A stretch of DNA of 63,531 nt, counting the filler, from Octopus bimaculoides (lineage: Eukaryota): NCBI RefSeq assembly GCF_001194135.2. It is 6 parts of 5 records of this genome, joined end to end, with 100 filler letters (N's around TTAATTAATTAA, not from the genome) between each part and the next. Parts side by side here need not be neighbours in the genome. Positions count along the whole stretch, not along the records: positions 25,553 to 47,312 come from NC_069010.1; 5 more parts are not named here. One strand, given 5' to 3'. The translations under genes were made by a program, and so were the position numbers. Positions 1 to 63,531 of the stretch are shown here, one piece after another (within the stretch, counting starts at the first letter, position 1; each line of letters starts with the position of its first letter). The notes below the pieces were generated by a model, which had not been told where the DNA came from, did not search any database, and saw nothing but the letters and a program-made list of their open reading frames with translations.

Positions 1-55
<55 letters not shown>

Positions 56-307
56 ATGTGTGTGTCTATACACACACACACATATATGCATATGTAAATA
101 CATATACATATACACACACACATATATATATACACACATACATACACACAAACACATGTATACATATGCATGCATACATGTGTATGTGTGTATTTATATA
201 TTTATGTAAGTATGCATTAATGTTTGCATGTGTCAAACTTTGTGGTCTGTCTGTCTCTAACATTCACTATCTGCCCCTCTCTCTCCCCATATATATATAT
301 ATATATA

Positions 308-338
<31 letters not shown>

Positions 339-893
339 AAACATGACTGTGTTGTGGTAATTGAGTGAGTATAAAATGTGATGAGAGGCGAGACAGGAAA
401 AAGCGAGAGAAGTTAAAAAAGAAAAAATAGCATGGAAAAAGAGCTAGAGGCAGATATGCAGAGAATGAGAAAGAGAGAGAGAGAAGGGAGGGAGAGATGT
501 AGACAGTCAGAGAACCAGGGTAGGTGGGGAAGAAGAAAATCAGACAGATAGAGACAGAGAGAAACCAAGATTGAAAATAAAGACGAACGAGAGATGTGTT
601 GGGGAGTTGGGAGTCTATATTTATGTTAAATTTGTGTTACGTATATATTAGTGGGCAGCAGTAAGAAAGCTGGGTTAGTGGCACTATAGACCGGTCTTTC
701 TTTCTTCTTCTTTTTTTTCTTCTTCTTCTTCGTTTTTTTTCTTGTTCTTGTTCTTGTTCTTCTTCTTTTTCTTCTTCTTCGTCTTTTTCTTGTTCGTGTT
801 CTTCTTCTTTTTTTTCTTGTTCTTCGTCTTTTTCTTGTTCTTGTTCTTCTTCTTTTTCTTCTTCTTCTTCTTCTTTTTCTTGTTGTTGTTGTT

Positions 894-924
<31 letters not shown>

Positions 925-2328
925 TTTTTCTATGTCTTCTTGTTCTTCTTCGTCTTTTCTTGTTCTTGTTCTTGTTCTTCTTCCTCCTCCTCCTCTTCTC
1001 CTCCTCCTCCTCCTCTCNNNNNNNNNNNNNNNNNNNNNNNNNNNNNNNNNNNNNNNNNNNNNNNNNNNNTCTTCTTCTTCTTCTTCTTCTTCTTCTTCTT
1101 CTTCTTCTTCTTCTTCTTCTTCTTCTTCTTCTTCTTCTTCTTCTTCTCCTTCTCCTTCTTCTTCCACTGGCATTCAAATAAAGACGGCTTGAAACGGGAG
1201 CCAAGGTAAAGGACATGAAAAAAATAGGTGACCGACTTACCAGCGAATCCAACAGCCCCTTTCCATACTTTTTACATATCTCAGTCTTTCCTTTGCAACC
1301 CCAGCTCAACCTGCATAACAGCCAACACCAACATCAACACCAACACCAGCATCACCAACAACACCAATACATTATCCTACCAAACATACTACCACTAACT
1401 ACCACTAAACTAGCACAGCCACCGCTGCTGCCACCACCACTTACTACCGCTCTCACTGCGACCACACTACCCTATACAATCATTATCACTGCTACAACTA
1501 CCGCAATTCACAGTCACTGTTACTGTTACCCACCTCTTTTACTGTCGCCACAACTACCACCTCGTCTGATACCGACCAACACCTTTACCATCGCTTGCCA
1601 CCACTACCAATACNNNNNNNNNNNNNNNNNNNNNNNNNNNNNNNNNNNNNNNNNNNNNNNNNNNNNNNNNNNNNNNNNNNNNNNNNNNNNNNNNNNNNNN
1701 NNNNNNNNNNNNNACCACTACCAATACTACCCACCACTACCAATACTACTCACCACTACCGATGCTACCCACCACTACCAATACTACCCACCACTACTCA
1801 ACATCACTAAAAACACTACCCATTGCTATAACTACTACTACTACTACTACTACTACTACAATCATGAGCCCTCCCCCTCTCGCACTGCCACTAACACCAC
1901 CACCGCCACCGCTATTCCCATCGTACCATCACTACCACCATTGCTACTAATACCAACACCATCAAACACTTCCACTAATAAAAGCCAACGGGGGTGTCCC
2001 TACTCGGCCACTCAACATGCCAGAAATAGCAGTAAAGCACATTCAAAGCAACACTCTACTATGTAAAAGAAAAGGCTAAGACACATTCGATAGTATAATC
2101 CTAGATACACTGTCCATATGAAATAAAGTTGGAATGGTCACAACTAGAAAATCTTGGAATCAAAACTCAACTAATCCAGAGGTTACATGGGGTTAATCAA
2201 CAACAACAACAGCAGCAGCAGCAGCAGCAGCCACCACTAGAACACGAAAAGATAATCCACATTACTACAATCATCGCCATGACCACCACTCAGTACTTTC
2301 TTAAGGCACGGACACAGAATAGTGGTCC

Positions 2329-2556
2329 GGCGAGCTGGCAGAAACGTTAGCATGCAGGGCGAAATGCTTAACGGTATTTCGTCTGCCGCTACGTTCTGAG
2401 TTCAAATTCCGCCGAGGTCCACTTTGCCTTTCATCCTTTCGGGGTCGATAAATTAAGTACCAGTTACGCACTGGGGTCGATGTAATCGACTTAATCCCTT
2501 TGTCTGTCCTTGTTTGTCCCCTCTATATTTAGCCCCTTGTGGGCAATAAAGAAATA
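2329..2556 (+). mobile_element. tRNA-derived SINE (family A) with TSD
   Basis: Head GGCGAGCTGGCAGAAACGTTAG..GAGTTCAAATTCC; 13-bp TSD AGAATAGTGGTCC at 2316-28 and 2557-69; degenerate copies near 36355, 50810, 51020 and 57900. Confidence 0.85.
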
Positions 2557-4247
2557 AGAATAGTGGTCCGGGGTCCTCACGGATCCAGGGGTCCAATTCT
2601 GATCTCTATATGTTGTGGCTTAATGTCAATAAATAAACGCTATAAGGCTCAGTACATTGATTTGCCCGGGGATCGATAATGCTGCTAAGACGACCCTGAC
2701 ACCACCGCCGCCTTCTGCACCACCACTGCTACCAGCTCCGCCACCATCATCATTGTCGCCACTACCACCAACAACACCAGATCTATCGACATAGTAAACT
2801 ATACTAACTTTTCGCCCCACGATCACTACCACTAGTTCTATCATTCCCAGCCACAAAACCAACCGTTACTAAACACTAACACTAATCAACCAAACAACAT
2901 CATTGTCTTCAAGTTAACCCGATGATCAAATGTTCCCTCCCAATGTCCTCAGGTTTATTTTATAATTTGTCCATGTTACTCTGCTGTTGATGGCAATGAT
3001 GATGATGAAGACGATGATCAAAATCTTTAACCTCCTCTCTCTCTTTCATACAAACATACACACACACACACACACAGACATACACACTCGCACAAATACA
3101 AACACGCACACACACACACGCACCTCCCACACACTCACACCGTTATATTTATTTTTGCCTTATCTCTTGATATTGCGTATCATATGATGAATAGTATACA
3201 TGTATGATTGGTCACCAATTACCTGTTTCGTCTTTGTTTTCGTCACCATACTTTTCGTTTGCTCACTTATTTCCAGCAGTTCTTGCTGTTGACGCCACCA
3301 AAATGAACAATTTTATCGTTAAAGGCATGAAATTGTTACAATTTTTGGACGATAACTATGAGAAAGAAGCAAGTCCACATCTTGTGTGTCAAATTTCCAT
3401 TCGTTCTCGTCTTTCTGTGCAATTTTTTAAATATATATATATATATATATANNNNNNNNNNNNNNNNNNNNNNNNNNNNNNNNNNNNNNNNNNNNNNNNN
3501 NNNNNNNNNNNNNNNNNNNNNNNNNNNNNNNNNNNNNNNNNNNNNNNNNNNNNNNNNNNNNNNNNNNNNNNNNNNNNNNNNNNNNNNNNNNNNNNNNNNN
3601 NNNNNNNNNNNNNNNNNNNNNNNNNNNNNNNNNNNNNNNNNNNNNNNNNNNNNNNNNNNNNNNNNNNNNNNNNNNNNNNNNNNNNNNNNNNNNNNNNNNN
3701 NNNNNNNNNNNNNNNNNNNNNNNNNNNNNNNNNNNNNNNNNNNNNNNNNNNNNNNNNNNNNNNNNNNNNNNNNNNNNNNNNNNNNNNNNNNNNNNNNNNN
3801 NNNNNNNNNNNNNNNNNNNNNNNNNNNNNNNNNNNNNNNNNNNNNNNNNNNNNNNNNNNNNNNNNNNNNNNNNNNNNNNNNNNNNNNNNNNNNNNNNNNN
3901 NNNNNNNNNNNNNNNNNNNNNNNNNNNNNNNNNNNNNNNNNNNNNNNNNNNNNNNNNNNNNNNNNNNNNNNNNNNNNNNNNNNNNNNNNNNNNNNNNNNN
4001 NNNNNNNNNNNNNNNNNNNNNNNNNNNNNNNNNNNNNNNNNNNNNNNNNNNNNNNNNNNNNNNNNNNNNNNNNNNNNNNNNNNNNNNNNNNNNNNNNTGC
4101 ACAAAAAGATGACAAATGAACAAATGGAAAATTCACGCACAAGAAGTGGACTTGCTCTTTTCTCATCAGTTATCGACCAAAAGTCATAACAATTTCACGC
4201 CTTTAACAATACATACACACATACACATACACACACACATATATATA

Positions 4248-5095
4248 CTTGGTCTGATCAATAAGTATCCGGACCATTGCCATAGTAACAAAGCTAAAAC
4301 ACGCAGAGTAAAGCTGCTTGGCACAGATTGATTATGAACTCTGCTGTGCGTGTGCACTATATTTTAACGTTCTAGCTCACTTCCGTTGTTTACAACAGTG
4401 CTTGGAAGGAACGTGTGTAACGTGTGATCGTCGCATTGACCATGACAGAGAAAGTTGAGCAGAGAATCTGCATCATTTTGCCAAAAGCATGGTGATACCT
4501 GCTCAGAGGCCTATGTAACGTAGTCAAAAAGTTTTCATCGTTCTTGACACAATCAAGGAGATCTCGTGCAGCCGAAAGCCCTGTCTTCCTGATCAGTTGA
4601 AAGCAGTTTTGGCACAAACTTGGGAGACACGCATCTCACCCAAATCTCCAGTGATAATGGACTGAACTGAACTGTAACTAATCTGCACATACTCCGATAA
4701 CTCACAGATAATGATTCGACGATTTCCCTTCACATCTGCGATGTTTTTCTCAGTTCTGCTGGTTGCGGGTCTCCCAGAACGTTCGTCACTTTCGACGTTT
4801 TTCGGCTATCTTGGAAACGTCTGGACCATTCGTACACTTGTGTGCGGCTCATACTTTCCTCTCTATATACTTTCTGCATCTTTGTGTAGCTTCTGAACAG
4901 GTATCACCATGACAACTTTCTCTGTCACACGCTACACACCTTCCTTCCAAGTACTACTGAAAACAACGGAAGTGAGCTAGAACGTTAAAACTTAGTACGC
5001 ATGCACAGCAGAGTTCAAGGTTAATTTTTGCCAAGCAGCTTCACTTTAGCAACACCACTATGACAACAGTCCGGATACTTATTGATCAGACCTCG
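4248..5095. mobile_element. mariner-derived non-autonomous element
   Basis: TIR GGTCTGATCAATAAGTATCCGGAC at both ends, TA flanks; transposase N-terminus MTEKVEQRICI on +, and DERSGRP..KFVPKLL..DENFL on -. Confidence 0.88.
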
Positions 5096-5680
5096 TATAT
5101 ACATAAATACACACACACACACACACACGCACGCACGCACGCACACACACACACACACACACATCATTAAAGGCGTGAAATTGTTATGATCTTTGAACGA
5201 TAACTAATATGGTCACCGTACACATGTTGGCCTTTATATATTGGTCGCTACGTATATTGGGCTGTACATATACTGGAAGTTAGTTATCGGTCAGTTTTTA
5301 AAGGTCTTGGGTTATGCTTCTTTGCCTTTTCCTTTAACTTTTTAATTCTGGACTAAGCAGAACAGGTGGAAACACATGGGATGGGAGAGTCGCTGAAGAG
5401 GTCACAAGTATATGACGAAAGATTTCCAGACGATGGACATAAGATGAAATAAGAACAATAATAAACATGTGAAGAGCGAATATATAGTGCGTTTGTTTAT
5501 TTGTCAAAAAAGAGAGAAAAAATGTCCATCCCGAAATATAACAATTTTGCATATATTTTTAAAAAATACTTTCCAGTTGTCTACATATAAATACATATAC
5601 ATACATGTATATATACACATATATACATATATACTTACATATATATACATGCACATACATATATACATACATACACACAT

Positions 5681-6060
5681 GTTGGCACTCCGTCGCTTAC
5701 GACGTCGAGGGTTCCAGTTGATCCGATCAACAGAACAGCCTGCTCGTGAAATTAACGTGCAAGTGGCTGAGCACTCCACAGACACGTCTACCCTTAACGT
5801 AGTTCTCGGGGATATTCAGCGTGACACAGTGTGACAAGGCTGACCCTTTGAATTACAGGCAAAGCAGAAACAGGAAGTAAGAGTGAGAGAAAGTTGTGGT
5901 GAAAGAGTACAGCAGGGTTCGCCACCATTCCCTGCCGGATCCTCGTGGAGCTTTAGGTGTTTTCGCTCAATAAACACTCACAACGCCCGGTCTGGGAATC
6001 GAAACCGCGATCCTATGACCGCGAGTCCGCTGCCCTAACTACTGGGCCATTGCGCCTCCA
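5681..6060 (-). mobile_element. tRNA-derived SINE (family B)
   Basis: Reverse-complement head TGGAGGCGCAATGGCCCAGTAGTTAGG..GGTTTCGATTCC (A and B boxes); second copy at 26258-26593 (+). Confidence 0.85.
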
Positions 6061-7087
6061 CACATACGCACATACATACATATATACATACATATGTTCT
6101 TGTTGGGACTGGAGGAATAAGCAGCGGACATGGTCTTCGCAAGCCCTTTTCCACCAGTGAGGTTGATCTTATTTATTTTCCTCTTGGCCCTTTTTAAATC
6201 AACACCCGTGGAAAAGTCATGATCAAGGAAGAAATTTCAGAGAGCCAACTCTCTGAGAAGGATGCATTGGGTCTGGTAGTTAACGCAGGTCAAGGGTGGG
6301 TGGATAACAAGTATAGGGATAAACTCAGAGGCTCATTGTTTGAGAGACATTGTTAGGACTAAGCAGCCTTGTTGGTTTGAAGTGACGGAATGTACTTTGC
6401 CTCTTCGCGCGCGCGCGAGCGTGTGTGCGATGTGCTGACCCGGAAGAGTGGAAGTGGACGAGGTTTATCAAGTATGTACAGTATGGAGTTAGCGGCAAAA
6501 TATGTAGTAAATGTAGTGTTTACTGCTTACATAGCCATCATTGTTGGGAAGTGGAGGGAAAGAGATTTGTAAAATGTTGGTGGAAATCCTTTTGACAAGG
6601 AACTAAAATGATCGGAAGCAGCACGATGGGTGTAAGACACGCAAAGTCATATTTCACGGTTCAGCTGGTTGCCTTGCCGATGTGGTGTTATTGGGTTATT
6701 GCGTCACTCAGTTTTGTGAGGTGGGTGAAATTCGTCAAATGTTGTAGGGCTTGCTTTTTGCCTGAACAGCTTCGACAGGAGGTTGAAAGACCCGTCGAAG
6801 GACTTGGGGAATTTTGTTATGTGAGATATAGAGGAACCTACCCAAAGGAATAATTTCAGTCACCCACTTAGCAGTTTTTGATGGGTCAGGTGTGAAGCAC
6901 ATATACTACTAGGGGTAGATGGTATAAACCTGACAGAGCTCTGACCAGTCGATTGGCTTGAAGTACCAAGGGAAACAATGTACCAAGGTAAAGTACCAAG
7001 ATAAAGAATGTTGTGTGATACGTAGATTGTAATTGCAATAGGGCCATGATGACACAGTTAGAGTTTTGCGTAGATTAGACAGGTGTG

Positions 7088-7174
<87 letters not shown>

Positions 7175-7526
7175 GGTCTTGTATTCTTGTCTGTTTGATG
7201 ACTGTGGTTATCTTAGGACATCATCATTACTGTTGGTGGATGATGGGAATTCGAAATTATAATCTTCCTCATTGCTTTATGAAAGATGTATTAGTCTATA
7301 TAAGACTTTCACTTAAGATTTGAGCAGGGTTTTGGTGGTTGTACTGAGTTGAGATGTGTTGAACCAAGTCGTTGCAGTATGTTTTAATTGTTGCTGTTTA
7401 AACCCAAATCAACCCTCATTGAGAAAAACCTATAAGTCAAAGGACTGCTAAATAGAAGAAAACAAGATGGCCACTTCATTCTGTGACTACCCCATCTTTT
7501 GTAAATATTGTATATGTAAGGGATTA

Positions 7527-7999
7527 CAGTAATCATTCGCCATATCACGGTTCATCTATCGCGCTCTCGGTACATCGCGGATTCTTCTGGTTAATATATG
7601 TAAATTTATATCGCGGACTCCTCCGTATATTGTGGGTATCTGCGGCCGATAGGTATTTTTATTTTTTCAGATTTTAATTATTTCTGTGGTAAGATAAGCA
7701 TTTTCACGCTCAAAAATTAATAAATTAATAAATAAAAATAGAGTACAGTATTGCTCTGTATAACACATTAATTAAAATATATTAAAAGAAAATACGTAGT
7801 GTACCATAGATGAGTAAACAAAGAATCGCACATACTCGGGAGGCGAGTGTGTGGTATTGTTTTGCATTTATAATATAATAAATATATATACAAATTAGAA
7901 AAAATAATTAAAAAAATATACAGTACAGTACTGTTTCTACTTCACGGATTTTCACCTATCGCGGGGAACGTAACACTCACGATAGTCGAGGGATTACTG
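7527..7999. mobile_element. pogo/Tigger-like MITE
   Basis: TIRs CAGTAATCATTCG / CGAGGGATTACTG with TA duplications at 7525-26 and 8000-01. Confidence 0.75.
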
Positions 8000-9978
8000 T
8001 ACATTGCTCAAAGTGACCTGACATTTTTAAAGCGGTGAGGTGTTAATGGGGGGGGGGCGGAGATTTGGCTGCAGTTAGACCAGGTCTAGTCATGGAGTTT
8101 AGAGTTTCCCTCTTCATAGTTCAAAGATGTGGCTTTCTAGATTCTGCAGAAGACAAGTATTGCATATATCTCCATTTTTTCCTCTAGAGGGTAGTATAGT
8201 GAGATTCTCTCAGCAGTAGATATCTTATATGAAAGTAAAAGACAAAATTAAATGTAAGAAAATATGATATTAGCCATAAACATATGGGTGGGAACAGTAA
8301 TGAGATATGCTGTAGGTATTCAAAGACAAAATAAGGAAGAACTGAAGAAACAGACACAACGACGCAGAATGTGATGACAACTCATGGGGCATTACAGCCG
8401 AAAAATGACACTCATCGGGTTTATCTGTACTGGAAAAATGAAGGAAGAACTTTGATATGTCGCGAAGAGAATGTAAAAAGTGAATACAACAGTCTGGTGT
8501 TGTATGTAGCATATAGTTCAGAACTGTGGTTGTTAGTTAATGTAAAAGCTTCTGGTGTGAGAGAGACACCAGACTACATTGTTAAGAATGAATAAGAGAA
8601 CATTAGAATAGAGAACATTAGAATAGAAGTAAGAGAGACAGAGTGAAGTGGGAATACAAAGTATGGATGGTTTGTCAGAGATATGACAAATGATGAGGAT
8701 AAGTGAGGATCATAGAACTGGATGAAAAATTAGAGCTAAAGGTGGGAACTGAAGCATTAATCTGTGTTGCACTTTGATTTCTGGTGTGTCTGACAACATG
8801 GCGATGTCTTTCCTTTACGCAGGCACAGCTTATGTCTCTATACGGGTGGTATGATCTTCAACATCTCCAATCTTCACAGCAAAAGTTTCATCGCCAAAAC
8901 ATACAGAAGAGACGAGTCTCTTTGGTGGACCGAGCACTTGATGCGAAACTATTTTGATAGGTGACCGTTTATTTTGACCACCAAGCAGATTTCACAGTAC
9001 GTTGCAGTGAACCGAAATAAGAACATTCATCGTGATAGATCTTTATTTGAAGTCCAACATTTTAGTGTCGTGCATTTCCCTCACGTTTATTCCTCGTGTA
9101 CCTTTCTAATTCATATTTTCCACCACCAACTCATAACATACCTTGTCTGATGTGCATATCTTTTAAATGGGCGTTTCAACTACCTCCACCAACTCACAGT
9201 TTGTTTTCTCTGTTATACATATCTTTTCAATGGGTAAGTTCCCCACCAACTATCAACACATTTTCTCCGGTATACATATCTTTTATTAATGGATATTTTC
9301 ATTACTAACTTATGGCTCATTTCTATTAAGCATTTATCCCCCTTGTTTATATCTCGCGTTAACATCTTTTAATATCTTTGATTCTTGGCTACCGTCTTAA
9401 CTAACTGGTTCCATATTCTTCATAAGTTAATGTTACACAACCAAAATATCATATTCAACTCAACTCAATTTTCTCTAATTGATGCAGATCACAGAATTTA
9501 CCACATATTTCTAACGTTCTTACACCATCACTAGAAATCTTTTTTGATTTCTCAAGACAACTGTTCGTCTTCTACAGGAGCCAAAACGTCTCGCAAAAAA
9601 ATTCCTACAGTTTTCAGAGGCTATAGAACTACAAAGCAATGGTTCTCGTTTCATTTTTACTTGCGGCACATTTTGGAGCAAGTAAAAATATTTTGGCATA
9701 TTTTGTACATAAAGTAAAAAGAAAAGTATGAAGAAAGATATTTATATGTTTGTTTGCCAGTAAATATACAGAAAATAATTAAATAATTACTTCTTTATTC
9801 GACAAATTAAGCATAGTTATTAAGAACATGGGATCCACTTAGTAGAATGGAAAACGCATCTGATAGATTGCTTTGCGATATTTACTCTGGTTCTCTACTC
9901 CTTATGTTCGATTCCCGCAGAGGTCAACTTTTCCTTTCATTTTTTTTTTCACCGTCGATAAATTACCAGTTCAGTGCT

Positions 9979-10014
<36 letters not shown>

Positions 10015-10609
10015 CTCTCTCTCTCTCTTTCTTTCTCAGTAAAAAATCGGCTATAGTCAGACCTCGTGGAGGATGGGCTCCTCTAGATCTAAAAAGTGCC
10101 GAAGATATTTCGTATTTTACGATTCCATCAAGAGATGAGGGCCCCAAGGCAAGGCAAGTTATTAAGAATATATATTTAGAATTTCTGTTGGTATTTTTTT
10201 ACATTTTCTAAATATAATTTTATTACTTTCTCGCCGCACCTAATTATNNNNNNNNNNNNNNNNNNNNNNNNNNNNNNNNNNNNNNNNNNNNNNNNNNNNN
10301 NNNNNNNNNNNNNNNNNNNNNNNNNNNNNNNNNNNNNNNNNNNACGTGGTTTCGTAGCAAGCGTCTTAAGCACACAGCCATAATCAACTTGGAGAAGCCC
10401 ACTTTCCCTTAAGTTTATGTATATATTTTTATGAATATAATGTTTTATCGTGAGCCCTCGAGTTGTGATAGAGTTTTTCTGGGACACCATTGTGACATAC
10501 GGTCTGTTATGGGCATTTTAAAACCTATGGAGGCCCATCTTTTTCTGGGTCTGAACAAAACTAGTTTCTTCCAAAAAAGGAAGACAAGTAAAAGAAAGAA
10601 AGGAAGGAA

Positions 10610-10642
<33 letters not shown>

Positions 10643-11089
10643 CGGGGAGAGAGAAGAATCTTCCCTTGTGTGGGACTGGTACTTTATTTATCAACCCTCG
10701 AAAGAATGAAAGGCAAAGTTGAACTCGGAGCGCAGATAACCGGGACAATTACCGCAAAACAATATTTTGCTATTTTTTTAATATATTTAGTTTAGTATGG
10801 CTAAGTGATGGACTCTCCCCTCGAAGAAATTTGCTTCTTGAAGCAAAAATCCTTAGTAACGTACTGAGGAATCAATGGGTTGTAAGAGACATTCATCATC
10901 ACCACCACCATAACCCCCCCAACCCACCACCACCAACACCACCATCATCATCGTCATCGTCGTCGTCGTCGTCGTCATCATCATCATCATCATCATCTTC
11001 TTCTTGATTATTATTACTATAATTAACATTACAATCATTACAACCCTTCTACGATTGTCGCACTCAACAACAACGACGATGATGACAAC

Positions 11090-12310
11090 AACAAGAGAAG
11101 GTATTTCGCAATCGATCAACACTGAAATCTGTTTGATATTTCTGATAGGGGACAGTTTCTTGGCAACCAAGATTTTTCGGTGTATGACGCAATGGACAAT
11201 CAACATGTTTGGATTTTCATCCTTCATCATTTTTAAGCATCCCGTTTTCTTGCCCATCATAGCAAGTGCATCGTCTGCTGCGCATGACAGTAAATTTTCT
11301 TTTGGCATTTTGTTTGCATCCAGATACTGTTTAAGTTTGCTGTGGATATCCTTTGCAGTTGTGGTTGTTTCCAATGATTCACAAAACAACATGTCTTCGT
11401 GAAAAGCCTTGTGCTCAATATATCTCATATAAGTCAATAACCGGGCCTCACTGTCCTGAAATTTGTAATGAGAATTTTCGTGATTTTAATGTCTCAATAA
11501 GCTGGTTTTCAACATCTTGTCCCATTTCATCAATTCTGTTGGAAACAGTGCTATTACTGAGTGGCATGGCCCTGACATCTCTATCATCTTTTTGTTGTAC
11601 AGTTTTTAAGAATATTGAGATGGCTGGTTTAATCAGTTGCTCTTCAATAGTGTAATTCTTTCTATGTTTTGCTACAAGTAGGGAGATTTCGTGGCTGACT
11701 TCGAGGGCACGAGTGTGGGACGCATGTTGTGTAGTAAATAGTGAAGTGAGTTTTGTAGTAAATAACGAAGTGGGTTGTGTAGTAAATAGTGAAGTGAGTT
11801 CGGTTTTCAAAATTTTCTTTCAGTGATTTGAAGTACTCCAAATCTGAACTAGAATTATTAGGACGTCTGATCCTCAAGTGCGCTTTTAGCCTGCCTTCAT
11901 TGACTCATTGCTCATTTTCTGATGACACAATAAGTAGAACGATTTACGCTCATCATGCTCATCGGGAATAAACCCAAACTTCAAAATTCCACCGAATATT
12001 GACGCATCTTCTTGCTTTGCTCATTTTAAAAAGGGCTGACACAAATCCAAGAAAGCGATGAAGCGATAGAATTGACAATTTTTGCACAGCGTAGAAAGAG
12101 AAAGGGATTCGAAGCATCAGTGAGCAATAGTGAACGGAGTTGACTGCTGCTTTTATAAACACTTGACACTGGAAAATAGATATTGAAACAGAAACAAACA
12201 CCTAACAAATACAAATAAGTCTGCACTGAAGCCACTTGCAAAAATGTTCACAACCCACGCTAATGCACGTCGCACCCCAATTTCCCCACGCCTCACGTTG
12301 GGAAACACTG
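11090..12310 (-). mobile_element. hAT (Buster/Charlie-type, FAM200/ZBED-like) transposon, 5' part with decayed transposase
   Basis: 5' TIR CAGTGTTTCCCAA ends at 12310; translation includes MPLSNSTVSNRIDEMGQDVENQLIETLKSRKFSLQ, EDMLFCESLETTTTAKDI, CAADDALAMMGKKTG and IVHCVIHR; 3' end lost. Confidence 0.88.
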
Positions 12311-13891
12311 CGTTAAATGGTCATTGAAGGTTGCTGCTGCCATCCGTTTATTGTTTCTGTGCGGTTACAGAGCTCTACTCAGCTGCTGTTTTGCTCCTGT
12401 CTTCTGTGTCCGGTTTGATGTCTCCCGTCCCGTATCTGTTGTCCGTGACTAAAGTGCGCTGAATATATAGCGGTGGGTTGGCTCAGAAAGAAGCGCCCCA
12501 AAGACGAAATTTTTATCGGATTCGGTTCCACGCGAAGTCTTGATTAGTCAGATATTTCTTGATGGCGTAGGTAATATTCTAGCGAATCGCGGCCGTTTCC
12601 TTTAGTTATATTTTCACCTCACATATGATGGTCCAGGTTCGATTGCTAAATATTTCTGCAACAAACTTTTTCACAATCGTTCGACCTTTTCCTTTTCTAA
12701 TCGTTTAGTCAGGAGGGAAGGGCAGAACTAATGGCTCGTTATAGGGTCTCCGAGATTAGTGGAAAGGAGGAGAAGGAAGCTATACTCAAACTAGGAACCT
12801 GACCTGAATACTGCAACAGCGCCCTCAAGTAGTCTATGGCAGGGTTTGAACTCAGGATGCTAATACCGTGAGGCATCCAGTCCGACTTCCTTATAGTTCC
12901 ACCAAACCATCTCTCCGGGCTGGTACATTTTTTATCGACCATGAGAAGATGCTTGAAACAGCAACCAATTCTACCTCAAATTACACCCAATTATTTTAAA
13001 CACACACACACACACACACACACAAACGCACACAAACACAAAATGTAAGACACGCTGCAAAATGTAGCCCTAGATACACTACGCCAAAAAATAAGAATGA
13101 AGGGATGGTCACAGCTGGAATGCCTTTGATCATACGGGTTAGTTTGGCGCTAAAGAACAACAACAACAGCAGCAACATCATCTTCCACTCAATACCATGT
13201 ATTTTAAATATTGTCTCAAAAAAAAATGAATAAAAGAATGAATAAAAATAAATAAATAAAATGAAACTTCTAGTTTCAAACTGAAATAAGATCTGTTGTA
13301 CGTTTGATGGTGCTAAGGGGTAATATAGCTAAGCGTCTGGAGAGAGATCGGGCGAATGAACGATGGGATGACGGTGGAAAAGTGAGCCTTTAATAGACTC
13401 TCTCTCTCTCTCTGTCTCCTTATCACTCTCTCTCTCCTACTCACTCTCTCTCCTTCTCTCTCACTCTCTCTCTCTCTGTGGTGTGTGTGTATGTGTGTTT
13501 GTGTGTGAGTACGTATTATTTGTATATACATATATATGTACTTATATGTGAATGTATGTTTTATATATATACATACATATATATATATATATNNNNNNNN
13601 NNNNNNNNNNNNNNNNNNNNNNNNNNNNNNNNNNNNNNNNNNNNNNNNNNNNNNNNNNNNNNNNNNNNNNNNNNNNNNNNNNNNNNNNNNNNNNNNNNNN
13701 NNNNNNNNNNNNNNNNNNNNNNNNNNNNNNNNNNNNNNNNNNNNNNNNNNNNNNNNNNNNNNNNNNNNNNNNNNNNNNNNNNNNNNNNNNNNNNNNNNNN
13801 NNNNNNNNNNNNNNNNNNNNNNNNNNNNNNNNNNNNNNNNNNNNNNNNNNNNNNNNNNNNNNNNNNNNNNNNNNNNNNNNNNNNNNNNNNN

Positions 13892-13971
<80 letters not shown>

Positions 13972-14905
13972 AGGGAAGAAAGTAAAATTATGACGTGAGC
14001 TGAAGTACAGGGAGAGGAGGGAAGGGAGGGGAGATATTTACAGACCCAGATTGGGAGAGTGAATTCATACGGTATGTAACAGTAGTAGAAAGAGAAGCAC
14101 CACCACCATGATGATGATGATGATGATGATGATGATCACCACCATCACCGCCACCACAACCCTCGTCATCATCTTCCTCATCCTCTCTATCATCGTCATC
14201 ATCGCCATCATCATCATCATCATCTTCACCACCACCACCACCAATACCACCACCACCACCACCACCACCATAAACTTCAATAATGTCTATCACTCCACCG
14301 CCATCACCATCATCACCATCATCATCACCACTATCACCATCACTAACATCATTGTCGTCGTTGTCGTGATCTTCATCACCATCATCATCATCATCATCAA
14401 TAACGACACAGAGGGAACAGGCAATGAAATTCGTACATTAGTCAGCGGAAGGAGCGGGTCACTACGTGGCCGCTCGATCAGCGAGAAATAGCTACCAAAT
14501 ATTTCTAAAATCACACCTTACTGTCTTAAAGAAGGCATTCGATAATATAGTCTTAGATATTCATAAAAAAAGATAGGGTGATCGTGATTGGGACAGTCTA
14601 GACTAACTTGGGGTTAACATCTAGGGCATTTTCCGTATCATTTTCACTGAAATAGGGACTACTTGCAACAAGTGTTAAATCTTAAAGCAGTAATATCTAT
14701 AAATAAGGTTGTCTCTCTACATTCTACGTCGTCATACAAACTGCTAGAAATAACAATCAAATGTCCCTTCATATCAGAAATCATGTACTTTAAAAAAATG
14801 AAAGCACACAGTGTAGTATCCTATATCGGCAGTCGCCATGATTGATCGCTGACCAAAACATTCAATTTTTTTTCTCCGTGTTTTTCTCCTTGTTTTCTCC
14901 GTATT

Positions 14906-14940
14906 CTTTCTGTTGATGAGCGTAGCTCGAAACGTTAAAG
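14906..14940 (+). ncRNA. Minimal hammerhead-like motif (variant core)
   Basis: CTTT-CTGTTGA-T-GAGC GTA GCTC-GAA-ACGT-T-AAAG: stem I CTTT/AAAG, stem II GAGC/GCTC, palindromic helix III; A6 replaced by U. Confidence 0.5.
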
Positions 14941-15938
14941 ACTTTCTGTATTCCCGAACGTTAAACTAATATATCCTTTTGTTGTTTACACCACCTGTCC
15001 TCGTCTGTTATTGTTTTTTTCGTAAATTCTCCCATACATACATACATATATACATACATATAAATAATAAATTAAATAGAGAAATACAATTAACAATCTA
15101 ACAATTTATATATATGTATGAATATATATGCACACACACAGACACACACACACAATATGTGTTTGAGTGTGTGTGTGTGTATAACCCTGATGTATGATGG
15201 GATTGTCACATCTGGAATGACTTTGAGCATGGACCTTTTCGATTAGTGCTGATCCGAGACAAAACAGTGACAGCAACAGCAGCACCAACAACAACAACAA
15301 TAACAACAGCAGCAATAATGGAGACAACAACAACAACAATATTGAGTCAACGGGGGACACGTCTAAACGTAGTCCGACCTGTGATAATGGCAGCCTGATC
15401 TTCAAATCACACCCTACAGTCTGAAAAAAAGGATACGTTGAATCACGTAATCCTAGATTCTCTTTAAATTGGAAGAAAATGACTGGATGGTCACGGCTGG
15501 AATGCCTGTAAACGTCTTGTCAAAGTTTTTGACCCGGGGCTAAACAGTAACAACAGCGGCGTCAGCAGTAGCAGCGGCGACAACCGCAACAGAATGATAG
15601 CCGTTACTTGGACGCCATTTTGAAGGTTTCTAAGTGTTTAATTTGCGACAGTTAGGGAAGCAGCTGTAGCCCGACTAATTTGTCTGGCCTTCTAGTGGCG
15701 TCGTGTGTGTTTAAGAGAATGGGTAGGGAAGTGTTTGAAAAACACTCTAAGTCATTAACAACCAGCCCTTCTTTTCTTTCCTGCTCTAAAATAATGTAGT
15801 ACGAAGAGAAGGTGCCGAAGCTGATTGGTTGACTGCAGTAGGTGGCAGCAGACATAGTGAAATAATTAGCAAATGCGTCGTTGGCATTCGGTGGGACGGT
15901 TTCAAAGCCTCCAGTGGGCATAACGATATATATTTACA

Positions 15939-16035
<97 letters not shown>

Positions 16036-16535
16036 GCACGCACGCACACACACACACACACATACATACACACCCATCTTTGAAAGGACAAAAACGTTTA
16101 CTGTATTATCATCATCATCATCATCATTACTATCACTATTTCCACCACTATCATTAGCATCCTCCTCCTCACCATTAACGCCATGCCACCACCATCGTCA
16201 CTTAGTAAGCCGAACTCCCACATAGATGCTCTTTCGTTGGCTCGACGCATATATATAGTAAATAAACGCTTACGGAGGGAAACACAAATCAATACTTAAA
16301 TATACGCACATACATACATGTATACATAAACGTATATTAATTAAAAGGATTATTCGTTGAAATATTCGTAGAGATAATTATAATGGATTGTCGATAATTT
16401 TTTCCTTATTTCCTACATACCGATAGAAAAATAGACTTCTTCCAAACTGGTTTGTATAATAACTCAGTAATAATTATACCGTATATGGTGAGTGAATGCA
16501 GTTTTGATGTAGTGCAGAATACAATAACAGATCTT

Positions 16536-17284
16536 GGATCTCTTCAGTTTCGATCACAGATTTTAAAATTATTTTTTCTTAACTAAGAAGTTTGAAACTT
16601 TGTATACTGGTGTAATTTCTCACGCTGAACACGGTTACTTTCAACATTTTTGATAAAATTTCGTATTTTAGAAGTTATTTCGTGTTAGAGTTGTCGCATT
16701 TGGGTAATTTAACCAATCAACGACGTGTATTCAGCTAAAGAAAGTTACTGCTGTTGGCGAAAGCAATTGAAGAGCAACAACTTCCGGATTATCTCTACTA
16801 AATGTGACCACTTTGTTCTAGTTTATTTTTGTTTACTGCCTGTGTTGCATATTACACGCTTTTTTGTTGTTGTCGTTGCTATTCGATCGGTTAGGAATGT
16901 AATTAAAATATTTGGTGGTGGTGCTATTTTACTTTAGTTCTTCGGTGGTTTCATTTTGTAGGAAAACACTTCCTTGCAAAAAATAAATAAATAAAATAAA
17001 ACAGAGCGGTCACATTTAGTAGAGATGACCCGGAAGTTGTTGCTCTTCGATTGCTTTTGCAAACAGCAGTAACTTTCTTCAGCTGAATATACATTGCTCA
17101 TTGGTTAAAATTACCCAAATACGACAACTTTGATACGAAATAACTTCTAAAATAGGAAATTTTGTCACAAATGTTGTAAGTAAACCGTGTTCAGCGTGAG
17201 AAATTACACCAGTATAAGAAGTTTCAAACTGATTAGTTAAAAAAAAGTAATTAAAAAAATATGTGATTGAAACTGAAGAGATCC
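16536..17284. mobile_element. Palindromic MITE with GGATC termini (Merlin-like)
   Basis: ~280-bp inverted arms; 8-bp TSD CAGATCTT at 16528-35 and 17285-92. Confidence 0.85.
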
Positions 17285-18389
17285 CAGATCTTAATTCATA
17301 TGCATAAATGTGTTTATGAGAATGTACATTCATATTTTCGAGTTTTGCGTGGCTAATTGAATAATGTGACGCAGAAAATATTCATATATACTTTCATATT
17401 TGTAAATTAAAAATATGCTCATGTATATAAATGGACGATAGTAAAGAGCTAATATAGAAAACGTACGATGAATTTATTCTGTACGTATTAGACAAAGAAT
17501 AACACCCAAGATTGAAAGGGAACGATATGATACAGTTTACTCATAACTACTAAGTGAAAATCTCAAGCGCAACGAGATAGAAACCAATTTTACTTTTGTT
17601 TAAATATCTTTTAAATGGCTCACAAGCTACAAGTCACTAATAGCCTAAACTAACAACAGTGAAACTAAAGCAATTCTGCTTTCAATTAATCAAAAATGAC
17701 TGGTAGACTACAAGTCTCTGGCTGTACAAAATAATACAATTGACAACAGTTCGATTTAACTAGTCAAAAATGGCTGACAAACTACAAGTCACTGATTGGC
17801 CAACACAACGCACGTGACAAAAACAGTGAAACCTTTATGTCAGTGGTCGAAAAGAGTCTCTTCATATATATGCATGAATGTATGCATCTAGGTATACATG
17901 TTTGCATACATACATGGATGCATATATACAAATAGCTATTCAGACATAATGTATACATGTGTATGAAGCTTACATACATATATGTGTACCTATTTTGATG
18001 CATAAATGCGCGCGCGCACACACACGGGCGTCCATACGGCTTTCTTCGACCAAATTTACTTACAGTGCATTCGTCGCTCCGGGCTATAGTAAAAAACACT
18101 TGCTCAAGCTGGGAGCGAACTTAGAACCATAGTCGTTGAAAAACAAACTTTTTGCTACACAGCCATGCCTGTGCTGTTGAGGCTTTGACGCCATGTTAAA
18201 GATAGAACAAAATTAAGACACCTCTGTCACATTAATCAGAAATTTACTGTAACTTCATATTTGTACATGTAATTACTGGCGCGCTTGATTATAACTGCCT
18301 CAGCGCCAATCATCAGAAGCAGCTGGTTGCTTGCTTGCGACAGACAGTCGGTATTCTCGGAACGTTCGTTCTCCGCAGGCGCCACCCAC

Positions 18390-19265
18390 CTGATTCAGGC
18401 GGGACTGAGGGCATTGACCTTCCGTACGATAGCACGTCGACCTCCGGTAGTTTCGGCCTGTACGGTTTCTCCGATGGCTCGCTTTGCCTAGTATCCAAAG
18501 CAGACAGTGCCTTCACTGAGAAAGAAGTCTGGTTTCACAAAACCAGCAGAGTCATGACTAATTAGGAAATTACAACTAGAAACCTTTAATGGAATTTAAA
18601 ATGCCCAAAACCTTCCTGAAGATTAGTCTGTGTGGTATATGCACACATACATTGACGTATATATATGAACACATAAGTTAAAACAGATTCCAGATTCACA
18701 AACACAATTACATGCATGATTATACATACATACATGCATACATACATACATACATACATGCATGCATACATACATATATACATACATACATACATGCATA
18801 CGTACATACATACATACATACATACATGCATATACATACATACATACATACATACATACATACATACGTACATACATGCGCACATGCATACATACATACA
18901 TGCATGAATACATACATACATACATACATACATACATACATAGAAACGTGACTACCGAGTTGATTCAGTCTGAATTTGAATGACAGAGCCTTAGTTCTGG
19001 GCTGGAGACCGTCTCTCTCTCTCTTGGTGAAAAATTTCAAAAACCCAACGAACGTACTTAGACTAAATCGCAATATCTTGTAACCGATTAGGTCGCTGCT
19101 CTACTGGAGATCTCATTTTCATAAAAACATAAAAAGCAGATACACTGGAATGGTTTCACATTGCCTTCTCTTGGCTCATGAGAGGATTACCTAAATTACC
19201 TAAGTAGTATATACTAACCAAACATGTCAAAGAACACCTTTGAAATATATCATTCAATACCGCGT

Positions 19266-19316
<51 letters not shown>

Positions 19317-21289
19317 CAGGCATACCCATATACACTTCGTACTATGAAATTTAGGACGGGTGGTATTTTTAATTGATTTTGATATTTTTGAAAATTTTTA
19401 TATCTAACAGTGTTGTTGATTGAGCGAAAGAAATGAAAAAGAAAAATCTTATTAAATTTAGGATTTAGGTAAATGCTATATCACAGTAACACTATATTGT
19501 TATTGCAAAACTTAAATGTATATAATTCATATTGAATATTAGCTACACAGTAGAAAAGTTGTGAAAGCGAAAAAGAAAAAAAAAATTGTTTTTCATAAAG
19601 TTAATCAAAGCAAATCTCCCATGCTGCGATTTGTAATATTTTACATCACACTCATATTAGTATTATTTCTCATGCATATATTACATCATATGTATTACTT
19701 CGTGTGTGTACACACACACACACACACACACCAACGGACCCGGAACACGTGAGGCCCTTCAGCTCTTTAGCTGTTCATCTAAGAAAACGCAACTCTGTAC
19801 AAATCCTGCATCATGATGATTACGGGGCTTGTCGCCCTTGTCCACGTAAGTGGCCAATGGGTGATGATCGTTTCCACAGACTTGGGGACAGATGTAGATT
19901 TCATTATACACCCTTAAGATGACAGAGCAGACTTCTTTAGATGCAACATTTCTCTCCTTTATTTCATTGCAGCCATGCCTTGTTGAATCCTCGTTTATCG
20001 AAGCAACAAAACAGAAAGAGTGAGTGTGTGTGTGTGTGTGTGTTTGTGTCAATTTTCCACATCTTACAGGATAAAAAAAAACTGACCTCTCAACTGGTCA
20101 GTATGTAAACTCAGAAAAGAACATAATCCAGATATCAGTACCATCACTTTAACACTACAGCATATTGACATGCGAAGTTTTTACATAATTAATGGAATGG
20201 GGCGAGTGACAGTCAGACAAAAGGGCTTGAGTTATTTGGTCACGACCGTTCACGTTCTGGTCACAAATCCTGCTGAAGTTGACTTTATCTTTCATACTCC
20301 AGGATTCGATAAAGTAATGTACAACAGACGTGAGTGGAAGTCGATTTATTCGACTTTACCCTCTCCCCAAAATGTTCAAAAATTTTTCCAATGCTAAAAG
20401 TAATTATAGTTTTGAAATTCATAACGTTTTAATGTTTCCGGTAAATGTTCAACGGTTGATTACAATTTATTACATACTCCACTCAGATATTCCGTTGGAT
20501 TTGTTTCCACTTGAATTTTAAAAAAATAAGTTTCCTCTCGACTAAATTCAATCTTTAATGAAACAGAGTTGAAATTTTTGATATTTTGTTTCTTTCGTAA
20601 TGAAATGTATGTGGGATGTTCAAGATTAACAAGTGAAAATATCTTTTATATATCTAGATATAAAATAAGATTAACTGAATTATATCTTCGACAGAGAAGT
20701 ATTACATTCGTTATCGGTAAAACTTTTTGCTTTGTTTCATGCAGATACCCTCAGAATATTAACTAGCAAATGTGTATACTATGTTTTATGGATATCATGA
20801 ATGATAAATAATAATCTGTATGTATCTGTATGAAACACAAGTTCACAATATAAATTAGTAAGTAATTATCAAAATGCCACAAAACAAAATAATTCCGCCT
20901 AATCCTAAACTAACATTAAAACACATTTTACAAAAACACCAACACTAAAAATTCTCCCTGTCAACAATAAACCTTTAGGTTACTGAAGAAAGAAACTTTG
21001 GATGACTAATGCAACCAACAAATTTATATGCAAACATGGAAGTGTAAATTCTATGACTAACAGTTGCTTTGGACATACGTGTATCACACTTTGTCGTCAG
21101 CTGACTATGCATTTACAACTCTGAGTCATTGCGATATTATTACGCAATGCATGAAAAAACATGGTTCGATCATACCTGCGCTCAGAGCAGTTGATCGAAG
21201 AAAATTCCAATCTTCAGTCATTTCAAACATATCCTCCATACCATTTGTTTCACCATAGCAATCGGACAGGAAAAATCTGCCCGCTCTTC
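18390..21289 (-). CDS. Candidate minus-strand gene of unknown function: exons 21176-21289 (ATG at 21239) and 18390-18515
   Basis: Exon A: acceptor TTTCTCTCGCAAG, donor GTATGA. Exon B: acceptor CTTCTTTCTCAG, donor GTGGGT. Phase 1 matches, giving MEDMFEMTEDWNFLRSTALSAVKALSALDTRQSEPSEKPYRPKLPEVDVLSYGRSMPSVPPES. No recognisable homology. Confidence 0.35.
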
Positions 21290-21789
21290 CTTGCGAGAGA
21301 AATATAATTGAGTGGTTTTTAGCAGAGTCAGTTACTGATATATCTGTCCCATACGCAAAGATAACTGTGCGATATAATTCCACAAATTATCATTTCTCGG
21401 ACATAGAATGAATAAAGTAAGAATGTTAAAGTTTACCTTCAAAATGTTATTTTACCGACCCCTGAAGTTTGAGAAGCAAATGTAACCATAGCAGGACTTG
21501 CACCTAGAACGTAAAGAGTATAAACCAAAGTTCGCAAGCTCTTTTGTCCGACATTCTAACGATTCTGCCACTCCACTCTTAATTATGTTAACAGCTTTCC
21601 GTGTCAAATGTGTCAGAGTCTTAAAGTTATGGTCCTGGGGCCAAGATTGTTCTTTTCTGGGTCCACATACAAACCAAATGTGAGCTCCAAAAACATTGCT
21701 CAACCAAAAGCTTTTAGAAAGTCCACCGAAAATTGCTCCTGAGTACATGACTAATATCCCCCAATCGATCGTTTCTCATTCATGCCACG

Positions 21790-22130
21790 AGCATTCTAGA
21801 GAACTAGTACAGGGCTGTGAGCGCGTGGCAATATTCCAGATGCCAAACATCCATCCTTAGTCTACGGTGGACACAAGCTTGCACCTCGCTTAAGCAGACG
21901 TGTCTAACAAAAAATGACCTCGGACGCTCTCAGCAGATGTCGCAGGCCTTTGGCTTATGTCGCACTATTATCACCCACATTCAACTCACTCCCGATTCCA
22001 AGATCGTCTGGTGGCAGATAGATCTCTTGAGTAGCGAACCTAGACCCTTCCAAAAAAGCCGAAAAAGCTGGCGATCGAATCTGGTCAGCTATCCTTTGGA
22101 ACATTGGAACGACACACTAACAGAGCAATG
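21790..22130 (+). mobile_element. Probable RTE-type LINE 3' remnant
   Basis: IPDAKHPSLVYGG resembles the RTE C-terminal motif MPD.RIPK.LLYGEL; heavily decayed. Confidence 0.35.
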
Positions 22131-22499
22131 TAGTTACTCGTCACCTCCACCTTACCTTCCTCTCAGCTCATATGCACAAACACACACACATGCGCACTCA
22201 GACACACACGCACGCACGCACATATACATGCGTAGAGCAAGCCCCCAATTTAATAGATTGGTAATAGGGGTAGAAGTGGTCTATTATTTTCAAAAGTCCG
22301 TTACATTGAAGATAACCTTAGGGCCATGTTTTTTTTTATCGTTTTAAGGTAAAAAAAAACAAAGACTCTAGTACAATATACTTTGGTGTACATGACAGAA
22401 TTATCTAACTACAACATGGGTGGTGAGAAATGGAGTGACAAATAGATCGAGAGAGCCTGAATGGTGGAAGTCCATAGCCAGCCAGCTCCAAGAAACAGG

Positions 22500-23370
22500 T
22501 GTCATTAAAGTTGTGATAGAAAGGACAGAGAGAGGTGATAGTACACCTGTGGACCAGAGGCTGGCGTCTGTCTGTTAGTTATTGAATGCCGATTACTGGA
22601 GTGGCCTTTCTCTACATGCAGGTGCGGGATGTCAGAGTGTAAAGTAGCAGTGCCATCCCAGATATCGGAACTGTATACTATTGTGGGCTTCACTTGAACC
22701 TTGTAGAGTATTTTCACACCTTGAAAAGAAGGGCCAGTCTTTGTAATGTGATCCAAGTTATGCCAAGGATGTGATTTCGCCAGGAGAAATCCCCAGTAAC
22801 TGCGAGTCCCAGCATTTGAAGCGACTGTGGGAGTTATGGATGCTATTCATGCTTAGAGGAGGTACGGTGCAGTAATATCTTTTTGGGATAATAGTAGTGC
22901 TTGAGTTTTTTTTTGTTTTGTTTTTTTGCTGTCAGAATAGTCAAGATCCACATGGTTCCATTAGAAGATGCACCCAAAGTTTCCATTTATGGAATCAGGC
23001 TTGACATGTGTTCATGTTGTGTGAGGATGTTACATTGTTAGGTAAAATTAAGTAGGAATGACGGATCGTATCATCTAGAGGTAAGCAGGTCATTAATGCA
23101 TAGAAGGAAGAGAGTGAGAGACGAAACCGAACCCTGGGGAACGCCAAAGTTGAGTGAGAGCTGTATGGAAGCATCTCCTCCCTACATATCCCGATGAGCT
23201 ACCAATCCAAAAGATGAGAGATGGGTGGAGCCTGTAGGCGGGAAGTATTGGTAGATTTGTATTCCAGAAACGGTTGAAGATTTTGCTGATGTCTAGGGCA
23301 ATGACATCGCTTTTTGCAATGTTGCTGCTGCAGACACTGAATTCAGTATCAACAAATACCTGTTGTAAAC
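22500..23370 (-). mobile_element. CR1-like LINE reverse transcriptase remnant
   Basis: ALDISKIFNRFW..LPAYRLHPSLIFWI (cf. LDISKAFDRVWH), a GVPQG-equivalent region, and LYKVQVKPTIVYSSDIW (cf. LYK..IRP.LEY.S.IW). Confidence 0.7.
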
Positions 23371-23680
23371 CCGGTATGCATACATATATGTATATGTATG
23401 CATGTGTGTGTATGCATGAATGTATGTATATATATGTATGTATGCATATATGTATGCATGTATGTATGTGTGTGCATATATATGTGTTTGTGTATGTGTG
23501 TGTAATATGAGAAAGATGTATATCTGGGAGTGTATTTGAGTGTATTTCTATGTATATATGAGTCTGTGTGTGCGCACGCAATGTATGTACGTGTTCTGGT
23601 ACTTGTCATGCACCTGTACCACCGCAGTCCATTATTCTTGCTGCGCCCACCACACTCACAACATCCTTACATACGACAGT

Positions 23681-23730
<50 letters not shown>

Positions 23731-25403
23731 TGACAGTTGTTTGTAAAAGCCACTTTTGAATTCGTGGACCCTTTTCAATAGCTCAGACCCAACAAGTCCT
23801 TTAAATTGTTGCCTCTTTACATCCCTTCTTCCCGCTCCACCTAGTTCTCTCCTACAACCTCTTCCTCTTCCTCCACCACCACCACCACCACCACCCATAC
23901 CCATCTGTTGTCCTGCTCCTACAGGCCTCTCCTAACCCTATCATACACACCCATATACATAACCGTTTCAGGCTTTAACACACCTTCTCTTGAAAGCTTC
24001 GCCTCTTCCTGCCGTTGGCCTCTCCTTCTCCTGTACCTGAATATTAACCTCTAACACCCCTCCCCCCACCACCACCACTACCATTACCACCACTGTCACC
24101 TCTACCACCACCCTTACCACCACCATCACCACCACAACCACCACAACACCACAAACAACAATAACAATGACAGAAAACGTTGCCACCCTCTTTCTCCCAC
24201 CGATTCATTTTACACCACCGCCACAACCNNNNNNNNNNNNNNNNNNNNNNNNNNNNNNNNNNNNNNNNNNNNNNNNNNNNNNNNNNNNNNNNNNNNNNNN
24301 NNNNNNNNNNNNNNNNNNNNNNNNNNNNNNNNNNNNNNNNNNNNNNNNNNNNNNNNNNNNNNNNNNNNNNNNNNNNNNNNNNNNNNNNNNNNNNNNNNNN
24401 NNNNNNNNNNNNNNNNNNNNNNNNNNNNNNNNNNNNNNNNNNNNNNNNNNNNNNNNNNNNNNNNNNNNNNNNNNNNNNNNNNNNNNNNNNNNNNNNNNNN
24501 NNNNNNNNNNNNNNNNNNNNNNNNNNNNNNNNNNNNNNNNNNNNNNNNNNNNNNNNNNNNNNNNNNNNNNNNNNNNNNNNNNNNNNNNNNNNNNNNNNNN
24601 NNNNNNNNNNNNNNNNNNNNNNNNNNNNNNNNNNNNNNNNNNNNNNNNNNNNNNNNNNNNNNNNNNNNNNNNNNNNNNNNNNNNNNNNNNNNNNNNNNNN
24701 NNNNNNNNNNNNNNNNNNNNNNNNNNNNNNNNNNNNNNNNNNNNNNNNNNNNNNNNNNNNNNNNNNNNNNNNNNNNNNNNNNNNNNNNNNNNNNNNNNNN
24801 NNNNNNNNNNNNNNNNNNNNNNNNNNNNNNNNNNNNNNNNNNNNNNNNNNNNNNCTACGTCTCACCAAAACATTAAATATGTGTATATACACATACATAC
24901 ATAATACACACATACATACATACATACATACACACACATGCATACAGACACGCACACACACATACATACAACATACATAAATACATACATACATACATAC
25001 ATGCTTGCATGCATGCATACATACATACATACATACATACGTACATAATACATACATACCTACATACATACATGCATACATACATACATACATACATACA
25101 TACATGCATACATACATACATACATGCAATCATATAGCAATGCACACATACACACACACACCCCAAAGAAAGAAAGCCCACCTGCAACATCCTGTGGAAA
25201 GCAGACGTTGGCTTCAGCTATTATTTAACATCTCGGATCTTTCTACACGGTATGTAAAAGAGAGGCGGGGGGGAAAGAGAGAGAGAGAGAGAGAGTGAGA
25301 GAGAGAGAGTGATAGAAAGACAGAGAGGGAGAAAGAGAGAAGGGCGGATAAAGAGAGAGGGAGAGAATATAATGATGTGAGATAGATAGATAGATAGATA
25401 AAT

Positions 25404-25439
<36 letters not shown>

Positions 25440-25552
25440 ATATGAGTGAGAGNNNNNNNNNNNNNNNNNNNNNNNNNNNNNNNNNNNNNNNNNNNNTTAA
25501 TTAATTAANNNNNNNNNNNNNNNNNNNNNNNNNNNNNNNNNNNNNNNNNNNN

Positions 25553-25585
<33 letters not shown>

Positions 25586-25589
25586 TTAT

Positions 25590-26000
25590 ATATATATGGC
25601 ACCATGATGGATTCTTTTTATATGGTACCAGCACAGATGCTTTTTGCATGGTACTATCATGGTGCTTTTTATGTGTTCAGGACAAGTGTTTTATGTGGTA
25701 CCAACACAGTTGCTTTTCATGTGGTACCAGCACACTTGCTTTTCATGTGGTACCAGCACAAGTGCTTTTCATGCGGTGCCAGCACAGGTCCTTTTTATGT
25801 GGTGCCAGCACTCTTACTTTTCATGTGGTACCAGCACAAGTGCTTTTCATGCGGTGCCAGCATGGATGCTTTTTATGTGGTACCATTGTGGATGCTTTTT
25901 ATGTGGTACCATCATGGATGCTTTTTACATGATACCAGCTTGGTGCCCTTTTATATGGCACCTGCACAGGTGCCTTCTACATGACACCAGCACAATAACA
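25590..26000. repeat. ~21-22-bp minisatellite (TGCTTTTCATGTGGTACCAGCAC-like)
   Basis: Many visible imperfect tandem units. Confidence 0.9.
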
Positions 26001-26066
26001 AAAATGTTAATCCTTAAGCAAGACAAACCACTTTAATTTGTACCCTTTTCCCTCTTTCTTCCCCAG

Positions 26067-26156
26067 TGCATTACACGGGGTTCTTTGAATTTGCTGACGA
26101 ACCTTTCGATTCCAGCAGACTGAGAGGGGAAGTCTTCAAGTTCCGACTAAGAAAAG
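26067..26156 (+). CDS. FKBP6: FKBP6 exon (FKBP domain: HYTGFFEFADEPFDSSRLRGEVFKFRLRK)
   Basis: Polypyrimidine tract + CAG acceptor, GTAAGT donor, phase 1/1. Confidence 0.9.
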
Positions 26157-27678
26157 GTAAGTTAATACTTCATCGTTCTAATGTATCTTTGTATGTTCCC
26201 TAATCTTGTCATGTATTCTGGGCTGTTGTTGTTGTTTGATCCCAGGCTATCCCTGATCCCAGTGGTTAGGGGAGCGGACTCACGGTCATAGGATCGCGGT
26301 TTCGATTCCCAGACCGGGCGTTGTGAGTGTTTATTGAGCGAAAACACCTAAAGCTCCACGAGGCTCCGGCAGGGGATGGTGGCGGAACCCTGCTGTACTC
26401 TTTCACCACAACTTTCTCTCACTCTTATTTCCTGTTTCTGTTGTGCCTGTAATTCAAAGGGTCAGCCTTGTCACACTGTGTCACGCTGAATCTCCCCGAG
26501 AACTACGTTAAGGGTACACGTGTCTGTGGAGTGCTCAGCCACTTGCATGTTAATTTAATGAGCAGGTTGTTCTGTTGATCAGATCAACTGGAAGAGGATG
26601 TGACAAGACTGACCCTTTTTTTTTTTTTNNNNNNNNNNNNNNNNNNNNNNNNNNNNNNNNNNNNNNNNNNNNNNNNNNNNNNNNNNNNNNNNNNNNNNNN
26701 NNNNNNNNNNNNNNNNNNNNNNNNNNNNNNNNNNNNNNNNNNNNNNNNNNNNNNNNNNNNNNNNNNNNNNNNNNNNNNNNNNNNNNNNNNNNNNNNNNNN
26801 NNNNNNNNNNNNNNNNNNNNNNNNNNNNNNNNNNNNNNNNNNNNNNNNNNNNNNNNNNNNNNNNNNNNNNNNNNNNNNNNNNNNNNNNNNNNNNNNNNNN
26901 NNNNNNNNNNNNNNNNNNNNNNNNNNNNNNNNNNNNNNNNNNNNNNNNNNNNNNNNNNNNNNNNNNNNNNNNNNNNNNNNNNNNNNNNNNNNNNNNNNNN
27001 NNNNNNNNNNNNNNNNNNNNNNNNNNNNNNNNNNNNNNNNNNNNNNNNNNNNNNNNNNNNNNNNNNNNNNNNNNNNNNNNNNNNNTTTTTTTTTTTTTTT
27101 TTTTTTTTTCCAGGGTCTAGGTAAAACGTCCAGTGTAGAGACCCAGAATAAAATTAAGTTTGAAATGTTGACACAAGGCCAGCAATTTCAATGCAGGGTG
27201 GGGAGTTGATTGTTTCACCACCCCCGGTACCCGAAGGGACAAGTTGACCTCGGAATAATTTGAACATAATGATGCGTTGATGAAAGACATGGCTCTTGGC
27301 TCTTCCTAATTTATCATTCCAATGATATTCTGTTCATTACAGATATGGTAATCCCTGGCTGGGTGATAGCTGTGACCACCATGCAGGTTGGAGAGCTGTC
27401 GCGGTTTCTAATCAGCCCCGAGTATGGATTTGGTGACTTTGGTTGTCCACCTAGGATCCCCAAAGCCATCACAGGTCAGTATTTCCATTTATTGAATTTT
27501 ACCATTTTGGTGCCATCAATCATGTGATAGAATACTGATTTTCATTGAGTCAATCACTGGTCGATGGCAATTGTTGATGTTGCATGACTTCCGGTTATGG
27601 AAGTCCTGGGGCCGATTTGTTCGACTAAAGGCGGTGCTCCAGCATGGCTGCAGTCAAAAGGACTGAAACGAATAAAAG

Positions 27679-27713
<35 letters not shown>

Positions 27714-30700
27714 ATTTGAGTGTATGTATATCTCAAAGCTGTGAGATAATGCATTTATCTCACATTCATTAATTCGTTAATTAAGTCACGTTCATTAATT
27801 CAAAAGAATGTGAACAAATGAAACCTTCAATTTGACAAAGAAATCTGGGAGGGTTAACCACCATCCATCAAGATTGACTGCTATTTCTAGCATCGGATCT
27901 TTTTTAAAACGGGGGCCACATTTTTCATTAATGTTTTATGTAGTGTTTTTGGTACGGAAAGACTTTCAAACTTCGTATACTTATCTATTTTGTGTTATAG
28001 AACAGAAATATATTTTTGTATTCGAATTTATTTCATGTAAAAAATTGTCTTATTTCGATAATTTCAACCAATCACTGACAAGTATTCAGTTGTTTACATT
28101 TACTCCTTTGGCTGATTAAGCCATAGCTTCGTTTTATTTGCTTTTTTCATTTTCTTTTTTTTTTCTTCGTTTTATTTGCTTTTTTCGTTTTAAATTTGCT
28201 GTTTTACCCTAACCCTAACCCTATCACCGATAGAATTGTTTCAGAATCGTTTGTTTATGTAGTCAGCACTTAATGTATATCGGCTGAATGGACGTCAGTG
28301 ATTGGTTGAAATTACAGAAATACGACAACTTTAACATGGAATAACTTGGGGATTTCTTTTTTTTTTTTTAAGAAGACTAAGAGAAAAAGATGTTTTATAT
28401 GACACATTCTACCAGTGTGCCAAGTTTCAAAGTGTTTCGTTAATGAAAAATGTGGCCAGGTTTTAAAAAAGATCCCTAGCATCTCCCGTCTCCCTCCACA
28501 GGATCTCAAATATTCCTTTCTTCCTTTCTCTCTTTCAGCTCTCTTTGAGATTGAACTTTTGTCCTTTGTCGAAGACGCTGGCATTGAAGATTATTTTCAA
28601 ATGACTGAAGTAAATATATCTTCTCTTTCTCCTTTTCATTTTTTTTCTTCTTTTCATTTCTTCTCTTCCATTCTTCTTCTCTTTCTATTCATTCTGCAGT
28701 TTCATTAATTTCTATTCATCCTTTGTTTTTTGTCTAGTTTTTTTTTGTTCACTTTTTAATTTTTCCCATTTTTCCTGTTCCAGGAAGAGAAAAGCCAGAT
28801 TCCATTCGACCAAATCCTAAAGATTGCAAATATGGAGAAATCGGTAAATAAACCTCATAGTTATACACACATGTACACTCAATTACATACATTCATATAG
28901 TGTCTGTCACTTACGTGTTTCACTCATTGGACTGTGGCCATGCTGGGGCACCATCTTGAATGAATCAACCTCTGTACTAATTTTTCTTATAAACCTGGTC
29001 CTTATTCCACCAGTCTCTTTTTGCCAAACTGCTAATCACCCCAACACTGATTGTCTAGCGGTAGTAGGGGGGGACAAACATTGACACAAAGACACCAACA
29101 TGCATAAACACACATACACAACAGGTCGCCAAGTAACTTGCTGAAGATCCCTCAACTGGGAGGAGTAGTATTGATGCACAGAAAAGTATCGTGTATCATA
29201 TACTCTTTTACTTGTTTCAATCATTTTTGACTGCGGCCATGCTGGAGCACCGCCTTTATAGTCGAGCAAATCGACCCCAGGACTTATTCTTTGTAAGTCT
29301 AGTACTTATTCAATCGGCCTCTTTTTGCCGAACTGCTAAGTTGCGGGGACGTAAACACACCAGCATCGGTTGTCAAGCGATGGTTGGGGGACAAACACAG
29401 ACACACACACACACATATATATATATACACATACATACGACGGGCTTCTTTCAGTTTCCGTCTACCAAATCCACTCACAAGGTTTTGGTCGGCCCGAGGC
29501 TGTAGTAGAAGACACTTGCCCAAGGTGCCACGCAGTGGGACTGAACCCGGAACCATGTGGTTGGTAAGCAAGCTACTTACCAAGGATTAATTTCTAAGAA
29601 ATTAAACCCATTAGATTTCAACCGGAAGTATTTATCATTGTTACCAGGAGCTGGTGTGCCAATCGTTGTAAAGTCGATCGGTCATGAGTAGACGACGACC
29701 TGTAATTAACGATATTAATAATAAGGATTATCATGAAGTTGCTTAGCATTACCTTTAATTCTTTTAATATGTACACAGCTTTACATAGACCAACACGTGT
29801 TCAATTGCACCGATTAGTAACCATTGCAATTGCAACCCTACTTTAAAACCGGTGCAGTTTCTTTAGGGTCTTTATTTGATATCCTTTTATTTGGCTTTTT
29901 AAAGATTTTCTTTTAATCTACTCTGCGTTGCATAATGTAGGGCTGTCCGTTAAGTTAGACACGAAAAATCTCCATTTCTGTTTCTTTTTCTTTACAGTTT
30001 GGTACAGAATTCTTCAGTGCCAAGAAAATTCGAAAGTCTTACAACAAATACCGTTTGGTAAGTGCTGTTATGTTGTTGTTGTGACGTTGTGAAATGGCCA
30101 TCTTTTGGTGTTGGGAGGCAACTGTCTTGTGATTGTGGTGTTGTGAGGTGATTATGTTGTGGTTGCGGCATTGTGAGGTGGCCATGTTTTGGTGTTGTTA
30201 GGCAGATGTCTTGAGGTGTTGGGATGCAACTGTCTTGCGATTGTGGTGTTGTGAGGTCGTTGTCTGCTTGTTATCGTGTTGTGAGGTGATTATGTTGTGG
30301 TTGCGGCATTGTGAGGTGGCCATGTTTTGGTGTTGTTCGGCAGATGTCTTGAGGTGTTGGGAGGCAACTGTCTTGTGATTGTGGTGTTGTGAGGTTGTCT
30401 GCTGTTGTGGTTGTGGCGTTGTGAGGTGGCCATCTTTTGGTGTTGTTAGGCAGATGTCTTGTGATTGTGGTGTTGTGAGGTGATTATGTTGTGGTTGTGG
30501 TGTTGTGAGGTGGCCATGTTTTGGTGTTGTTAGGCAGATGTTTTGAGGTGTTGGGATGCAACTGTCTTGCGATTGTGGTGTTGTGAGGTCGTTGTCTGCT
30601 TGTTATCGTGTTGTGAGGTGATTATGTTGTGGTTGTGGCATTGTGAAGTGGCCATCTTTTGGTGTTGTTAGGCAAATGTCTTGAGGTGTTGGGAGGCAAC

Positions 30701-31820
30701 TGTCTTGTGATTGTGATGTTGTGAGGTCGTTGTCTGCTGTTGTGAAGTGATTATGTTGTGGTTGTGGCATTGTGAGGTGGCCATCTTTTGGTGGTGTTCG
30801 GCAGATGTCTTGAGGTGTTGGGAGGCAACTGTCTTGTGATTGTGATGTTGTGAGGTCGTTGTCTGCTGTTGTGAAGTGATTATGTTGTGGTTGTGGCATT
30901 GTGAGGTGGCCATCTTTTGGTGGTGTTAGGCAGATGTCTCTTGGTGTTGGGAAGCAACTGTCTTGTGATGGTGGTGTTGTGAGGTCATTGTCTGCTTGTT
31001 ATCGTGTTGTGAGGTGATTATGTTGTGGTTGTGGCATTGTGAGGTGGCCATCTTTTGGTGGTGTTAGGCAGATGTCTCTTGGTGTTGGGAAGCAACTGTC
31101 TTGCGATTATGGTGTTGTGAGGTCGTTGTCTGCTTGTTATCGTGTTGTGAGGTGATTATGTTGTGGTTGTGGCATTGTGAGGTGGCCATCTTTTGGTGTT
31201 AGGCAGATGCCTTATGGTGTTGGGAAGCAACTGTCTTGTGATTGTGGTGTTGTGAGGTCGTCTGCTGTTGTGGTTGTGGCGTTGTGAGATGGCCATCTTT
31301 TGGTGTTGTTAGGCAGATGTCTTGTGATTGTGGTGTTGTGAGGTCGTTGTCTGCTGTTGTGAGGTGATTATGTTGTGGTGTTGTGAGGTGGCCATGTTTT
31401 GGTGTTGTTAGGCAGATGTTTTGAGGTGTTGGGAGGCAACTGTCTTGTGACTGTGGTGTTGTGAGGTCGTTGTCTGCTTGTTATCATGTTGTGAGGTGGT
31501 TCTGTTGTCTCTCCTAACTAATCCTTCCTTCTGCTGTTCCCATTGCAGGCCCTTCTGGTGCTTGACGAGTATGTGCCGTGCAACAGCGAAGAGGAACGTC
31601 AGATCCAAGAGTTACGCCTCTTGGTTCTCCTAAACATGGCCCTCTGCTGTCTCCGTCTCAACAATGCTCCCAAAGCCATCACATATTGCCAGAAAGCTCT
31701 GGCGATTGACAAGAACAACGCTAAGGCGTTTTACAGATTGGGACAGGTAAGTGGGTGTATATACGTGTGTGTATATAAGGACAGGTTGGTTAGGGTATGT
31801 GTATGTTAGGATAGATAAGG

Positions 31821-31855
<35 letters not shown>

Positions 31856-32161
31856 CATATATGTATATATATGTATTTAATGTAACCTCGTGCACATCGG
31901 TGGCGATTTTTTTCTTCCTCCGTTTTTCCCTTCTTTGAACTTTCCTTGTTTCCGACAAAGAGCTCCTCCCGAAACGTCATACTCTCTCTCTTTCCTTTCC
32001 TGAGCGTCTAGTAACACTATCCGTATCACGTCCTCACTTTGTTGTTTTTTTGTTATTGTTTTTTTTTAAAACATATATATATATATATTTTTATATGTAT
32101 ATGTATATATATATATGTGTGTATATATATATATATATGTATATGTATATGTATATATATA

Positions 32162-32194
<33 letters not shown>

Positions 32195-35100
32195 GTTAAA
32201 AAAAAAACAATAGGAAGGGCATCCAGCTGTAGAAACTCTGCCAAATTAGATTGGAGCCTGGTGTTGTCATCCGGTTTCACCAGTCCTCAGTCAAGTCGTC
32301 CAACCCATGCTAGCATGGAAAGCGGACGTTAAACGATGATGATGATGATGATGATATATATATGGACATGTATGTGTATACAGATGTATTTGTGTGTGTC
32401 TGTATTAACCTAATTTATAAACTAATGAATGTGTGTTTTGAGATTTAGCTACTATGTCTAGAAGGCTGTCTGTTTGTCTCCTTTTGCAGGCATACCAGAT
32501 GTTGGGCAAGTACAACGAGGCAGTCACCAACCTAAAGCTGGCTCAGAAGCTGCGACCAACAGATCCGAACGTTTCACAACAACTACAGAAACTGCACAGG
32601 TGAGTTAGGAGGGACCAGGGTTGGCACAAATGGGCTGAGGTAGGGCGGACTATACTCGAGGATTTACGGTAACATTTGACAGTAATCTGAATGCTAAGGG
32701 GTTAATAGTGTATCTAATGTATCCTTCCTTGTTTAGCCCCAGGTCAGTCCTGATCCAGTAGACCTATGATTGAAGATGTTCCAGCTGTGATTGTCCTGTC
32801 TTTTATTCAGGCATAGTGTATCTAGGACTACATTATCTAATGTGTCCTTCTTTATTGCTGTTTAGCCCTAGGTCAGTCCTGATCCTGACTGACCTATGAT
32901 CAAAGATGTTCCAGCTGTGACCGTCCTGTCTTTTATTCAGACATAGTGTATCTAGGACTACATTATCTAATGTGTTCTTCTTTATTGCTGTTTAGCCCTA
33001 GGTTAGTCCTGATCCTGACTGACCTATGATCAAAGATGTTCCAGCTGTGACCGTCCTGTCTTTTATTCAGGCATAGTGTATCTTGGACTACATTATCTAA
33101 TGTGTCCTTCCTTGTTGTTTTGCCCCAAGTCAGGTCTGATCCAGACAGACCTATGATCAGTGACGTTCCAGCTGTGACCATCCTGTCTTTTATTCAGGCA
33201 TTGTGTATCTAGGACTACATTATCTAATGTGTCCTTCCTTGTTGTTTTGCCCCAAGTCAGGTCTGATCCAGACAAATCTATGATCAGTGATGTTCCGTCT
33301 GTGACCACCCTGTCTTTCATTCAGGCATAGTGTATCTAGGACTACATTATCTAATGTGTTCTTCGGTATTTTCGAGTACTGTTAGATAGAGAATGTGACC
33401 ATCCAGGCAGAATTGTTTTATGCCTGCCAACAGGTGATATTCTAGTCCAGGGGTTTTCAAACTTTTTGACTTGCGGACCCCTTTATATTTCAGGCTTTAC
33501 CTTAGGGATCCCCTTATAAACACTTATGAAATTTATACATAAATATTTGCTTAAAATAACATATATTTTTACATTTATTTATTTAACAGTATTTAACAAA
33601 TTAACAAATAGGTTTATTGTCAATTAAAAGATTTCGATTAAAAGACATATAAAATCAAATTGCCCGNNNNNNNNNNNNNNNNNNNNNNNNNNNNNNNNNN
33701 NNNNNNNNNNNNNNNNNNNNNNNNNNNNNNNNNNNNNNNNNNNNNNNNNNNNNNNNNNNNNNNNNNNNNNNNNNNNNNNNNNNNNNNNNNNNNNNNNNNN
33801 NNNNNNNNNNNNNNNNNNNNNNNNNNNNNNNNNNNNNNNNNNNNNNNNNNNNNNNNNNNNNNNNNNNNNNNNNNNNNNNATTCTAGTCCAGGGGTTTTCA
33901 AACTTTTTGACTTGCGGACCCCTTTATATTTCAGGCTTTACCTTAGGGATCCCCTTATAAACACTTATGAAATTTATACATAAATATTTGCTTAAAATAA
34001 CATATATTTTTACATTTATTTATTTAACAGTATTTAACAAATTAACAAATAGGTTTATTGTCAATTAAAAGATTTCGATTAAAAGACATATAAAATCAAA
34101 TTGCCCGTAAAAAGTATTTGCTGTCTACGGACCCCCTGTCTTGTCCTTGTGGTCCCCGGACCACAGTTTGAAAAGCCCTCTTCTAGTCATGTGTTTTTGA
34201 GTACCGTTCATTGGCTAACAGAATCGATGCTCTGCTACAGCCTGTGTAGCAGCCGTGACATTGCTCCTCTCAAAATCACCTCGTTTGTGACGCGGTTCTG
34301 CTTGTCGACCCTCAAGGTCTTTCTGAGGCACCTCAGAAGAGCAGGGCCACCCGTACCTATCGGTAAAAACTACATACCCTCACGCTCACTCACTATGTCT
34401 TTCTCTCTCTTTCTTTCTCTCTTCCCTCAGCGATGTCCTCCAATACAAACAAGACGAGAAAGCCATGTACAAGAAAATGTTTTGCCAAACCACAAAGAAA
34501 TCGCAGTTGTCTTTATGTAAGTATTTCTGGATCTTCCCATTGTTGTTCTTGTTCTTTGTGCAGTTTGATGTTTAAACCCTAGGTCAGTCTTAGACCACCA
34601 AACCTGTAAGCAGTTGATCCAACATGTAAGCAGTAAGCAGTTGATCAAACAAAATGCAGTTCACAGATCTATCGTTTCATACATAATAGGAACCTAACTG
34701 TCTACACACCACACACAAACACACACATGCACATATATCATGGTTCTGGGTTCAGTCCCACAGTGGGGCACCTTGTGCAAGTGTCTTCTACTATGGCCGC
34801 AAGAGGACCAGACCCTTGTCAGTGGATTCAATAAGATGGTAACTATATGAAGCCCATCTTATATACTCTTTTGTTCTTTTACTTGTTTCACTCATTTGAC
34901 TGCGGCCATACTGGAGCACTGCTTTGAAGGGTTTTAGTTGAACAAATCAGTTACATTTTTGAAGCCTAGTACTTACTCTATTGGTCTCTTTTGCTGAACT
35001 GCCAAGTTACGGGGACGTAAACACACCAACATTGGTTACCAAGCTATGTTGGGGTAACACACACACTTATATATATTCTTATATGTTATATATTCTTTTA

Positions 35101-35306
35101 TTTGTTTCAATCATTTGACTGCGGCCATGCTGGAGCACCGCTTTTAGTCGTGTAAATCGACCCCAGGACTTATTCTTTGTAAGCCTTGTACTTATTCTAT
35201 CAGTCTCTCTTGCCAAACTGCTAGCTGACAGGGACGTAAACACACCAGCATCGGTTGTCAAGCGATGTTGGGGGACAAACACAGACACAAACATATACAT
35301 ACATAC

Positions 35307-35349
<43 letters not shown>

Positions 35350-38031
35350 CAACGGGCTTCTTTCAGTTTCCGTCTACCAAATCCACTTACAAGGCTTTGG
35401 TCGGCCCGAGGCTATAGTAGAAGACACTTGCCCAAGGTGCCACGCAGTGGGACTGAACCCAGAACCATGTGGTTTGTAAGCAAGCTACTTACCACACAGC
35501 CACTCAGAAATTTATTTTGTGGAACTATTTTTCGGATATATTCTGTATTCTTTTGTCATATGACGCCAGTGTCAACCTGGATGGTCACATCTGGAGCACT
35601 TTTGTTACAGGTCCAATGCATCAAGGCTGGTCTTCGGCTAGACGACAACATAAACAGCAGCAGCAATTTTTATTCATTTCTAAGATCTCTGTCTCCTCTT
35701 TTTTTTGGTTTTCTTGTGCAGTTCCTTCAAATCGGGAGAACATGGTCCAGGAATCGGGCGAAAAAGTTGTTGAAGTTTCTGAAGAATTTAAAGAAAATGT
35801 CAACAACTACCTTAAGTGAGTGTCTTGTTGCTTACATTAGGGTCATCATCATCATCATCACCATCACTATCATCATTGCCACCACTGTCATCACCACCAT
35901 CGTCATCGTCATTGCCATCATCATCATCACCACCACCACCACCATCATCATTATTTGACCCTTTAGCATTCAAATTACTCTGTCAAATGTGATCCTTATT
36001 TATTCACATTGTTTTGAATTAATCATAGATTATCTCATAGCGTTCAAATTTCAATGATATCATCATCATCATCGTCGTCGTCGTCGTTTAACGTCCGCTT
36101 TCCATGCTGGCATGGGTCGGACGATTTGACTGAGCACTGGTGAAAACCAGATGGCTACACCAGGCTCCAATCTGACTTGGCAGAGTTTCTACAGCTGGAT
36201 GCGCTTCCTAACACCAATCACTCCGAGAGTGTAGTATCGGGGGTTGATAAATTAAATACCAATGAAATACTGGGGGTCGATGTAATACTAGTCCCCTCCC
36301 ACCAAATTTGAGGCACTGTGCCTCCAATAGAAAGGATTATTATTATTATTAAAGCAATGAGCTGGCAGAATTGTAAGCATGTTGGCAAAAATACTTAGCA
36401 GCATTTTGTCCATCTTTGTTCCGAGTTCAAATTCCGCCAAAGTCAAGTTTGCCTGTCATCCTTTTGGGGTCAGTACCAGTCAAATACTGGGGACAGTGTA
36501 ATCGGCTTACCCCCCCTCCCTCACAATTACTGGCTTTGTGCCGAAATTTGGAATGAATATTATTATTATTATTGTTGTTATTTACTTTTGTTATTGCAGG
36601 AACTTTCTCTCAGACAATTGCCGGAGTGAATGTCCAATGCCTGCCTCCAGCATGACCGTGGCCGAGATAGCTTATGTCCTAGAAATAGTCGATGATATGA
36701 AACTCATAGCTGTACAGACTGGTTCGGTGAGTTCAGTTGGCTTCTTAAATATCATGTCACCAGTGGAGCCCCTACCCTCATCGACAGATCATTCCTATCA
36801 CATGTTAACCCTCTCCTAGATGTTCTGGTACATATGCTCTCCCTTGCTGCAGCGAGGTGTGAACTGAGGTAATGTAGAATACAGTGTTGTGTGACAGAGA
36901 CACTACGGTGAGAGATAAATCTCCTCCTGGATAAGATGCCAGTCTATCATGCTAACATTCCCCCAGATGATCTGATACCTATTATTCCTTACATGTTAAG
37001 TGTCCCTCCAGCTCTTCTGTTATTGTATTTCTGTTGTAATACACATTTGTTTCTATTCATCATCGTTTAACATCCGCCTTCCATGTTAGCATGGGTGGGA
37101 TGGTTTCACAAGAGCCAGTCAGGCAAAAGCCGGCACTAGACTTCTGTGACTATTTTGGCAGGATTTTTACAGCTGGATGCCCTTCCTAAAACCAGCCAAC
37201 TCAGCAGAGTGGACTTGGTGCTTTTTATCGGGCGCAAGCGAGGGCAGTTTTGGCAAGGCTTTTACAGTCGGATGCCCTTCCGCACACCAAACACTTTACA
37301 GTGTGGACTGGATGCTTTTAAGTGGCACCGGCACTGACAGGGTCACCAAGAATTTGCAAGACAAAAAAAAAAATCTTTCAAGCCGGGAGTGGGTATTGGA
37401 GGAGGTGATCTTGTGTTGGATGACAAAAGGTTAGAGTGAGACAGACAGAGAAACAGGTGTCTTGCTGTAGAGGAAGTACAAGCTTAACTGGCCAGAGAGA
37501 GGGGTTAGGAATGAAGACAGAAATAGGTGTACTACCGCAAAGGAAATACATGGCTACCCAACCTGAGCGAAGCGCATGAAAGTAACTAAACAATTTACTA
37601 AAATACTTTTGTCGTTAATTAATCTGGTGTTTAGAACATAAATTACCATGATTTAACGAGGGAATATTTTAATTGGGATCATTTTTCAACAGGAAATTCG
37701 TATTATGGAAACAAGGGCAGTTTCAATGAGATTTCGTATTAAAAGGAGTGTTGGTCGTAAGTGGATCTCAAGTTAGTTTTAAGTGTCTTATTTCTGTGCA
37801 ACCTCACTTTATTTACTCCCCAGCCCCACTCTACTTAGTGTTTAACCTCACTCAAGATAGTGTACAGTTCCACTCAGGTGACTCTCCAGCTTCACTCCAC
37901 TGATGTCTGTCTTCTAACTCTCTACTCCTCTATTACAGGGTGAAAACATTCAGATCGAAATCCGCAAGAACAACAACAACAAGACCAGCAACAATAGGAA
38001 AGTGAAGAAGCGTGAAATGGTGTGGAAGTAA
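26067..38031 (+). CDS. FKBP6: FKBP6/Shutdown-like FKBP-type PPIase + TPR co-chaperone; 11 exons, 5'-incomplete
   Basis: Exons 26067-26156, 27343-27474, 28539-28609, 28784-28843, 29998-30057, 31549-31746, 32490-32599, 34431-34516, 35722-35815, 36600-36726 and 37939-38031 all have AG/GT boundaries and compatible phases, ending at TAA 38029-38031. The translation has an FKBP domain (VHYTGFFEFADEPFDSSRLRG..GELSRFLISPEYGFGDFGCPPRIP..LFEIELLSF), close to the FKBP6 pattern Y.G..E..D.PFDS/GCPP.IP/LFEIELL, then TPRs (LLNMALCCLRLNNAPKAITYCQKALAIDKNNAKAFYRLGQAYQMLGKYNEA) and YK.MF. Confidence 0.9.
26258..26593 (+). mobile_element. tRNA-derived SINE (family B)
   Basis: Near-identical to the reverse complement of 5681-6060. 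Confidence 0.85.
27343..27474 (+). CDS. FKBP6: FKBP6 exon (MVIPGW..GCPPRIPKAIT)
   Basis: TACAG acceptor, GTCAGT donor, phase 1/1, FKBP motif. Confidence 0.9.
27895..28475. mobile_element. Palindromic MITE with GGATC termini and a central (TAACCC)n (Merlin-like)
   Basis: Inverted arms; 8-bp TSD CTAGCATC at 27887-94 and 28476-83; CCCTAACCCTAACCCTA at ~28207-28222. Confidence 0.85.
28539..28609 (+). CDS. FKBP6: FKBP6 exon (LFEIELLSFVEDAGIEDYFQMTE)
   Basis: TTTCAG acceptor, GTAAAT donor; C-terminal strand of the FKBP domain. Confidence 0.88.
28784..28843 (+). CDS. FKBP6: FKBP6 exon (EEKSQIPFDQILKIANMEKS)
   Basis: TTCCAG acceptor, GTAAAT donor, phase 0/0. Confidence 0.85.
29201..29581 (-). mobile_element. 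tRNA-derived SINE (family C)
   Basis: Same sequence as 35091-35504; partial copies at 34742-35060, 61066-61203 and 28910-29140; head contains GGTTCAGTCCC and GGCACCTTGGGCAAGT. Confidence 0.85.
29998..30057 (+). CDS. FKBP6: FKBP6 exon (TPR1 start: FGTEFFSAKKIRKSYNKYRL)
   Basis: TTTACAG acceptor, GTAAGT donor, phase 0/0. Confidence 0.88.
30065..31500. repeat. G/T-rich higher-order minisatellite in a FKBP6 intron
   Basis: Recurring TGTTGTGAGGT submotif grouped into variable larger blocks (GGCCATCTTTTGG..GGCAGATGTC..GCAACTGTCTTG). Confidence 0.9.
31549..31746 (+). CDS. FKBP6: FKBP6 exon (TPR2-3)
   Basis: TGCAG acceptor, GTAAGT donor; TPR consensus NMALC..AITYCQKALAID.NNAKAFYRLGQ. Confidence 0.92.
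31948..31983 (+). ncRNA. Degenerate minimal hammerhead-like remnant inside a dispersed repeat (31871-32050)
   Basis: GTTT-CCGACAA-AGAGCTCCTCCC-GAAACGT-C-ATAC has the same layout as 14906-14940 but a mutated core and stem II. Confidence 0.3.
32490..32599 (+). CDS. FKBP6: FKBP6 exon (TPR3: AYQMLGKYNEAVTNLKLAQKLRPTD)
   Basis: TTTGCAG acceptor, GTGAGT donor, phase 0/2. Confidence 0.9.
32705..33362. repeat. ~104-bp tandem repeat, about 6 copies
   Basis: CTAGGACTACATTATCTAATGTG..GACCTATGATC..TTCCAGCTGTGACC recurs about every 104 bp. Confidence 0.9.
33448..34180. mobile_element. hAT (Charlie-like) MITE
   Basis: TIRs CAGGGGTTTTCAAACT / AGTTTGAAAAGCCCTC; 8-bp TSD TTCTAGTC at 33440-47 and 34181-88. 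Its left ~227 bp are duplicated across the N-gap, probably an assembly overlap. Confidence 0.88.
34431..34516 (+). CDS. FKBP6: FKBP6 exon (DVLQYKQDEKAMYKKMFCQTTKKSQLSL)
   Basis: CCTCAG acceptor, GTAAGT donor, phase 2/1; EK.MYKKMF helix typical after FKBP TPRs. Confidence 0.88.
35091..35504 (-). mobile_element. tRNA-derived SINE (family C)
   Basis: High identity to 29201-29581. Confidence 0.85.
35722..37938 (+). CDS. FKBP6: FKBP6 C-terminal extension exons 35722-35815 and 36600-36726
   Basis: GTGCAG/GTGAGT and TTGCAG/GTGAGT boundaries; phases 1/2 and 2/0 join the flanking exons. Confidence 0.75.
36061..36240. mobile_element. Dispersed SINE-like repeat with (CAT)n end (family D); other copies at 32205-32355, 37060-37450 and 40175-40218
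   Basis: Shared CATCATCGTTTAACGTCCGCTTTCCATGCT..CATGGG motif. Confidence 0.7.
37939..38031 (+). CDS. FKBP6: FKBP6 terminal coding exon (GENIQIEIRK..VWK*)
   Basis: Polypyrimidine + TACAG acceptor, phase 0, open to TAA. Confidence 0.7.
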   Translation, partial: GENIQIEIRKNNNNKTSNNRKVKKREMVWK

Positions 38032-38140
38032 TTTGCCATGAGGTAGGGGACGCACAGACAGGCAGGCAACTACGATTACACATCTCCACACATACATGCT
38101 TACATATGCATACACACGCGCATGTGCGTGTATATATATA

Positions 38141-38418
38141 CAGGGTGTCTACAAGGTCTGGGTACATGGAGTAAATTAAATATAAGAAATAATAATTTCT
38201 TAAAGTATGTGTTAATCCCCATGTGGCTACATGGAGTAAATAAAATCATAACATAAGCAATTAAATATAAGAAATAATAATTTCTTAAAGTATGTGTTAA
38301 ATCCCCATGTGGGTACATGGAGTAAATAAAATCATAGCATAAACAATCAAATATAAGAAATAATGATTTCTTAAAGTATGTGTTAATCCTCATGTACCCA
38401 GAGTTTGAGGACACCCTG
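38141..38418. mobile_element. Tc1/mariner-type MITE with internal ~70-bp tandem repeats
   Basis: TIRs CAGGGTGTCT..GGGTACATG / CATGTACCCAG..GACACCCTG with TA flanks. Confidence 0.8.
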
Positions 38419-40329
38419 TATATTCACATACATACTCACATATAATGTATGTATGTGTGTGAATATGTATATATATGTATGTATTTTTGTGTATGTCTGT
38501 GTATTAATATATGTATGTATATACATACACACACATAAATATATATACACACACATACATATAAATACACACATAAAGATCTTTTACTCATTCCATCTAT
38601 TTTATTAAGACTGTTATATATATATGTATGTATGTATATATATATATGTATGTATGTATATATATATGTATGTATATATATATATTATTTTTTAATTTTT
38701 ATTTGATTTTTTTTTTTNNNNNNNNNNNNNNNNNNNNNNNNNNNNNNNNNNNNNNNNNNNNNNNNNNNNNNNNNNNNNNNNNNNNNNNNNNNNNNNNNNN
38801 NNNNNNNNNNNNNNNNNNNNNNNNNNNNNNNNNNNNNNNNNNNNNNNNNNNNNNNNNNNNNNNNNNNNNNNNNNNNNNNNNNNNNNNNNNNNNNNNNNNN
38901 NNNNNNNNNNNNNNNNNNNNNNNNNNNNNNNNNNNNNNNNNNNNNNNNNNNNNNNNNNNNNNNNNNNNNNNNNNNNNNNNNNNNNNNNNNNNNNNNNNNN
39001 NNNNNNNNNNNNNNNNNNNNNNNNNNNNNNNNNNNNNNNNNNNNNNNNNNNNNNNNNNNNNNNNNNNNNNNNNNNNNNNNNNNNNNNNNNNNNNNNNNNN
39101 NNNNNNNNNNNNNNNNNNNNNNNNNNNNNNNNNNNNNNNNNNNNNNNNNNNNNNNNNNNNNNNNNNNNNNNNNNNNNNNNNNNNNNNNNNNNNNNNNNNN
39201 NNNNNNNNNNNNNNNNNNNNNNNNNNNNNNNNNNNNNNNNNNNNNNNNNNNNNNNNNNNNNNNNNNNNNNNNNNNNNNNNNNNNNNNNNNNNNNNNNNNN
39301 NNNNNNNNNNNNATATATATATATGCATCTGTGTGTATATGTATGTATATATATATATATATATATGGAGGACAGTCTGTATATATGTATGTATGTATCT
39401 ATATATATATGAATGTATGTATATATATTTTATATGCATGTGTATATATATATATATATATGCATGTAAGTATCTATATATATATATATTATACATATAC
39501 ACACACAAACCTATATATATGCACATACTCACAGAGACTCATACAGGAACATAAGTGGTTGAAACCATGTAACACAAGGTCTTTTGGTGTGATGCTCCAC
39601 CGATTCTGCCAACTGCTCTCTTAGAAACTTCATTATTTTCCCAAATATATCTTTTCCCATTCTTTCCCTTCCTTAGTGTCTCTCTGACACACATACACAC
39701 ACACACACATATATTTGTATGTATACTTTCACATATATACGCATGTATGTTTATATAGCTTAATGGTACAGACCACTCAGCTGGAATTTTGAGAAGTAGA
39801 GGATTTAATCTGCCAAAAATATCTTCCCTATCTCCTAAACTGTTTCCATAGCTATTCTGCTTATGAAACTTGACTTAATTTTTTCTAAAATTCCAAATTA
39901 CTTGATGCTCCGAAGTGTGTCTGTAAATATATTTATATATATATAATGTTATACTCTTCCAAGATGTTGTGATAGTGACTGGGCACACAATACTATAATA
40001 GTAAAGGAAACAAGTGTTTTCATTGGTTGGTTGGGCGAGAGGTGACTGGACTCTGGGCTTGTCCTCTCATATCTCTCCCCCAACCATAGAAGTCCTTAAA
40101 ACGGTGCAATAAAAGCCTGTTATTTCATTAGAAAAGAAAAAGAAAAAGCAAAGATTTCACAAGACATCTTTAATCATCATCATCATCATCGTTTAATGTC
40201 CGCTTTCCATGCTAGCATNNNNNNNNNNNNNNNNNNNNNNNNNNNNNNNNNNNNNNNNNNNNNNNNNNNNNNNNNNNNNNNNNNNNNNNNNNNNNNNNNN
40301 NNNNNNNNNNNNNNNNNNCATTCATGTCA

Positions 40330-40667
40330 GGATTACATGCAAAATTTAAAGAGTGATTAATCATGCGGGAAGATTATTCAAACTTCATTGATAAGGAACA
40401 AGAGGGGCCGGATCTGGTTCATCAGCATCAGATTCCTGTACTTCTTTGCATTTCAGCCATTGTTTCTTTATGGCCGGTCGCTGTCGGTCTTCGTCATTGG
40501 TGTTTAACTTTGATGAAGATATTGGTACCTTCCAGAATACATTTCAACCTCTCCGACATTGTTTGTGGTAAACCACATTTCTTCGGTGTATATTAGACGC
40601 TCATCTACACAGCTACCGAAGGTAAAATTGTCGCTGGCTTGACATTGCATTCTGCCCGACGTTATTT
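40330..40667 (-). pseudogene. NS1 helicase fragment (copy 4, B/B' region only)
   Basis: GRMQCQASDNFTFGSCVDERLIYTEEMWFTTNNVGE, then frameshifted KCILEGTNIFIKVKHQ; homologous to copies 1 and 2. Confidence 0.8.
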
Positions 40668-40960
40668 GAAAATATATGAACACCTTGCAAGTTTTTTCTG
40701 AATACAATTTTCCTGGGACTCTTCAGGGGTTGTAGCTTAGTGTTTTGCCTCAACTTCCAATAATGTCTATCTGTTCCTCCTCATGATAAAATGCATCTCT
40801 TTCTAAAGCCAGATGTAAACAATTCTTGCCTTCTGCATCAACAGCACCTTTTGAAAATATAATATGAACACCTTGCAAGTTTTTTCTGAATACAATTTTC
40901 CTGGGACTCTTCAGGGGTCGTAGCTTAGTGTTTTGCCTCATCTTCCAAGCTTGAAATAAA
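40668..40960 (-). pseudogene. Decayed ankyrin-repeat gene fragment, with an ~85-bp direct duplication (40668-40750 / 40852-40940)
   Basis: NLQGVHIIFSKGAVDAEGKNCLHLALERD matches the ankyrin pattern L..GA...D..G..xLHLA. Confidence 0.7.
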
Positions 40961-41072
40961 GGCAGGGTCATCTGGTCCTTCAGGGGAACTGTTGTCTAGG
41001 TCAGTAGGTAGCTTCCTTTTTTGGGTTTCACTTTCTCTGAGATTGAAATAACATCATCCTACTGTGTGCCCT

Positions 41073-41079
41073 CACAAAA

Positions 41080-41110
<31 letters not shown>

Positions 41111-41191
41111 CTTCCGCGCTGATCCGTCCAAGCCCGTTCCCTTGGCTGTGGTTTTGCTAGACAGTGGGAATCTCATTGATCCATTCATGCA

Positions 41192-41223
<32 letters not shown>
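41073..41223 (-). pseudogene. 28S rRNA: 28S rDNA fragment starting exactly at the R2 insertion site
   Basis: The reverse complement reads TAGCCAAATGCCTCGTCATCTAATTAGTGACGTGCATGAATGGATCAATGAGATTCCCACTGT..GCCAAGGGAACGGGCTTGG..GAAGACCCTGTTGAGCTTGACTCTAGT, i.e. conserved 28S sequence with substitutions and an ~13-nt deletion. Confidence 0.95.
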
Positions 41224-42300
41224 GTCCAACTTGCTTTCGCTATCTTTCCTTGTTAATTTAACATGGGCGGTCCCACTGCGCTCGCCAAATAGTGACCTGG
41301 ATCAAGCACTATCATAAGCCGAGGGTAAGGCCCCAACAGCGCACGAGGCCGACAGGGGGTTCGAATTGAAGGGCGACTGACTGGACGAAACCGACAGGCC
41401 CCCTACGCCTGTCATTGGACACTCTTTCGGGCATGGTCTCTGTTGGGGCCAAGCTTCCGGATGCTACGTGGGACGGGTCTAGTCAGCGCCTGTACCCCGC
41501 CCTGCGATGGAGCTGCAGGGAAACGGGGTCTCGATACACGCACAACAAGCGAGGGACTTGAGGAGTGTCCAACGATTGCCGCAAGATGGAAAAGCGACTA
41601 CGACTACAAATCGACCGGCGAAACTGAGAAATACCGACCCAGCAACCGAGAAACTCAGACACGGACATAGCGGGACCGTGCGACTGTATATCGTCGCTAC
41701 ACGATCCTGACGAAACCTCGAACCAAAAGCGACCGGCACCGAATACTACGAAACCCAGCCGAATCACTAAACACCAAGAGCCGGAGGGTGCCTTCGCATG
41801 CCCTGTCCTGATATGAGGTCCCCGAGCGAACCCTGAGAGACCGTAGTCAGAACCTGCCGGATGGAACTGGCAGTAAACTCTAGAAACGACGTCGACGCCC
41901 AGGTAGGAGGGGATTATCGCCCACACTCCCACTGTAATCGAACGTTGGGACACGCCCCTTGATCCACCCTCATGGATCAGTCCCTAAGCATGCTGTACGT
42001 GCAGAGCATTGCTGTCCTGCTCAGCAACTTCATTAANNNNNNNNNNGTAGTCAGAACCTGCCGGATGGAACTGGCAGTAAACTCTAGAAACGACGTCGAC
42101 GCCCAGGTAGGAGGGGATTATCGCCCACACTCCCACTGTAATCGAACGTTGGGACACGCCCCTTGATCCACCCTCATGGATCAGTCCCTAAGCATGCTGT
42201 ACGTGCAGAGCATTGCTGTCCTGCTCAGCAACTTCATTAACGACTTGTCCCTAATGCACAGAGCTTTCAATGCCCTCTCGGCCTCGCGGCTCCAGGCACA
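41224..42300 (-). mobile_element. 5'-truncated R2 retrotransposon: C-terminus of the ORF plus 3' UTR
   Basis: 42181-42300 translates AWSREAERALKALCIRDKSLMKLLSRTAMLCTYSMLRD*, resembling the end of an R2 restriction-like endonuclease domain. A GC-rich UTR follows and ends precisely at 28S TAGCC, replacing the normal upstream TTAAGG. Confidence 0.8.
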
Positions 42301-42625
42301 AATATTTAAAAATCCACTTATCTGACATAAGTATGGATTCCTTCTTATAATGAAACAAATCTTTTTTTATAGCAAGGTGCAAACAACTATTGCTACCTCT
42401 GGATGAAAAAGGGCTCAACCTTAATCCTAACCCTCTCTCACAGCAGAAATTTCAAAATCCACTTATCTGACATAAGTATGTATTCCTTCCCATAATGAAA
42501 CCAATCTTTCTTTACAGCAAGATGTAAACAACTATTGCTACCTCTGTCAACAGCGCCTTTTTGAAATAAAATGTGGACCCCCTCCAAGCAGACGCTTGGA
42601 CCCAGCATGGGTTTTCTCAACACAA
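42301..42625 (-). pseudogene. Decayed ankyrin-repeat fragments (~140-bp unit)
   Basis: EGVHILFQKGAVDRGSNSCLHLAVKKDWF plus a partial second unit. Confidence 0.7.
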
Positions 42626-42629
42626 TAAA

Positions 42630-43110
42630 AAATATAAAGACGCTATTGTTTGATCTGTATCTTAAATTTACCTGTTGTATATGCATAACTTGGTATATTG
42701 TAGAACGTTCTTTTCATTTCTCTATTTCTTTTTTAGGAAGACAATTCTCTCTCATGTTTGGTTCTTCATATAAACATAGTTTGATGTTGACCATGTCTTG
42801 AAAAGGAAAAGATGATCCCCCTTGTGTTGTTCATGTGAATCTGAAAAGTTTATCAATTGATTTTGCATTGTATGATTTACCCCTGTTGGGTGTACCTTCC
42901 ATTATAAATGTATTTCTTTTTGGTATATTTTGATGTAAGTTGTTCTATAGTTCTTGGACAAATTGTTGAGTATCAATGGATTGGATATCCATAATTCTCT
43001 CGAATATTTTGAATGATAAGTCTAGATTATGACAGTCATTGGTTTTGTAAGATTTGCAAAATTCATCATTTCAGGATAATTTTGAAATCCGAGAGATATT
43101 GAGGAGGTTT
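42630..43110 (-). pseudogene. Endogenous parvovirus-like NS1 helicase fragment of a second, divergent lineage (copy 3)
   Basis: Hand translation IPKRNTFIMEGTPNRGKSYNAKSIDKLFRFT*TTQGGSSFPFQDMVNIKLCLYEEP; Walker A 42873-42896, Walker B LYEEP; in-frame stops hide it from the ORF track. Confidence 0.8.
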
Positions 43111-43123
43111 GTTAAGAACTCTC

Positions 43124-43900
43124 TTACGCAGTTCGCTTAAAGTATCTTTTCTTAGAATTACCAACAATTGAGACTTGGCAAGCAATGTTTGTCACTTGAA
43201 TTTTTGTGTAGTTTTGCCATATTGTTAACCAAATTAATGGGTTCAGTTCTTTTTGTCCCCATTCTTTTAGTTGTGGCATTGGTCTATGCGTTTTGTATAG
43301 GAACATTCTTGCTTTTTATGGCTTCTTCTTCTTGTGAACATCTGTCCCAAGGGAATGAGTTTCCGGTGCTTAAACAGGGTGTGCGCTTCATTATTCTTTC
43401 TGCCTGGTGTTTTTATGTTTATGTAGGTATCTGTACCTTCTAGGATGCATTTTGCCTCCTCGATATTGGTGTTGACGAACTACATTTCGTCAGTAAAAAT
43501 TAAAGTTTTGTCGATACAAGTACCGAATGTGAAATTATCGGATGCTTGGCATCGCATCCTACCGCAGTTCAGGAACGTAAGATGTAGCGCTTTCCCGAAT
43601 TGGGTGCTCCGTGAATGTGGAGAGAATTTTTCTTGGGTAGAATTTTGTGACATACGTCGAATATGTCTTTGGTGAATGCTTGCGAATCGATGTGGAGGAA
43701 GGATGTCCAGCTTTCATAAATTCCTAGAGAGGTAGTGACATTCCAGTAGGATACACGTTCGTGTACAAAGGTAACAAAAAGTCCACAGACGCAGAAATTT
43801 TCGGCCCAGTAGGGCGAAAATTGCTGTAAAAAAACAGACAACAGTTCGAATCCAAGTAGAATACACAACCACAAAATAACGATAGACGAACAAAAACGAA
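43124..43900 (-). pseudogene. Endogenous parvovirus/densovirus-like NS1 SF3 helicase fragment (copy 2, most complete)
   Basis: PKKNSLHIHGAPNSGKR (43587-43610), frameshift, then NCGRMRCQASDNFTFGTCIDKTLIFTDEM*..EEAKCILEG..INIKHQAERIMKRTPCLSTGNSFPW..AIKARMF: motifs A, B, B', C and Arg finger in order. Confidence 0.88.
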
Positions 43901-43949
43901 CTCACTCAACAATAGCAGGTAGCAGAGAAAATTCTCGATACACAGCTGA

Positions 43950-44630
43950 AAAAAGGCTCAACCCTAACCCTCTCTCACAACAGAAATTTCAAAATCCACT
44001 TATCTGACATAAGTATGGATTCCTTCTCATAATGAAACAAATCTTTCTTTACAGCAAGGTGTAAACAACTATTGCCACCTTGAATTTTTATGTAGTTTTG
44101 CCATATTGTTAACCACATTAATGGGTTCAGTTCTTTTTGTCCCCATTCTTTTAGTTGTGGCATTGGTCTATGCGTTTTGTATAGGAGCATTCTTGCTTTT
44201 ATGGCTTCTTCTTTTTTTATAGCAAGGTGTAAACAACTATTGCTACCTCTCGATGAAAAAAGGCTCAACCCTAACCCTAACCCTCTCTCACAGCAGAAAT
44301 TTCAAAATCCACTTATCTGACATAAGTATGGATTCCTTCCCATAGTGAAACAAATCCTTCTTTACAGCAAGGTGTAAACAATTATTGCTACCTCTGGATG
44401 AAAAAAGGCTCAACCCTCACCCTAACCCTCTCTCACAGCAGAGATTTCAAAATCCACTTATCTGACATAAGTATGGATTCCTTCCCATAATGAAACAAAT
44501 CTTTCTTTACAGCAAGGTGTAAACAATTATTGCCACCTCTGTCAACAGCACCTTTTGAAATAAAATGTGGACCCCCCTCCAAGGGGACTCTTGGACCCAG
44601 CATGGATTTTCTCAACACAATAGATTTTAT
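43950..44630 (-). repeat. Tandem ~140-145-bp ankyrin-fragment units with an embedded NS1 piece
   Basis: The unit AGGCTCAACCCTAACCCTCTCTCACAGCAGAAATTTCAAAATCCACTTATCTGACATAAG..ACAGCAAGGTGTAAACAACTATTG recurs at ~43954, ~44261 and ~44406; the minus strand reads G.N.CLHLAVKKDLF. Confidence 0.8.
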
Positions 44631-44889
44631 CACAATTGAAGATGTTCCTCAAACTTTTTGTGTTGTCCCGTTTGGAACATATTTCCATTGTCCCTGAATT
44701 CCCTATTTTTCACCAGTTCAAAGAGGTTATCCCCAAACTTGGTCTACAGTTTTGAGTTTTGGGATCTTTTTTTTTTCTTCCGTTTTTGAAGCTCTGTGAC
44801 ATATTCAACTTAAAATGTCTTCTGCTGCTTTCACCTACAATTGAGACACGACCAAGCAATGTCTGTCTGTTTGTCTCAGTCTCCCTTTT

Positions 44890-45436
44890 ATTCCGACAAT
44901 GTCTAACTTCATCTCATCCAACATGTCCATGAGTTCATTCTCACGACGAAAGGAATCTATCTTCAAAGCAAGAGGGAGACATTTATGGCCTTTCCCATCA
45001 ACAGCACCTTTGGAAAATGTCAATCCTTCAAAGGTGGCCCCTAGATACAGCAAGGAGCAGTGTTTCCATATCACCACAGTTCTGTCTCCATGTATTTTAC
45101 AGACCCTGGGACATTCTCACTACAATAGATTTTATCAGAATTGAAAATGTTCCTTCTCTTCTTGTGTTGTTCCTGTTAGAACATCTGACCATTTCTATGA
45201 AGAGTGTTAATATCTGCCTCTTCAGCTGTTAACATGTGAATCTTCCCAAGGTGACCCCTGGAGATGGCTTAACCAACTCCTCGTGCAACACGGTAGCTGT
45301 CCCGAGTGTTGCTCTCAGCAGCCACTTCCGTTGAAGAGATGATCCTCTTCATGAAGACACATTGCTTCTCCAGCTGGGCACTCAGACACCCGAACTCTGC
45401 CTTCCTGTTGTTGTAAGGTTGGGTACTTTCAGCCAT
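44890..45436 (-). pseudogene. Decayed ankyrin-repeat host gene exon beginning at a splice acceptor + ATG
   Basis: TTTTTCTGTGTTATTTCAG|ATGGCTGAA at ~45436; downstream frames read AEEADINTL, KSIV and FSKGAVDGKGHKCLPLA..DMLDE; frameshifted. Confidence 0.5.
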
Positions 45437-45779
45437 CTGAAATAACACAGAAAAAATATTTATAACCATGTCAATTGAAGTAGAAGTGAAAAATAACTTA
45501 TCGTACAGTGATACTATACCACAGTATCGGACAAAAGGACGATTTCCTCTTTCTCTCTAACTCTATTAGAATTCTTCTCCAAAGTTCCGTGTATTCAGTC
45601 CCAGTATTATGAAAGTAGGACGCTGTTCTGGCTGGGGAGAAGACAGCTGCTGATTGACTCTGTTAAATTTGCCGTCGGTTCAAAAAACCCCATATCTCGC
45701 GGGCTGCACCTAACGCAAATCTGAACAAGCTGCTGCAGGCTGCATTTGGCATTTAGCAAGCGAATCAGCGATGTAGTTG

Positions 45780-46440
45780 AATAAGATTGAATACCAGAGA
45801 AATGGCCAGTCACTTCTTTAAGTAGAGGCATTGGTTGAATTGGTTGAATCGTTTTGAATATAAACATTCTGGCTCAAATTGCTGCCTTTTCCTGTGGACA
45901 TCTATCCGATGGTGTTTTAGAATTCTTTCGTATTGGAGTTTTGTTTTGCCCTATATTTCTGTACTTTCCCGTATGCATTTACCTTCTTCAATATTAGTGT
46001 TGATGAACCATATTTCGTCAGTGAATATCAAGGTTTTGTCAATGCATGTTCCGAAAGTAAAGTTGTCGTTTGCTTGACAACGCATTCGTCCACAGTTCAT
46101 TAAGTCGTTTCTTATTGATCGTAAAATGTAGCCTTTTCCAGAATTTGGAACTCCATGTATATGTAGTGAGTTTCTTTTCGGAAGAATTTTCTGGCAGACA
46201 TCGAAGAGATTTTTAGCAGATGTTACGTGATTAATATGGTGGTACATTGTCCACTTTTCGTAAATCCCTAAGGATGTTTTGACATCCCAGAAGGTGTTAG
46301 ATGCTTCTTCAAAGAACATTTTTTTATCTTGAATTTTGGTCGCATATTGGAGTCATGCGGTTCTCAATCTGTAGTTGTGTGGCTGCAGGTAGTAGCCAGG
46401 AATTTAAGTTTGGTGTATTTCAGTATATGGACATCCATGT
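45780..46440 (-). pseudogene. Endogenous parvovirus/densovirus-like NS1 SF3 helicase fragment (copy 1)
   Basis: PKRNSLHIHGVPNSGKGYIL (Walker A 46131-46154), LIFTDE (Walker B), EEGKCI (B'), AAI*ARMF (Arg-finger region); stops and deletions present. Confidence 0.85.
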
Positions 46441-46444
46441 GTCG

Positions 46445-47312
46445 TAGTACATATTTTTTCCGACAGTTAATACGAAGTGTGTTATATCTCCTAAGCCTGT
46501 AGAGTTATATTACAAAAATCCTTACCTTTGTCGTAGGGAACTGAGGTAGCCAGTATAGACCATTCCAAGGAGAATTGTTTATTGCAATTTTTCAGTTCCC
46601 AAATAAATTTACTTAGGCCGGTGCTGTTAGCTTTATTCCTATCCCTAAATGAAGAATAATGGTTCGATATTCTCTTGGAGACCTGCGTCGATGAGCTACC
46701 TACCTAAAACGAGACATCTGCGTAAGACATTACCTTACATTGATAAACCACATTCTTGGTCTTGGCATTTGCACTTAAAAACTTAATTCTATTAGGATTT
46801 GATTCCGAGATGCTAATCTTATTATTGTTACAGATATTGTTATGATTCCTAATATTGTACGTACTACCTATATTAATACCTAAATGACTATTGCCATCAT
46901 ATGAGTGTGTTAAATTACTGGAGTAATTATTATAGTTATTGATATAAACATTACTATTATCATCATAACTGGGATGGCTGTCTAGAGATGAATCTAAAAG
47001 CCTGAAGTTATGGGAAGATATAATCTGTAACAAATTTTTAGTATTCGAAAACCCAAATCTAACCTTATGTGAGTTGATTATTGGGTAATAGTAGGAACCC
47101 CTAGGAAAGTTCCTACTCACCGCGTCTTGGAACTGCCGGACCAAATTTGATTTAACTTGCTTCCCAAATGGGAGGATGAGCCAGATATTATCATCAAATC
47201 TAGTTACAGTATTAGTGTGGTTGAATAGATGAAGATTTTTGTTTTTGTTAAAGTGTTTAGAGCCAGTTGGGCCTCCTCTCTTATGTGAGTGATAAGCATG
47301 ATCCACTTTCTC
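46445..47312 (-). mobile_element. Penelope-like element (Naiad-like), RT C-terminus + GIY-YIG endonuclease, decayed
   Basis: IWLILPFGKQVKSNL..FP..YYPIINSHKVRFGFSNTKNLLQIISSHN matches the PLE post-RT motif. Then NVVYQCKV..F*VGSSSTQVSKRISNHYSSFRDRNKANSTGLSKFIWELK..EWSILATSVPYDKGKDFCN is the GIY-YIG, with TAG in place of the Y of YVG. Confidence 0.85.
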
Positions 47313-48289
47313 NNNNNNNNNNNNNNNNNNNNNNNNNNNNNNNNNNNNNNNNNNNNTTAATTAATTAANNNNNNNNNNNNNNNNNNNNNNNNNNNNNNNN
47401 NNNNNNNNNNNNTATATATATGATTAAAACAACGAAAAAATACCGTACAGCAAGTGATCATCCCAGTAACTGTTAGAGGAGGTTTATGAGATCTGATTTT
47501 CACTTACCTTAGCAACGATTTAAGCAATGAGGTTTCCAAAATACGTTCGAAAGATCCAGAATGCATAATGATCTATCGAGGTCTTATTGAAGATCTCATT
47601 CCTGATGTCCACTGAGAAGCAATTGTGTATTAGTTTGAGGAAAACGCTTCCTATACCATTAAGTCCGGCGTTTCCACATTAATATCTGCCATAAAATTTA
47701 TTTTCAGTGTAACTATTAGTTTGGAAAGCTACGTACTAGTGTTGAAACACGAAAAAACGTGGCCTAATTTGAAAGTAATATTACAATTTTTTTTAAAAAT
47801 TCCTTTCAGTTGGCAATCTAAGATGTTCCCCCATCGTGCATAGTTAATGCTATAGGGACCACTTGAAATTTCAATACAAATCACATTAAGCCTTATTACA
47901 CATTCCATGAAAAACTATCTCATATGAAGAAAGTTGTAAAATACAACGCAGCACTTTACTCTACTTGGTTCATCATTATATTTGTGCGTATGTTTTTGTA
48001 ATATAATAATGCGCTTTTGTTTACGTTTATGTCCCAACGGTAGCATAAAATTTACGATTAAAACAACGCATATCTCTCACCATCTATGTATACCTACATA
48101 TATTCATATAAATATCTACCTACTTAACTCTCTTTCTCTCTCTCGCTCTCTCTCTCTCTCTCCCCGTGTATATACGCTTAGACATTTATTTATATACAAA
48201 TGCATATATATGCAAACACTTATGCACAATATATTTGTCTGTATGTGATTATCCGTGTGTGCATATGCCATGTATATGCATCTCTCTCT

Positions 48290-48447
48290 CTGTATGTATG
48301 TATGTATGTATGTATGTATGTATGTATGTATGTATAGATCTATCTATCTATCTATCTATCTATATATCTATCTATCTATATATCTATCTATCTATCTATC
48401 CATCCATCTATCTACCTATCTATCCATCTATCCATCCATCTATCTAT

Positions 48448-48507
<60 letters not shown>

Positions 48508-48581
48508 ATATCTATCTATCTATATATCTATCTATCTATCTATCCATCCATCTATCTACCTATCTATCCATCTATCCATCC

Positions 48582-48669
<88 letters not shown>

Positions 48670-48670
48670 G
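48290..48670. repeat. (TATG)n/(TATC)n microsatellite; representative of many (CA)n, (TA)n, (CATA)n, (CTT)n and (CAT)n tracts in the window
   Basis: Directly visible. Confidence 0.95.
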
Positions 48671-50432
48671 CCACTTGAAACGGAGGATGAGGATAGAGAG
48701 GAAAGTGTTGTCGAATGAAAGTTTCAATAAAAAATGGGTCATTGTATATTTTTTTTACAATAGTTGATCTATAGAAAAGATTATGTTAAATTTTTGAAGT
48801 GTGAATATGTGAATGAAACTTAAGTTCATACCTCTACATGGTAGCTAGACCTGGTAAAAATAGCAGCCGAGTCTCCCTAAAAAAAGCCCGCAGTCTAAAT
48901 CCAGCATTTCTGTTTATTATGCAGTTTAAATGAGAAACTGTAACTAAAGAGTAAGAATATTAACCCCAGAAAAATGTGAAAGAAGAGAGACAGCATTGCG
49001 AAAGTTTTCGCTGACTCACATCCTATAGTCCTCTTGTTGCTAGCGAAATGGTATATGCCGGCTGCGTAAGCAACTTGTTTTAATGGCGGAACAAACAGGG
49101 GAATTCCATTAGAAAACTTTTAATCGATTTTCTCGGTAAGTATGGGGGCTAGCAAAAAAAATAGTAACCGCATTTCAATCTATGCACCCATGTCCACATG
49201 TGTGCCACTGTTAACGCGAATCTATCTAGCCGTTTGGCTATGAACCTCAAGACAAGAAAGAATACAACGATCGCCCATATCCAGTTTATATTGTAAATAT
49301 ATAATATGCATAATAAAACGAATGGTTTTACACCTAGCAGCTTACTGGTAAAACACGGTCACTTTCACAGTGATCGTTAAGTACATGGCAAATGAAAGAT
49401 GGAAGATGGAATATACGAGAATTTAATATTTATCAGGACAATTTTTATACACATCTAGCATTGATTCCTCATGCGTAGGACACTCAACAACTAGTTCCAG
49501 AGCATCCACTGGTGCAGATGTATCACGTCGGGTGATGAATAAATAAAACTCGTCAAAATGACTTTACCACAATGTAACTTTCCGTTTTGGAAAATGAAAA
49601 GCAGCCAGACGGAGGAAATATCTTAATTTATATAGAAGATCAAAAGTAAAATCACAGATATGCAAAATGACAAACGAACGCGCAATACAGCGGGAAAAGT
49701 ATTAAAAATAACCGTTAACAGATATGGATATATAAATGCCCTCGGGCAAGCTGCATGATGCGAGTACATTCGCTCATATAAGCATCCGCAAAAATGTGAG
49801 CATACGTAAAACTGTGAGCATACGCAACCGTGAGGTTTGGTGCACTTATGATCACAAAGCGAGTTAATTATTTACTTGGTGTTTATAAGAATAGAGAGCT
49901 TAAAAGTAAACTTACGTCAACCATACCTTATAGTAAATTAAATTAAGTTAACGGTTACTTAAAATTAATTCCCACTGCATTGTGCGAAAGTATATTTATA
50001 TGCGTGTAGGCATTTCGAGACTCCTTCAAAAATTCTAATAATGATCTTCTCATTAGCCCACAGAATAGGTAGGGATTCCGCGGTGCAGAGACGGCATTTC
50101 CTGGAAATTATATTTTATGGTTTCACGTAATTTACTATGGATCAATTAATGCTGAACTTCGTTTTATCCTCCTTCAGTCGCCATAAAAATGTTCGCAAGA
50201 TGTTGAATGTCTCTTATTGATTGTCTTAAAGCTGGAAACATAATTACGATAACGATTCTTTAATGAATCAGCCATCAACCCAATAAGGCCATCCACTTGT
50301 GTGCACGATATATTTATATACAAGATTTGTACGCATACAGAGATTCATCAAAGGAAATTTTGATTTTTCTCTGCATGAGTATTTTTCGTATATAAGGCAG
50401 TCCCGAATTCATCTATCTATCTCTCTATCTTA

Positions 50433-50491
<59 letters not shown>

Positions 50492-52037
50492 CCGATCGAT
50501 CTATCTATTTTGCACGAGAAAGAGAGAGTCACAGTCAGACGGATAGGTATATAGATATTAGGAAGATTTGTCCTCCGACCACCTGAAATCCATGTTGTTT
50601 CTTTTACGTCCCCATAACTTGATGATTCGGCAGAAGCGCCTCGCATGTTAAGTACCAGATTTTAGAATAAGGTACTGGGGACGATTTGTTACACTAAGCC
50701 ATTAAAAGTGGTTGAATTACTGTAACGAGTATAAAGTAAAAGATACACATACATGGAATGGGTGAACTATATAGAAACCATTAATATTTGAGATTGCTTC
50801 GAAAGAGTAGAGCTAGTAGAATCGTAAGCACGCCGCGCAAAATCCTCGACAACCTATCGTCCATATGTAAGCTCTGAGTTCAAATTACGCCGAGGGCGAC
50901 TTAAATTTTATCCTGTCAGGGCTCTATAAAACTAGTACTGGGGACGATCTAATCTACTAGACCCATCCCCCTAACTAGCTGGCTTTGTGCCAAAACTTGT
51001 AAACAATGTTTCAGATTGCTTTGAAAGAGGTGAACCAGTAGAATCCTTTTCGTCCGTCTTTACATTCTGAGTTCAAATTCCATTGAGGAATGTACATTTC
51101 ATCATTTTGGAGTCAATGAAATGTGCACCAGTTGAATACTGGGATGGATGTAACCCCTTCCCGAGAAATTGCTGGCCTTGTATCAAAATTTGAAACCGAT
51201 AGTACAGCTTGTTGCTAACAAATTCAGTTTATATTTATATAACGTTGTGCCAAGAAACAGCAGTTTTATAAGAAGATAATGTATTTAGGTTTAGCCTTTT
51301 ATCATGTAATACATTTATCGAGTCTATAAACAAAAGTTATAGAATATTATAACATACATTAAACAAAATGTCCAAATACACCATCTATTTAAAAGCAAAG
51401 AGTCAATAGTATATTGATAAAAATAAAGAAAGGAATTAGACAATGGCTTCTACGTAATCAATTCACCAGCTGTACGCAAACAACGCACCGTCTAATGTTA
51501 AGGCTCTTTGAATCAACCTATCATTCATTTGGCATATTTGTACAGAGCTTACGTGATGTTTACTTATATATTACAGCATCGTTGGTACTGCGTATTAGGT
51601 AGAAAGCAATGTAATCTTATGTGCTTCAGACTAAAAGTAAAATAAGATTTTGGTAAAGATTGAATTAGAAAGACGATATTTGTAGGCTTAATATATTTGT
51701 CATTTGAGTTATTTACGGCTCTGTTCACAAAGTCGCCGACACATACACACATATTCACACGCATGCTTCCAGCTTCGAGAGTTTACAGCTCTGGTTCTAC
51801 TGACATCTGATTAAAATGTCGCCGGAATGTATCGTAAGAAAGATTCTTCAAGTCGCAGGTGTAAACGAAGAACGAGGTGATCGAACAGTTTCAGTTACTA
51901 ACGCTTGTGATACCAGCCAAAGCTGTAATATGACCCAAGGAAAAGGTGCCTGAAACAATCTCTCCATGATCCTCGCAAGACAAAAGAAAAGTGGATGGAT
52001 TGTTGCATAGACATACATACATACATACACGTATGCC

Positions 52038-52110
<73 letters not shown>

Positions 52111-53130
52111 CATGAGTACATTGCCATTTGAACAGTAGATAGTCAATGGTTTAATTTCTTGAAATTATTGTGATTTTACGCTAAACGCAATTGAAATGTC
52201 ACCGCGTAGATGCATTCGATCATAAGTTTCCTCAATACCAATGGAGTGAGTTGAAATACAAGTAACCGTCTCATAAGGTCTTGAAATATACGTTTGTAAT
52301 CAGTAATTGCTGAAAATTCCAGCTGCATAGCTACTACCAGTGAGATTTTATGACCATTAACATTTAAGCAATTTTCACCATTTTTGAACTGTTGAAAAAT
52401 GTTCATTTGTACGTTATCATTATATAATAATCTAAATAGTTTTGATACCATGATTTTGGAAGGAACATTTCTTTAATTTACGCCGTCTCAAGTCCCTCTG
52501 GCACTAAATATCAGTTACCTCAAACGTATAGGAAAAACGCGAACCGAAAATTCCAAAAATTCACGTATTAGGAGGTATTAAAAAAATGAATGTTAGACAG
52601 CTATTACTTAAAAGCAAGTGTTAGTGAGCACCCATCTTTTTATTACAGTAGGTCAGAAATCTCAACAAAATACACAGATTCACCTATTCAAAAAATTGCT
52701 TCATTCTGCAACGTTGATGGTGGTGGAGTGGTGTAAAATGTTACAAAGTGAAAATGTTTGAATATCTACTCGTGTTTTTTCAATGTTCGAACCAGAATAA
52801 CTTCTTACGATGAAGTTGAAATTATATCAAACTATATATATTCTGAAAATACTCCTATGGATATGTATTATAGAAATGTAGAAATACAGTGTTAAAACAT
52901 ACACCGGATATCCATTTTCATATACTGAATAGAGTTCAGAATGATAATTCTCATTTTATGAGGTAATGCGGATGCGCGGAAATCAATGTGCGACAATTAG
53001 GAAATCTTTCAAATAAAAAAATTAACAAGAACAATGGAAAACAAAATGATTCAAAAGCTATTTGCTAGCCTCCTACATATCACGAAATCACGAGGTTAAT
53101 AAAAATGATTTCACCTGCTTCAGTACCTCA

Positions 53131-53194
<64 letters not shown>

Positions 53195-54493
53195 ATATAT
53201 ATCACATAGATTTGTTTGTGTTAGTGTATGCATAAAAAACAGGACTGTTGCGAGTCTGCAAACTGCATTGAGCAACGCAGGAGGGATAACCAAATCTCAG
53301 TTCCACAATTAGTTTTTTTTTGTTTTCAATGATGAGTAGGATAAAGTAGATCATCCACACCACAGATATTGTTTATACTGGGCATCTATCATATCAGTGC
53401 TGTATATGAACATAACCAGACTAATGTTCGCCATGAACAAACTCAGAATCTGAGCTGAATTTGCATGTATATTATTATTTTTATGCAAATATCGGTTTTT
53501 AATATAGATTAGATTAGTAACCATCTAATCGTCCTTTCTTTTTTTTTTATCATACCAATGGGTTCTACACAATTTTGTCATGAGAATTGAATCATTACGT
53601 TTGTAACCCATTTGTTAGTACTCCAACTTTTTAACTTTACGTGATCTCAATCTTGGTAGTTAACAAAACGACCACTCAGTAATTATCCTCCTTTTCTGTT
53701 TTTTTACTGTAATGATATCTATCATCTCTGGTAGCTATGAACGTATATGTGCTTGTTGAAATTTAAAGGAATGTTAGTGCTGTTCTCATGTATCCTGAGC
53801 AATATCTATCAATGAATATAACCACGAACTAATCTGCAGGCATTCAAATTAATTGATCGAAGAAATTCTTGAATTTGATTCTTACACTCAGTGTACAATT
53901 CAACATATGCATGTCGAAGTAACGTGATCCTTAAGGGTCATCTTCAATGTGGTATATGGGCAAGCTTTGGTTCAGTAATTCAAGTATTCGATACTTTTAA
54001 ACGTAATACCGGATTCAATTAGCCATACCTTATTCTAAATAATAAGGTAAATTGTAGCCCACGGCGATTTGCGAATCGTTTCAAAGTACACATTTATATT
54101 CACAAACGTAACGTTATATATTTCATCAATATAAGGTACAACTATTAATTTATACATATATATATACATATATATATGTATATATATATCCTCCGGGGTT
54201 TGGTTAAATCCAATACCCTCCACAACCTTATATATNNNNNNNNNNNNNNNNNNNNNNNNNNNNNNNNNNNNNNNNNNNNNNNNNNNNNNNNNNNNNNNNN
54301 NNNNNNNNNNNNNNNNNNNNNNNNNNNNNNNNNNNNNNNNNNNNNNNNNNNNNNNNNNNNNNNNNNNNNNNNNNNNNNNNNNNNNNNNNNNNNNNNNNNN
54401 NNNNNNNNNNNNNNNNNNNNNNNNNNNNNNNNNNNNNNNNNNNNNNNNNNNNNNNNNNNNNNNNNNNNNNNNNNNNNNNNNNNNNNNNNNNNN

Positions 54494-54528
<35 letters not shown>

Positions 54529-55026
54529 TATATCTCTACGAGCATACTCGAGCACACACACACATATGCAAACATGCATGAGCTACTTGCATACATACAT
54601 ACCTACATATGTCTAGAAACATACATTTATATATACATGTGTGTGTGTGTGTGTGTGGGTGTGTGTGTGTGTGTCCGTCCGTGTGTGTATGTGTGTGTAC
54701 TTATATAGACAGGTAGATGGATAGGAATGTAGATAGATAAATTGATAGATACTAATATGAATATTGATATATACATAGGCATATATGTATACTTATCTAA
54801 GTATGTGTATGAGGGTGTGCATAATGTCTGCAAGAAACCAATGTGGAAAGGGAAAAAAAGAAAGTGAAATAGAGGGATATGTACATCACTCTTTAAAGAA
54901 ATGAATTCGAAACTGCGTATTTCAAGTAAAGTGTAAGCACCCAGATTTTATTCTACTCATACATATATGGGCATATAATAATACTAACAGAAACATAATT
55001 ACTTGCATGTATGCATATGAGCCCCG

Positions 55027-55127
<101 letters not shown>

Positions 55128-58100
55128 NNNNNNNNNNNNNNNNNNNNNNNNNNNNNNNNNNNNNNNNNNNNNNNNNNNNNNNNNNNNNNNNNNNNNNNNN
55201 NNNNNNNNNNNNNNNNNNNNNNNNNNNNNNNNNNNNNNNNNNNNNNNNNNNNNNNNNNNNNNNNNNNNNNNNNNNNNNNNNNNNNNNNNNNNNNNNNNNN
55301 NNNNNNNNNNNNNNNNNNNNNNNNNNNNNNNNNNNNNNNNNNNNNNNNNNNNNNNNNNNNNNNNNNNNNNNNNNNNNNNNNNNNNNNNNNNNNNNNNNNN
55401 NNNNNNNNNNNNNNNNNNNNNNNNNNNNNNNNNNNNNNNNNNNNNNNNNNNNNNNNNNNNNNNNNNNNNNNNNNNNNNNNNNNNNNNNNNNNNNNNNNNN
55501 NNNNNNNNNNNNNNNNNNNNNNNNNNNNNNNNNNNNNNNNNNNNNNNNNNNNNNNNNNNNNNNNNNNNNNNNATATATTATCTATGTGTGCATATATGTA
55601 TATATACGTATATACGGAGGCACCACATCTGTATTACTTTTTCCTTTTGCCTTTTCTCTCACTGCTCTCCTGGAAACTACTTGAATTTTATGAACGTCTA
55701 ATACGTAGATTCTCAAATTTATGAAGCTCCACTGATCGAAAGTATATTCTATAGCGTTATCCCAAAGAGACTGAATTCTTTCTCCATTATTCTAGGCGAT
55801 TTTCAATGATTAATTGTGCAGCTGTTGTTTAGTTCACTTCAAACTGAAATAACAATAATGAAACAATAATAAACAAAATATGAAAAAAATATAAAACGAT
55901 AAATATATGATGAAACAGAGAAATCAATGAAGCAATAAATATTTCTTGAACAAATAGTTTTAGAAATCCTATTCTGTATACTTATTTCACTCACCCCTCC
56001 ACTTATCCTCCATTAAATCTCGTTCCAATAGATTTTTTTTCTTTCTATCGGCAAAATGTATTTTTTGTTGAGTGTCTTCTAATCGATTAAATTGGCCCCT
56101 GAAAACATATTTCAGAGAGTCTAAAATTGTGAACGCTAATATTAAGACTGGCGAGTTATACATTTAGGAAAATAGAAGACTGATACTGTCAGACTAAAAT
56201 ATTTCGCGCTCAACGGCAATCTTATCGAAAAAAAAAAGGAAAAAAAAAAACTAGTGGTTTTAAAACTGGCAGTTCGACTTGCCATCGTCGTCTGATATGT
56301 AGAAACAGCGTTTTCTTACTATTAAATGGGTTTACAGTATGGATTAAATATAACTTACATTTTCGAACCGGAGTTCAAATTTTCAAATGAATTTGGCTGG
56401 GACAATGTGTATCGTTGTACGTCAGTCGGATTTGTACTGGATAAAAATCAATATTGAAACGTAATATTTATTTTGATTATAGAACACACAAGACATTACA
56501 TAATGCACTCTCTTTCATTCTATGAATCTATTTTAACCATGATGCTATTTATGACTGCCATTTACGATGGCGCCTTCACTTATTACTCTTACTATTACTA
56601 TCACTATTACTCCTTTGCACATTTTTTCACCCATTAATTTAGCATTAGATGGGTTTCGAAATATAAAAAGCACGTTTGATTATAGCTTAAACTAACTTTC
56701 AATACAAATCAGAATTTAACGTAAAATGATTTCAATACCTATGTTTACTCGTTCATTAGAAGTTTCTCATATAATCGATTGTGATGCTTTGCAATTTTGA
56801 AAAAAAGGTAAACCGAATTCTCCACCTTTTGAGTATTAGATATGAAAAAAAATGTATAAGAGAGATTGGTAGAATACATGTAGTACATATTTTTAACACT
56901 TGCTGCAAAATAACAGGTTTCATTATTTTATTAAAATATTTGTTAGTTCAGTAATGGCCTCTACTGTATAAGATATAGCACACATACACGAAAAGAAGTA
57001 GATTAATCATTATATATTCGTAGAAAACAAAACAAAAACAACCCCAAAAATAAGAACAAAACAATGTAAGTATGAGAGGATGCTGCGATATGCATATTCA
57101 AAGAAAAAACAAATACCCAACCACACTGGTACGCATCAACACTGACAAAAATATATACTCGTGCACACTCGCATACACAAATATCGAAGCACACACATGT
57201 GCACACACTCATGTGCACACACTCATGTGCACGCATTTAAGTATTACCAGTACAGAGAAATATCGTTAATAATTGTAAGACTGGACATTCACACAGAAAC
57301 TTTGCTTCACCCGTTTATGGCTTATCAAGTTTTTGTTGACCGACCTAAACACAAGAAAAAGAGCTTACAGCGATGAAATCAGAATAATAAAATTATAATG
57401 GAAGTAGAATCTTCAAGGTTCGTTTTTCGTTTTTCCCATCATAAAATAATTTTGAAGAAAACAAAATGAAAATGTTATGCAATGAGCATAGAGTAAAATA
57501 TAGCGAATATCAAAGCAAAAGTTGTGCTATCAATATGAAATACGTAATATATGCTTCCCATTAACGTTAAAAACGTAGTTTGTAAAATTGGGTAGAAAGT
57601 TACAAACAGAGTGGTAAAGAGGGAGAAATTTATTTTTAAAAATGATGTATGTAAAGCATCAGAACCATATATTTATTTGAAAACATATCTATGAAAGAAA
57701 AATGTTTTTAAACAAAGACTGGGACTTGAGGTACTACTTTAATGCTGTTGACAAATGATTCGTTACCACACGGGAAATGCAATTTATAAATATAGTTATT
57801 GATATTGATTTCAAATTTTGGCACAAAGCCAACAATTTCAAGGAAGGGATATGTTGATTTCATTGACTCTTGTACTCAATTGGTACTTCTTTCCTCGATC
57901 GCGAAGGATGAAAGGCAAAGTGGACCTCGGCAGAATTTAAACACAGAACGTGAATACGGACAAAATATCCCTAAGCATTTCGCCCGGCGTGTTCACGATG
58001 CTGGTAGCGCGCAGCCTTCAATATCGGTATTAATACTAGTTTCAAATTTTGAAAGAAGGCTAGCACGGTTTTTTTTTTGGGGGGGGGGGTAACAAATTAC

Positions 58101-58918
58101 AAGATGGGAACATGCATATCAGAGATATGTACTCTGCGCTCTTCAACACCAGCTCTTCCCCCATTTGATCGCTCTCTTCCGAAACATTTTGTGGTTCTGA
58201 AGCAGTCTTTTGTTGAGGCAATTTCGGGCATCTCCATAAAAACTGCCGGATAATGAGTAGGTGTCTCTATCTACCCTGCCTCTAAGACAAGATAACATTT
58301 CATGCAGCGTTCATCAAATGTATTACTTACGCAGCTGATGCAAAATTTGCAAACCACTACTGGCAGAAAACCTAGTCACTTATGGTAATTTCTTGCATAG
58401 TTATGATGAAATGTTTAGATATCATGACTGACAATAGCATGCTTCTTGGTTGGGCCATATGGAAGGCATGAAGTCTAGCCGGAGTTATGTGAATACAAAT
58501 CAATATCTGTATATGTACATAGAGAGAAATATGCATATAATGCATGTACATATGTGTGTGTGAGTGTTTGTATGAATATGTGCTTTTGTGTGTACGTGTG
58601 GATGTGTGTGTGTGTGCGTGTGTGTGTGTGTGCGTGTGTGTGTGTGTGTGTGCGAAGGTGTGTGTACATGTAGAAAGAAATAACTTTAGGAAGCGCTGAA
58701 CAGTTGTTGATCTTTAGAAAAGAGGTATCACGTGCATGCAAGTTTTTCGGGACTTCAATTCTTAATTCCTAAGAGGAACCGACCGCCTTCATATCATGGT
58801 TTGTGGGATACTACTCGTCTGCCACAGTCTGTGATGTTAGCATTTTTATCTGCAACTTTCTAATGGGCTATGCAACCCAAAGCCTAGATATCATTACTGC
58901 TGTAACGCTTTCCCTTAG

Positions 58919-58959
<41 letters not shown>

Positions 58960-59059
58960 NNNNNNNNNNNNNNNNNNNNNNNNNNNNNNNNNNNNNNNNN
59001 NNNTTAATTAATTAANNNNNNNNNNNNNNNNNNNNNNNNNNNNNNNNNNNNNNNNNNNN

Positions 59060-60700
59060 TGACACTCTATTCTCAGTAAATGGGTCATCTAAACTGGAAA
59101 TGGAATGAATTAAAAAGTCACTAAGAACATTTCTTTTGAATTTCTTTAATCTCAATATTGTATTCGAAACTGACATAAAATAGCGAACTTTCTAGATGTC
59201 ACATTAAATCTAAACACAAAGTTATACTACCCATACAGTAAACCAAATCAAACATTGCAATATATTAATGTCTCTTATAATCATCTGAAATTAACCATCG
59301 ATAGTATTATCACCACCATCTCCATTAGAATATCCATTCTATCAGGAAACAAGATTTTCAATGCACCCGCACCAACTTATAATCATGCCCTAAAATTAAG
59401 CGACTTTCAGGACCATATTTTCTACAACCTGGAGACCAAACTCAAAACTAAATTAGCTAATTTAACACCTCATAGTAACTCTGATATAAGTAAAATAACC
59501 CCTCATTAGATTATAAACCTACAAGAAAACCTGTCATTAACCCTATTAAATTTTATAATCCTAACACTGGAAAGTTCAATAAACATGCTCCCTCTGTGCC
59601 CAAACACTTGGATGGGGTAACTCACTCTAAATCTAGGAAAAGACAAATTACATGGTTCACCCCCTCGTTTTTGCTAAGAGTTAAACATCTTCCAAAACAC
59701 TTTTTCAAAATTCTTAAACTAAATTTCCCCAAGCACCATAAATACTACCCTATATTTAACAAAAATACTATAAAATTATCTTACTCTACCATGCCAAACT
59801 TGGGTTCAATTATTACAAACAGAAATAAAATTCAACTCCAAATTAATAAAAGCCCAGATCATAGGATACCTAACACAACTCCAAATAACATTAATAAAAC
59901 TAAAAGTATAAATAAGAAGCCAGAAAGCTGCAATTGTAGAAACCCTAACTGGTGTCTGCTCATGGGTCTATGTCTACGCATAAATGTACAGTGATAAATA
60001 AAAACAACAAACTAGGGTATATATAGGAAGTACCAAAGACTTCAAAAAATGGTATAGTATACACATAAATTCCTTTAATAAGTTAAAACATAAAAACTCT
60101 ACGGCGCAACCAAGCTATATACACAATTTAAAATTGCAAAACATTATTTAATTATTGTCTTCGTCGATCATAGATGAAGCCCCACCATACAATACCATTA
60201 CCGGCAGATGTCAACTGTGTATAAAAGAATCATACATAACCCTTCGCACTTTTAATTCTGTTTTAAGTAAGTTATCTGAAGCTATTCATTCGTGTATCCA
60301 TAGATATTATTTAACTTTTAAGAGTAAATTTAAATTCAAACCCGCATAGTAACATTTTCTATAGTACAACAATTTATTGCCACTTGGTTATAATATAAAA
60401 AAATAAAAATAAAAAACTCCCACCAGTCCTCTTAATAATTTCCATAATACATACGATTCTTATATAACACATAAATTAATTAATACTACCAAAAGAAACA
60501 CATTTCTAGTGCAAGCAGCACTCTTCTCTTTTCCCTGATGATGGGGACATTCCTTTGAAGTGAATCATAAGATTCACAAGTACCCTCAGAATGAACCCTT
60601 GAAACGATCGTAGGAATACTTCTTTTCATTTAAGTATGGTATCAAAAACTCATTTTAAACATTTATTACTCCCTGCATTCCGTAATTTTTAAACAAAATA
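59060..60700 (+). mobile_element. Penelope-like element (Naiad-like) 3' portion: RT thumb, GIY-YIG, 3' UTR/pLTR
   Basis: NFLDVTLNL..YPYSKPNQTLQYIN..NH; RKRQITWFTP..HFP..IFNKNTIKLSYSTMPNLGSII; CNCRNP..C; VYIGSTKDFKK..H..SF; PYNTITGRCQLCIKE; frameshifts and stops present. Confidence 0.88.
60531..60616 (+). ncRNA. Type I hammerhead ribozyme in the PLE 3' region
   Basis: Stem I TTCC(60531-34)/GGAA(60613-16); core CTGATGA 60535-41; GAAA 60601-04; palindromic helix III ACGATCGT; GUA cleavage triplet; long helix II. Confidence 0.8.
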
Positions 60701-61028
60701 TCTTTCTATATTTTATTATCCACATCAATATTTTTAACTCTACTTCATTATATTTACATATGTATATATTTATATACATATATACATACATATATATGTA
60801 TATATATACCTATGTATACATATACATATGTATACATATATATATGCATNNNNNNNNNNNNNNNNNNNNNNNNNNNNNNNNNNNNNNNNNNNNTTAATTA
60901 ATTAANNNNNNNNNNNNNNNNNNNNNNNNNNNNNNNNNNNNNNNNNNNNGGCTAAACTGGCAATATGACCATCCCCAAGTACAACAACATCTGTTTCAAC
61001 ACACGATTTCACATAAAAAATCTTGCAA

Positions 61029-61068
<40 letters not shown>

Positions 61069-61234
61069 ACAGCCTTCTTTCAGTTTCCGTCTACCAAATC
61101 CACTCATAAGACTTTGGTCGGGCCGAGGATTTAGTAGAAAACACTTGCCCAAGGTGCCACGCAGTGGGACTGAACCCAAAAGTACGTGGTCGGGAAGCAA
61201 GCTATTTACATATATCATTATATATATATGTGTG

Positions 61235-61267
<33 letters not shown>

Positions 61268-62358
61268 ATTTGTGTATGTATGTGTGTGTGTGTGTGTTTA
61301 AATACACACACACAAAACTCACCCTCCCACACACACATACGTTTATATATATGTATATACTTTATTTAAAAGCACCAGAAATATAACAAAGTACTGTTAC
61401 TCGGAGTAACAGCTTTTTTGTTATATTTCTGCTGCTTTTAAATAAAGCATATTACTCTACCTCTGGTATTTGAGTACTTTTTTTCCACCTTGTTGCACAT
61501 TTATGTGCTTACTCCGTTATATATATATGTTTCAGATTGAAAGGTTGGATTTGTATAGAAGGTAGTACAAAAAAAAAAAAGACATGACGAAAGGATAAAT
61601 GATATCTTATGAACCTCATCAAATTACTGCTGATTCTGCTATCAGATGCAATGGACTCATAGTTGAGTCTATGAACAACACGTAATAGCTTCATCTGAGC
61701 TATGAGTCCACTGCAACTTACGGCAGAAACAGTTGTTAGTTAATGGTGTTCATTTCTCATCTAATTGTTTCATATATATATATGGGGGGGGGGGTGTATA
61801 TGTTAACATAACTACAGCTGTTTCAAACGTGCTTTTCATTTCAAATCAATGTACATAAAAAGGGTTTCCTTCAGGTAAATTAAAATTGAGATAAAATAAA
61901 AATTTAACACTTAGGATTTTTTACACGAAGAGTATAAACTTTATATTGAGATTCTCATTTCGATACCGGTTGAGAGATAAATTGAGGAATGCTATTTTGA
62001 TGTTGAATATATGCGGCAATAAATCTGTCCACACATCCAGAGAAAGGGGATGGAAGAAAAAAAACTCATATCCACGTCATAAGAAGCTAAGTGATTCAAA
62101 GGAGTTGGCGCCAATTACTAGATAAAACAGACAGAGTGGCTCAATGAGTTTGCATACATGGAAATAATATATGATAGGTAATAAAAGTAAAAATAAAATG
62201 AAATAAAAAGTACAAGTAAAAATAAAAATAGAATAGTCATTATAAGGAAACGATAAAAAAAACCCCCCAAAAATTGAAATATAGATACAGGCATATGTAT
62301 GTATACAAATAGGAAAGGGGGAAACACATAAGCTTTCGCACACGCTCAAAAACACCTC

Positions 62359-62427
<69 letters not shown>

Positions 62428-62542
62428 NNNNNNNNNNNNNNNNNNNNNNNNNNNNNNNNNNNNNNNNNNNNTTAATTAATTAANNNNNNNNNNNNNNNNN
62501 NNNNNNNNNNNNNNNNNNNNNNNNNNNTATATATACATGTGC

Positions 62543-62573
<31 letters not shown>

Positions 62574-63155
62574 TATATATACATACATACATACATACAC
62601 ACATATACATACATACACACATACATACATACATACATACATACATATGTGTGTGTGTATATTGGCAAGGGGATGGGCATCTGGTTATAGAAAATCTACA
62701 TTAACAAACCCTATTTGACCCATGCAAGCATTGAAAAGTGGACATGGAAAAGTGGATGTTAAAATGATATGTGTGTGTGTGTGTGTATTCATAAACATAT
62801 GTCACTAGACATGTTCAGTCAACCATATCAGCCTTAATTTGTCACTTGATAATAACACATAGATGTATCAGGGAACCTACAGAAATTTCTAAAACCAGTT
62901 ATGTGACTATCCTCTACCAGTCAAGTCCTATTCAAAATAAATAATAATTTGAGCCATGAACTCCCTATAAAAATAGGGCAGCTTCAAACACTAGTCAGAA
63001 GCAAGACAGTTGTAATGTAAGCCATGTCTTTTTATTTCAAATTTGTGAAAATCAGTGTAAACTGTGAAACTGGTTAAATCTTTAAATATAATAATAATAA
63101 AAATATTTAAACTTTTCTCAGTGCATTTTCTACTTCTATTTTTCCTATATTTCTA

Positions 63156-63531
63156 GGATCTTTATGGTTTGATGGCCAACACTTGTTTTCTTAACGAAAC
63201 ACTTTCAAACTTGGGATACTGGTAGAATGTGTCATATAAAACATCTTTTTCTCTTAGCCTTCTTAACAGAAATTACTTCTTCATAAGTTATTTCATGTTA
63301 AAGTTGTCGTATTTCTGTAATTTCAACCAATCACTGACGTGTATTCAGCTGAATACAGTTAGTGCTGTTCGGTGTCAAGTGTGTTATTCCCTGTTTAATT
63401 ATATCATTATTCCCTAGTAAGGGTTTAGGGTTTTAGGGTTAGGGTTCGGGTTTTAGGGTTAGGGTTTTAGGGTTAGGGTTGGGATTAGGGTTAGGGTTAG
63501 GGTTATGGTTATGAGTTATAGGGTTAGGGTT
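63156..63531. mobile_element. Left arm of the same GGATC MITE family running into a (TTAGGG)-like array, cut by the window end
   Basis: 63156-63350 matches the reverse complement of 28280-28475; degenerate TTAGGG repeats at 63417-63531. Confidence 0.8.

What the first reader, a model, noticed from the sequence alone, without database searches (positions are those of the whole stretch)
37939..47312. Antisense virus/TE fragment block directly downstream of the piRNA co-chaperone gene FKBP6/Shutdown
Established: FKBP6/Shutdown is an HSP90 co-chaperone required for piRNA biogenesis, and uni-strand piRNA clusters accumulate TE and endogenous viral fragments antisense to their transcription. Seen: FKBP6 ends at 38031 on +, and the all-minus mosaic starts about 2.3 kb later. 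Read-through or a + strand transcript would therefore be antisense to NS1, PLE, R2 and ankyrin. Inference: a germline antiviral piRNA source linked to a piRNA-pathway gene.
Basis: inference. Interest (0 to 1): 0.75.

Follow-up and report, generated by a model that had tools for sequence, protein, structure and literature searches.

The report
Decayed parvovirus-gene fragments beside FKBP6
Downstream of a genuine cephalopod FKBP6 gene lies a scrambled patch of dead parvovirus-like helicase fragments, a local repeat and a ribosomal-DNA/R2 scrap, all on one strand; it is a plausible but wholly untested small-RNA source, and its position next to FKBP6 looks coincidental.

Summary
FKBP6 is real and ends at 38031 on the + strand. 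Its exons match cuttlefish FKBP6, and poly(A) signals follow the stop within 300 nt. From 40390 to 47312 every recognisable coding remnant lies on the minus strand. There are five parvovirus NS1 (SF3 helicase) fragments, an R2 3' end joined to a decayed 28S piece exactly at the R2 target site, and a weak GIY-YIG-like pseudogene. The "ankyrin" is not a gene. It is a non-coding 145-nt repeat with no codon constraint and no Pfam match above threshold. "PLE" is unproven. NS1 fragments A, B and C differ mainly at third codon positions (about 80/84/41 % identity at positions 1/2/3). They therefore diverged as working genes and are separate captures. B' and the repeat blocks are recent local copies. 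Two assembly gaps separate the block from FKBP6, and a third gap is an assembly duplicate. No such block lies within 10 kb downstream of the two Sepia FKBP6 genes (only about 2.6 kb past the true end of the closer paralog could be read). piRNA production cannot be tested with these tools. Verdict: an endogenous parvoviral fragment cluster, a new member of a known kind, of moderate interest.

The parts
26066..38031 (+). FKBP6 gene, partial. It holds the exons for residues ~117-483 of the cuttlefish-type long FKBP6; the 5' exons lie beyond the piece's edge. This is the neighbour, not part of the block.
   Evidence: tblastn of P0011 gives 10 colinear exons at 40-72% identity. P0011's 90% cluster contains P0156, and P0045 is itself named 'FKBP6 [Acanthosepion pharaonis]' by the source. 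Further full-length hits are named FKBP6 in rays, a sponge and a crinoid.
37939..38031 (+). Last FKBP6 exon, with its stop codon.
   Evidence: An AG acceptor precedes 37939. The translation GENIQIEIRK...VWK* lines up by eye with the C-terminus of P0011 (GENMCIRIRK...). tblastn did not report this short exon at E<0.5.
38239..38330 (+). Two canonical AATAAA poly(A) signals inside an ~85-nt tandem repeat of the 3' UTR.
38718..39312 (.). Assembly gap 1 (595 N) between TA/TG microsatellites.
   Evidence: No coding feature spans it.
40219..40318 (.). Assembly gap 2 (100 N). It cuts a SINE-like repeat head (40173-40218) on the left and NS1 fragment C on the right.
40390..40665 (-). NS1 fragment C, the middle of the SF3 helicase domain. 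It is truncated at both ends and has at least 1 frameshift.
   Evidence: tblastn and tblastx against P0001-P0005 and L001-L005 give E 1e-15 to 1e-22.
40665..40995 (-). Repeat X, copy C (the 'ankyrin-like' unit), with an internal 96-99-nt duplication.
   Evidence: No Pfam hit.
41077..41228 (-). Decayed 28S rRNA fragment that starts at +1 of the R2 target site.
   Evidence: Rfam LSU_rRNA_eukarya E 1.4e-7. Junction sequence. Site definition from PMC3414825. Against the Rfam consensus it has 4 substitutions (3 of them CpG transitions) and a 13-nt deletion.
41229..42240 (-). 5'-truncated R2-type 3' end, GC-rich. The span includes an artefactual 204-bp assembly duplicate around the 10-N gap 42037-42046.
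   Evidence: It abuts 28S at the R2 site. The exact 194-bp duplicate is shown. No RT or endonuclease coding match was found.
42298..42654 (-). Repeat X, copy B (units of 145 nt that carry TTAGGGTTAGGG).
   Evidence: 92% identical to 44299-44622. Sequence.
42855..43043 (-). NS1 fragment D, the region before Walker A. It is weak and tentative, with 1 in-frame stop.
   Evidence: tblastn with P0001 gives E 7e-6 and 37% identity.
43148..43769 (-). NS1 fragment B, covering the helicase domain through to the C-terminal region. It has 2 frameshifts and at least 1 in-frame stop.
   Evidence: tblastn gives E 1e-29 to 1e-46, and the core is 70-78% identical to P0003-P0005.
43947..44689 (-). Repeat X array (about 2.2 tandem 145-nt units plus partial units), with NS1 piece B' embedded in it.
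   Evidence: TRF reports period 145 and 95% matches.
44041..44208 (-). NS1 fragment B', a recent copy of the C-terminal piece of B.
   Evidence: 96% nucleotide identity to 43195-43333. tblastn E 2e-11.
44782..45193 (-). Diverged repeat X copy A1 plus segment Y (Y is 44782-44867, which matches 43107-43193).
45814..46506 (-). NS1 fragment A, covering the linker, the helicase core and a degenerate C-terminal remnant. It has 1 frameshift and 1 in-frame stop in the matched part. No nuclease domain and no capsid gene are present.
   Evidence: Pfam Parvo_NS1 E 2.9e-10 on its longest open stretch. tblastn E up to 7e-49. tblastx against L001-L003 extends the match to 46506.
46494..47312 (-). It is one reading frame with 1 in-frame stop and is cut off by the edge of the piece.
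   Evidence: Pfam GIY-YIG gives only E 0.037 on 70 aa. The 273-aa query gives nothing. No homologs or PDB matches were found.

Best explanation
The block 40.3-47.3 kb is an intergenic patchwork of dead sequence: a cluster of endogenous parvovirus-like elements.

What is shown:
- It holds only pieces of the NS1/Rep SF3 helicase domain. There is no nuclease domain, no capsid gene and no termini.
- The pieces derive from at least three anciently diverged lineages of one NS1 family (A, B, C, and possibly D).
- They are interleaved in scrambled order with a local non-coding 145-nt repeat (X).
- The block also holds one decayed R2-28S junction fragment (an rDNA 'orphon') and one GIY-YIG-like pseudogene.
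- A, B and C diverged from each other while still under protein-coding constraint, so they are separate captures.
- B' and the X blocks are recent local duplicates.

What is inferred:
- Viral DNA was captured repeatedly at or next to a resident copy. Homology- or microhomology-guided joining would explain both the clustering and the shared orientation.
- Unequal recombination among the X repeats then shuffled and duplicated the pieces, and everything decayed neutrally.
- Its tail-to-tail position next to FKBP6 is coincidental.
- Whether the locus is transcribed into piRNA precursors remains open.
For: - NS1 identity: Pfam E 2.9e-10, above the cut-off. Relatives P0002 and P0003 give E 1e-15. 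The profile against AAV Rep40/68 gives E 1e-11.
- Five minus-strand fragments all overlap the same helicase region. They are therefore paralogous copies, not successive exons.
- Each longer fragment (A, B, C, D) carries a stop and/or a frameshift; B' is an unbroken 41-49-codon piece.
- Codon-position identities between A, B and C are about 80/84/41 %. pN is 0.17-0.20 and pS is about 0.9.
- The X copies show no such third-position effect. They have a 145-nt period and no Pfam support.
- The order of the NS1, X and Y pieces differs between units.
- Recent duplicates: B' is 96% identical to part of B, and X_B is 92% identical to X_A2.
- The 28S piece starts at the R2 site and carries CpG-type decay.
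- The relatives are also broken. They sit on short contigs, and two of these end in host-type microsatellite.
- Parvovirus-related sequences were already reported in molluscs, including the Octopus bimaculoides genome (PMC5013282).
Against: - Three or four independent captures of a seemingly low-copy family within 6 kb, all in one orientation, are very unlikely under random integration. Some non-random process must be assumed (homology-guided capture, selection for a trap locus, or a higher copy number than seen), and none of these was shown.
- The copy number of this NS1 family and of repeat X in the source genome is unknown.
- The link to FKBP6 and the 3' end of fragment C fall in assembly gaps.
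- No exogenous virus of this NS1 family was found. A viral rather than transposon or host-gene origin therefore rests on Pfam and PDB homology only.
Confidence: 0.6

Rival explanations
1. The block is, or is part of, a uni-strand piRNA cluster transcribed on the + strand, either by read-through from FKBP6 or from its own promoter. Its transcript would be antisense to the captured parvovirus and retroelement fragments and would supply antiviral and anti-TE piRNAs.
For: - All recognisable coding remnants are on the minus strand.
- At least three NS1 lineages that diverged under selection are clustered and co-oriented. This pattern is typical of EVE-bearing piRNA clusters in mosquitoes (background in PMC7522710, which I saw only as a title and abstract).
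- All copies are fragmentary and dead.
- Molluscs, including octopus, carry conserved PIWI genes, and piRNAs were found ubiquitously in the molluscs sampled (PMC6128900; PMC12479628).
Against: - No expression or small-RNA evidence exists.
- Poly(A) signals directly follow the FKBP6 stop, and six more lie on the + strand within the block.
- Part of the co-orientation is due to recent tandem duplication.
- Only about 7 kb and three or four kinds of element are seen, and two claimed components fail.
- The block is absent from the downstream sequence read for both Sepia FKBP6 paralogs.
- Scaffold gaps separate the gene from the block.
Confidence: 0.2
2. The NS1-like sequences are not captured virus. 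They would be pseudogenised members of a genomic multi-copy family, either a transposon-like element that carries an NS1/Rep helicase and prefers repeat X as a target, or a tandem array of once-functional host genes derived from NS1. Clustering and a shared orientation would then be expected.
For: - Divergence under purifying selection fits any long-lived coding family.
- All known relatives come from assemblies of sequencing runs, not from virus collections.
- Fragment A's longest ORF begins and ends at the same alignment columns as P0001 from another sample.
- Every NS1 piece abuts X repeats.
Against: - Only five relatives were found among 5.8 billion proteins, which argues against a high-copy family.
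- X is absent from the five related contigs.
- The NS1/X order is inconsistent between units, so there is no defined element structure.
- Relative L002 encodes HUH-like and Y-motif sequence upstream of the helicase. I noted this by eye as the layout I recall for parvoviral NS1; Pfam found no nuclease domain there.
Confidence: 0.12
3. The mosaic is partly an assembly chimera. Reads from repeats (rDNA/R2, the X satellite, NS1 copies from elsewhere) would have been mis-joined, so the apparent cluster and its linkage to FKBP6 would not exist in the genome.
For: - There are three gaps in 9 kb.
- Exact duplicates flank two gaps of the piece.
- The GC-rich R2 segment contains one of them.
- Repeat-rich sequence is error-prone in assembly.
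Against: - The NS1-X, X-R2 and 28S-X junctions lie inside gap-free sequence (40319-42036 and 42047-47312).
- The 28S piece is decayed rather than identical to the conserved rRNA consensus, as expected for an old genomic insertion.
- A, B and C are too diverged to be collapsed copies of one locus.
Confidence: 0.08

Closest known systems
Endogenous parvoviral elements (EPVs) and parvovirus-related sequences in animal genomes, including molluscs and Octopus bimaculoides (Francois et al. 2016, PMC5013282)
   Same: Both are NS1/Rep SF3-helicase-derived sequence, fragmentary, broken by stops and frameshifts, and embedded in host repeats. Mollusc sequences in that study were closer to Parvovirinae than to densoviruses. 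Here too the best solved-structure match is AAV Rep.
   Different: Here several fragments from diverged lineages sit together in one orientation, scrambled with a local repeat. This NS1 family has no relative in the virus or metagenome collections searched. By eye, it also differs from the octopus sequence KOF81493 shown in that paper's supplement.
EVE-rich piRNA clusters of Aedes mosquitoes and the uni-strand cluster flamenco of Drosophila
   Same: Both show co-oriented, fragmentary virus and TE remnants from several independent captures in a small region next to an ordinary gene.
   Different: Those loci are defined by small-RNA output and precursor transcripts, which are untested here. They hold mainly RNA-virus or retroviral fragments and span tens to hundreds of kb. 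Here about 7 kb is visible and it holds DNA-virus helicase pieces.
Scattered or clustered parvoviral (IHHNV) EVE fragments in penaeid shrimp genomes (reviewed in PMC11357303)
   Same: The review describes endogenous parvoviral EVEs that lack hairpins and are inserted in a marine invertebrate genome. [quoted passage not shown]
   Different: The shrimp EVEs are close to a known circulating virus. Here no exogenous relative is known, and the fragments are saturated at synonymous sites relative to each other.
rDNA orphons carrying R2 insertions
   Same: The 28S sequence starts exactly at the R2 insertion site and is preceded by a 5'-truncated, non-coding R2-type 3' end.
   Different: Only about 150 nt of 28S and about 0.8 kb of the element remain, inside an unrelated repeat array. 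No R2 coding sequence is left to confirm the clade.

Membership tests
Endogenous parvoviral element | Significant similarity to parvoviral NS1/Rep (SF3 helicase). | tested here: met
   Pfam Parvo_NS1 E 2.9e-10, 40 bits against a cut-off of 20. Profile against AAV Rep40/68 E 1e-11.
Endogenous parvoviral element | Walker A P-loop and the downstream conserved helicase motifs. | tested here: met
   Invariant G..SGK, D/E and further columns are shared by fragment A and five relatives.
Endogenous parvoviral element | Embedded in host genomic DNA. | tested here: met
   It is contiguous with local repeats, a 28S/R2 orphon and microsatellites inside gap-free sequence. Linkage to FKBP6 itself is only by scaffold across two gaps.
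Endogenous parvoviral element | Loss of coding integrity or truncation. | tested here: met
   A, B, C and D each carry stops and/or frameshifts; B' is an unbroken short piece. All five pieces are truncated to helicase-domain parts. No nuclease domain or capsid match was found in the window.
Uni-strand piRNA cluster | Dense 24-31-nt, 1U-biased small RNAs from one strand. | not testable with these tools
   No expression data are available here. O. bimaculoides small-RNA libraries exist (PMC12479628).
Uni-strand piRNA cluster | TE and virus fragments predominantly antisense to the direction of transcription. | tested here: inconclusive
   All coding remnants are on the minus strand. However, the direction of transcription is unknown and part of the bias is due to local duplication.
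Uni-strand piRNA cluster | A single long precursor transcript from a defined promoter, or read-through. | not testable with these tools
   The only indirect evidence is the AATAAA signals at 38239 and 38325 and six more on the + strand in the block, which argue mildly against read-through.
Uni-strand piRNA cluster | Conservation of the locus relative to flanking genes in related species. | tested here: not met
   No NS1-like sequence was found within 10 kb of the annotated ends of the two Sepia pharaonis FKBP6 paralogs (only about 2.6 kb past the true last exon of paralog 1). Their flanks are unrelated to the block. Sepia is a distant relative, so this is weak evidence.
Ankyrin-repeat gene | Pfam Ank-family match above the curated threshold. 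| tested here: not met
   The best hit is E 0.0044 and 17.7 bits against a cut-off of 21.1, with no passing stretch and in one copy only. The other copies give nothing.
Ankyrin-repeat gene | Coding constraint and a repeat length of about 33 codons. | tested here: not met
   The period is 145 nt, which is not a multiple of 3. Codon-position identities are flat, for example 68/81/68 and 84/81/86.
Penelope-like element | Reverse transcriptase domain. | tested here: not met
   No RT match was found in any frame of the block. The piece ends at 47312, so an upstream RT cannot be excluded.
Penelope-like element | GIY-YIG endonuclease domain. | tested here: inconclusive
   Pfam E 0.037 on 70 aa. The 273-aa query gives no hit. 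No PDB match or homologs were found.
R2 retrotransposon | 3' junction with 28S at the specific R2 site. | tested here: met
   28S homology starts at TAGCCAAATGCCTCG, which is +1 to +15 of the R2 site (PMC3414825).
R2 retrotransposon | R2 RT or restriction-like endonuclease open reading frame. | tested here: not met
   The roughly 0.8 kb that is present has no Pfam or PDB match. This is consistent with a 5'-truncated copy that retains only the 3' UTR.
FKBP6 (Shutdown orthologue) | FKBP_C and TPR architecture, with the closest named relatives being FKBP6. | tested here: met
   FKBP and TPR exons are present. The best full-length relatives are named FKBP6 in cuttlefish, rays, a sponge and a crinoid. 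The PDB alone could not separate FKBP6 from FKBP4/5.

The most novel reading that the evidence does not exclude
The locus is a recurrent capture site, a 'viral trap'. Fragments of at least three long-diverged parvovirus-like lineages would have accumulated there in one orientation, and the site would work as a uni-strand piRNA cluster giving a cephalopod heritable small-RNA memory of DNA viruses. This would extend the arthropod EVE-piRNA model to Lophotrochozoa and to parvoviruses.
Probability: 0.15. Interest if true: 0.65.

Novelty: new member of a known kind. Interest (0 to 1): 0.35.

Why it matters
Endogenous parvoviral fragments are already known in molluscs, including octopus, so the block itself is ordinary. 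One feature is worth noting. Several helicase fragments that diverged as working genes (synonymous sites saturated, protein conserved) ended up within 6 kb in one orientation. Random integration does not explain that.

If small-RNA data showed strand-specific piRNAs here, it would be a rare case of a DNA-virus EVE cluster acting as a piRNA source outside arthropods. If not, the block still records an otherwise unsampled parvovirus-like lineage that has long been associated with the genomes that carry these fragments, apparently cephalopods.

The FKBP6 neighbourhood adds a good story but no mechanism.

Tried and rejected
- A concatenated FKBP exon query in the word-indexed protein search gave no hit at E<=1e-10. 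FKBP6 was identified through the representative search plus cluster names instead.
- The GIY-YIG-like query found no homologs, no Pfam family when extended and no PDB match.
- Rfam at gathering threshold found nothing in the piece. The 28S fragment appeared only at the E-value threshold.
- The translated R2 segment had no Pfam or PDB match. Its 3' 272 nt fold no better than shuffled sequence (z -0.23).
- No tRNA-like SINE heads were found.
- + strand ORFs in the block gave no credible Pfam hit. Baculo_p33 at E 0.0026 is below the cut-off and was treated as chance.
- IMG/VR and JGI metagenome scans for NS1 relatives found none.
- Exact look-ups of two window ORFs found no other assembly that could bridge the gaps.
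- AlphaFold on the six-sequence NS1 alignment gave pLDDT 32.6. It is unusable, so no fold search was run.
- I rejected 'X is part of the viral element'. X is absent from related contigs and shows no coding constraint.
- I rejected 'A, B and C are neutral local duplicates', because of the third-codon-position pattern.

Full report
**Scope and gaps**

Only 25553-47312 is genome sequence. N runs lie at 26629-27085, 33667-33879, 38718-39312, 40219-40318 and 42037-42046.

- Gap 42037-42046 is flanked by an exact 194-bp direct duplicate, 41843-42036 = 42047-42240. The intronic gap 33667-33879 is flanked in the same way by a 228-bp duplicate. These are assembler artefacts, and the sequence across the 10-N gap is most likely continuous with one copy.
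- Gap 40219-40318 cuts a SINE-like repeat on its left. The stretch 40173-40218 matches 36068-36113 and 32307-32352, and those copies continue further. On its right it cuts NS1 fragment C. The two sides are therefore not continuous.
- Gap 38718-39312 lies in TA/TG microsatellite.
- No reading frame spans any of these gaps. The block is joined to FKBP6 only by scaffolding.

**The neighbour is FKBP6**

PDB searches showed FKBP and TPR domains but could not separate FKBP6 from FKBP4/5. A full HMMER search with the 66-aa TPR exon resolved this.

- The best single-stretch, full-length hits were P0011 (56% identity) and P0045.
- The sources name P0045 and P0156, a member of P0011's 90% cluster, 'FKBP6 [Acanthosepion/Sepia pharaonis]'. 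Other such hits are named FKBP6 in rays, a sponge and a crinoid.
- tblastn of P0011 finds ten colinear + strand exons between 26066 and 36726 at 40-72% identity.
- The last exon, 37939-38031, has an AG acceptor and a TAA stop. Its product, GENIQIEIRK..., lines up by eye with the P0011 C-terminus.
- AATAAA signals on the + strand at 38239 and 38325 suggest the mRNA ends about 0.25-0.3 kb past the stop.

**What the block contains**

One open stretch in fragment A matches Pfam Parvo_NS1 at E 2.9e-10, 40 bits against a cut-off of 20. It also matches AAV Rep40. A profile of it and its relatives matches AAV Rep40/68 at E 1e-11 over the whole SF3 helicase domain.

The word-indexed search found only five relatives among 5.8 billion proteins. 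All come from short Logan contigs, and all carry Parvo_NS1 (precomputed; E 1e-15 for P0002 and P0003). One contig (L002) also encodes an upstream region in which I see HUH-like and Y motifs by eye, the layout I recall for parvoviral NS1.

tblastn and tblastx with these relatives map five fragments, all on the minus strand:

| Fragment | Coordinates (minus strand) | Note |
|---|---|---|
| A | 46506->45814 | |
| B | 43769->43148 | |
| B' | 44208->44041 | |
| D | 43043->42855 | weak, E 7e-6 |
| C | 40665->40390 | |

All five cover parts of the same helicase region. The window holds no nuclease-domain, capsid or other viral match.

| Fragment | Breaks |
|---|---|
| A | 1 frameshift and 1 stop in the matched part |
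| B | 2 frameshifts and at least 1 stop |
| C | at least 1 frameshift; truncated at both ends |
| D | 1 stop |
| B' | none; a short piece |

The R2 claim holds at the junction. A 28S fragment on the minus strand (Rfam E 1.4e-7) begins exactly with TAGCCAAATGCCTCG. [quoted passage not shown] The GC-rich sequence 5' of it on the minus strand (41229-42240, about 0.8 kb once the artefactual duplicate is discounted) has no coding match. It is therefore best read as a 5'-truncated R2 3' end. Against the Rfam consensus, the 28S piece has four substitutions (three of them CpG transitions) and a 13-nt deletion. It is an old decayed orphon, not live rDNA mis-assembled here.

The 'ankyrin' claim fails. 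The units form a 145-nt tandem or dispersed repeat, which I call X. On the minus strand they carry TTAGGGTTAGGG. Only one copy reaches Pfam Ank at E 0.0044, below the cut-off, and the others give nothing. Diverged copies show flat identity across codon positions, for example 68/81/68. X is absent from the related NS1 contigs.

The 'PLE' claim is unproven. The frame 46494-47312 has one in-frame stop and a GIY-YIG hit at E 0.037 on 70 aa. Nothing else supports it. No RT is present, and the piece ends at 47312.

**History of the fragments**

A, B and C are 64-70% identical in nucleotides, about as far from each other as from the contigs of other samples. Their differences are concentrated at third codon positions.

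- Identity at codon positions 1/2/3 is 80/84/41 % for A-B, 83/75/42 % for A-C and 80/77/40 % for B-C.
- pN is 0.17-0.20 and pS is about 0.9.

They therefore diverged under purifying selection, as replicating entities or working genes. They are separate captures, not neutral copies of one insertion.

By contrast, B' is 96% identical to the C-terminal part of B, and the X blocks 42304-42627 and 44299-44622 are 92% identical. These are recent local duplications. The order of the NS1, X and a third segment Y differs among the units, so the region has been shuffled. All internal repeats are direct (17 of 17).

**Is the strand bias meaningful?**

Counting A, B(+B'), C, D, R2/28S and the GIY-YIG-like piece as six independent units, the probability that all lie on one strand is 2 x 0.5^6 = 0.03. 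If the NS1 pieces arrived or were arranged together, there are three units and P = 0.25.

The stronger anomaly is the clustering. Several diverged members of an apparently rare family lie within 6 kb. This calls for a non-random process. Candidates are capture guided by homology to a resident copy, selection for a trap locus, or an unrecognised high copy number.

**The piRNA idea**

The geometry fits, and molluscs have PIWI genes and ubiquitous piRNAs (PMC6128900; PMC12479628). No expression evidence is available here, and several points weigh against the specific story:
- Poly(A) signals directly follow FKBP6, and six more lie on the + strand in the block.
- Two gaps intervene.
- In Sepia pharaonis, no NS1-like sequence and no similarity to the block was found in the 10 kb downstream of either annotated FKBP6 paralog. 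For the closer paralog, tblastn places the true last exon about 7 kb past the annotated end, so only about 2.6 kb of real downstream sequence was read.
- The Sepia downstream neighbours are a dynein C-terminal gene and a GN3L GTPase gene.
- No known mechanism ties FKBP6 to a neighbouring piRNA source.

I therefore treat the adjacency as coincidental and piRNA production as open, at about 0.15-0.2.

**Comparison and novelty**

Parvovirus-related sequences, some of them endogenous, are documented across invertebrates. They include four mollusc classes and an Octopus bimaculoides genomic contig (PMC5013282). This block is a new member of that kind.

It is unusual for two reasons. It holds multiple lineages in one orientation, and its NS1 family has no relative in IMG/VR or the JGI metagenomes.

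**Failed attempt**

The structure prediction failed (pLDDT 32.6), so no fold search was run.

Noticed in passing
window 33439-34107: Gap 33667-33879 in an FKBP6 intron is flanked by an exact 228-bp duplicate. This is the same assembler artefact as at 42037-42046.
   Followed up: partly
window 30068-31508: A long tandem array lies in an FKBP6 intron. Its copies are 73-90% identical, and it shows very strong GC skew (up to +0.6) and AT skew (down to -0.54).
   Followed up: no
window 32711-33370 and 25593-25995: Two further tandem repeat arrays are present. One has a ~130-nt period and lies in an intron. The other has a ~100-125-nt period and lies at the start of the piece.
   Followed up: no
window 42298-42654, 43947-44689: Each 145-nt X unit carries two telomere-type TTAGGG repeats on the minus strand. 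The origin of X (satellite, SINE or subtelomeric repeat) is unknown.
   Followed up: partly
window 45814-46506 versus L003: The longest ORF in NS1 fragment A begins and ends at the same alignment columns as P0001 from an unrelated sequencing run (60% amino-acid identity). This could be a shared ancestral truncation, a genuine feature of that lineage's gene, or coincidence.
   Followed up: partly
window 41077-41228: Three of the four substitutions in the 28S orphon are CpG transitions. This is consistent with germline CpG methylation of this block.
   Followed up: no
L006 / L008 (Sepia pharaonis CAHIKZ030002225.1): The cuttlefish has two FKBP6 paralogs arranged head-to-head. The annotated 392-aa model of one (P0156) lacks C-terminal exons that tblastn with P0011 finds further downstream.
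   Followed up: partly
window 38174-38395: The presumed FKBP6 3' UTR contains an ~85-nt unit in about three tandem copies. Two of the copies carry an AATAAA signal.
   Followed up: no
window 40173-40218, 36065-36210, 32211-32355, 37057-37188: A SINE-like repeat whose head is (ATC)n-GTTTAATGTCCGCTTTCCATGCTAGCAT occurs in both orientations in FKBP6 introns, and once at the edge of gap 2. The block itself shares no repeat family with the gene region.
   Followed up: partly

Follow-up and report, generated by a model that had tools for sequence, protein, structure and literature searches.

A one-strand cluster of decayed parvovirus NS1 fragments, ankyrin-like repeats and a ribosomal DNA junction in Octopus bimaculoides

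How did pieces of parvovirus, ribosomal DNA and repeats come to lie side by side, in a single sense, within 7 kb of the Octopus bimaculoides genome? The block in question occupies positions 40319-47312 of the window, i.e. the whole 63,531-nucleotide stretch of DNA that was analysed, and comprises, on the minus strand, scraps of parvovirus NS1, ankyrin-like (AL) repeat units, an R2/28S junction and a nuclease-like scrap. The best explanation, which we hold to be probable with some reserve, is a non-coding, decaying EVE (endogenous viral element) cluster that arose at the DNA level from a small number of captures together with local direct duplication and template switching.

Anatomy and assembly of the block

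The pieces and the gaps that bear on them are the following.

40219-40318, no strand: 100-N scaffold gap, between the block and the remainder of the piece
40390-40686, minus: NS1-E, mid-helicase to C-terminal part (tblastn)
40665-40960, minus: divergent AL unit within a 188-bp partial tandem duplication (repeat family)
about 41075-41223, minus: fragment of a 28S rRNA gene, ~150 bp (Rfam LSU_rRNA_eukarya)
41224-42295, minus: putative R2-like 3' end, ending exactly at 28S R2-site +1
42037-42046, no strand: 10-N gap at an unmerged contig overlap
42296-42715, minus: AL long unit and one short unit, abutting the R2-like tail (self-comparison)
42700-43130, minus: NS1-D, piece of an SF3 helicase from another parvovirus lineage (Pfam, tblastn)
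43148-43790, minus: NS1-C, helicase region through C-terminus (tblastn)
43947-44700, minus: AL array, one long unit and 145-bp tandem units (TRF period 145, repeat families, dissection)
44063-44216, minus: NS1-B, duplicate of the NS1-C C-terminal end (repeat families, self-comparison)
44782-45201, minus: divergent long AL unit, then tail segment 44782-44867 (alignment of AL units)
45202-45799, no strand: spacer X1, unassigned, no recognisable feature on either strand
45800-46506, minus: NS1-A, SF3 helicase region of parvovirus NS1 (Pfam, tblastn, tblastx to Logan homologues)
46497-47312, minus: GIY-YIG-like ORF fragment (Pfam GIY-YIG below cutoff)

The minus-strand order of pieces drawn in the first-pass annotation stands, piece names aside. 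ORFs on both strands of spacer X1 gave no Pfam match, and the spacer holds no internal repeat. The single polarity, the tight packing and a repeat landscape unlike that of the neighbour are real features of this anatomy. The absence of microsatellites and SINEs, already remarked on in the first pass, is confirmed by counts: the block has no microsatellite locus compared with 22 in the adjoining 13.4 kb, a density at which 11.5 would be expected for the block (Poisson P ~1e-5, an overstated value as microsatellites cluster), and no SINE-like copy compared with 4.

The block is made up of two small contigs of 1.7 kb and 5.3 kb. The 194 bp closing the left contig (41843-42036) are 100% identical to the 194 bp opening the right one (42047-42240) and therefore represent an unmerged overlap, not a real repeat, so that the sequence is continuous after dropping one copy and the apparent 204-bp tandem is an artefact. 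The gap at 33667-33879, with identical 228-bp flanks, reveals the same habit of the assembler. Only the R2-like tail crosses the 10-N gap, which makes it about 204 bp shorter than earlier drawn; the NS1 pieces are untouched. No sequence is common to the two sides of the 100-N gap (40219-40318), and the link of the block to the rest of the scaffold is thus unproven, as had been cautioned from the start.

Considering these gaps, the block might be a chimeric, misplaced or collapsed contig, in which short-read contigs were joined at repeated AL or NS1 sequence. The two small contigs, the overlaps left unmerged at two gaps, the lack of overlap between block and scaffold, the repeat landscape unlike that of the neighbour and the internal repeats of 92-98% identity, which invite mis-joins, all point in this direction, and the context of a gap-bounded short contig with a differing repeat landscape also counts against the EVE-cluster explanation. 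Nevertheless, most junctions between unlike pieces (GIY-like/NS1-A, NS1-C/tail/NS1-D, NS1-D/AL and AL/R2-like) lie in unique sequence of one gap-free 5.3-kb contig, the sole internal join is backed by the 194-bp overlap, and the divergence of 25-35% among NS1-A, NS1-C, NS1-E and the old AL units is too large for assembler confusion. An assembly error is, on this evidence, unlikely, and we infer that the locus is host germline DNA.

Parvovirus NS1 fragments of at least two lineages

Five NS1 pieces were found on the minus strand, which bears out the four copies and the insert in the ankyrin tandem reported earlier. With a cutoff of 20 bits, Pfam Parvo_NS1 recognised NS1-A (40.3 bits, E = 2.3e-10) and NS1-D (27.7 bits); NS1-D also matched PPV_E1_C above cutoff, with 28.5 bits. 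The NS1-family profile matched the AAV Rep40/68 helicase (E = 2e-11). In a tblastn search with 165 NS1 proteins, 545 of the 545 matches fell on the minus strand of the block, with none on the plus strand and none outside the block.

Every long NS1 piece carries stops and/or frame changes. NS1-A is devoid of the nuclease domain and has an internal deletion; its reading frame changes at least twice and meets at least 2 stops, and it holds an intact 122-aa ORF (45951-46319). NS1-C, after which comes a tail segment (43107-43193), changes frame at least 3 times and meets at least 1 in-frame stop; NS1-D has 3 in-frame stops, and NS1-E changes frame at least once, with at least 1 in-frame stop. NS1-B is free of both and is in frame with the AL unit (97-aa ORF, 43975-44268). 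No piece of the block is able to encode a working protein.

NS1-A and NS1-C are 68-74% identical in nucleotide sequence and form sister copies with a bootstrap of 1.0 against six outside Logan loci, the informative sites splitting 24 versus 11 and 7. NS1-E falls outside this pair, a clade A+C+E receiving only 16% support in the neighbour-joining tree. The best tblastn matches of NS1-D are the full-length NS1 proteins P0031 and P0032 (34-39% identity, E ~1e-13), compared with E = 1e-4 against the A/C/E family, which places NS1-D closer to other parvovirus NS1 proteins of full length than to that family. Sequence comparison thus points to at least two parvovirus lineages within 7 kb, A/C and D, with NS1-E probably a third, and this diversity fits a capture-prone locus.

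NS1-B is 93-98% identical to the end of NS1-C and is set into an AL unit, each junction showing approximately 4-6 nt of microhomology; no other event has a readable donor. The six outside contigs that carry the same NS1 family have nothing else in common with the block and, therefore, the mosaic is not a unit travelling with NS1.

Ankyrin-like units and nuclease-like fragment

The AL units, which we take to be the matrix of the cluster, had been described as ankyrin exons. This reading is weakly supported: Pfam Ank gives 18.3 bits, below its cutoff of 21.1, and the best solved-structure match is the EHMT1 ankyrin domain (E = 0.0019). The homologue search for AL found none. Differences among AL units are spread evenly across codon positions, and this indicates neutral evolution. 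The 145-bp tandem unit combines 102 nt that stay open in the ankyrin-like frame with a 43-nt GT...AG spacer carrying TTAGGG-like repeats. NS1-B interrupts the array at 43947-44700. Among the other members, the unit at 44782-45201 is 63-78% identical to other AL units, its tail (44782-44867) is 68% identical to the tail at 43107-43193, and the segment at 42296-42715 is a 91.5% duplicate of 44294-44622. The 188-bp tandem at 40665-40960 is formed by repeats of 87-99 bp, 95-98% identical, the second of which runs into NS1-E.

At the opposite end, the GIY-YIG-like fragment is cut by the edge of the piece and contains one in-frame stop and an N-rich low-complexity insert. Its Pfam GIY-YIG match is below threshold (E = 0.036-0.054), the 200-aa ORF within it (46704-47306) has no Pfam match, no NCBIfam match and no homologue, and the AlphaFold model of a 69-aa part of the GIY-YIG-like ORF is unusable (pLDDT 59.9). 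As Pfam and ORF scans detected no RT-coding sequence anywhere in the block, the original assignment to a PLE RT/GIY-YIG is not upheld.

R2-like tail and 28S fragment

The 28S fragment called in the first pass is genuine and lies on the minus strand: scanned alone it matches LSU_rRNA_eukarya with 137.5 bits (E = 2.6e-35, model positions ~2280-2445), and within the whole block with 38.8 bits. It runs from R2-site +1 onward, with a 13-nt internal deletion, and opens with 15 bases equal to +1 to +15 of the R2 insertion site (Eickbush's primer), its start coinciding with the R2 bottom-strand nick. The adjoining tail has a GC content of 55% and, once the gap and the spurious second copy are subtracted, a true length of approximately 865 bp. 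Domain searches detected neither RT nor endonuclease in it, Rfam detected no R2 element, and the short ORF remnant at its end matches none of the solved R2 proteins. Of the earlier reading as an R2 3' end, the junction exactly at the R2 site is retained, and the name R2-like comes from the position of this junction.

R2 elements insert in 28S rRNA genes and are co-transcribed with them, and the R2 RT is able to jump to other cellular RNAs in vivo, yielding template-jump chimeras (Eickbush & Eickbush 2012, PMC3414825). As in such insertions, the non-28S sequence stops exactly where 28S R2-site +1 starts. Unlike R2, no recognisable R2 coding sequence or ribozyme is present in the block, and the 28S part is only ~150 bp long with its 13-nt deletion, has no upstream counterpart and lies amid non-rDNA sequence.

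An RT could, in principle, have made the whole mosaic: R2 or another RT would have copied an R2-28S co-transcript and jumped to AL, NS1 and other RNAs, the chimeric cDNA then being integrated. That all pieces are sense on one strand, that downstream 28S follows the R2 3' end, just as it does in the natural co-transcript, and that the R2-like tail, heavily truncated at its 5' side, directly borders an AL unit would agree with such an origin. However, the block contains no RT-coding sequence, no hammerhead ribozyme was found in it, an upstream 28S flank was not seen at the mosaic's far side, none of the piece boundaries showed a poly(A) tract, and the 28S flank is short. The AL units retain an intron-like spacer, and NS1-A, NS1-C and the AL units differ by 25-35%, which implies very different ages and not one cDNA. 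In addition, NS1-B was copied from an already decayed resident NS1-C, and a parvovirus, as a DNA virus, needs no RT for integration. The retroelement product that had been offered as an alternative, with its PLE call lost, is therefore very unlikely.

Shared polarity and direct duplication

Sensitive self-comparison of the block gave 29 direct repeats and 0 inverted ones, in agreement with the NS1 matches and with the single polarity claimed earlier. The order NS1-tail-AL is collinear in two units, with NS1-A and with NS1-C, which are similarly diverged throughout (NS1 68-74%, tail 68%, AL 63-78% identity), and further direct duplications are 92-98% identical. Since local direct duplication keeps orientation by construction, it explains much of the shared polarity, which is less striking than it appears. 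About 5 independent oriented pieces are left, with P ~0.06 (~1/16).

A cargo-carrying mobile element, i.e. a transposon with host and viral gene fragments captured in its own orientation, would give the same single orientation, and a nuclease-like ORF does lie at one end. This origin is nevertheless highly improbable: the block, whose ends are at gaps, shows neither terminal repeats nor target-site duplications, no transposase, RT or transposon-type Rep-helicase was found by Pfam or in ORFs on both strands, no inverted repeat of at least 30 nt exists within it save one weak 32-nt pair, and the six outside NS1-family contigs lack every other component.

Taking together what the pieces are, how they are oriented, ordered and related, the breaks in their genes and the microhomology at the NS1-B junctions, we infer the following history for the EVE cluster. 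The captured material would be the NS1-A/C ancestor, NS1-E and, from the other parvovirus lineage, NS1-D, together with a single R2-3'end/28S junction derived from a ribosomal DNA unit and the scrap of a GIY-YIG-like gene. An old duplication of the composite NS1-tail-AL unit would have given NS1-A and NS1-C, although their sister relation could alternatively come from two integrations of one virus. The 145-bp AL tandem, the 330-bp duplicate at 92% identity and the 188-bp tandem would have followed. The end of NS1-C would have been copied into an AL unit by microhomology-mediated template switching, giving NS1-B, which may alternatively have been copied, through RNA, from a transcript of the locus itself.

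To find material from three parvovirus acquisitions, ribosomal DNA and part of a nuclease-like gene in one sense within 7 kb exceeds what simple duplication predicts, and hints at a capture-prone or selected locus. A uni-strand trap resembling a piRNA cluster, a transcribed locus keeping invader fragments one way so that antisense small RNAs are made, is a possible though doubtful reading of the sequence. The one polarity of every oriented piece, the NS1 fragments from at least 2-3 lineages within 7 kb, the lack of the neighbour's microsatellites and SINE-like repeats, and the precedents in Aedes unidirectional EVE/TE loci and in shrimp scrambled IHHNV EVE clusters argue for it. Against it stand the small number of oriented pieces left after removing duplicates, the presence of just two TE-like pieces, one of them doubtful, and a size of 7 kb where Aedes loci reach >50 kb. 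Such a trap is compatible with the duplication history set out above.

Comparison with known systems

In Penaeus monodon, clusters of scrambled IHHNV (parvovirus) EVEs have been read as piRNA-like clusters inherited as a unit (Taengchaiyaphum et al. 2022, PMC9357335). The octopus block likewise packs several parvovirus fragments, non-functional as genes, in one locus. The shrimp fragments are ~99% identical to known IHHNV records and vary in order and reading direction between clusters (PMC9357335), whereas those of the block are ancient, 25-35% apart and with ~30-75% protein identity to database matches, all come from the NS1 helicase region of at least two lineages on one strand, and are interleaved with AL units and the rDNA/R2 piece.

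The piRNA clusters of Aedes aegypti are unidirectional loci of EVE and LTR fragments, where other repeats are "crowded out", as in the block, and which are thought to capture new invaders occasionally (Whitfield et al., bioRxiv 10.1101/127498). There, the EVEs derive from RNA viruses captured via LTR-retrotransposon reverse transcription, loci can exceed 50 kb and piRNAs were measured (bioRxiv 10.1101/127498). The block differs in its DNA virus, the lack of an LTR element, the duplicated AL matrix and its 7 kb.

Degraded parvovirus-related sequences of invertebrate genomes, including lineages outside known genera and hosts beyond arthropods, are described in the part of Francois et al. 2016 (PMC5013282) that we drew on; as in the block, the NS1 fragments treated there are stop-truncated and lie beside repeats or TEs, and that part describes no multi-lineage single-strand cluster like the present one.

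Nothing in its sequence reveals a function for the block. Should the locus have a role, supplying small RNAs would be the likeliest candidate. As a bed of viral fossils, the octopus block has known counterparts in mosquitoes and shrimp.

Layout and polarity of the block

The mosaic block at 40319-47312 consists of parvovirus NS1 fragments (NS1-A to NS1-E), ankyrin-like repeat units (AL units), a short "tail" segment present in two copies, an R2-like tail with a 28S fragment and a GIY-like open reading frame. Read from high to low coordinates, its pieces are the following.

Pieces of the block in minus-strand order
47312-46497, minus strand, GIY-like ORF: an ORF clipped by the piece edge, then one in-frame stop, then a sub-threshold GIY-YIG stretch
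46506-45800, minus strand, NS1-A, matching Pfam Parvo_NS1
45799-45202, unassigned sequence
45201-44782, minus strand, divergent AL unit and tail segment
44700-43947, minus strand, AL array of one long unit, then 145-bp tandem units, interrupted by NS1-B at 44216-44063
43790-43148, minus strand, NS1-C, followed by the second tail copy at 43193-43107
43130-42700, minus strand, NS1-D
42715-42296, minus strand, long and short AL units
42295-41224, minus strand, R2-like tail, GC-rich (55%)
41223 to about 41075, minus strand, 28S fragment
40960-40665, minus strand, AL unit within a 188-bp partial tandem duplication
40686-40390, minus strand, NS1-E

The minus-strand order reported by the first-pass annotation was recovered, as was the single polarity, the NS1 pieces, the 28S/R2 piece and the GIY-like piece all being sense on the minus strand. 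A tblastn search with 165 NS1 proteins gave 545 matches, all 545 on the minus strand of the block, with none on the plus strand and none in the remaining 14.7 kb of the piece. A sensitive self-comparison of the block showed 29 direct internal repeats and no inverted one. Mixed orientation was considered by scanning the plus-strand ORFs and was rejected, the sole match being to Baculo_p33, below threshold at 18.1 bits (cutoff 25; E = 0.0024) and most likely noise, in an ORF at 42571-42801 that overlaps an AL unit.

After collapse of the duplicates, five independent oriented pieces are left: the GIY-like ORF, the ancestor of NS1-A and NS1-C, NS1-D, NS1-E and the R2/28S piece. The probability that all five lie on one strand is 1/16 (about 0.06), or 1/32 if the AL frame is counted as a sixth. 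A polarity beyond chance is thus suggestive, not compelling.

Identity and decay of the NS1 fragments

Pfam Parvo_NS1 was matched by NS1-A with 40.3 bits and by NS1-D with 27.7 bits (cutoff 20), and the intact 122-aa ORF of NS1-A reached E = 2.3e-10 against the same family. NS1-A has ten close homologues, every one from Logan read assemblies, and their profile matches the AAV Rep40/Rep68 helicase (E = 2e-11). The NS1 profile search returned 1017 cluster representatives, of which the closest are short fragments only; full-length NS1 proteins of 500-660 aa come next (E of about 1e-34 to 1e-28), the nearest named one being a nonstructural protein of "Turdus hortulorum parvoviridae sp.". An exact-product look-up of the NS1-A ORF gave no record, and no relative was confirmed when viral contigs were scanned with the NS1 alignment.

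Only the region from the helicase to the C-terminus of NS1 is represented in the block. Comparison of the window with the 165 NS1 proteins and with six related contigs gave no match to an HUH nuclease domain, a capsid gene or other viral sequence, whereas in two of the outside loci (L001 and L002) the helicase is preceded by the nuclease part.

The reading frames are broken, the counts being minimum values. NS1-A exhibits at least two frame changes, at least two in-frame stops and an internal deletion; NS1-C at least three frame changes and at least one stop; NS1-E at least one of each; and NS1-D three in-frame stops with no frame change detected. NS1-B, of 55 codons only, has neither. The disrupted frames of NS1-A, NS1-C, NS1-D and NS1-E, together with the position of the NS1 pieces next to 28S rDNA and AL units in gap-free sequence, point to endogenous elements rather than free virus.

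NS1-D scores above the cutoffs of both Parvo_NS1 and PPV_E1_C. In tblastn it is 34-39% identical to other full-length NS1 proteins (E of about 1e-13) and matches the family of NS1-A, NS1-C and NS1-E at E = 1e-4. NS1-D is closer to the former than to the latter and comes from another parvovirus lineage.

Relationships of the NS1 copies and local duplication

Six outside loci (L001-L006), from the four Logan runs ERR12921341, ERR12370323, ERR12408770 and ERR3431203, contain the same NS1 family. These are multi-copy, frameshifted NS1 endogenous viral elements (EVEs), of which some include the upstream nuclease part, and two of the runs each contain two different loci. Within and between runs, and including those of the window, the aligned stretches of the NS1 copies show nucleotide identities of about 66-75%. 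Compared with the six outside loci, NS1-A and NS1-C are sisters, with 24 informative sites against 11 and 7 and a neighbour-joining bootstrap of 1.0. NS1-E falls outside this pair, and the clade of the three has 16% support. The NS1 sequence is the sole part that the outside contigs have in common with the block, so that the mosaic is not carried along as a unit with NS1.

Two units of the block share the order NS1, tail, AL, with identities of 68-74% for NS1, 68% for the tail and 63-78% for AL. Divergence is thus similar in all three parts, as would be expected after an old direct duplication of one composite unit. The duplicate formed by 42299-42627 and 44294-44622 (91.5% identity), the 145-bp AL tandem (91-95%) and the 188-bp partial tandem at 40665-40948 (repeats 95-98% identical) are younger than this duplication.

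NS1-B is 93-98% identical to the end of the resident, decayed NS1-C and takes the place of part of one AL unit; at each of its junctions about 4-6 nt are common to donor and recipient. These features point to a microhomology-guided copy-and-paste event inside the locus. The AL unit with NS1-B forms one open frame of 97 aa at 43975-44268 (ankyrin-like, NS1 C-terminal, ankyrin-like); the frame is kept across both junctions, and GT...AG intron-like spacers lie on either side. A frame match at both junctions has a chance probability of about 1/9, and the AL units themselves are neutral.

Ankyrin-like units

For the AL units, Pfam Ank gave 18.3 bits (cutoff 21.1), and this for the two-unit ORF only. 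When a five-unit AL profile was compared with solved structures, the best match was the EHMT1 ankyrin domain (E = 0.0019), and nine of the 12 weak matches were ankyrin-repeat proteins. A word-indexed homologue search with the AL alignment among 5.8 billion proteins gave no homologue, and no ankyrin parent gene can be named. In each 145-bp tandem unit the ankyrin-like frame is open over a segment of 102 nt, and the other 43 nt form a GT...AG spacer containing TTAGGG-like repeats. Codon positions 1, 2 and 3 contribute evenly to the differences between units, and purifying selection on the frame is not seen. Of the "ankyrin exon" proposed earlier, an ankyrin derivation is plausible and the status as a host exon putative; no sign of a working gene was seen. 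A live multi-exon gene, as the open 102-nt segments and GT...AG 43-nt spacers might suggest, was considered for the array, and a current function was rejected on the even codon-position substitutions and the lack of a homologue.

28S fragment and R2-like tail

A whole-piece Rfam scan at the gathering threshold misses the 28S fragment, but a focused scan of 40980-41260 alone recovered LSU_rRNA_eukarya with 137.5 bits (E = 2.6e-35). The first 15 nt of the match are those that PMC3414825 places at +1 to +15 beyond the R2 site, and its start coincides with the R2 bottom-strand nick set by the oligonucleotides in PMC13000458. By these positions, the boundary is an R2-type 3' junction. The fragment spans only about 150 bp and bears a 13-nt deletion (41155-41165) in which positions of about +63 to +75 relative to the R2 site are lost. 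It nearly coincides with the 14-bp interval (+61 to +74) that R1 elements duplicate on insertion (PMC3414825), and could be an R1-type footprint or due to chance.

In the ORFs of 41224-42295 no Pfam domain was found, whether of a reverse transcriptase (RT), a restriction-like endonuclease or otherwise, nor any match to solved R2 proteins, and the Rfam scan at E<=1 gave neither the R2 structured 3' UTR element nor a 5' HDV-like ribozyme. In a 5'-truncated R2 copy most coding and structural R2 features are expected to be missing, and insect sequences underlie the Rfam R2 model. The earlier "R2 3' end" is a putative label drawn from the position of the junction. A resemblance of the short terminal ORF remnant to an R2 C-terminus was also considered and is not supported, comparison with solved structures giving chance HSP82 matches only.

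GIY-like ORF

The GIY-like stretch matched Pfam GIY-YIG at E = 0.036-0.054, with 14-15 bits against a cutoff of 22.6. For the 200-aa ORF no Pfam family, no NCBIfam family and, in a word-indexed search, no homologue was found, and no Penelope-like element (PLE) can be named as its parent. The AlphaFold model of a 69-aa piece had a pLDDT of 59.9, too poor for a fold search. PLEs encode a GIY-YIG endonuclease with a CCHH motif, and canonical ones contain a hammerhead ribozyme (PMC8557442). The CCHH pattern is not readable in the GIY-like frame, the hammerhead was not found in the Rfam scan and no ORF of the block matched a reverse transcriptase. With the GIY-YIG match itself below threshold, the former assignment to a PLE RT is not supported.

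Assembly and repeat landscape

Runs of N occur in the piece 25553-47312 at 26629-27085, 33667-33879, 38718-39312, 40219-40318 and 42037-42046. The last one lies within the R2-like tail and touches none of the NS1 pieces. Its flanks, 41843-42036 and 42047-42240, are 194 bp long and 100% identical; the end of the left contig being the start of the right one, this gap is an unmerged overlap. Dropping one 194-bp copy yields continuous sequence, so that the apparent 204-bp tandem is an artefact and the R2-like tail, at about 865 bp, is some 204 bp shorter than its coordinates imply. The same unmerged-overlap artefact is seen at the 213-N gap 33667-33879, with 100% identical flanks of 228 bp (33439-33666 and 33880-34107).

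Comparison of the left and right flanks of the 100-N gap at 40219-40318 showed nothing in common, and the block is joined to the remaining piece through scaffolding alone. An assembly chimera within the block has limited scope, in that most junctions between unlike pieces sit in unique sequence in a single gap-free contig of 5.3 kb, and the sole internal join is backed by the 194-bp overlap.

The scarcity of simple repeats described previously was borne out. The block has no microsatellite locus, compared with 22 in the neighbouring 13.4 kb and 11.5 expected (Poisson P of about 1e-5, overstated since microsatellites cluster), and no copy of a SINE-like repeat that occurs four times in the neighbour. 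This contrast is a stronger signal than the single polarity, and could stem either from a distinct chromatin compartment or from misplacement of the contig.

The four SINE-like copies, at 27631-27660 (minus), 29224-29253 (plus), 34893-34922 (plus) and 35112-35141 (plus), are in both orientations; each adjoins a TA/TG/AC microsatellite, and we take the repeat to be reminiscent of cephalopod SINEs, although a literature search with a string of it gave no match. A GT-rich minisatellite of the piece, at 30068-31478, has periods near 30, 138 and 332 bp, and its GC skew is extreme (+0.47 to +0.63). There are also tandem arrays at 32730-33404 (127-130 bp x5), 25593-25994 (26 bp x14) and 38174-38395 (86 bp x2.6).

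Origin and significance of the block

The first-pass observation is largely confirmed, with corrections to the PLE, the ankyrin units and the gap; its interpretation, a strand-biased trap or a retroelement product, is partly supported. From the observed identities, strands, order, sister relation of NS1-A and NS1-C, junction microhomology of NS1-B and neutral evolution of the AL units, we infer a succession in which a few captures into an AL-repeat region, through DNA repair rather than RT, would have come first, direct duplication and microhomology-mediated template switching at the DNA level next, and neutral decay of the locus last.

Template switching by a reverse transcriptase has the one attraction that a natural R2-28S co-transcript exists and that the R2 RT jumps templates in vivo. 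Nevertheless, the block contains no RT and no upstream 28S flank, no poly(A) tract was seen at any piece boundary, the AL units retain their intron-like spacers, the ages of the pieces differ widely, and NS1-B was copied from the already decayed resident NS1-C. A candidate piRNA cluster, for which precedents exist, would be compatible with the DNA-level history. We consider improbable a reading as a single-strand "memory" locus of a non-arthropod animal, prone to capture, with repeated intake of NS1 from several lineages and a copied R2/28S transcript, putatively feeding a small-RNA pathway; the in-frame ankyrin-like/NS1/ankyrin-like ORF at 43975-44268 would add a twist to it.

The block is another EVE cluster, of a kind already known, and an added example rather than a new principle; its R2-3'end/28S junction, lying outside an rDNA unit, is of minor additional interest to studies of rDNA and R2. 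If the locus belongs to the host germline, at least two and probably three distinct parvovirus encounters are recorded in it, of lineages otherwise known only from short metagenomic or genome-survey fragments, and these fossils would have spread within the locus by direct duplication and microhomology-guided copy-and-paste. The two processes alone can mimic the single-orientation signature often taken as evidence of a piRNA cluster; surveys of EVE clusters should therefore collapse duplicates before testing orientation.

Follow-up and report, generated by a model that had tools for sequence, protein, structure and literature searches.

Five NS1-like SF3 helicase fragments, here called A to E, lie within 6 kb of Octopus bimaculoides DNA, in a window (the whole stretch analysed) of 63,531 nucleotides. 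All of them (5/5) are on the minus strand, arranged head-to-tail in one orientation between 145-nt repeats and other mobile-element debris, and all derive from the SF3 helicase half of an NS1/Rep gene. A sequence-only reading of this DNA had described four copies in 40330-46440, numbered along the minus strand (1 being D, 2 C, 3 B and 4 A). These four are present, but the fifth, E, had been missed, and D reaches 46506, beyond the former limit of 46440. Every motif quoted in that reading was found, on the minus strand: the diverged pair FWDVKTSLGIYEKW and YWNVTTSLGIYESW is located in D and C; the signature GRM.CQA.DNFTFG.C.D..LI.T.E is common to D, C and A, although A starts with SGRM and not CGRM; and the helicase with EGTPNRGKS..SSFPFQD..LYEEP is B.

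Structure and decay of the copies

Copy D (45800..46506) was identified by Pfam, by ten homologues (E from 3e-44 to 4.5e-17) and by homology to the relatives' loci L001, L002 and L004, which extends from 46506 down to 45914. It is the best preserved copy, but lacks the nuclease domain, is truncated in its C-terminal tail, of which a remnant is visible in the as-is translation, and contains two frame changes and at least two in-frame stops. Its longest open stretch, of 122 codons, matches Pfam Parvo_NS1 at E=2.3e-10 (40.3 bits, the gathering cut-off being 20 bits), while PPV_E1_C stays below its own cut-off; an exact look-up of the open frame gave no match. Copy C (43148..43874), recognised by tblastn with P0002, P0003, P0004 and P0010, by tblastx to L001-L004 and by Pfam (Parvo_NS1, 7e-5 and 22.4 bits for one block), runs from upstream of Walker A to about the natural C-terminus, with the nuclease domain missing, and is broken by three frame changes and at least one in-frame stop. 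It is the nearest relative of D, with 66% and 83% amino acid identity in two blocks. A single whole minus frame of 40319-47312 scores 3.8e-19 against Parvo_NS1, the C block lying in another frame.

Copy A (40390..40690; tblastn with P0003, P0004 and P0010, 1e-15 to 1e-17) starts shortly behind Walker A and covers motifs B and B'. Its 5' part is lost, Walker A with it; the copy carries at least one frameshift and one to three in-frame stops, and adjoins a 95-nt repeat (40665-40760 and 40850-40948) at its 5' end. Copy B (42700..43100; Pfam, phmmer and tblastn with P0011, the last covering 42753-43055) is divergent, about 28% (28.6%) identical to D. Truncated at both ends, it spans Walker A to just beyond Walker B, approximately residues 231-331 of a 593-aa relative, and has three in-frame stops in ~140 codons, with no frameshift detected within it. 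Its phmmer search returned 103 relatives, the best of them P0011 at 50% identity. Fragment E (44079..44216), 138 nt from the C-terminal tail of NS1 found by nucleotide identity to C and by tblastn with P0003 and P0010, is unbroken internally and sits between 145-nt repeats. It matches the tail of C (43195-43333) at 134/138 nt (repeat family D5, 98%); E arose recently by local copying of this part of C and is the sole local duplicate.

Walker A (GxxxxGK[S/T]) follows the consensus in B, is retained with deviations in C and D, and is truncated away in A and E. Copies A to D keep the motif B region (aromatic-P/T-F followed by hydrophobic residues and an acidic end), and motif C, with the sensor-1 Asn, can be discerned both in C and in the relatives. 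All five fragments are truncated, and A-D contain stops, frameshifts or both; no copy at the locus is able to work as a helicase today. Any present role of the fragments could be exerted only through RNA.

Repeats, neighbours and assembly

The interspersed repeats around the fragments match O. bimaculoides at 80-96%, and the fragments are contiguous with these shared repeats within an N-free stretch. Embedded among host repeats and broken by the disabling changes in A-D, the fragments are therefore endogenous, as had been supposed. A host repeat family of 145-nt units, which contain a CCCTAA-type motif, occurs on the 3' side of B (42275..42654; repeat families D1, D2 and D7), where it aligns with 44299-44622 by blastn at 92% over 325 nt. 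A single unit lies between C and E (43947..44080; repeat search, blastn), and about three units lie upstream of E (44210..44650; TRF, blastn), for which TRF gives a period of 145, 2.2 copies and 95% matches. A GIY-YIG-like reading frame (46494..47312, minus strand), a neighbour and not a viral fragment, abuts the truncated 5' end of D. It has internal stops, is open to the edge of the piece and shows a weak Pfam match (GIY-YIG, 0.037-0.053, below cut-off), with no homologue at E<=1e-3 and no homology to what precedes the helicase in L001, L002 and L004. This frame is probably another mobile element, which displaced or replaced the upstream part of D.

Outside all helicase copies, at 41843..42240, two identical 194-nt stretches (41843-42036 and 42047-42240; repeat family D4, 100%) flank a 10-N gap (42037-42046). 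The gap is situated between A and B, within G+C-rich DNA unrelated to the helicases, and is crossed by no NS1 frame; its flanks resemble either overlapping ends of contigs left unmerged or a genuine tandem repeat of 204 nt. A second gap, at 40219-40318, may cut the 3' end of A. Five N runs in the piece, the identical ends of the 10-N gap and the separation of the fragments by repeats would suit an assembly artefact, in which dispersed copies were misjoined via the shared 145-nt repeats or scaffold gaps. Such an artefact is very improbable, however: B, C, E and D share one N-free stretch (42047-47312, 5.3 kb), so that only the linkage of A depends on the scaffold join, and B and C adjoin with no repeat between them, the 3' end of C lying ~50-100 nt from the truncated 5' end of B.

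Identity of the fragments

Among the SF3 families, the fragments belong to the parvovirus-type NS1 helicases and to no other. The assignment to Parvoviridae NS1, made initially from motifs, is borne out by Pfam and PDB profiles, which rank Parvo_NS1 and AAV Rep first. Matches to Parvo_NS1 (D 2.3e-10, B 2.4e-7) or, by tblastn, to the relatives (A 1e-16 to 1e-17) are far beyond chance. A profile built from D and its homologues found in the PDB only AAV Rep40/68 (8e-10) and parvoviral 'Non-structural protein 1', and the D-family profile matches AAV2 Rep40 column for column up to and including the TSN motif. The B-family and D-family profiles align with each other with a probability of 100% (E=3.7e-40).

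Copy B gives equal scores on Parvo_NS1 (2.4e-7, 30.5 bits) and PPV_E1_C (3.3e-7), which would allow for a non-parvoviral origin, from a transposon, a Polinton-like element, a bidnavirus, a CRESS virus or a papilloma/polyoma-type virus. The relatives of B speak otherwise. All of its top 40 (40/40) match Parvo_NS1, up to 1.9e-30, against 9.3e-19 for E1; their profile finds Rep68 in the PDB at 2.7e-39 and papillomavirus E1 at 1e-15; and the nearest relative lies on a 4-kb contig next to a capsid-like gene with a PLA2 domain. The content of the window could also be read in favour of such an origin: as the sequence-only reading had stated, it contains no HUH nuclease (tblastx with the upstream parts of L001-L004; Pfam in six frames) and no VP-like capsid sequence (capsid search and Pfam), and no terminal hairpins or inverted terminal repeats occur near any copy, the sole inverted-repeat pair in 40319-47312 being a weak one of 32 nt in a G+C-rich block. 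Nevertheless, neither strand bears a transposase, polymerase or integrase Pfam domain, terminal inverted repeats are absent, and the repeats between the copies are missing from the relatives' loci, which argues against a transposon-borne helicase. A non-parvoviral source thus retains scarcely any probability.

Lineages and relatives

The proposal of at least two viral lineages is upheld by a neighbour-joining tree, in which B groups with P0011, P0012 and P0114 in 159/200 bootstrap replicates and D with Logan relatives in 200/200. B is a separate NS1 lineage from A, C and D, which belong to one cephalopod-associated lineage. In the lineage of B, P0011 comes from a metagenome contig of 4017 nt; the other gene there contains PF08398, a parvoviral PLA2 domain, which scores 2.4e-12 beside NS1 in relative L005. 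Many relatives are on 3-4.4-kb contigs, the named ones are the NS of 'Turdus hortulorum parvoviridae sp.' and the NS1 of 'Pot worm parvo-like virus 2', and the consensus of B's relatives contains the nuclease motif HxHxxxR. Relatives of A, C and D possess an upstream frame collinear with the N-terminus of full-length NS1, and in L002 and L003 the frames collinear with the P0087 N-terminus show the HxH motif. No capsid gene for this second lineage was found in the window or in its relatives, so NS1 homology is the sole ground for its viral nature. A member of it with broken frames is transcribed in Sepia esculenta.

Divergence and number of sources

Neutral decay distributes changes evenly across codon positions. 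Between D and C the mismatch at positions 1/2/3 was 0.12/0.14/0.54 (p=8e-14) and between D and A it was 0.14/0.26/0.52; the relatives show a third-position-biased mismatch similar to that of D and C. The pN/pS ratio was 0.14 (bootstrap 0.08-0.22), with a range of 0.14-0.23 among comparisons, values that are rough since synonymous sites among A, C and D are near saturation. The location of the differences mainly at third codon positions means that A, C and D diverged as working genes before insertion, and this pre-insertion divergence occurred under purifying selection. The motifs, orientation and neighbourhood common to A, C and D, together with the existence of one real local duplicate, E, might have pointed to a single integration from which local duplication and neutral decay generated the three copies, but the codon-position test and the pN/pS values contradict it, and hardly any likelihood is left to it. 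The phrase 'followed by local duplication' in that proposal cannot be kept as the origin of A, C and D, given the third-position bias and the fact that only E was duplicated locally. At least three source genomes, belonging to two deep NS1 lineages, are represented at the locus, by B, by A and by the sister pair C and D, whose members had themselves diverged beforehand.

Origin of the cluster

We regard the locus as an octopod graveyard of parvovirus-derived endogenous elements that was, with moderate confidence, filled by several separate captures. Viral DNA would have entered germ-line DNA by non-homologous integration, and the most likely route would be several separate integrations into a repeat-rich, break-prone or retention-favoured locus, comparable to the virus-fragment clusters of mosquitoes and shrimp; further insertions, truncations and one small duplication (E) may have come afterwards. 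The repeated independent captures proposed from the sequence are hence the favoured reading, with at least three sources, although a composite insertion or an old tandem family competes with them. Several points weigh against serial capture. Several independent insertions within 6 kb of a gigabase genome require a special locus; the same half of NS1 is found in all fragments, which is more than random capture predicts, even if no other part is as easily detected as the helicase; C and D, mutual nearest relatives and neighbours, also fit a local origin; and the linkage of A rests on a scaffold join.

The single orientation throughout and the short distance between C and B would be explained if a mixed concatemer from several co-infecting parvovirus-like genomes had integrated once, the host repeats being co-ligated or expanded later; in shrimp, parvoviral inserts made of several jumbled fragments, with host repeats at their borders, are known (PMC8982415). 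One such composite event is a minority possibility, to be taken seriously but not expected. It would need four diverged NS1 sources in one germ cell simultaneously, with B so distant from D and A, C and D saturated at synonymous sites, and the seemingly uneven density of breaks (B has three stops in ~140 codons, D an open stretch of 122 codons) weakly hints at different ages.

Clustering, single orientation, the shared helicase half, selection-shaped divergence and the sisterhood of C and D would all be accounted for by an old tandem gene family of the host, co-opted and helicase-only, which arose from one ancient parvoviral insert and passed through purifying selection, local duplication and recent pseudogenisation; the transcribed, broken-frame relative in Sepia esculenta also suits it. 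This history seems unlikely. Near-saturated synonymous divergence would make the paralogues older than octopods at host mutation rates, yet the copies of so old a family lie in fast-turning-over repeat DNA and would all have been inactivated recently. A resembles copies from other samples (72-81% identity to Logan relatives) more than it does C or D (only 61-66%), B is of a different lineage and thus no paralogue, and the relatives elsewhere retain the nuclease half, so that the helicase-only form is not ancestral.

Within the favoured reading of several separate captures, a more specialised function can be imagined. In Aedes, piRNA-producing loci contain many virus fragments of varied sources that face one way amid the remains of mobile elements; most of these fragments stem from RNA viruses, and they are tied to LTR retrotransposons. 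The octopus locus resembles them in its multi-source fragments of one orientation, which have at least three origins, are all (5/5) on the minus strand and are interleaved with 145-nt repeats and the GIY-YIG-like element. By analogy, it might be a dedicated piRNA-cluster-like trap for virus fragments, serially capturing helicase pieces from successive diverged parvovirus infections as a datable record, and it may feed a sequence-based antiviral memory; we consider this rather doubtful.

Relation to known systems

The locus is an unusually dense case of a known type of viral fossil and no new type of element. Mollusc parvovirus fossils are known but thinly described, and our literature search found no paper on those of cephalopods. 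At least two deep NS1 lineages reached the octopod germ line: one (that of B) has a near relative on a virus-sized contig with a PLA2-bearing capsid-like gene, and the other (that of A, C and D) has relatives that are present and transcribed in cuttlefish. So dense a one-way, multi-source cluster suggests that cephalopods may have loci that collect viral DNA, like arthropods.

A survey of animal genomes (François et al. 2016, PMC5013282) described endogenous parvoviral elements, including mollusc sequences that are closer to vertebrate-type parvoviruses and branch outside known genera. The fragments studied here are likewise germ-line pieces of NS1 with broken frames in host DNA, and the vertebrate-type affinity agrees with AAV Rep as their best structural-database match. 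They differ in having several diverged sources within 6 kb, and the survey mentions no cephalopods. In Penaeus monodon, the IHHNV-derived clusters (PMC8982415) pack several parvovirus fragments into 6-16 kb bounded by repeated host sequence, much as several fragments are packed here in a short stretch with host repeats; those clusters, however, consist of repeated, inverted and reordered pieces of one virus, whereas the octopus locus combines several diverged viruses in one orientation and only their helicase region. The best solved-structure match, AAV2 Rep40/Rep68 (PDB 1S9H, 1U0J, 7JSE and others), has Walker A, the FPF-type motif B region, B' and sensor-1 (TSN) collinear with the present family, but the identity is low, and the copies in the window are broken and without the HUH nuclease domain. 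An annotated gene of O. bimaculoides, LOC106883473 (XP_014789984.1; UniProt A0A0L8FGN6, 'Parvovirus non-structural protein 1 helicase domain-containing protein'), is with P0011 the nearest relative of B and represents a genomic insert of the same lineage (52% amino acid identity, in the 159/200 clade). Its flanks differ from those of B except for interspersed repeats, and the two are therefore not orthologous. LOC106883473 retains ~390 NS1 residues in one frame, including the N-terminal half, against ~100 residues and three stops in B, and capsid-like remains lie just upstream of NS1 in this insert (O. bimaculoides L008).

Five helicase fragments on one strand

All the NS1-like sequence of the piece studied (25553-47312, from NC_069010.1) lies on the minus strand, in five SF3 helicase fragments, A to E. 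Fragment A (about 40390-40690) is 5'-truncated, lacks the Walker A motif and carries at least one frameshift and one to three stops; its 3' end may be hidden in a gap of 100 N. Fragment B (about 42700-43100) retains some 100 residues of a protein of about 590, with three stops and no frameshift. Fragment C (43148-43874) starts ahead of Walker A, reaches roughly the natural end, changes frame three times and has at least one stop, while D (about 45800-46506) has two frame changes, at least two stops and a tail cut short. Fragment E (44079-44216) is an unbroken stretch of 138 nt repeating part of the C-terminal tail of C, to which it is identical at 134 of 138 nt. Walker A conforms to the consensus in B only, and none of the five fragments encodes a working helicase. 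Scores above the gathering threshold of Parvo_NS1 (PF01057) were reached by a 122-codon open stretch of D (2.3e-10), by B (2.4e-7) and by a block of C (7e-5). Translations were searched as they stand, with X for a stop, or compared block by block; no joined, consensus or ancestral sequence was used.

A sequence-only reading had described four parvovirus-like NS1 copies. All four were found, and its motifs are all present on the minus strand, along which its numbering runs downward, its third copy being B; the fifth piece, E, was missing from its list. That reading had recognized neither an HUH nuclease nor a capsid, in agreement with the six-frame Pfam search of 40319-47312 on both strands, which returned nothing beyond Parvo_NS1: no nuclease, capsid, PLA2, polymerase, transposase or reverse transcriptase. 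Nor did any helicase copy have a hairpin-like inverted repeat nearby, and Rfam and tRNA scans of 25553-47312 gave no match.

The piece is interrupted by runs of N at 26629-27085, 33667-33879, 38718-39312, 40219-40318 (the gap bordering A) and 42037-42046. The last, of 10 N, is flanked by two perfectly identical stretches of 194 nt (41843-42036 and 42047-42240), which look like overlapping contig ends abutted rather than merged, or else a genuine 204-nt tandem repeat. It sits in a block of 54% G+C without NS1 similarity and is crossed by no helicase frame. The sequence from 42047 to 47312, carrying B, C, E and D, is uninterrupted; A is the only fragment linked to the others through the 10-N join. 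The 54% G+C block itself (40950-42240), which contains the perfect 194-nt duplicate, shows long overlapping open frames on both strands, of up to 156 codons, and gave no match in Pfam or Rfam.

Parvoviral identity of the two lineages

A word-seeded search found no close homologue of B, and an exhaustive HMMER search retrieved 103 relatives. Parvo_NS1 is matched by each of the best 40 of these 103 (up to 1.9e-30), more strongly than papillomavirus E1 (9.3e-19), and a profile of the relatives scores 2.7e-39 with Rep68 versus 1e-15 with E1. The best relative, P0011, is a protein of 593 aa with 50% identity, encoded on a 4017-nt metagenome contig whose other gene carries a parvoviral PLA2 domain (PF08398, 2.4e-12). 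The second nearest is an Octopus bimaculoides protein, XP_014789984.1, named in UniProt 'Parvovirus non-structural protein 1 helicase domain-containing protein'; further named relatives are a nonstructural protein of 'Turdus hortulorum parvoviridae sp.' and the NS1 of 'Pot worm parvo-like virus 2'. Many relatives lie on contigs of 3-4.4 kb.

For D, 10 homologues were obtained (3e-44 to 4.5e-17), all from short Logan contigs and all with Parvo_NS1 precomputed or detectable. A profile of D and these homologues, compared with 177,635 sequences of solved structures, matched only AAV2 Rep40/Rep68 (8e-10) and parvoviral 'Non-structural protein 1', the alignment beginning at Walker A and continuing beyond the TSN motif. 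The profiles of the D and B families also align to each other (probability 100%, E=3.7e-40). Because of the Parvo_NS1 and Rep matches, the names and contigs of the relatives and the mutual alignment of the family profiles, the best placement does not fall with non-parvoviral SF3 helicases, and the parvoviral identity proposed from sequence alone is upheld.

The contigs carrying relatives of A, C and D reach further upstream, where a frame containing an HxH motif aligns to residues 15-134 of a 555-aa NS1; hence the full gene of this family has the usual nuclease-helicase layout, of which the copies in the window have lost the first half. One relative with broken frames (L004, from Logan SRR31864755) derives from RNA-seq of Sepia esculenta larvae (PMC11917092), so that the lineage is present and transcribed in a cuttlefish as well. 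A scan of IMG/VR with the D-family profile found no relative. No capsid was found by Pfam in the frames upstream of NS1 in the relative contigs L003 and L001. In the longest relative contig, L003 (3.6 kb), the NS1 remnant is preceded by about 2.3 kb (1-2287) with several frames of 70-150 codons on both strands and no Pfam match; a short stretch of it (1260-1391) is conserved with L001 (34-165).

In three independent cases among relatives of B, NS1 is preceded on its own strand by a capsid-like gene: in the metagenome contigs L005 (that of P0011, 464-3953) and L007 (2-3833), and in an O. bimaculoides insert (L008, 8591-10570). The arrangement runs opposite to the classical NS-then-VP order, and could reflect a real permuted genome or contigs derived from concatemers. 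The two ends of L007 match each other in inverted orientation over 17 nt; in L005 there is no overlap between the ends.

Divergence before insertion

B and D share only about 28% identity. A neighbour-joining analysis of 119 helicase cores with 200 bootstrap replicates (computed in numpy) placed B with P0011 and the O. bimaculoides protein in 159/200 replicates and D with its Logan relatives in 200/200, and gave no resolution at deeper nodes. At least two lineages are thus represented, as the sequence-only reading had proposed. C and D are mutually nearest (66% and 83% aa identity in two blocks), and for A the Logan relatives are closer (72-81%) than either C or D (61-66%).

Codon positions were compared on nucleotide-level alignments read in D's own open frame; tblastx blocks were not used for C and D, since off-frame blocks inflate the mismatch at first and second positions. 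Mismatch at positions 1, 2 and 3 was 0.12, 0.14 and 0.54 between D and C (p=8e-14) and 0.14, 0.26 and 0.52 between D and A, and four relatives from other samples showed the same pattern against D. Neutral decay of duplicates spreads changes evenly over codon positions. As the mismatches are uneven and concentrated at third positions, A, C and D were already separate genes, shaped by selection, at the time of their insertion. The pairwise dN/dS comparison suggested earlier points the same way: pN/pS (Nei-Gojobori), computed with synonymous sites close to saturation, was 0.14 for D-C (bootstrap 0.08-0.22) and 0.23 for D-A, which places the divergence before insertion and not in neutral decay. 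Of the D-C difference, neutral change can explain no more than about the mismatch at first positions, roughly 12% for both copies together, which fits the handful of breaks per copy. Of the captures followed by local duplication envisaged in the sequence-only reading, duplication is supported for E, copied from the tail of C, and not for A, C and D.

A co-opted helicase-only gene that formed a tandem family long ago would also account for the signature of selection, together with the common orientation, clustering and domain coverage. This route remains, but it requires that paralogues at saturated synonymous divergence stayed neighbours in unstable repeat DNA and that every one of them died recently; it conflicts with A being closer to copies from other samples, and B cannot belong to such a family.

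Origin of the cluster

Among the three remaining routes, we favour serial capture. Separate integrations of viral DNA would have accumulated in a repeat-rich locus that often breaks or retains inserts, which would allow fragments of different ages; the uneven density of breaks among the copies weakly suggests such differences. Later events can be seen as well: E was copied from the tail of C into an array of a 145-nt repeat, and the direct repeats around B, C and E and the frame adjoining D, both described below, belong here too. Serial capture is the pattern already known from arthropod clusters of virus fragments. The end of C adjoins the truncated start of B, as it might in one composite insertion of a mixed concatemer, and such an insertion would resemble the jumbled IHHNV inserts of shrimp (PMC8982415); this third route remains too, but it requires four diverged viruses simultaneously in one germ cell. 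Retrocopies, with a common 3' end and variable 5' truncation, were rejected: the tail of D is also truncated and no poly(A) follows C.

Parvovirus-related sequences of molluscs, nearer to vertebrate-type parvoviruses and branching outside known genera, were described in 2016 (PMC5013282), and an annotated NS1-helicase gene already exists in O. bimaculoides; our literature search found no paper on cephalopod parvoviral fossils. The cluster belongs to a known class of viral fossil and is distinctive in its density, single orientation and mixed ancestry.

Repeats and neighbouring sequence

The interspersed repeats of the piece are 80-96% identical to those of a 22-kb stretch of O. bimaculoides chromosome CM046628.1, marking the host as an octopod. 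In that stretch an NS1-like insert of B's lineage closely follows capsid-like remains; B is not orthologous to this insert. Repeats in common (75-96% identity) lie at 29228-29556, 34897-35468 (two adjacent copies), 32211-32356, 36062-36216 and 40173-40218.

The 145-nt repeat family, with a CCCTAA-type (telomere-like) motif, is interleaved with the helicase fragments (42275-42654, 43947-44080 and 44210-44650; weaker copies at 40768-40879 and 44928-45039) and occurs neither at the loci of the relatives nor in the stretch of O. bimaculoides that was examined. Direct repeats 92% identical (42304-42627 and 44299-44622) bracket B, C and E.

A GIY-YIG-like frame (46494-47312, minus strand), with internal stops and open to the edge of the piece, directly adjoins the 5' end of D. 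Its Pfam GIY-YIG match reaches only 0.04-0.05, below the cut-off, and a search found no homologue at E<=1e-3; its layout may resemble that of a widespread repeated-gene family of aquatic invertebrates. That it forms one gene with D was rejected, as the relatives of D lack it at the corresponding place and have the NS1 N-terminal region there instead. The missing nuclease half of D could lie beyond this frame, outside the piece.

A G/T-rich satellite occupies 30068-31478, in units of about 138 nt built of 30-nt sub-repeats, with GC skew up to 0.6. Tandem arrays were also seen at 25593-25994 (a 26/52/78-nt minisatellite), 32730-33364 (4.9 copies of a 127-nt unit, 91% matches) and 38174-38395 (2.6 copies of an 86-nt unit).

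Follow-up and report, generated by a model that had tools for sequence, protein, structure and literature searches.

A putative ectopic R2 fragment joined to downstream 28S rDNA in octopus DNA, and its possible origin from a read-through RNA

Results

An R2 fragment ending in 28S sequence

In the window (the whole 63,531-nt stretch of DNA analysed here), a segment on the minus strand at 41058-42299 joins the end of an R2-type ORF and a long 3' UTR to a short piece of 28S rDNA exactly at the canonical R2 insertion site. Our preferred reading, to which we give about even credence, is that of a dead, ectopic, 5'-truncated octopod R2 copy derived from a read-through R2-28S RNA, i.e., by 3' transduction. 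The pattern expected of transduction is present, with 179 nt of downstream 28S represented, no upstream 28S and only 872 nt of R2, and the assignment of the GC-rich block to R2 is supported at the sequence level by the ORF tail, by the 3'-terminal block with its hairpin and by the exact canonical 3' junction. Lacking reverse transcriptase, endonuclease and ribozyme, the copy can do nothing now; it is transposon debris of an ordinary kind, inert and useful as a marker.

The segment is interrupted by an assembly gap of 10 N (42037-42046) lying between two overlapping contig ends, such that the 194 nt at 41843-42036 recur exactly at 42047-42240 as an unmerged contig overlap and not as genome. The suffix-prefix overlap (194/194 nt) begins and ends exactly at the gap, and the duplication is recovered at 100% by repeat search and by TRF (period 204, 100% matches). 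Because the gap is flanked by this exact overlap, about 204 positions of the span are an assembly artefact, and the true insert is approximately 1.04 kb once the duplicate is collapsed, with 872 nt of R2 retained. The left contig (40319-42036) carries flank, 28S and 813 nt of R2, the right one (from 42047) 253 nt of R2 and flank, and the genomic piece as a whole (25553-47312, 21.7 kb) has five gaps.

ORF tail and R2 identity

The last 39 codons of the ORF read from 42299 to 42184 and cover the region past the restriction-like endonuclease domain (CAWSREAERALKALCIRDKSLMKLLSRTAMLCTYSMLRD), followed by a TGA stop at 42183-42181 that was assigned from sequence and translation; the duplicated contig end repeats it at 41977-41979. 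The gap does not disturb the reading frame, as tail and stop both fall to one side of it. The 5' junction, positioned via alignment to paralogous repeat units, is ambiguous within 42296-42303, and the first codon extends across 42300. Of the R2 protein layout, in which a reverse transcriptase precedes the CCHC motif, the PD-(D/E)XK endonuclease and a conserved C-terminal tail, the 5' truncation has left the tail and removed the reverse transcriptase and endonuclease.

When aligned with the C-termini of Octopus R2-like proteins (P0001 and P0003-P0005), the tail is 59-62% identical, and HMMER retrieves P0001 (E 2.3e-5) as well as P0003, the Octopus bimaculoides protein XP_052824441.1 (E 1.7e-4, 61% identity, same ...MLRD end). 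Conversely, tblastn of the Octopus R2-like proteins within the genomic piece recovers the ORF tail with E-values of 5e-11 to 6e-10, and at the DNA level the tail is 70% identical to a further fetched locus, L004. Both P0003 and P0001 match R2 proteins in the PDB (9nl2, 9nl3, 9dou and 8gh6), with E-values of 2e-21 to 5e-5 for the endonuclease domains of P0001 and P0003-P0005. The link of the 39-residue tail to R2 is thus transitive, since searching the PDB directly with the 39-mer gave no R2 match and chance HSP82 hits only; a word-index protein search with the tail returned no candidates, and an exact look-up of P0004 gave no record.

A long GC-rich 3' UTR with a conserved hairpin

Downstream of the stop, the 3' UTR occupies 753 nt (41224-41976, minus strand) and ends in ...GCAAGTTGGAC directly before the 28S sequence. 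The R2 block has a GC content of 56% versus 34-40% in the flanks, and a CpG observed/expected ratio (o/e) of 0.96 over the whole R2 part and 1.02 over its 3' UTR, as compared to 0.4-0.5 in the flanks; in the extracts of published octopod elements used here, the 3' UTR ratio is 1.04-1.11 for R2-1_OVu and R2-1_OSi and about 1.4 for Eledone R2-1_ECi. The last ~55 nt align with the 3' ends of R2 copies in two fetched Octopus loci, L001 and L002. A hairpin, GUGGG-ACCG-CCCAU (41263-41276, minus strand, ~40-53 nt from the R2 3' end), is also present in both of these loci and in the published R2-1_ECi, whose 3' UTR text includes GTGGGACCTCCCAC (PMC13188248 Additional file 16, in part). Alignment folding of three octopod copies keeps its five pairs in 3/3, with one change of G-C to G-U and no compensatory change.

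Further inside the 3' UTR, a block resembles both L004 (z 7.8) and, within the partial published text, the 3' UTR of the rDNA-resident R2-1_OVu (z 6.1; both by Smith-Waterman against dinucleotide shuffles). Using blastn, the 3' UTR gave no similarity to the published UTR starts of R2-1_OVu, R2-1_OSi and R2-1_ECi, so that, as far as these UTR starts go, the R2 copy at 41224-42299 belongs to another sub-lineage or another species than those published octopod elements. The Rfam R2 3' UTR family has no match in the genomic piece. The 3' UTR also encloses a 156-aa ORF, and a homology search with it for further copies returned nothing.

Canonical junction and host origin of the 28S tail

The 28S tail (166 nt, 41058-41223, minus strand) starts at the canonical R2 site, TAGCCAAATGCC, and ends in ...GGCACACAGTAGG. 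The R2/28S boundary at 41224/41223 is an exact 3' junction of the ...TTAAGG/TAGCCAAATGCC type, the same as in the published octopod R2 sequences excerpted here, and it opens an exact 32-nt 28S string, TAGCCAAATGCCTCGTCATCTAATTAGTGACG, running from 41223 to 41192, for which 100 shuffles gave 0 matches. The tail matches Rfam LSU_rRNA_eukarya with 125.9 bits (E 5.7e-32) from model position 2280 on. Together with the ORF identity and the 753-nt UTR, this bears out the preliminary description of an R2-like ORF end and long 3' UTR joined exactly to 28S.

The 166 nt now present correspond to the first 179 nt downstream of the R2 site in octopod 28S, and they are 95.2% identical to the R2-flanking 28S of O. 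sinensis and O. vulgaris, as given in the available part of that source. The tail is thus longer than the about 150 bp first noted. Eight substitutions are found in the 166 nt, 6/8 being CpG transitions, whereas non-CpG divergence amounts to 2 in 142; six of the 12 CpGs are lost (o/e 0.65). Aligned to the excerpted O. sinensis 28S, the tail further features a 13-nt deletion, situated at 41160-41166 on the minus strand, which takes out one of the two ACTGTC repeats of octopod 28S together with the 7 nt separating them (CCCACTGTCCCTATCTACTGTCTAG) and is of the slippage or microhomology type. These later changes in the tail would thus combine methylation-type CpG decay with a slippage deletion.

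Several octopod-specific bases (GGATCAA, ACTGTCTAG, GGACGGATC and GTCCGGTTTTGTGAGGGCACAC) are shared with L002 and with the O. vulgaris, O. sinensis and Eledone 28S in the part of PMC13188248 Additional file 16 used here, and they point to a host (octopod) origin of the tail. We had considered GGATCAA and GGACGGATC as decay relative to the Rfam consensus and rejected this, both being native in the published octopod 28S extracts. Past the tail end, real 28S continues CGTAGCATAGG and the window ATGATGTTATT.

Other site-specific rDNA insertions were considered as the source. Pokey, of the piggyBac group, inserts at the TTAA located 2 bp upstream, so that TTAAGG would be found adjoining TAGCC; this expected arrangement is not seen, and Pokey was rejected. 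R1, whose insertion site lies 74 bp downstream, was rejected on account of that site, and a link between the 13-nt deletion and the R1 target was likewise set aside, as the ACTGTC direct repeats are present in octopod 28S.

A setting outside rDNA

The tail is the sole LSU match among 25553-47312, where the Rfam scan yields no other rRNA, and neither nearby upstream 28S nor further 28S, IGS, 18S or 5.8S was found in the piece. The upstream 28S half-site (ACTATGACTCTCTTAAGG, up to 3 mismatches) is absent from the window, and tblastn detects no further R2 coding sequence in the 21.7 kb. Upstream 28S (...CTCTTAAGG) does not abut the R2 5' end, where a 145-nt host repeat is found instead. Because there is no upstream half-site and no other rRNA, and because the 5' end sits on a host repeat, the copy is an ectopic R2 fragment and not an rDNA insertion, in agreement with the position outside the rDNA array proposed earlier.

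Ribozyme families are likewise missing from the Rfam scan of the piece, and a scan of the four fetched loci did not recover the conserved octopod/mollusc 5' motif CCTTG..G.GG.AAGAGAGCTT in any of them. The lack of a 5' HDV-like ribozyme in the window copy is expected, since the copy is reduced to the last 872 nt. The same Rfam scan also reports mir-297, mir-466 and similar families, which are TA/TG microsatellite matches far below gathering scores.

The insert is surrounded by AT-rich, CpG-depleted, duplicated non-rDNA sequence, with flanks of tandem or duplicated units that carry a G-x-N-x-C-L-H-L-A-x-K-K motif. The flank at the truncated R2 5' end (42300-42593) consists of two copies of the 145-nt tandem unit, with an ankyrin-like motif on the minus strand and paralogues at 43947-44541. 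The flank at the 28S tail end (40949-41057) is unique within the piece, with no paralogue by blastn or by Smith-Waterman against shuffles, and shows no target-site duplication, A-run or 28S continuation. Ankyrin fragments had been proposed on both sides; the best Pfam Ank match is sub-threshold (18.3 bits, below the 21.1 cut-off; E 0.003) and confined to the ORF at 43975-44268, 1.7 kb from the insert, and with E-values up to 1 no Pfam family is found in the ORFs at 40750-40971, 42441-42713, 44436-44648 and 44838-45116, so that the ankyrin identity of the flanks is weak and not confirmed. The idea of an RNA-templated assembly of the mosaic is likewise unsupported: the insert lies among tandem and segmental duplications made at the DNA level, with nothing to link these to R2.

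No direct repeats of at least 8 nt adjoin both outer junctions, hence no target-site duplication was found. Inspection of these junctions for microhomology or untemplated bases, as suggested earlier, turned up no clear microhomology and no untemplated run at either. The empty site is not rebuildable from the paralogous units, as the right flank aligns to them and the left flank has no paralogue; a resemblance of the left flank end to the repeat unit (11/15 by eye) was rejected as chance.

Further octopod R2 copies with short 28S tails

Two fetched Octopus loci hold three further R2 pieces with short 28S tails and no upstream 28S. L001, from O. bimaculoides, has an R2 piece with a tail of ~91 nt, while L002, from O. 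vulgaris, carries at least 3.4 kb of R2 followed by 233 nt of 28S, together with another R2 scrap with ~37 nt, the two lying in opposite orientation within 5 kb. The 233-nt tail is 100% identical to host 28S, fast-evolving expansion segment included, as far as the published extract extends. In all, upstream 28S is absent in 4/4 octopod copies, which are not a genome-wide sample, and their tails (~37, 91, 179 and 233 nt) are all different. Had these arisen as random junction-spanning DNA fragments, the joint probability of the 28S arm forming so short a share would be about 4e-4 under a crude uniform model.

An R2 family in this genome had been anticipated, and at the level of the order this stands: the sequence upstream of the 28S is R2-like, and rDNA-resident R2 is published for four octopods (R2-1_OVu of Octopus vulgaris, R2-1_OSi of O. 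sinensis, R2-1_ORu of O. rubescens and R2-1_ECi of Eledone cirrhosa; Genome Biol 2026, PMC13188248 Additional file 16). The parent element of the window copy was not found in protein, homology and pattern searches; exact pattern scans gave 0 matches both for the 3' junction of this R2 (viral and metagenome contigs) and for an octopod-specific 28S stretch (metagenomes).

Discussion

A possible route through a read-through RNA

The preferred reading would start from an R2 element transcribed solely within pre-rRNA, whose own ribozyme would free the R2 5' end and thereby remove upstream 28S, and whose 3' end may be cut imprecisely, such that some R2 RNAs retain a short stretch of downstream 28S. 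Such a read-through RNA could then be reverse-transcribed at a nick or break outside rDNA by R2's own enzyme, which binds the 3' UTR. Synthesis of cDNA would have begun at or near the RNA 3' end within 28S and stopped early, an early stop that would therefore account for the 5' truncation, and the cDNA would have been joined without a recognisable target-site duplication. Reportedly, in work by Luan and Eickbush from 1996, the R2 reverse transcriptase can use RNA templates bearing downstream 28S. Target-primed reverse transcription usually yields 5'-truncated copies (PMC4370867).

Weighing the origins of the copy

In a relocation at the DNA level, a fragment of R2-inserted rDNA, released for example from a broken array or present as extrachromosomal rDNA, would have been taken up at a double-strand break through end joining or have moved through ectopic recombination, possibly with trimming afterwards. 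Such a relocation has real points in its favour: the plain outer junctions, with neither target-site duplication nor tail nor microhomology, look like blunt end-joining capture and show nothing specific to reverse transcription, which weighs against the read-through RNA; the locus is unstable, duplicated DNA; and the two opposite scraps of L002 within 5 kb could be what is left of a rearranged rDNA block. The 28S tails could also have been longer at first and have been shortened by later deletions or insertions, a further point against read-through. However, 28S is found on the downstream side only, over 37-233 nt, in 4/4 octopod copies, one with at least 3.4 kb of R2, whereas random breakage should at times leave upstream 28S or long downstream arms, and no other rDNA lies within the 21.7 kb. 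The short, variable tails and the upstream 28S missing from 4/4 copies make the data lean to RNA over DNA, and we regard relocation as DNA as somewhat unlikely. It also speaks against the preferred reading that the tail has lost 6/12 CpGs while the adjoining 3' UTR stands at an o/e of 1.02, which is odd for joint arrival of the R2 and 28S parts, albeit in small numbers. The same contrast (Fisher p 0.001-0.03 if the parental o/e was 1.11-1.25) would favour a two-step origin, in which an active R2 inserted site-specifically into an older orphan 28S scrap and the upstream 28S half was then lost at the 5' junction. Yet the contrast is gone (p 0.18) if the parental UTR had an o/e of ~1.4, as in the excerpted Eledone R2-1_ECi, and the tail's non-CpG divergence is merely 2 in 142. 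Moreover, R2 recognition needs 28S upstream of the cut, of which none remains, and the 145-nt host repeat aligns to within a few bases of the 5' junction, such that an extra deletion ending exactly there would be required; we consider this sequence of events very improbable.

Still less probable, in our view, is an assembly chimera in which R2-bearing rDNA reads or contigs were misjoined to unrelated repeat-rich sequence. A scaffolding gap with duplicated contig ends does lie inside the insert, R2 and rDNA both occur in many copies, five gaps interrupt the piece, and exact look-ups of window ORF products gave no independent confirmation of either flank. Against this, both outer junctions fall within contigs that overlap perfectly over 194 nt, the 8 substitutions and the deletion relative to functional 28S mean that the tail is not simply rDNA reads, and the same type of orphan junction recurs in chromosome-level assemblies of two Octopus species. 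The presence of tails on several octopod ectopic copies could also be read as an intrinsic feature, the 28S stretch being a fixed 3' part of a derived R2 lineage with relaxed or lost target specificity; both 28S-derived sequence in R2 3' UTRs and non-specific R2 families are documented (PMC5035012). But the tail length differs in every copy (~37, 91, 179 and 233 nt), and each tail begins precisely at the canonical site and tracks the 28S of its host, which fits repeated fresh capture rather than inheritance as part of the element; one copy only of this GC-rich lineage is at hand, and we hold an intrinsic tail to be the least probable of these origins.

Comparison with known R2 and LINE systems

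Within the extracts of the published octopod elements (R2-1_OVu, R2-1_OSi, R2-1_ORu and R2-1_ECi), the window copy shares the 3' junction at TAGCCAAATGCC, the downstream host 28S variant and a long GC-rich 3' UTR, as well as a common 3' UTR block with R2-1_OVu and a GUGGG-ACCN-CCCAY hairpin with R2-1_ECi. Unlike these elements, which are full-length with 28S on both sides, it retains 872 nt, lacks upstream 28S and lies outside rDNA.

The window copy may also be likened to LINE-1 3' transduction, in which, as in other non-LTR elements, 3' read-through carries the downstream flank to a new site and 5' truncation is seen; here too a downstream flank would have been carried and the 5' end truncated, but poly(A) and a target-site duplication are both lacking. 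As R2 does not bring its own promoter or polyadenylation signal, read-through into 28S is the default of the co-transcript and not a bypassed terminator.

Copies of R2 outside rDNA are known from Drosophila pseudoobscura, sechellia, simulans, willistoni and yakuba, and ectopic Drosophila R1 copies bear up to 14 nt of downstream 28S (Stage & Eickbush 2009, PMC2718515). These R1 and R2 copies are similarly incomplete, slightly diverged, located outside the 28S gene and, where flanking 28S is carried, carry it at the 3' end; the octopod tails are far longer (179 nt here, 37-233 nt in the others) and the host is a cephalopod. In other R2 families, 28S-derived sequence lies within the 3' UTR (actinopterygian R2 and R2Hm-B; Kojima et al. 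2016, PMC5035012) or the element is non-specific (R2NS-1_SMed, R2NS-1_CSi and the oyster R2-1_CGi; PMC5035012). They resemble the octopod copies in having 28S at the 3' end of R2 away from its canonical context, with a mollusc precedent in the oyster, where one copy is 28S-adjacent and one is not; their 28S part is fixed and diverged, in contrast to an octopod tail that starts at the canonical site, tracks the host and varies in length.

Implications

The insert shows that its source genome, an octopod one by its 28S and dispersed repeats, harbours or once harboured an active R2 lineage whose 3' UTR is long and GC-rich. Taken with the three orphan junctions of L001 (O. bimaculoides) and L002 (O. 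vulgaris), the insert suggests that R2 now and then integrates away from rDNA with downstream 28S attached. More tentatively, and with somewhat less than even confidence, we propose that octopod R2 is, or recently was, repeatedly mobilised outside rDNA as unprocessed R2-28S read-through RNAs, seeding chromosomes with R2 fragments that bear variable 28S tails of ~37-233 nt. If true, the tails would record in vivo R2 RNA 3' ends and priming by the R2 enzyme at non-target sites, in a cephalopod R2 lineage with leaky target specificity. Both in vivo 3' end formation of R2 RNA and the strictness of its targeting bear on the use of R2 proteins for site-specific transgene insertion.

When octopus chromosomes are annotated, 28S-like matches and scraps of R2-like ORFs should not be taken as evidence of rDNA loci, and duplicates flanking assembly gaps, such as the one described here, inflate features of this kind.

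R2 remnant joined to 28S sequence outside the rDNA

On the minus strand of the 21.7-kb piece at 25553-47312, a coding remnant of 39 sense codons (CAWSREAERALKALCIRDKSLMKLLSRTAMLCTYSMLRD; 42299-42184) and a TGA stop is followed by 753 nt of non-coding R2 sequence (the 3' UTR, to 41224) and then directly by 28S sequence, which begins TAGCCAAATGCCTCGTCATCTAATTAGTGACG at 41223 and ends at 41058. The 32-mer TAGCCAAATGCCTCGTCATCTAATTAGTGACG occurs once, with no match in 100 shuffles, and the Rfam eukaryotic LSU model aligns to the tail from model position 2280 onward (125.9 bits, E 5.7e-32), so that the R2-28S junction claimed in the preliminary description stands. The block forms a GC island (56% GC, CpG o/e 0.96) between flanks of 34-40% GC and CpG o/e 0.4-0.5. 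Inside the R2 feature lies a 10-N assembly gap (42037-42046), on either side of which the same 194 bases appear base for base (41843-42036 and 42047-42240), the first copy stopping and the second beginning exactly at the gap. This duplicate did not arise in the genome; it consists of overlapping contig ends scaffolded with a placeholder gap. Some 204 positions of the uncollapsed feature are thus artefact, and the collapsed R2 part (41224-42036 plus 42241-42299) is one continuous sequence. The right-hand contig contains the whole of the ORF tail and stop, part of which recurs in the left, and the gap therefore leaves the reading frame unaffected.

The 39-residue tail gave no match by word-index search or by direct PDB search. 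When 1.84 billion representatives were searched exhaustively with HMMER, two meaningful matches emerged, each 61% identical over 38 residues: the R2-like protein P0001 (E 2.3e-5) and P0003 (XP_052824441.1, Octopus bimaculoides; E 1.7e-4), the latter ending in ...YNMLRD where the window's tail ends in ...YSMLRD. Both are C-terminal restriction-like-endonuclease domains (CCHC, then PDL...DVT...) that match the solved R2 proteins 9nl2, 9nl3 and 9dou (R2Tg; E 2e-21 to 1e-13) and 8gh6 (R2Bm; E about 5e-5 to 4e-6), and the alignment of P0003 to solved R2 proteins reaches into the region covered by the window's tail. Three further Octopus relatives (P0004, P0005, P0006) align to the tail likewise, and in tblastn of the R2 relatives against the 21.7-kb piece the sole place matched was 42297-42184 (E 5e-11 to 6e-10). 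Furthermore, the last ~55 nt of the 3' UTR align with the 3' ends of R2 copies at two other loci, L001 in O. bimaculoides and L002 in O. vulgaris, and a GUGGG-ACCR-CCCAY hairpin is kept in all three; it is also visible in the published Eledone R2 (PMC13188248). An internal UTR block resembles the 3' UTR of the rDNA-resident R2-1_OVu (z 6.1) and that of L004 (z 7.8), a Logan contig. Both the ORF tail and the UTR of the upstream part are therefore similar to R2, as first proposed. Neither junction scans of viral and metagenome contigs nor a homology search with the UTR ORF turned up the exact parent of the GC-rich R2 lineage to which the copy belongs. L004 itself (SRR11869390, 1007 nt) encodes an R2 C-terminal region in which the usual ...RD stop is read through and carries at least 490 nt of GC-rich sequence downstream of that region. 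Of the DNA relatives found, it lies nearest to the window's R2 tail, with 70% identity over 133 nt.

The 28S tail corresponds to 179 nt of octopod 28S, now 166 nt, with octopod-specific bases at GGATCAA, ACTGTCTAG, GGACGGATC and GTCCGGTTTTGTGAGGGCACAC; it ends ...CACAGTAGG (41058), where true 28S continues CGTAGCATAGG. The "about 150 bp of degenerate 28S" reported earlier is corrected to 166 nt, at 95.2% identity to octopod 28S. Six of the eight substitutions are CpG transitions, among 12 CpGs, against two among 142 non-CpG positions. The tail's only deletion, 13 nt long, covers one copy of the ACTGTC direct repeat and the 7 nt that separate its two copies, a slippage-type event that either DNA replication or reverse transcription could produce.

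Apart from the tail, 25553-47312 contains no rRNA match; the window has no upstream 28S half-site and the piece, by tblastn, no further R2 coding sequence. As far as the 21.7-kb piece shows, the block lies outside the rDNA, as originally placed. Its truncated R2 5' end adjoins a 145-nt host tandem repeat (42304-42593 and 43947-44541; copies 91-95% alike), the paralogues of which can be aligned to a few bases short of the junction, placing it at 42296-42303. The other flank (40949-41057) is unique within the piece, and the outer junctions show no target-site duplication, A-run or microhomology above 2 nt. On the minus strand the repeat encodes the motif G-x-N-x-C-L-H-L-A-[VI]-K-K-[DE]...SDKWILKFLL and is what had been called ankyrin, a weak label for a sequence below Pfam thresholds; ankyrin flanks are not borne out, the only match being a sub-threshold Pfam Ank hit 1.7 kb off, with none in the adjoining ORFs. 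Nor is there support for the RNA-assembled mosaic suggested before; tandem and segmental duplication at the DNA level makes up the neighbourhood. The piece also holds dispersed repeats that are 89-95% identical to O. bimaculoides copies and 81-82% to those of O. sinensis, which mark the source as an octopod. Among the SINE-like copies (32211-32373, 36075-36236, 37057-37225 and 40176-40218), three of four match O. bimaculoides at 89-95% and 37057-37225 at 75%, and matches to O. sinensis reach 73-82% when longer and 95% over one of 40 nt.

Comparable junctions in octopods

The L001 locus (CM046606.1:77304577-77315191), which encodes P0003, has its junction at L001 5616-5980 and consists of a degenerate R2 ORF, ~275 nt of AT-rich UTR, TAGCCAAATGCC plus ~91 nt of 28S, and then unrelated DNA. 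L002 (OX597831.1:79833296-79843847), which encodes P0005, holds a nearly full-length but broken three-zinc-finger R2 of at least 3.4 kb (L002 2276-6146 with its tail), a UTR of ~360 nt, a 233-nt 28S tail that shows no difference from modern 28S, expansion segment included, and then SINE-like DNA; an inverted second R2 scrap ~4.3 kb away (10379-10500, minus strand) joins a coding remnant (…RKRLLAVVLGEDAG…) to ~37 nt of degenerate 28S. No upstream 28S half-site was found at the related loci searched. All four octopod copies are thus asymmetric in the same way: 28S is lacking upstream, and downstream it forms a short tail whose length varies.

As side observations, the tails of L001 and the window have three CpG-to-TpG changes in common, their R2 lineages being different. 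L001 and L002 carry ACTATCTAG in place of the ACTGTCTAG seen in the 28S published beside R2 in O. vulgaris and O. sinensis, and L002 carries GGCAGAATCAG in place of its GGACGGATCGG; these may be intragenomic 28S variants or reversions.

Octopod R2 is already catalogued: a supplementary table of PMC13188248 lists R2 with both 28S flanks in Octopus vulgaris, O. sinensis, O. rubescens and Eledone cirrhosa, so that R2 in octopods was known and rDNA-resident R2 exists at the level of the order. Extra-rDNA R2 copies occur in five Drosophila species, with ectopic R1 copies retaining at most 14 nt of downstream 28S (PMC2718515), and non-specific R2 families have been described, as has an oyster R2 with one copy adjacent to 28S and one not (PMC5035012). 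That 28S tails recur in octopods, and at such lengths, is modestly new, though seen in four copies only.

Origin of the R2-28S block

The R2 reverse transcriptase reportedly takes templates bearing downstream 28S (Luan and Eickbush, 1996). R2 RNA forms part of the pre-rRNA, from which its own ribozyme releases the 5' end (PMC3774820 and PMC3414825); nothing comparable is known to set the 3' end, and a read-through R2-28S RNA could then be reverse-transcribed at a non-target nick, which would leave a 28S tail of any length, a truncated 5' end and no 28S upstream. The window's copy fits this pattern and may well be such an ectopic retro-insertion, although its junctions bear no mark that reverse transcription alone would leave. 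A serious alternative, possible but less probable, is capture of an rDNA fragment by end joining; a crude model in which random DNA fragments span the junction, however, gives 28S arms as short as these a joint probability of ~4e-4, which, together with the fit to the pattern, favours retro-insertion.

The 28S tail looks more CpG-decayed than the R2 UTR (o/e 0.65 vs 1.02; Fisher p 0.001-0.03 for plausible parental values), as would be expected had R2 entered an older 28S scrap, but the contrast weakens to p 0.18 if the parental UTR was like that of Eledone, and this improbable two-step origin requires an extra deletion stopping exactly at the host repeat. An assembly chimera is unlikely, as either outer junction falls inside a contig, the tail carries mutations that functional 28S lacks, and junctions of the same kind occur in chromosome-level assemblies of other octopuses. 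Least probable is a fixed 28S-derived 3' end of the sort that some fish R2 elements possess (PMC5035012), since the octopod tails vary in length.

Other features of the 21.7-kb piece

A weak tblastn match on the minus strand links 36985-37056 to the part of R2 directly before the CCHC motif (E 0.03-0.12, 38-42% over 24 aa); it may be a remnant of another non-LTR element or have arisen by chance. Rfam "microRNA" matches (mir-297, mir-466, mir-1277 and others) at 31819-32195, 35273-35369 and 38420-39760 fall in TA/TG microsatellite, far below gathering scores, and were rejected as false positives. Minisatellites occupy 30068-31478 (period 138, also 129 and 396), 32730-33364 (127), 25593-25991 (26/52/78) and 38174-38395 (86 nt), several giving rise to long spurious ORFs. 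A 202-codon stop-free frame runs off the edge of the piece (46707-47312, minus strand) and is followed by a 70-codon frame (46494-46703, minus strand); neither has a Pfam match, and the second appears faintly GIY-YIG-like (…YVGSS…R…H…). The stop-free stretch at 31543-31809 on the plus strand contains a clear TPR repeat (TPR_1 5e-8) and probably represents an exon from a TPR-domain gene of the host. Finally, two Parvo_NS1-like (SF3 helicase) pseudogene fragments on the minus strand, 69.5% identical in DNA, lie at 45951-46352 (Pfam PF01057, 2.3e-10) and 43270-43874 (frameshifted over three frames; 5.4e-7 with the three pieces joined for the search only), and look like endogenous parvovirus- or densovirus-like remnants within a duplicated unit of ~2-2.4 kb.
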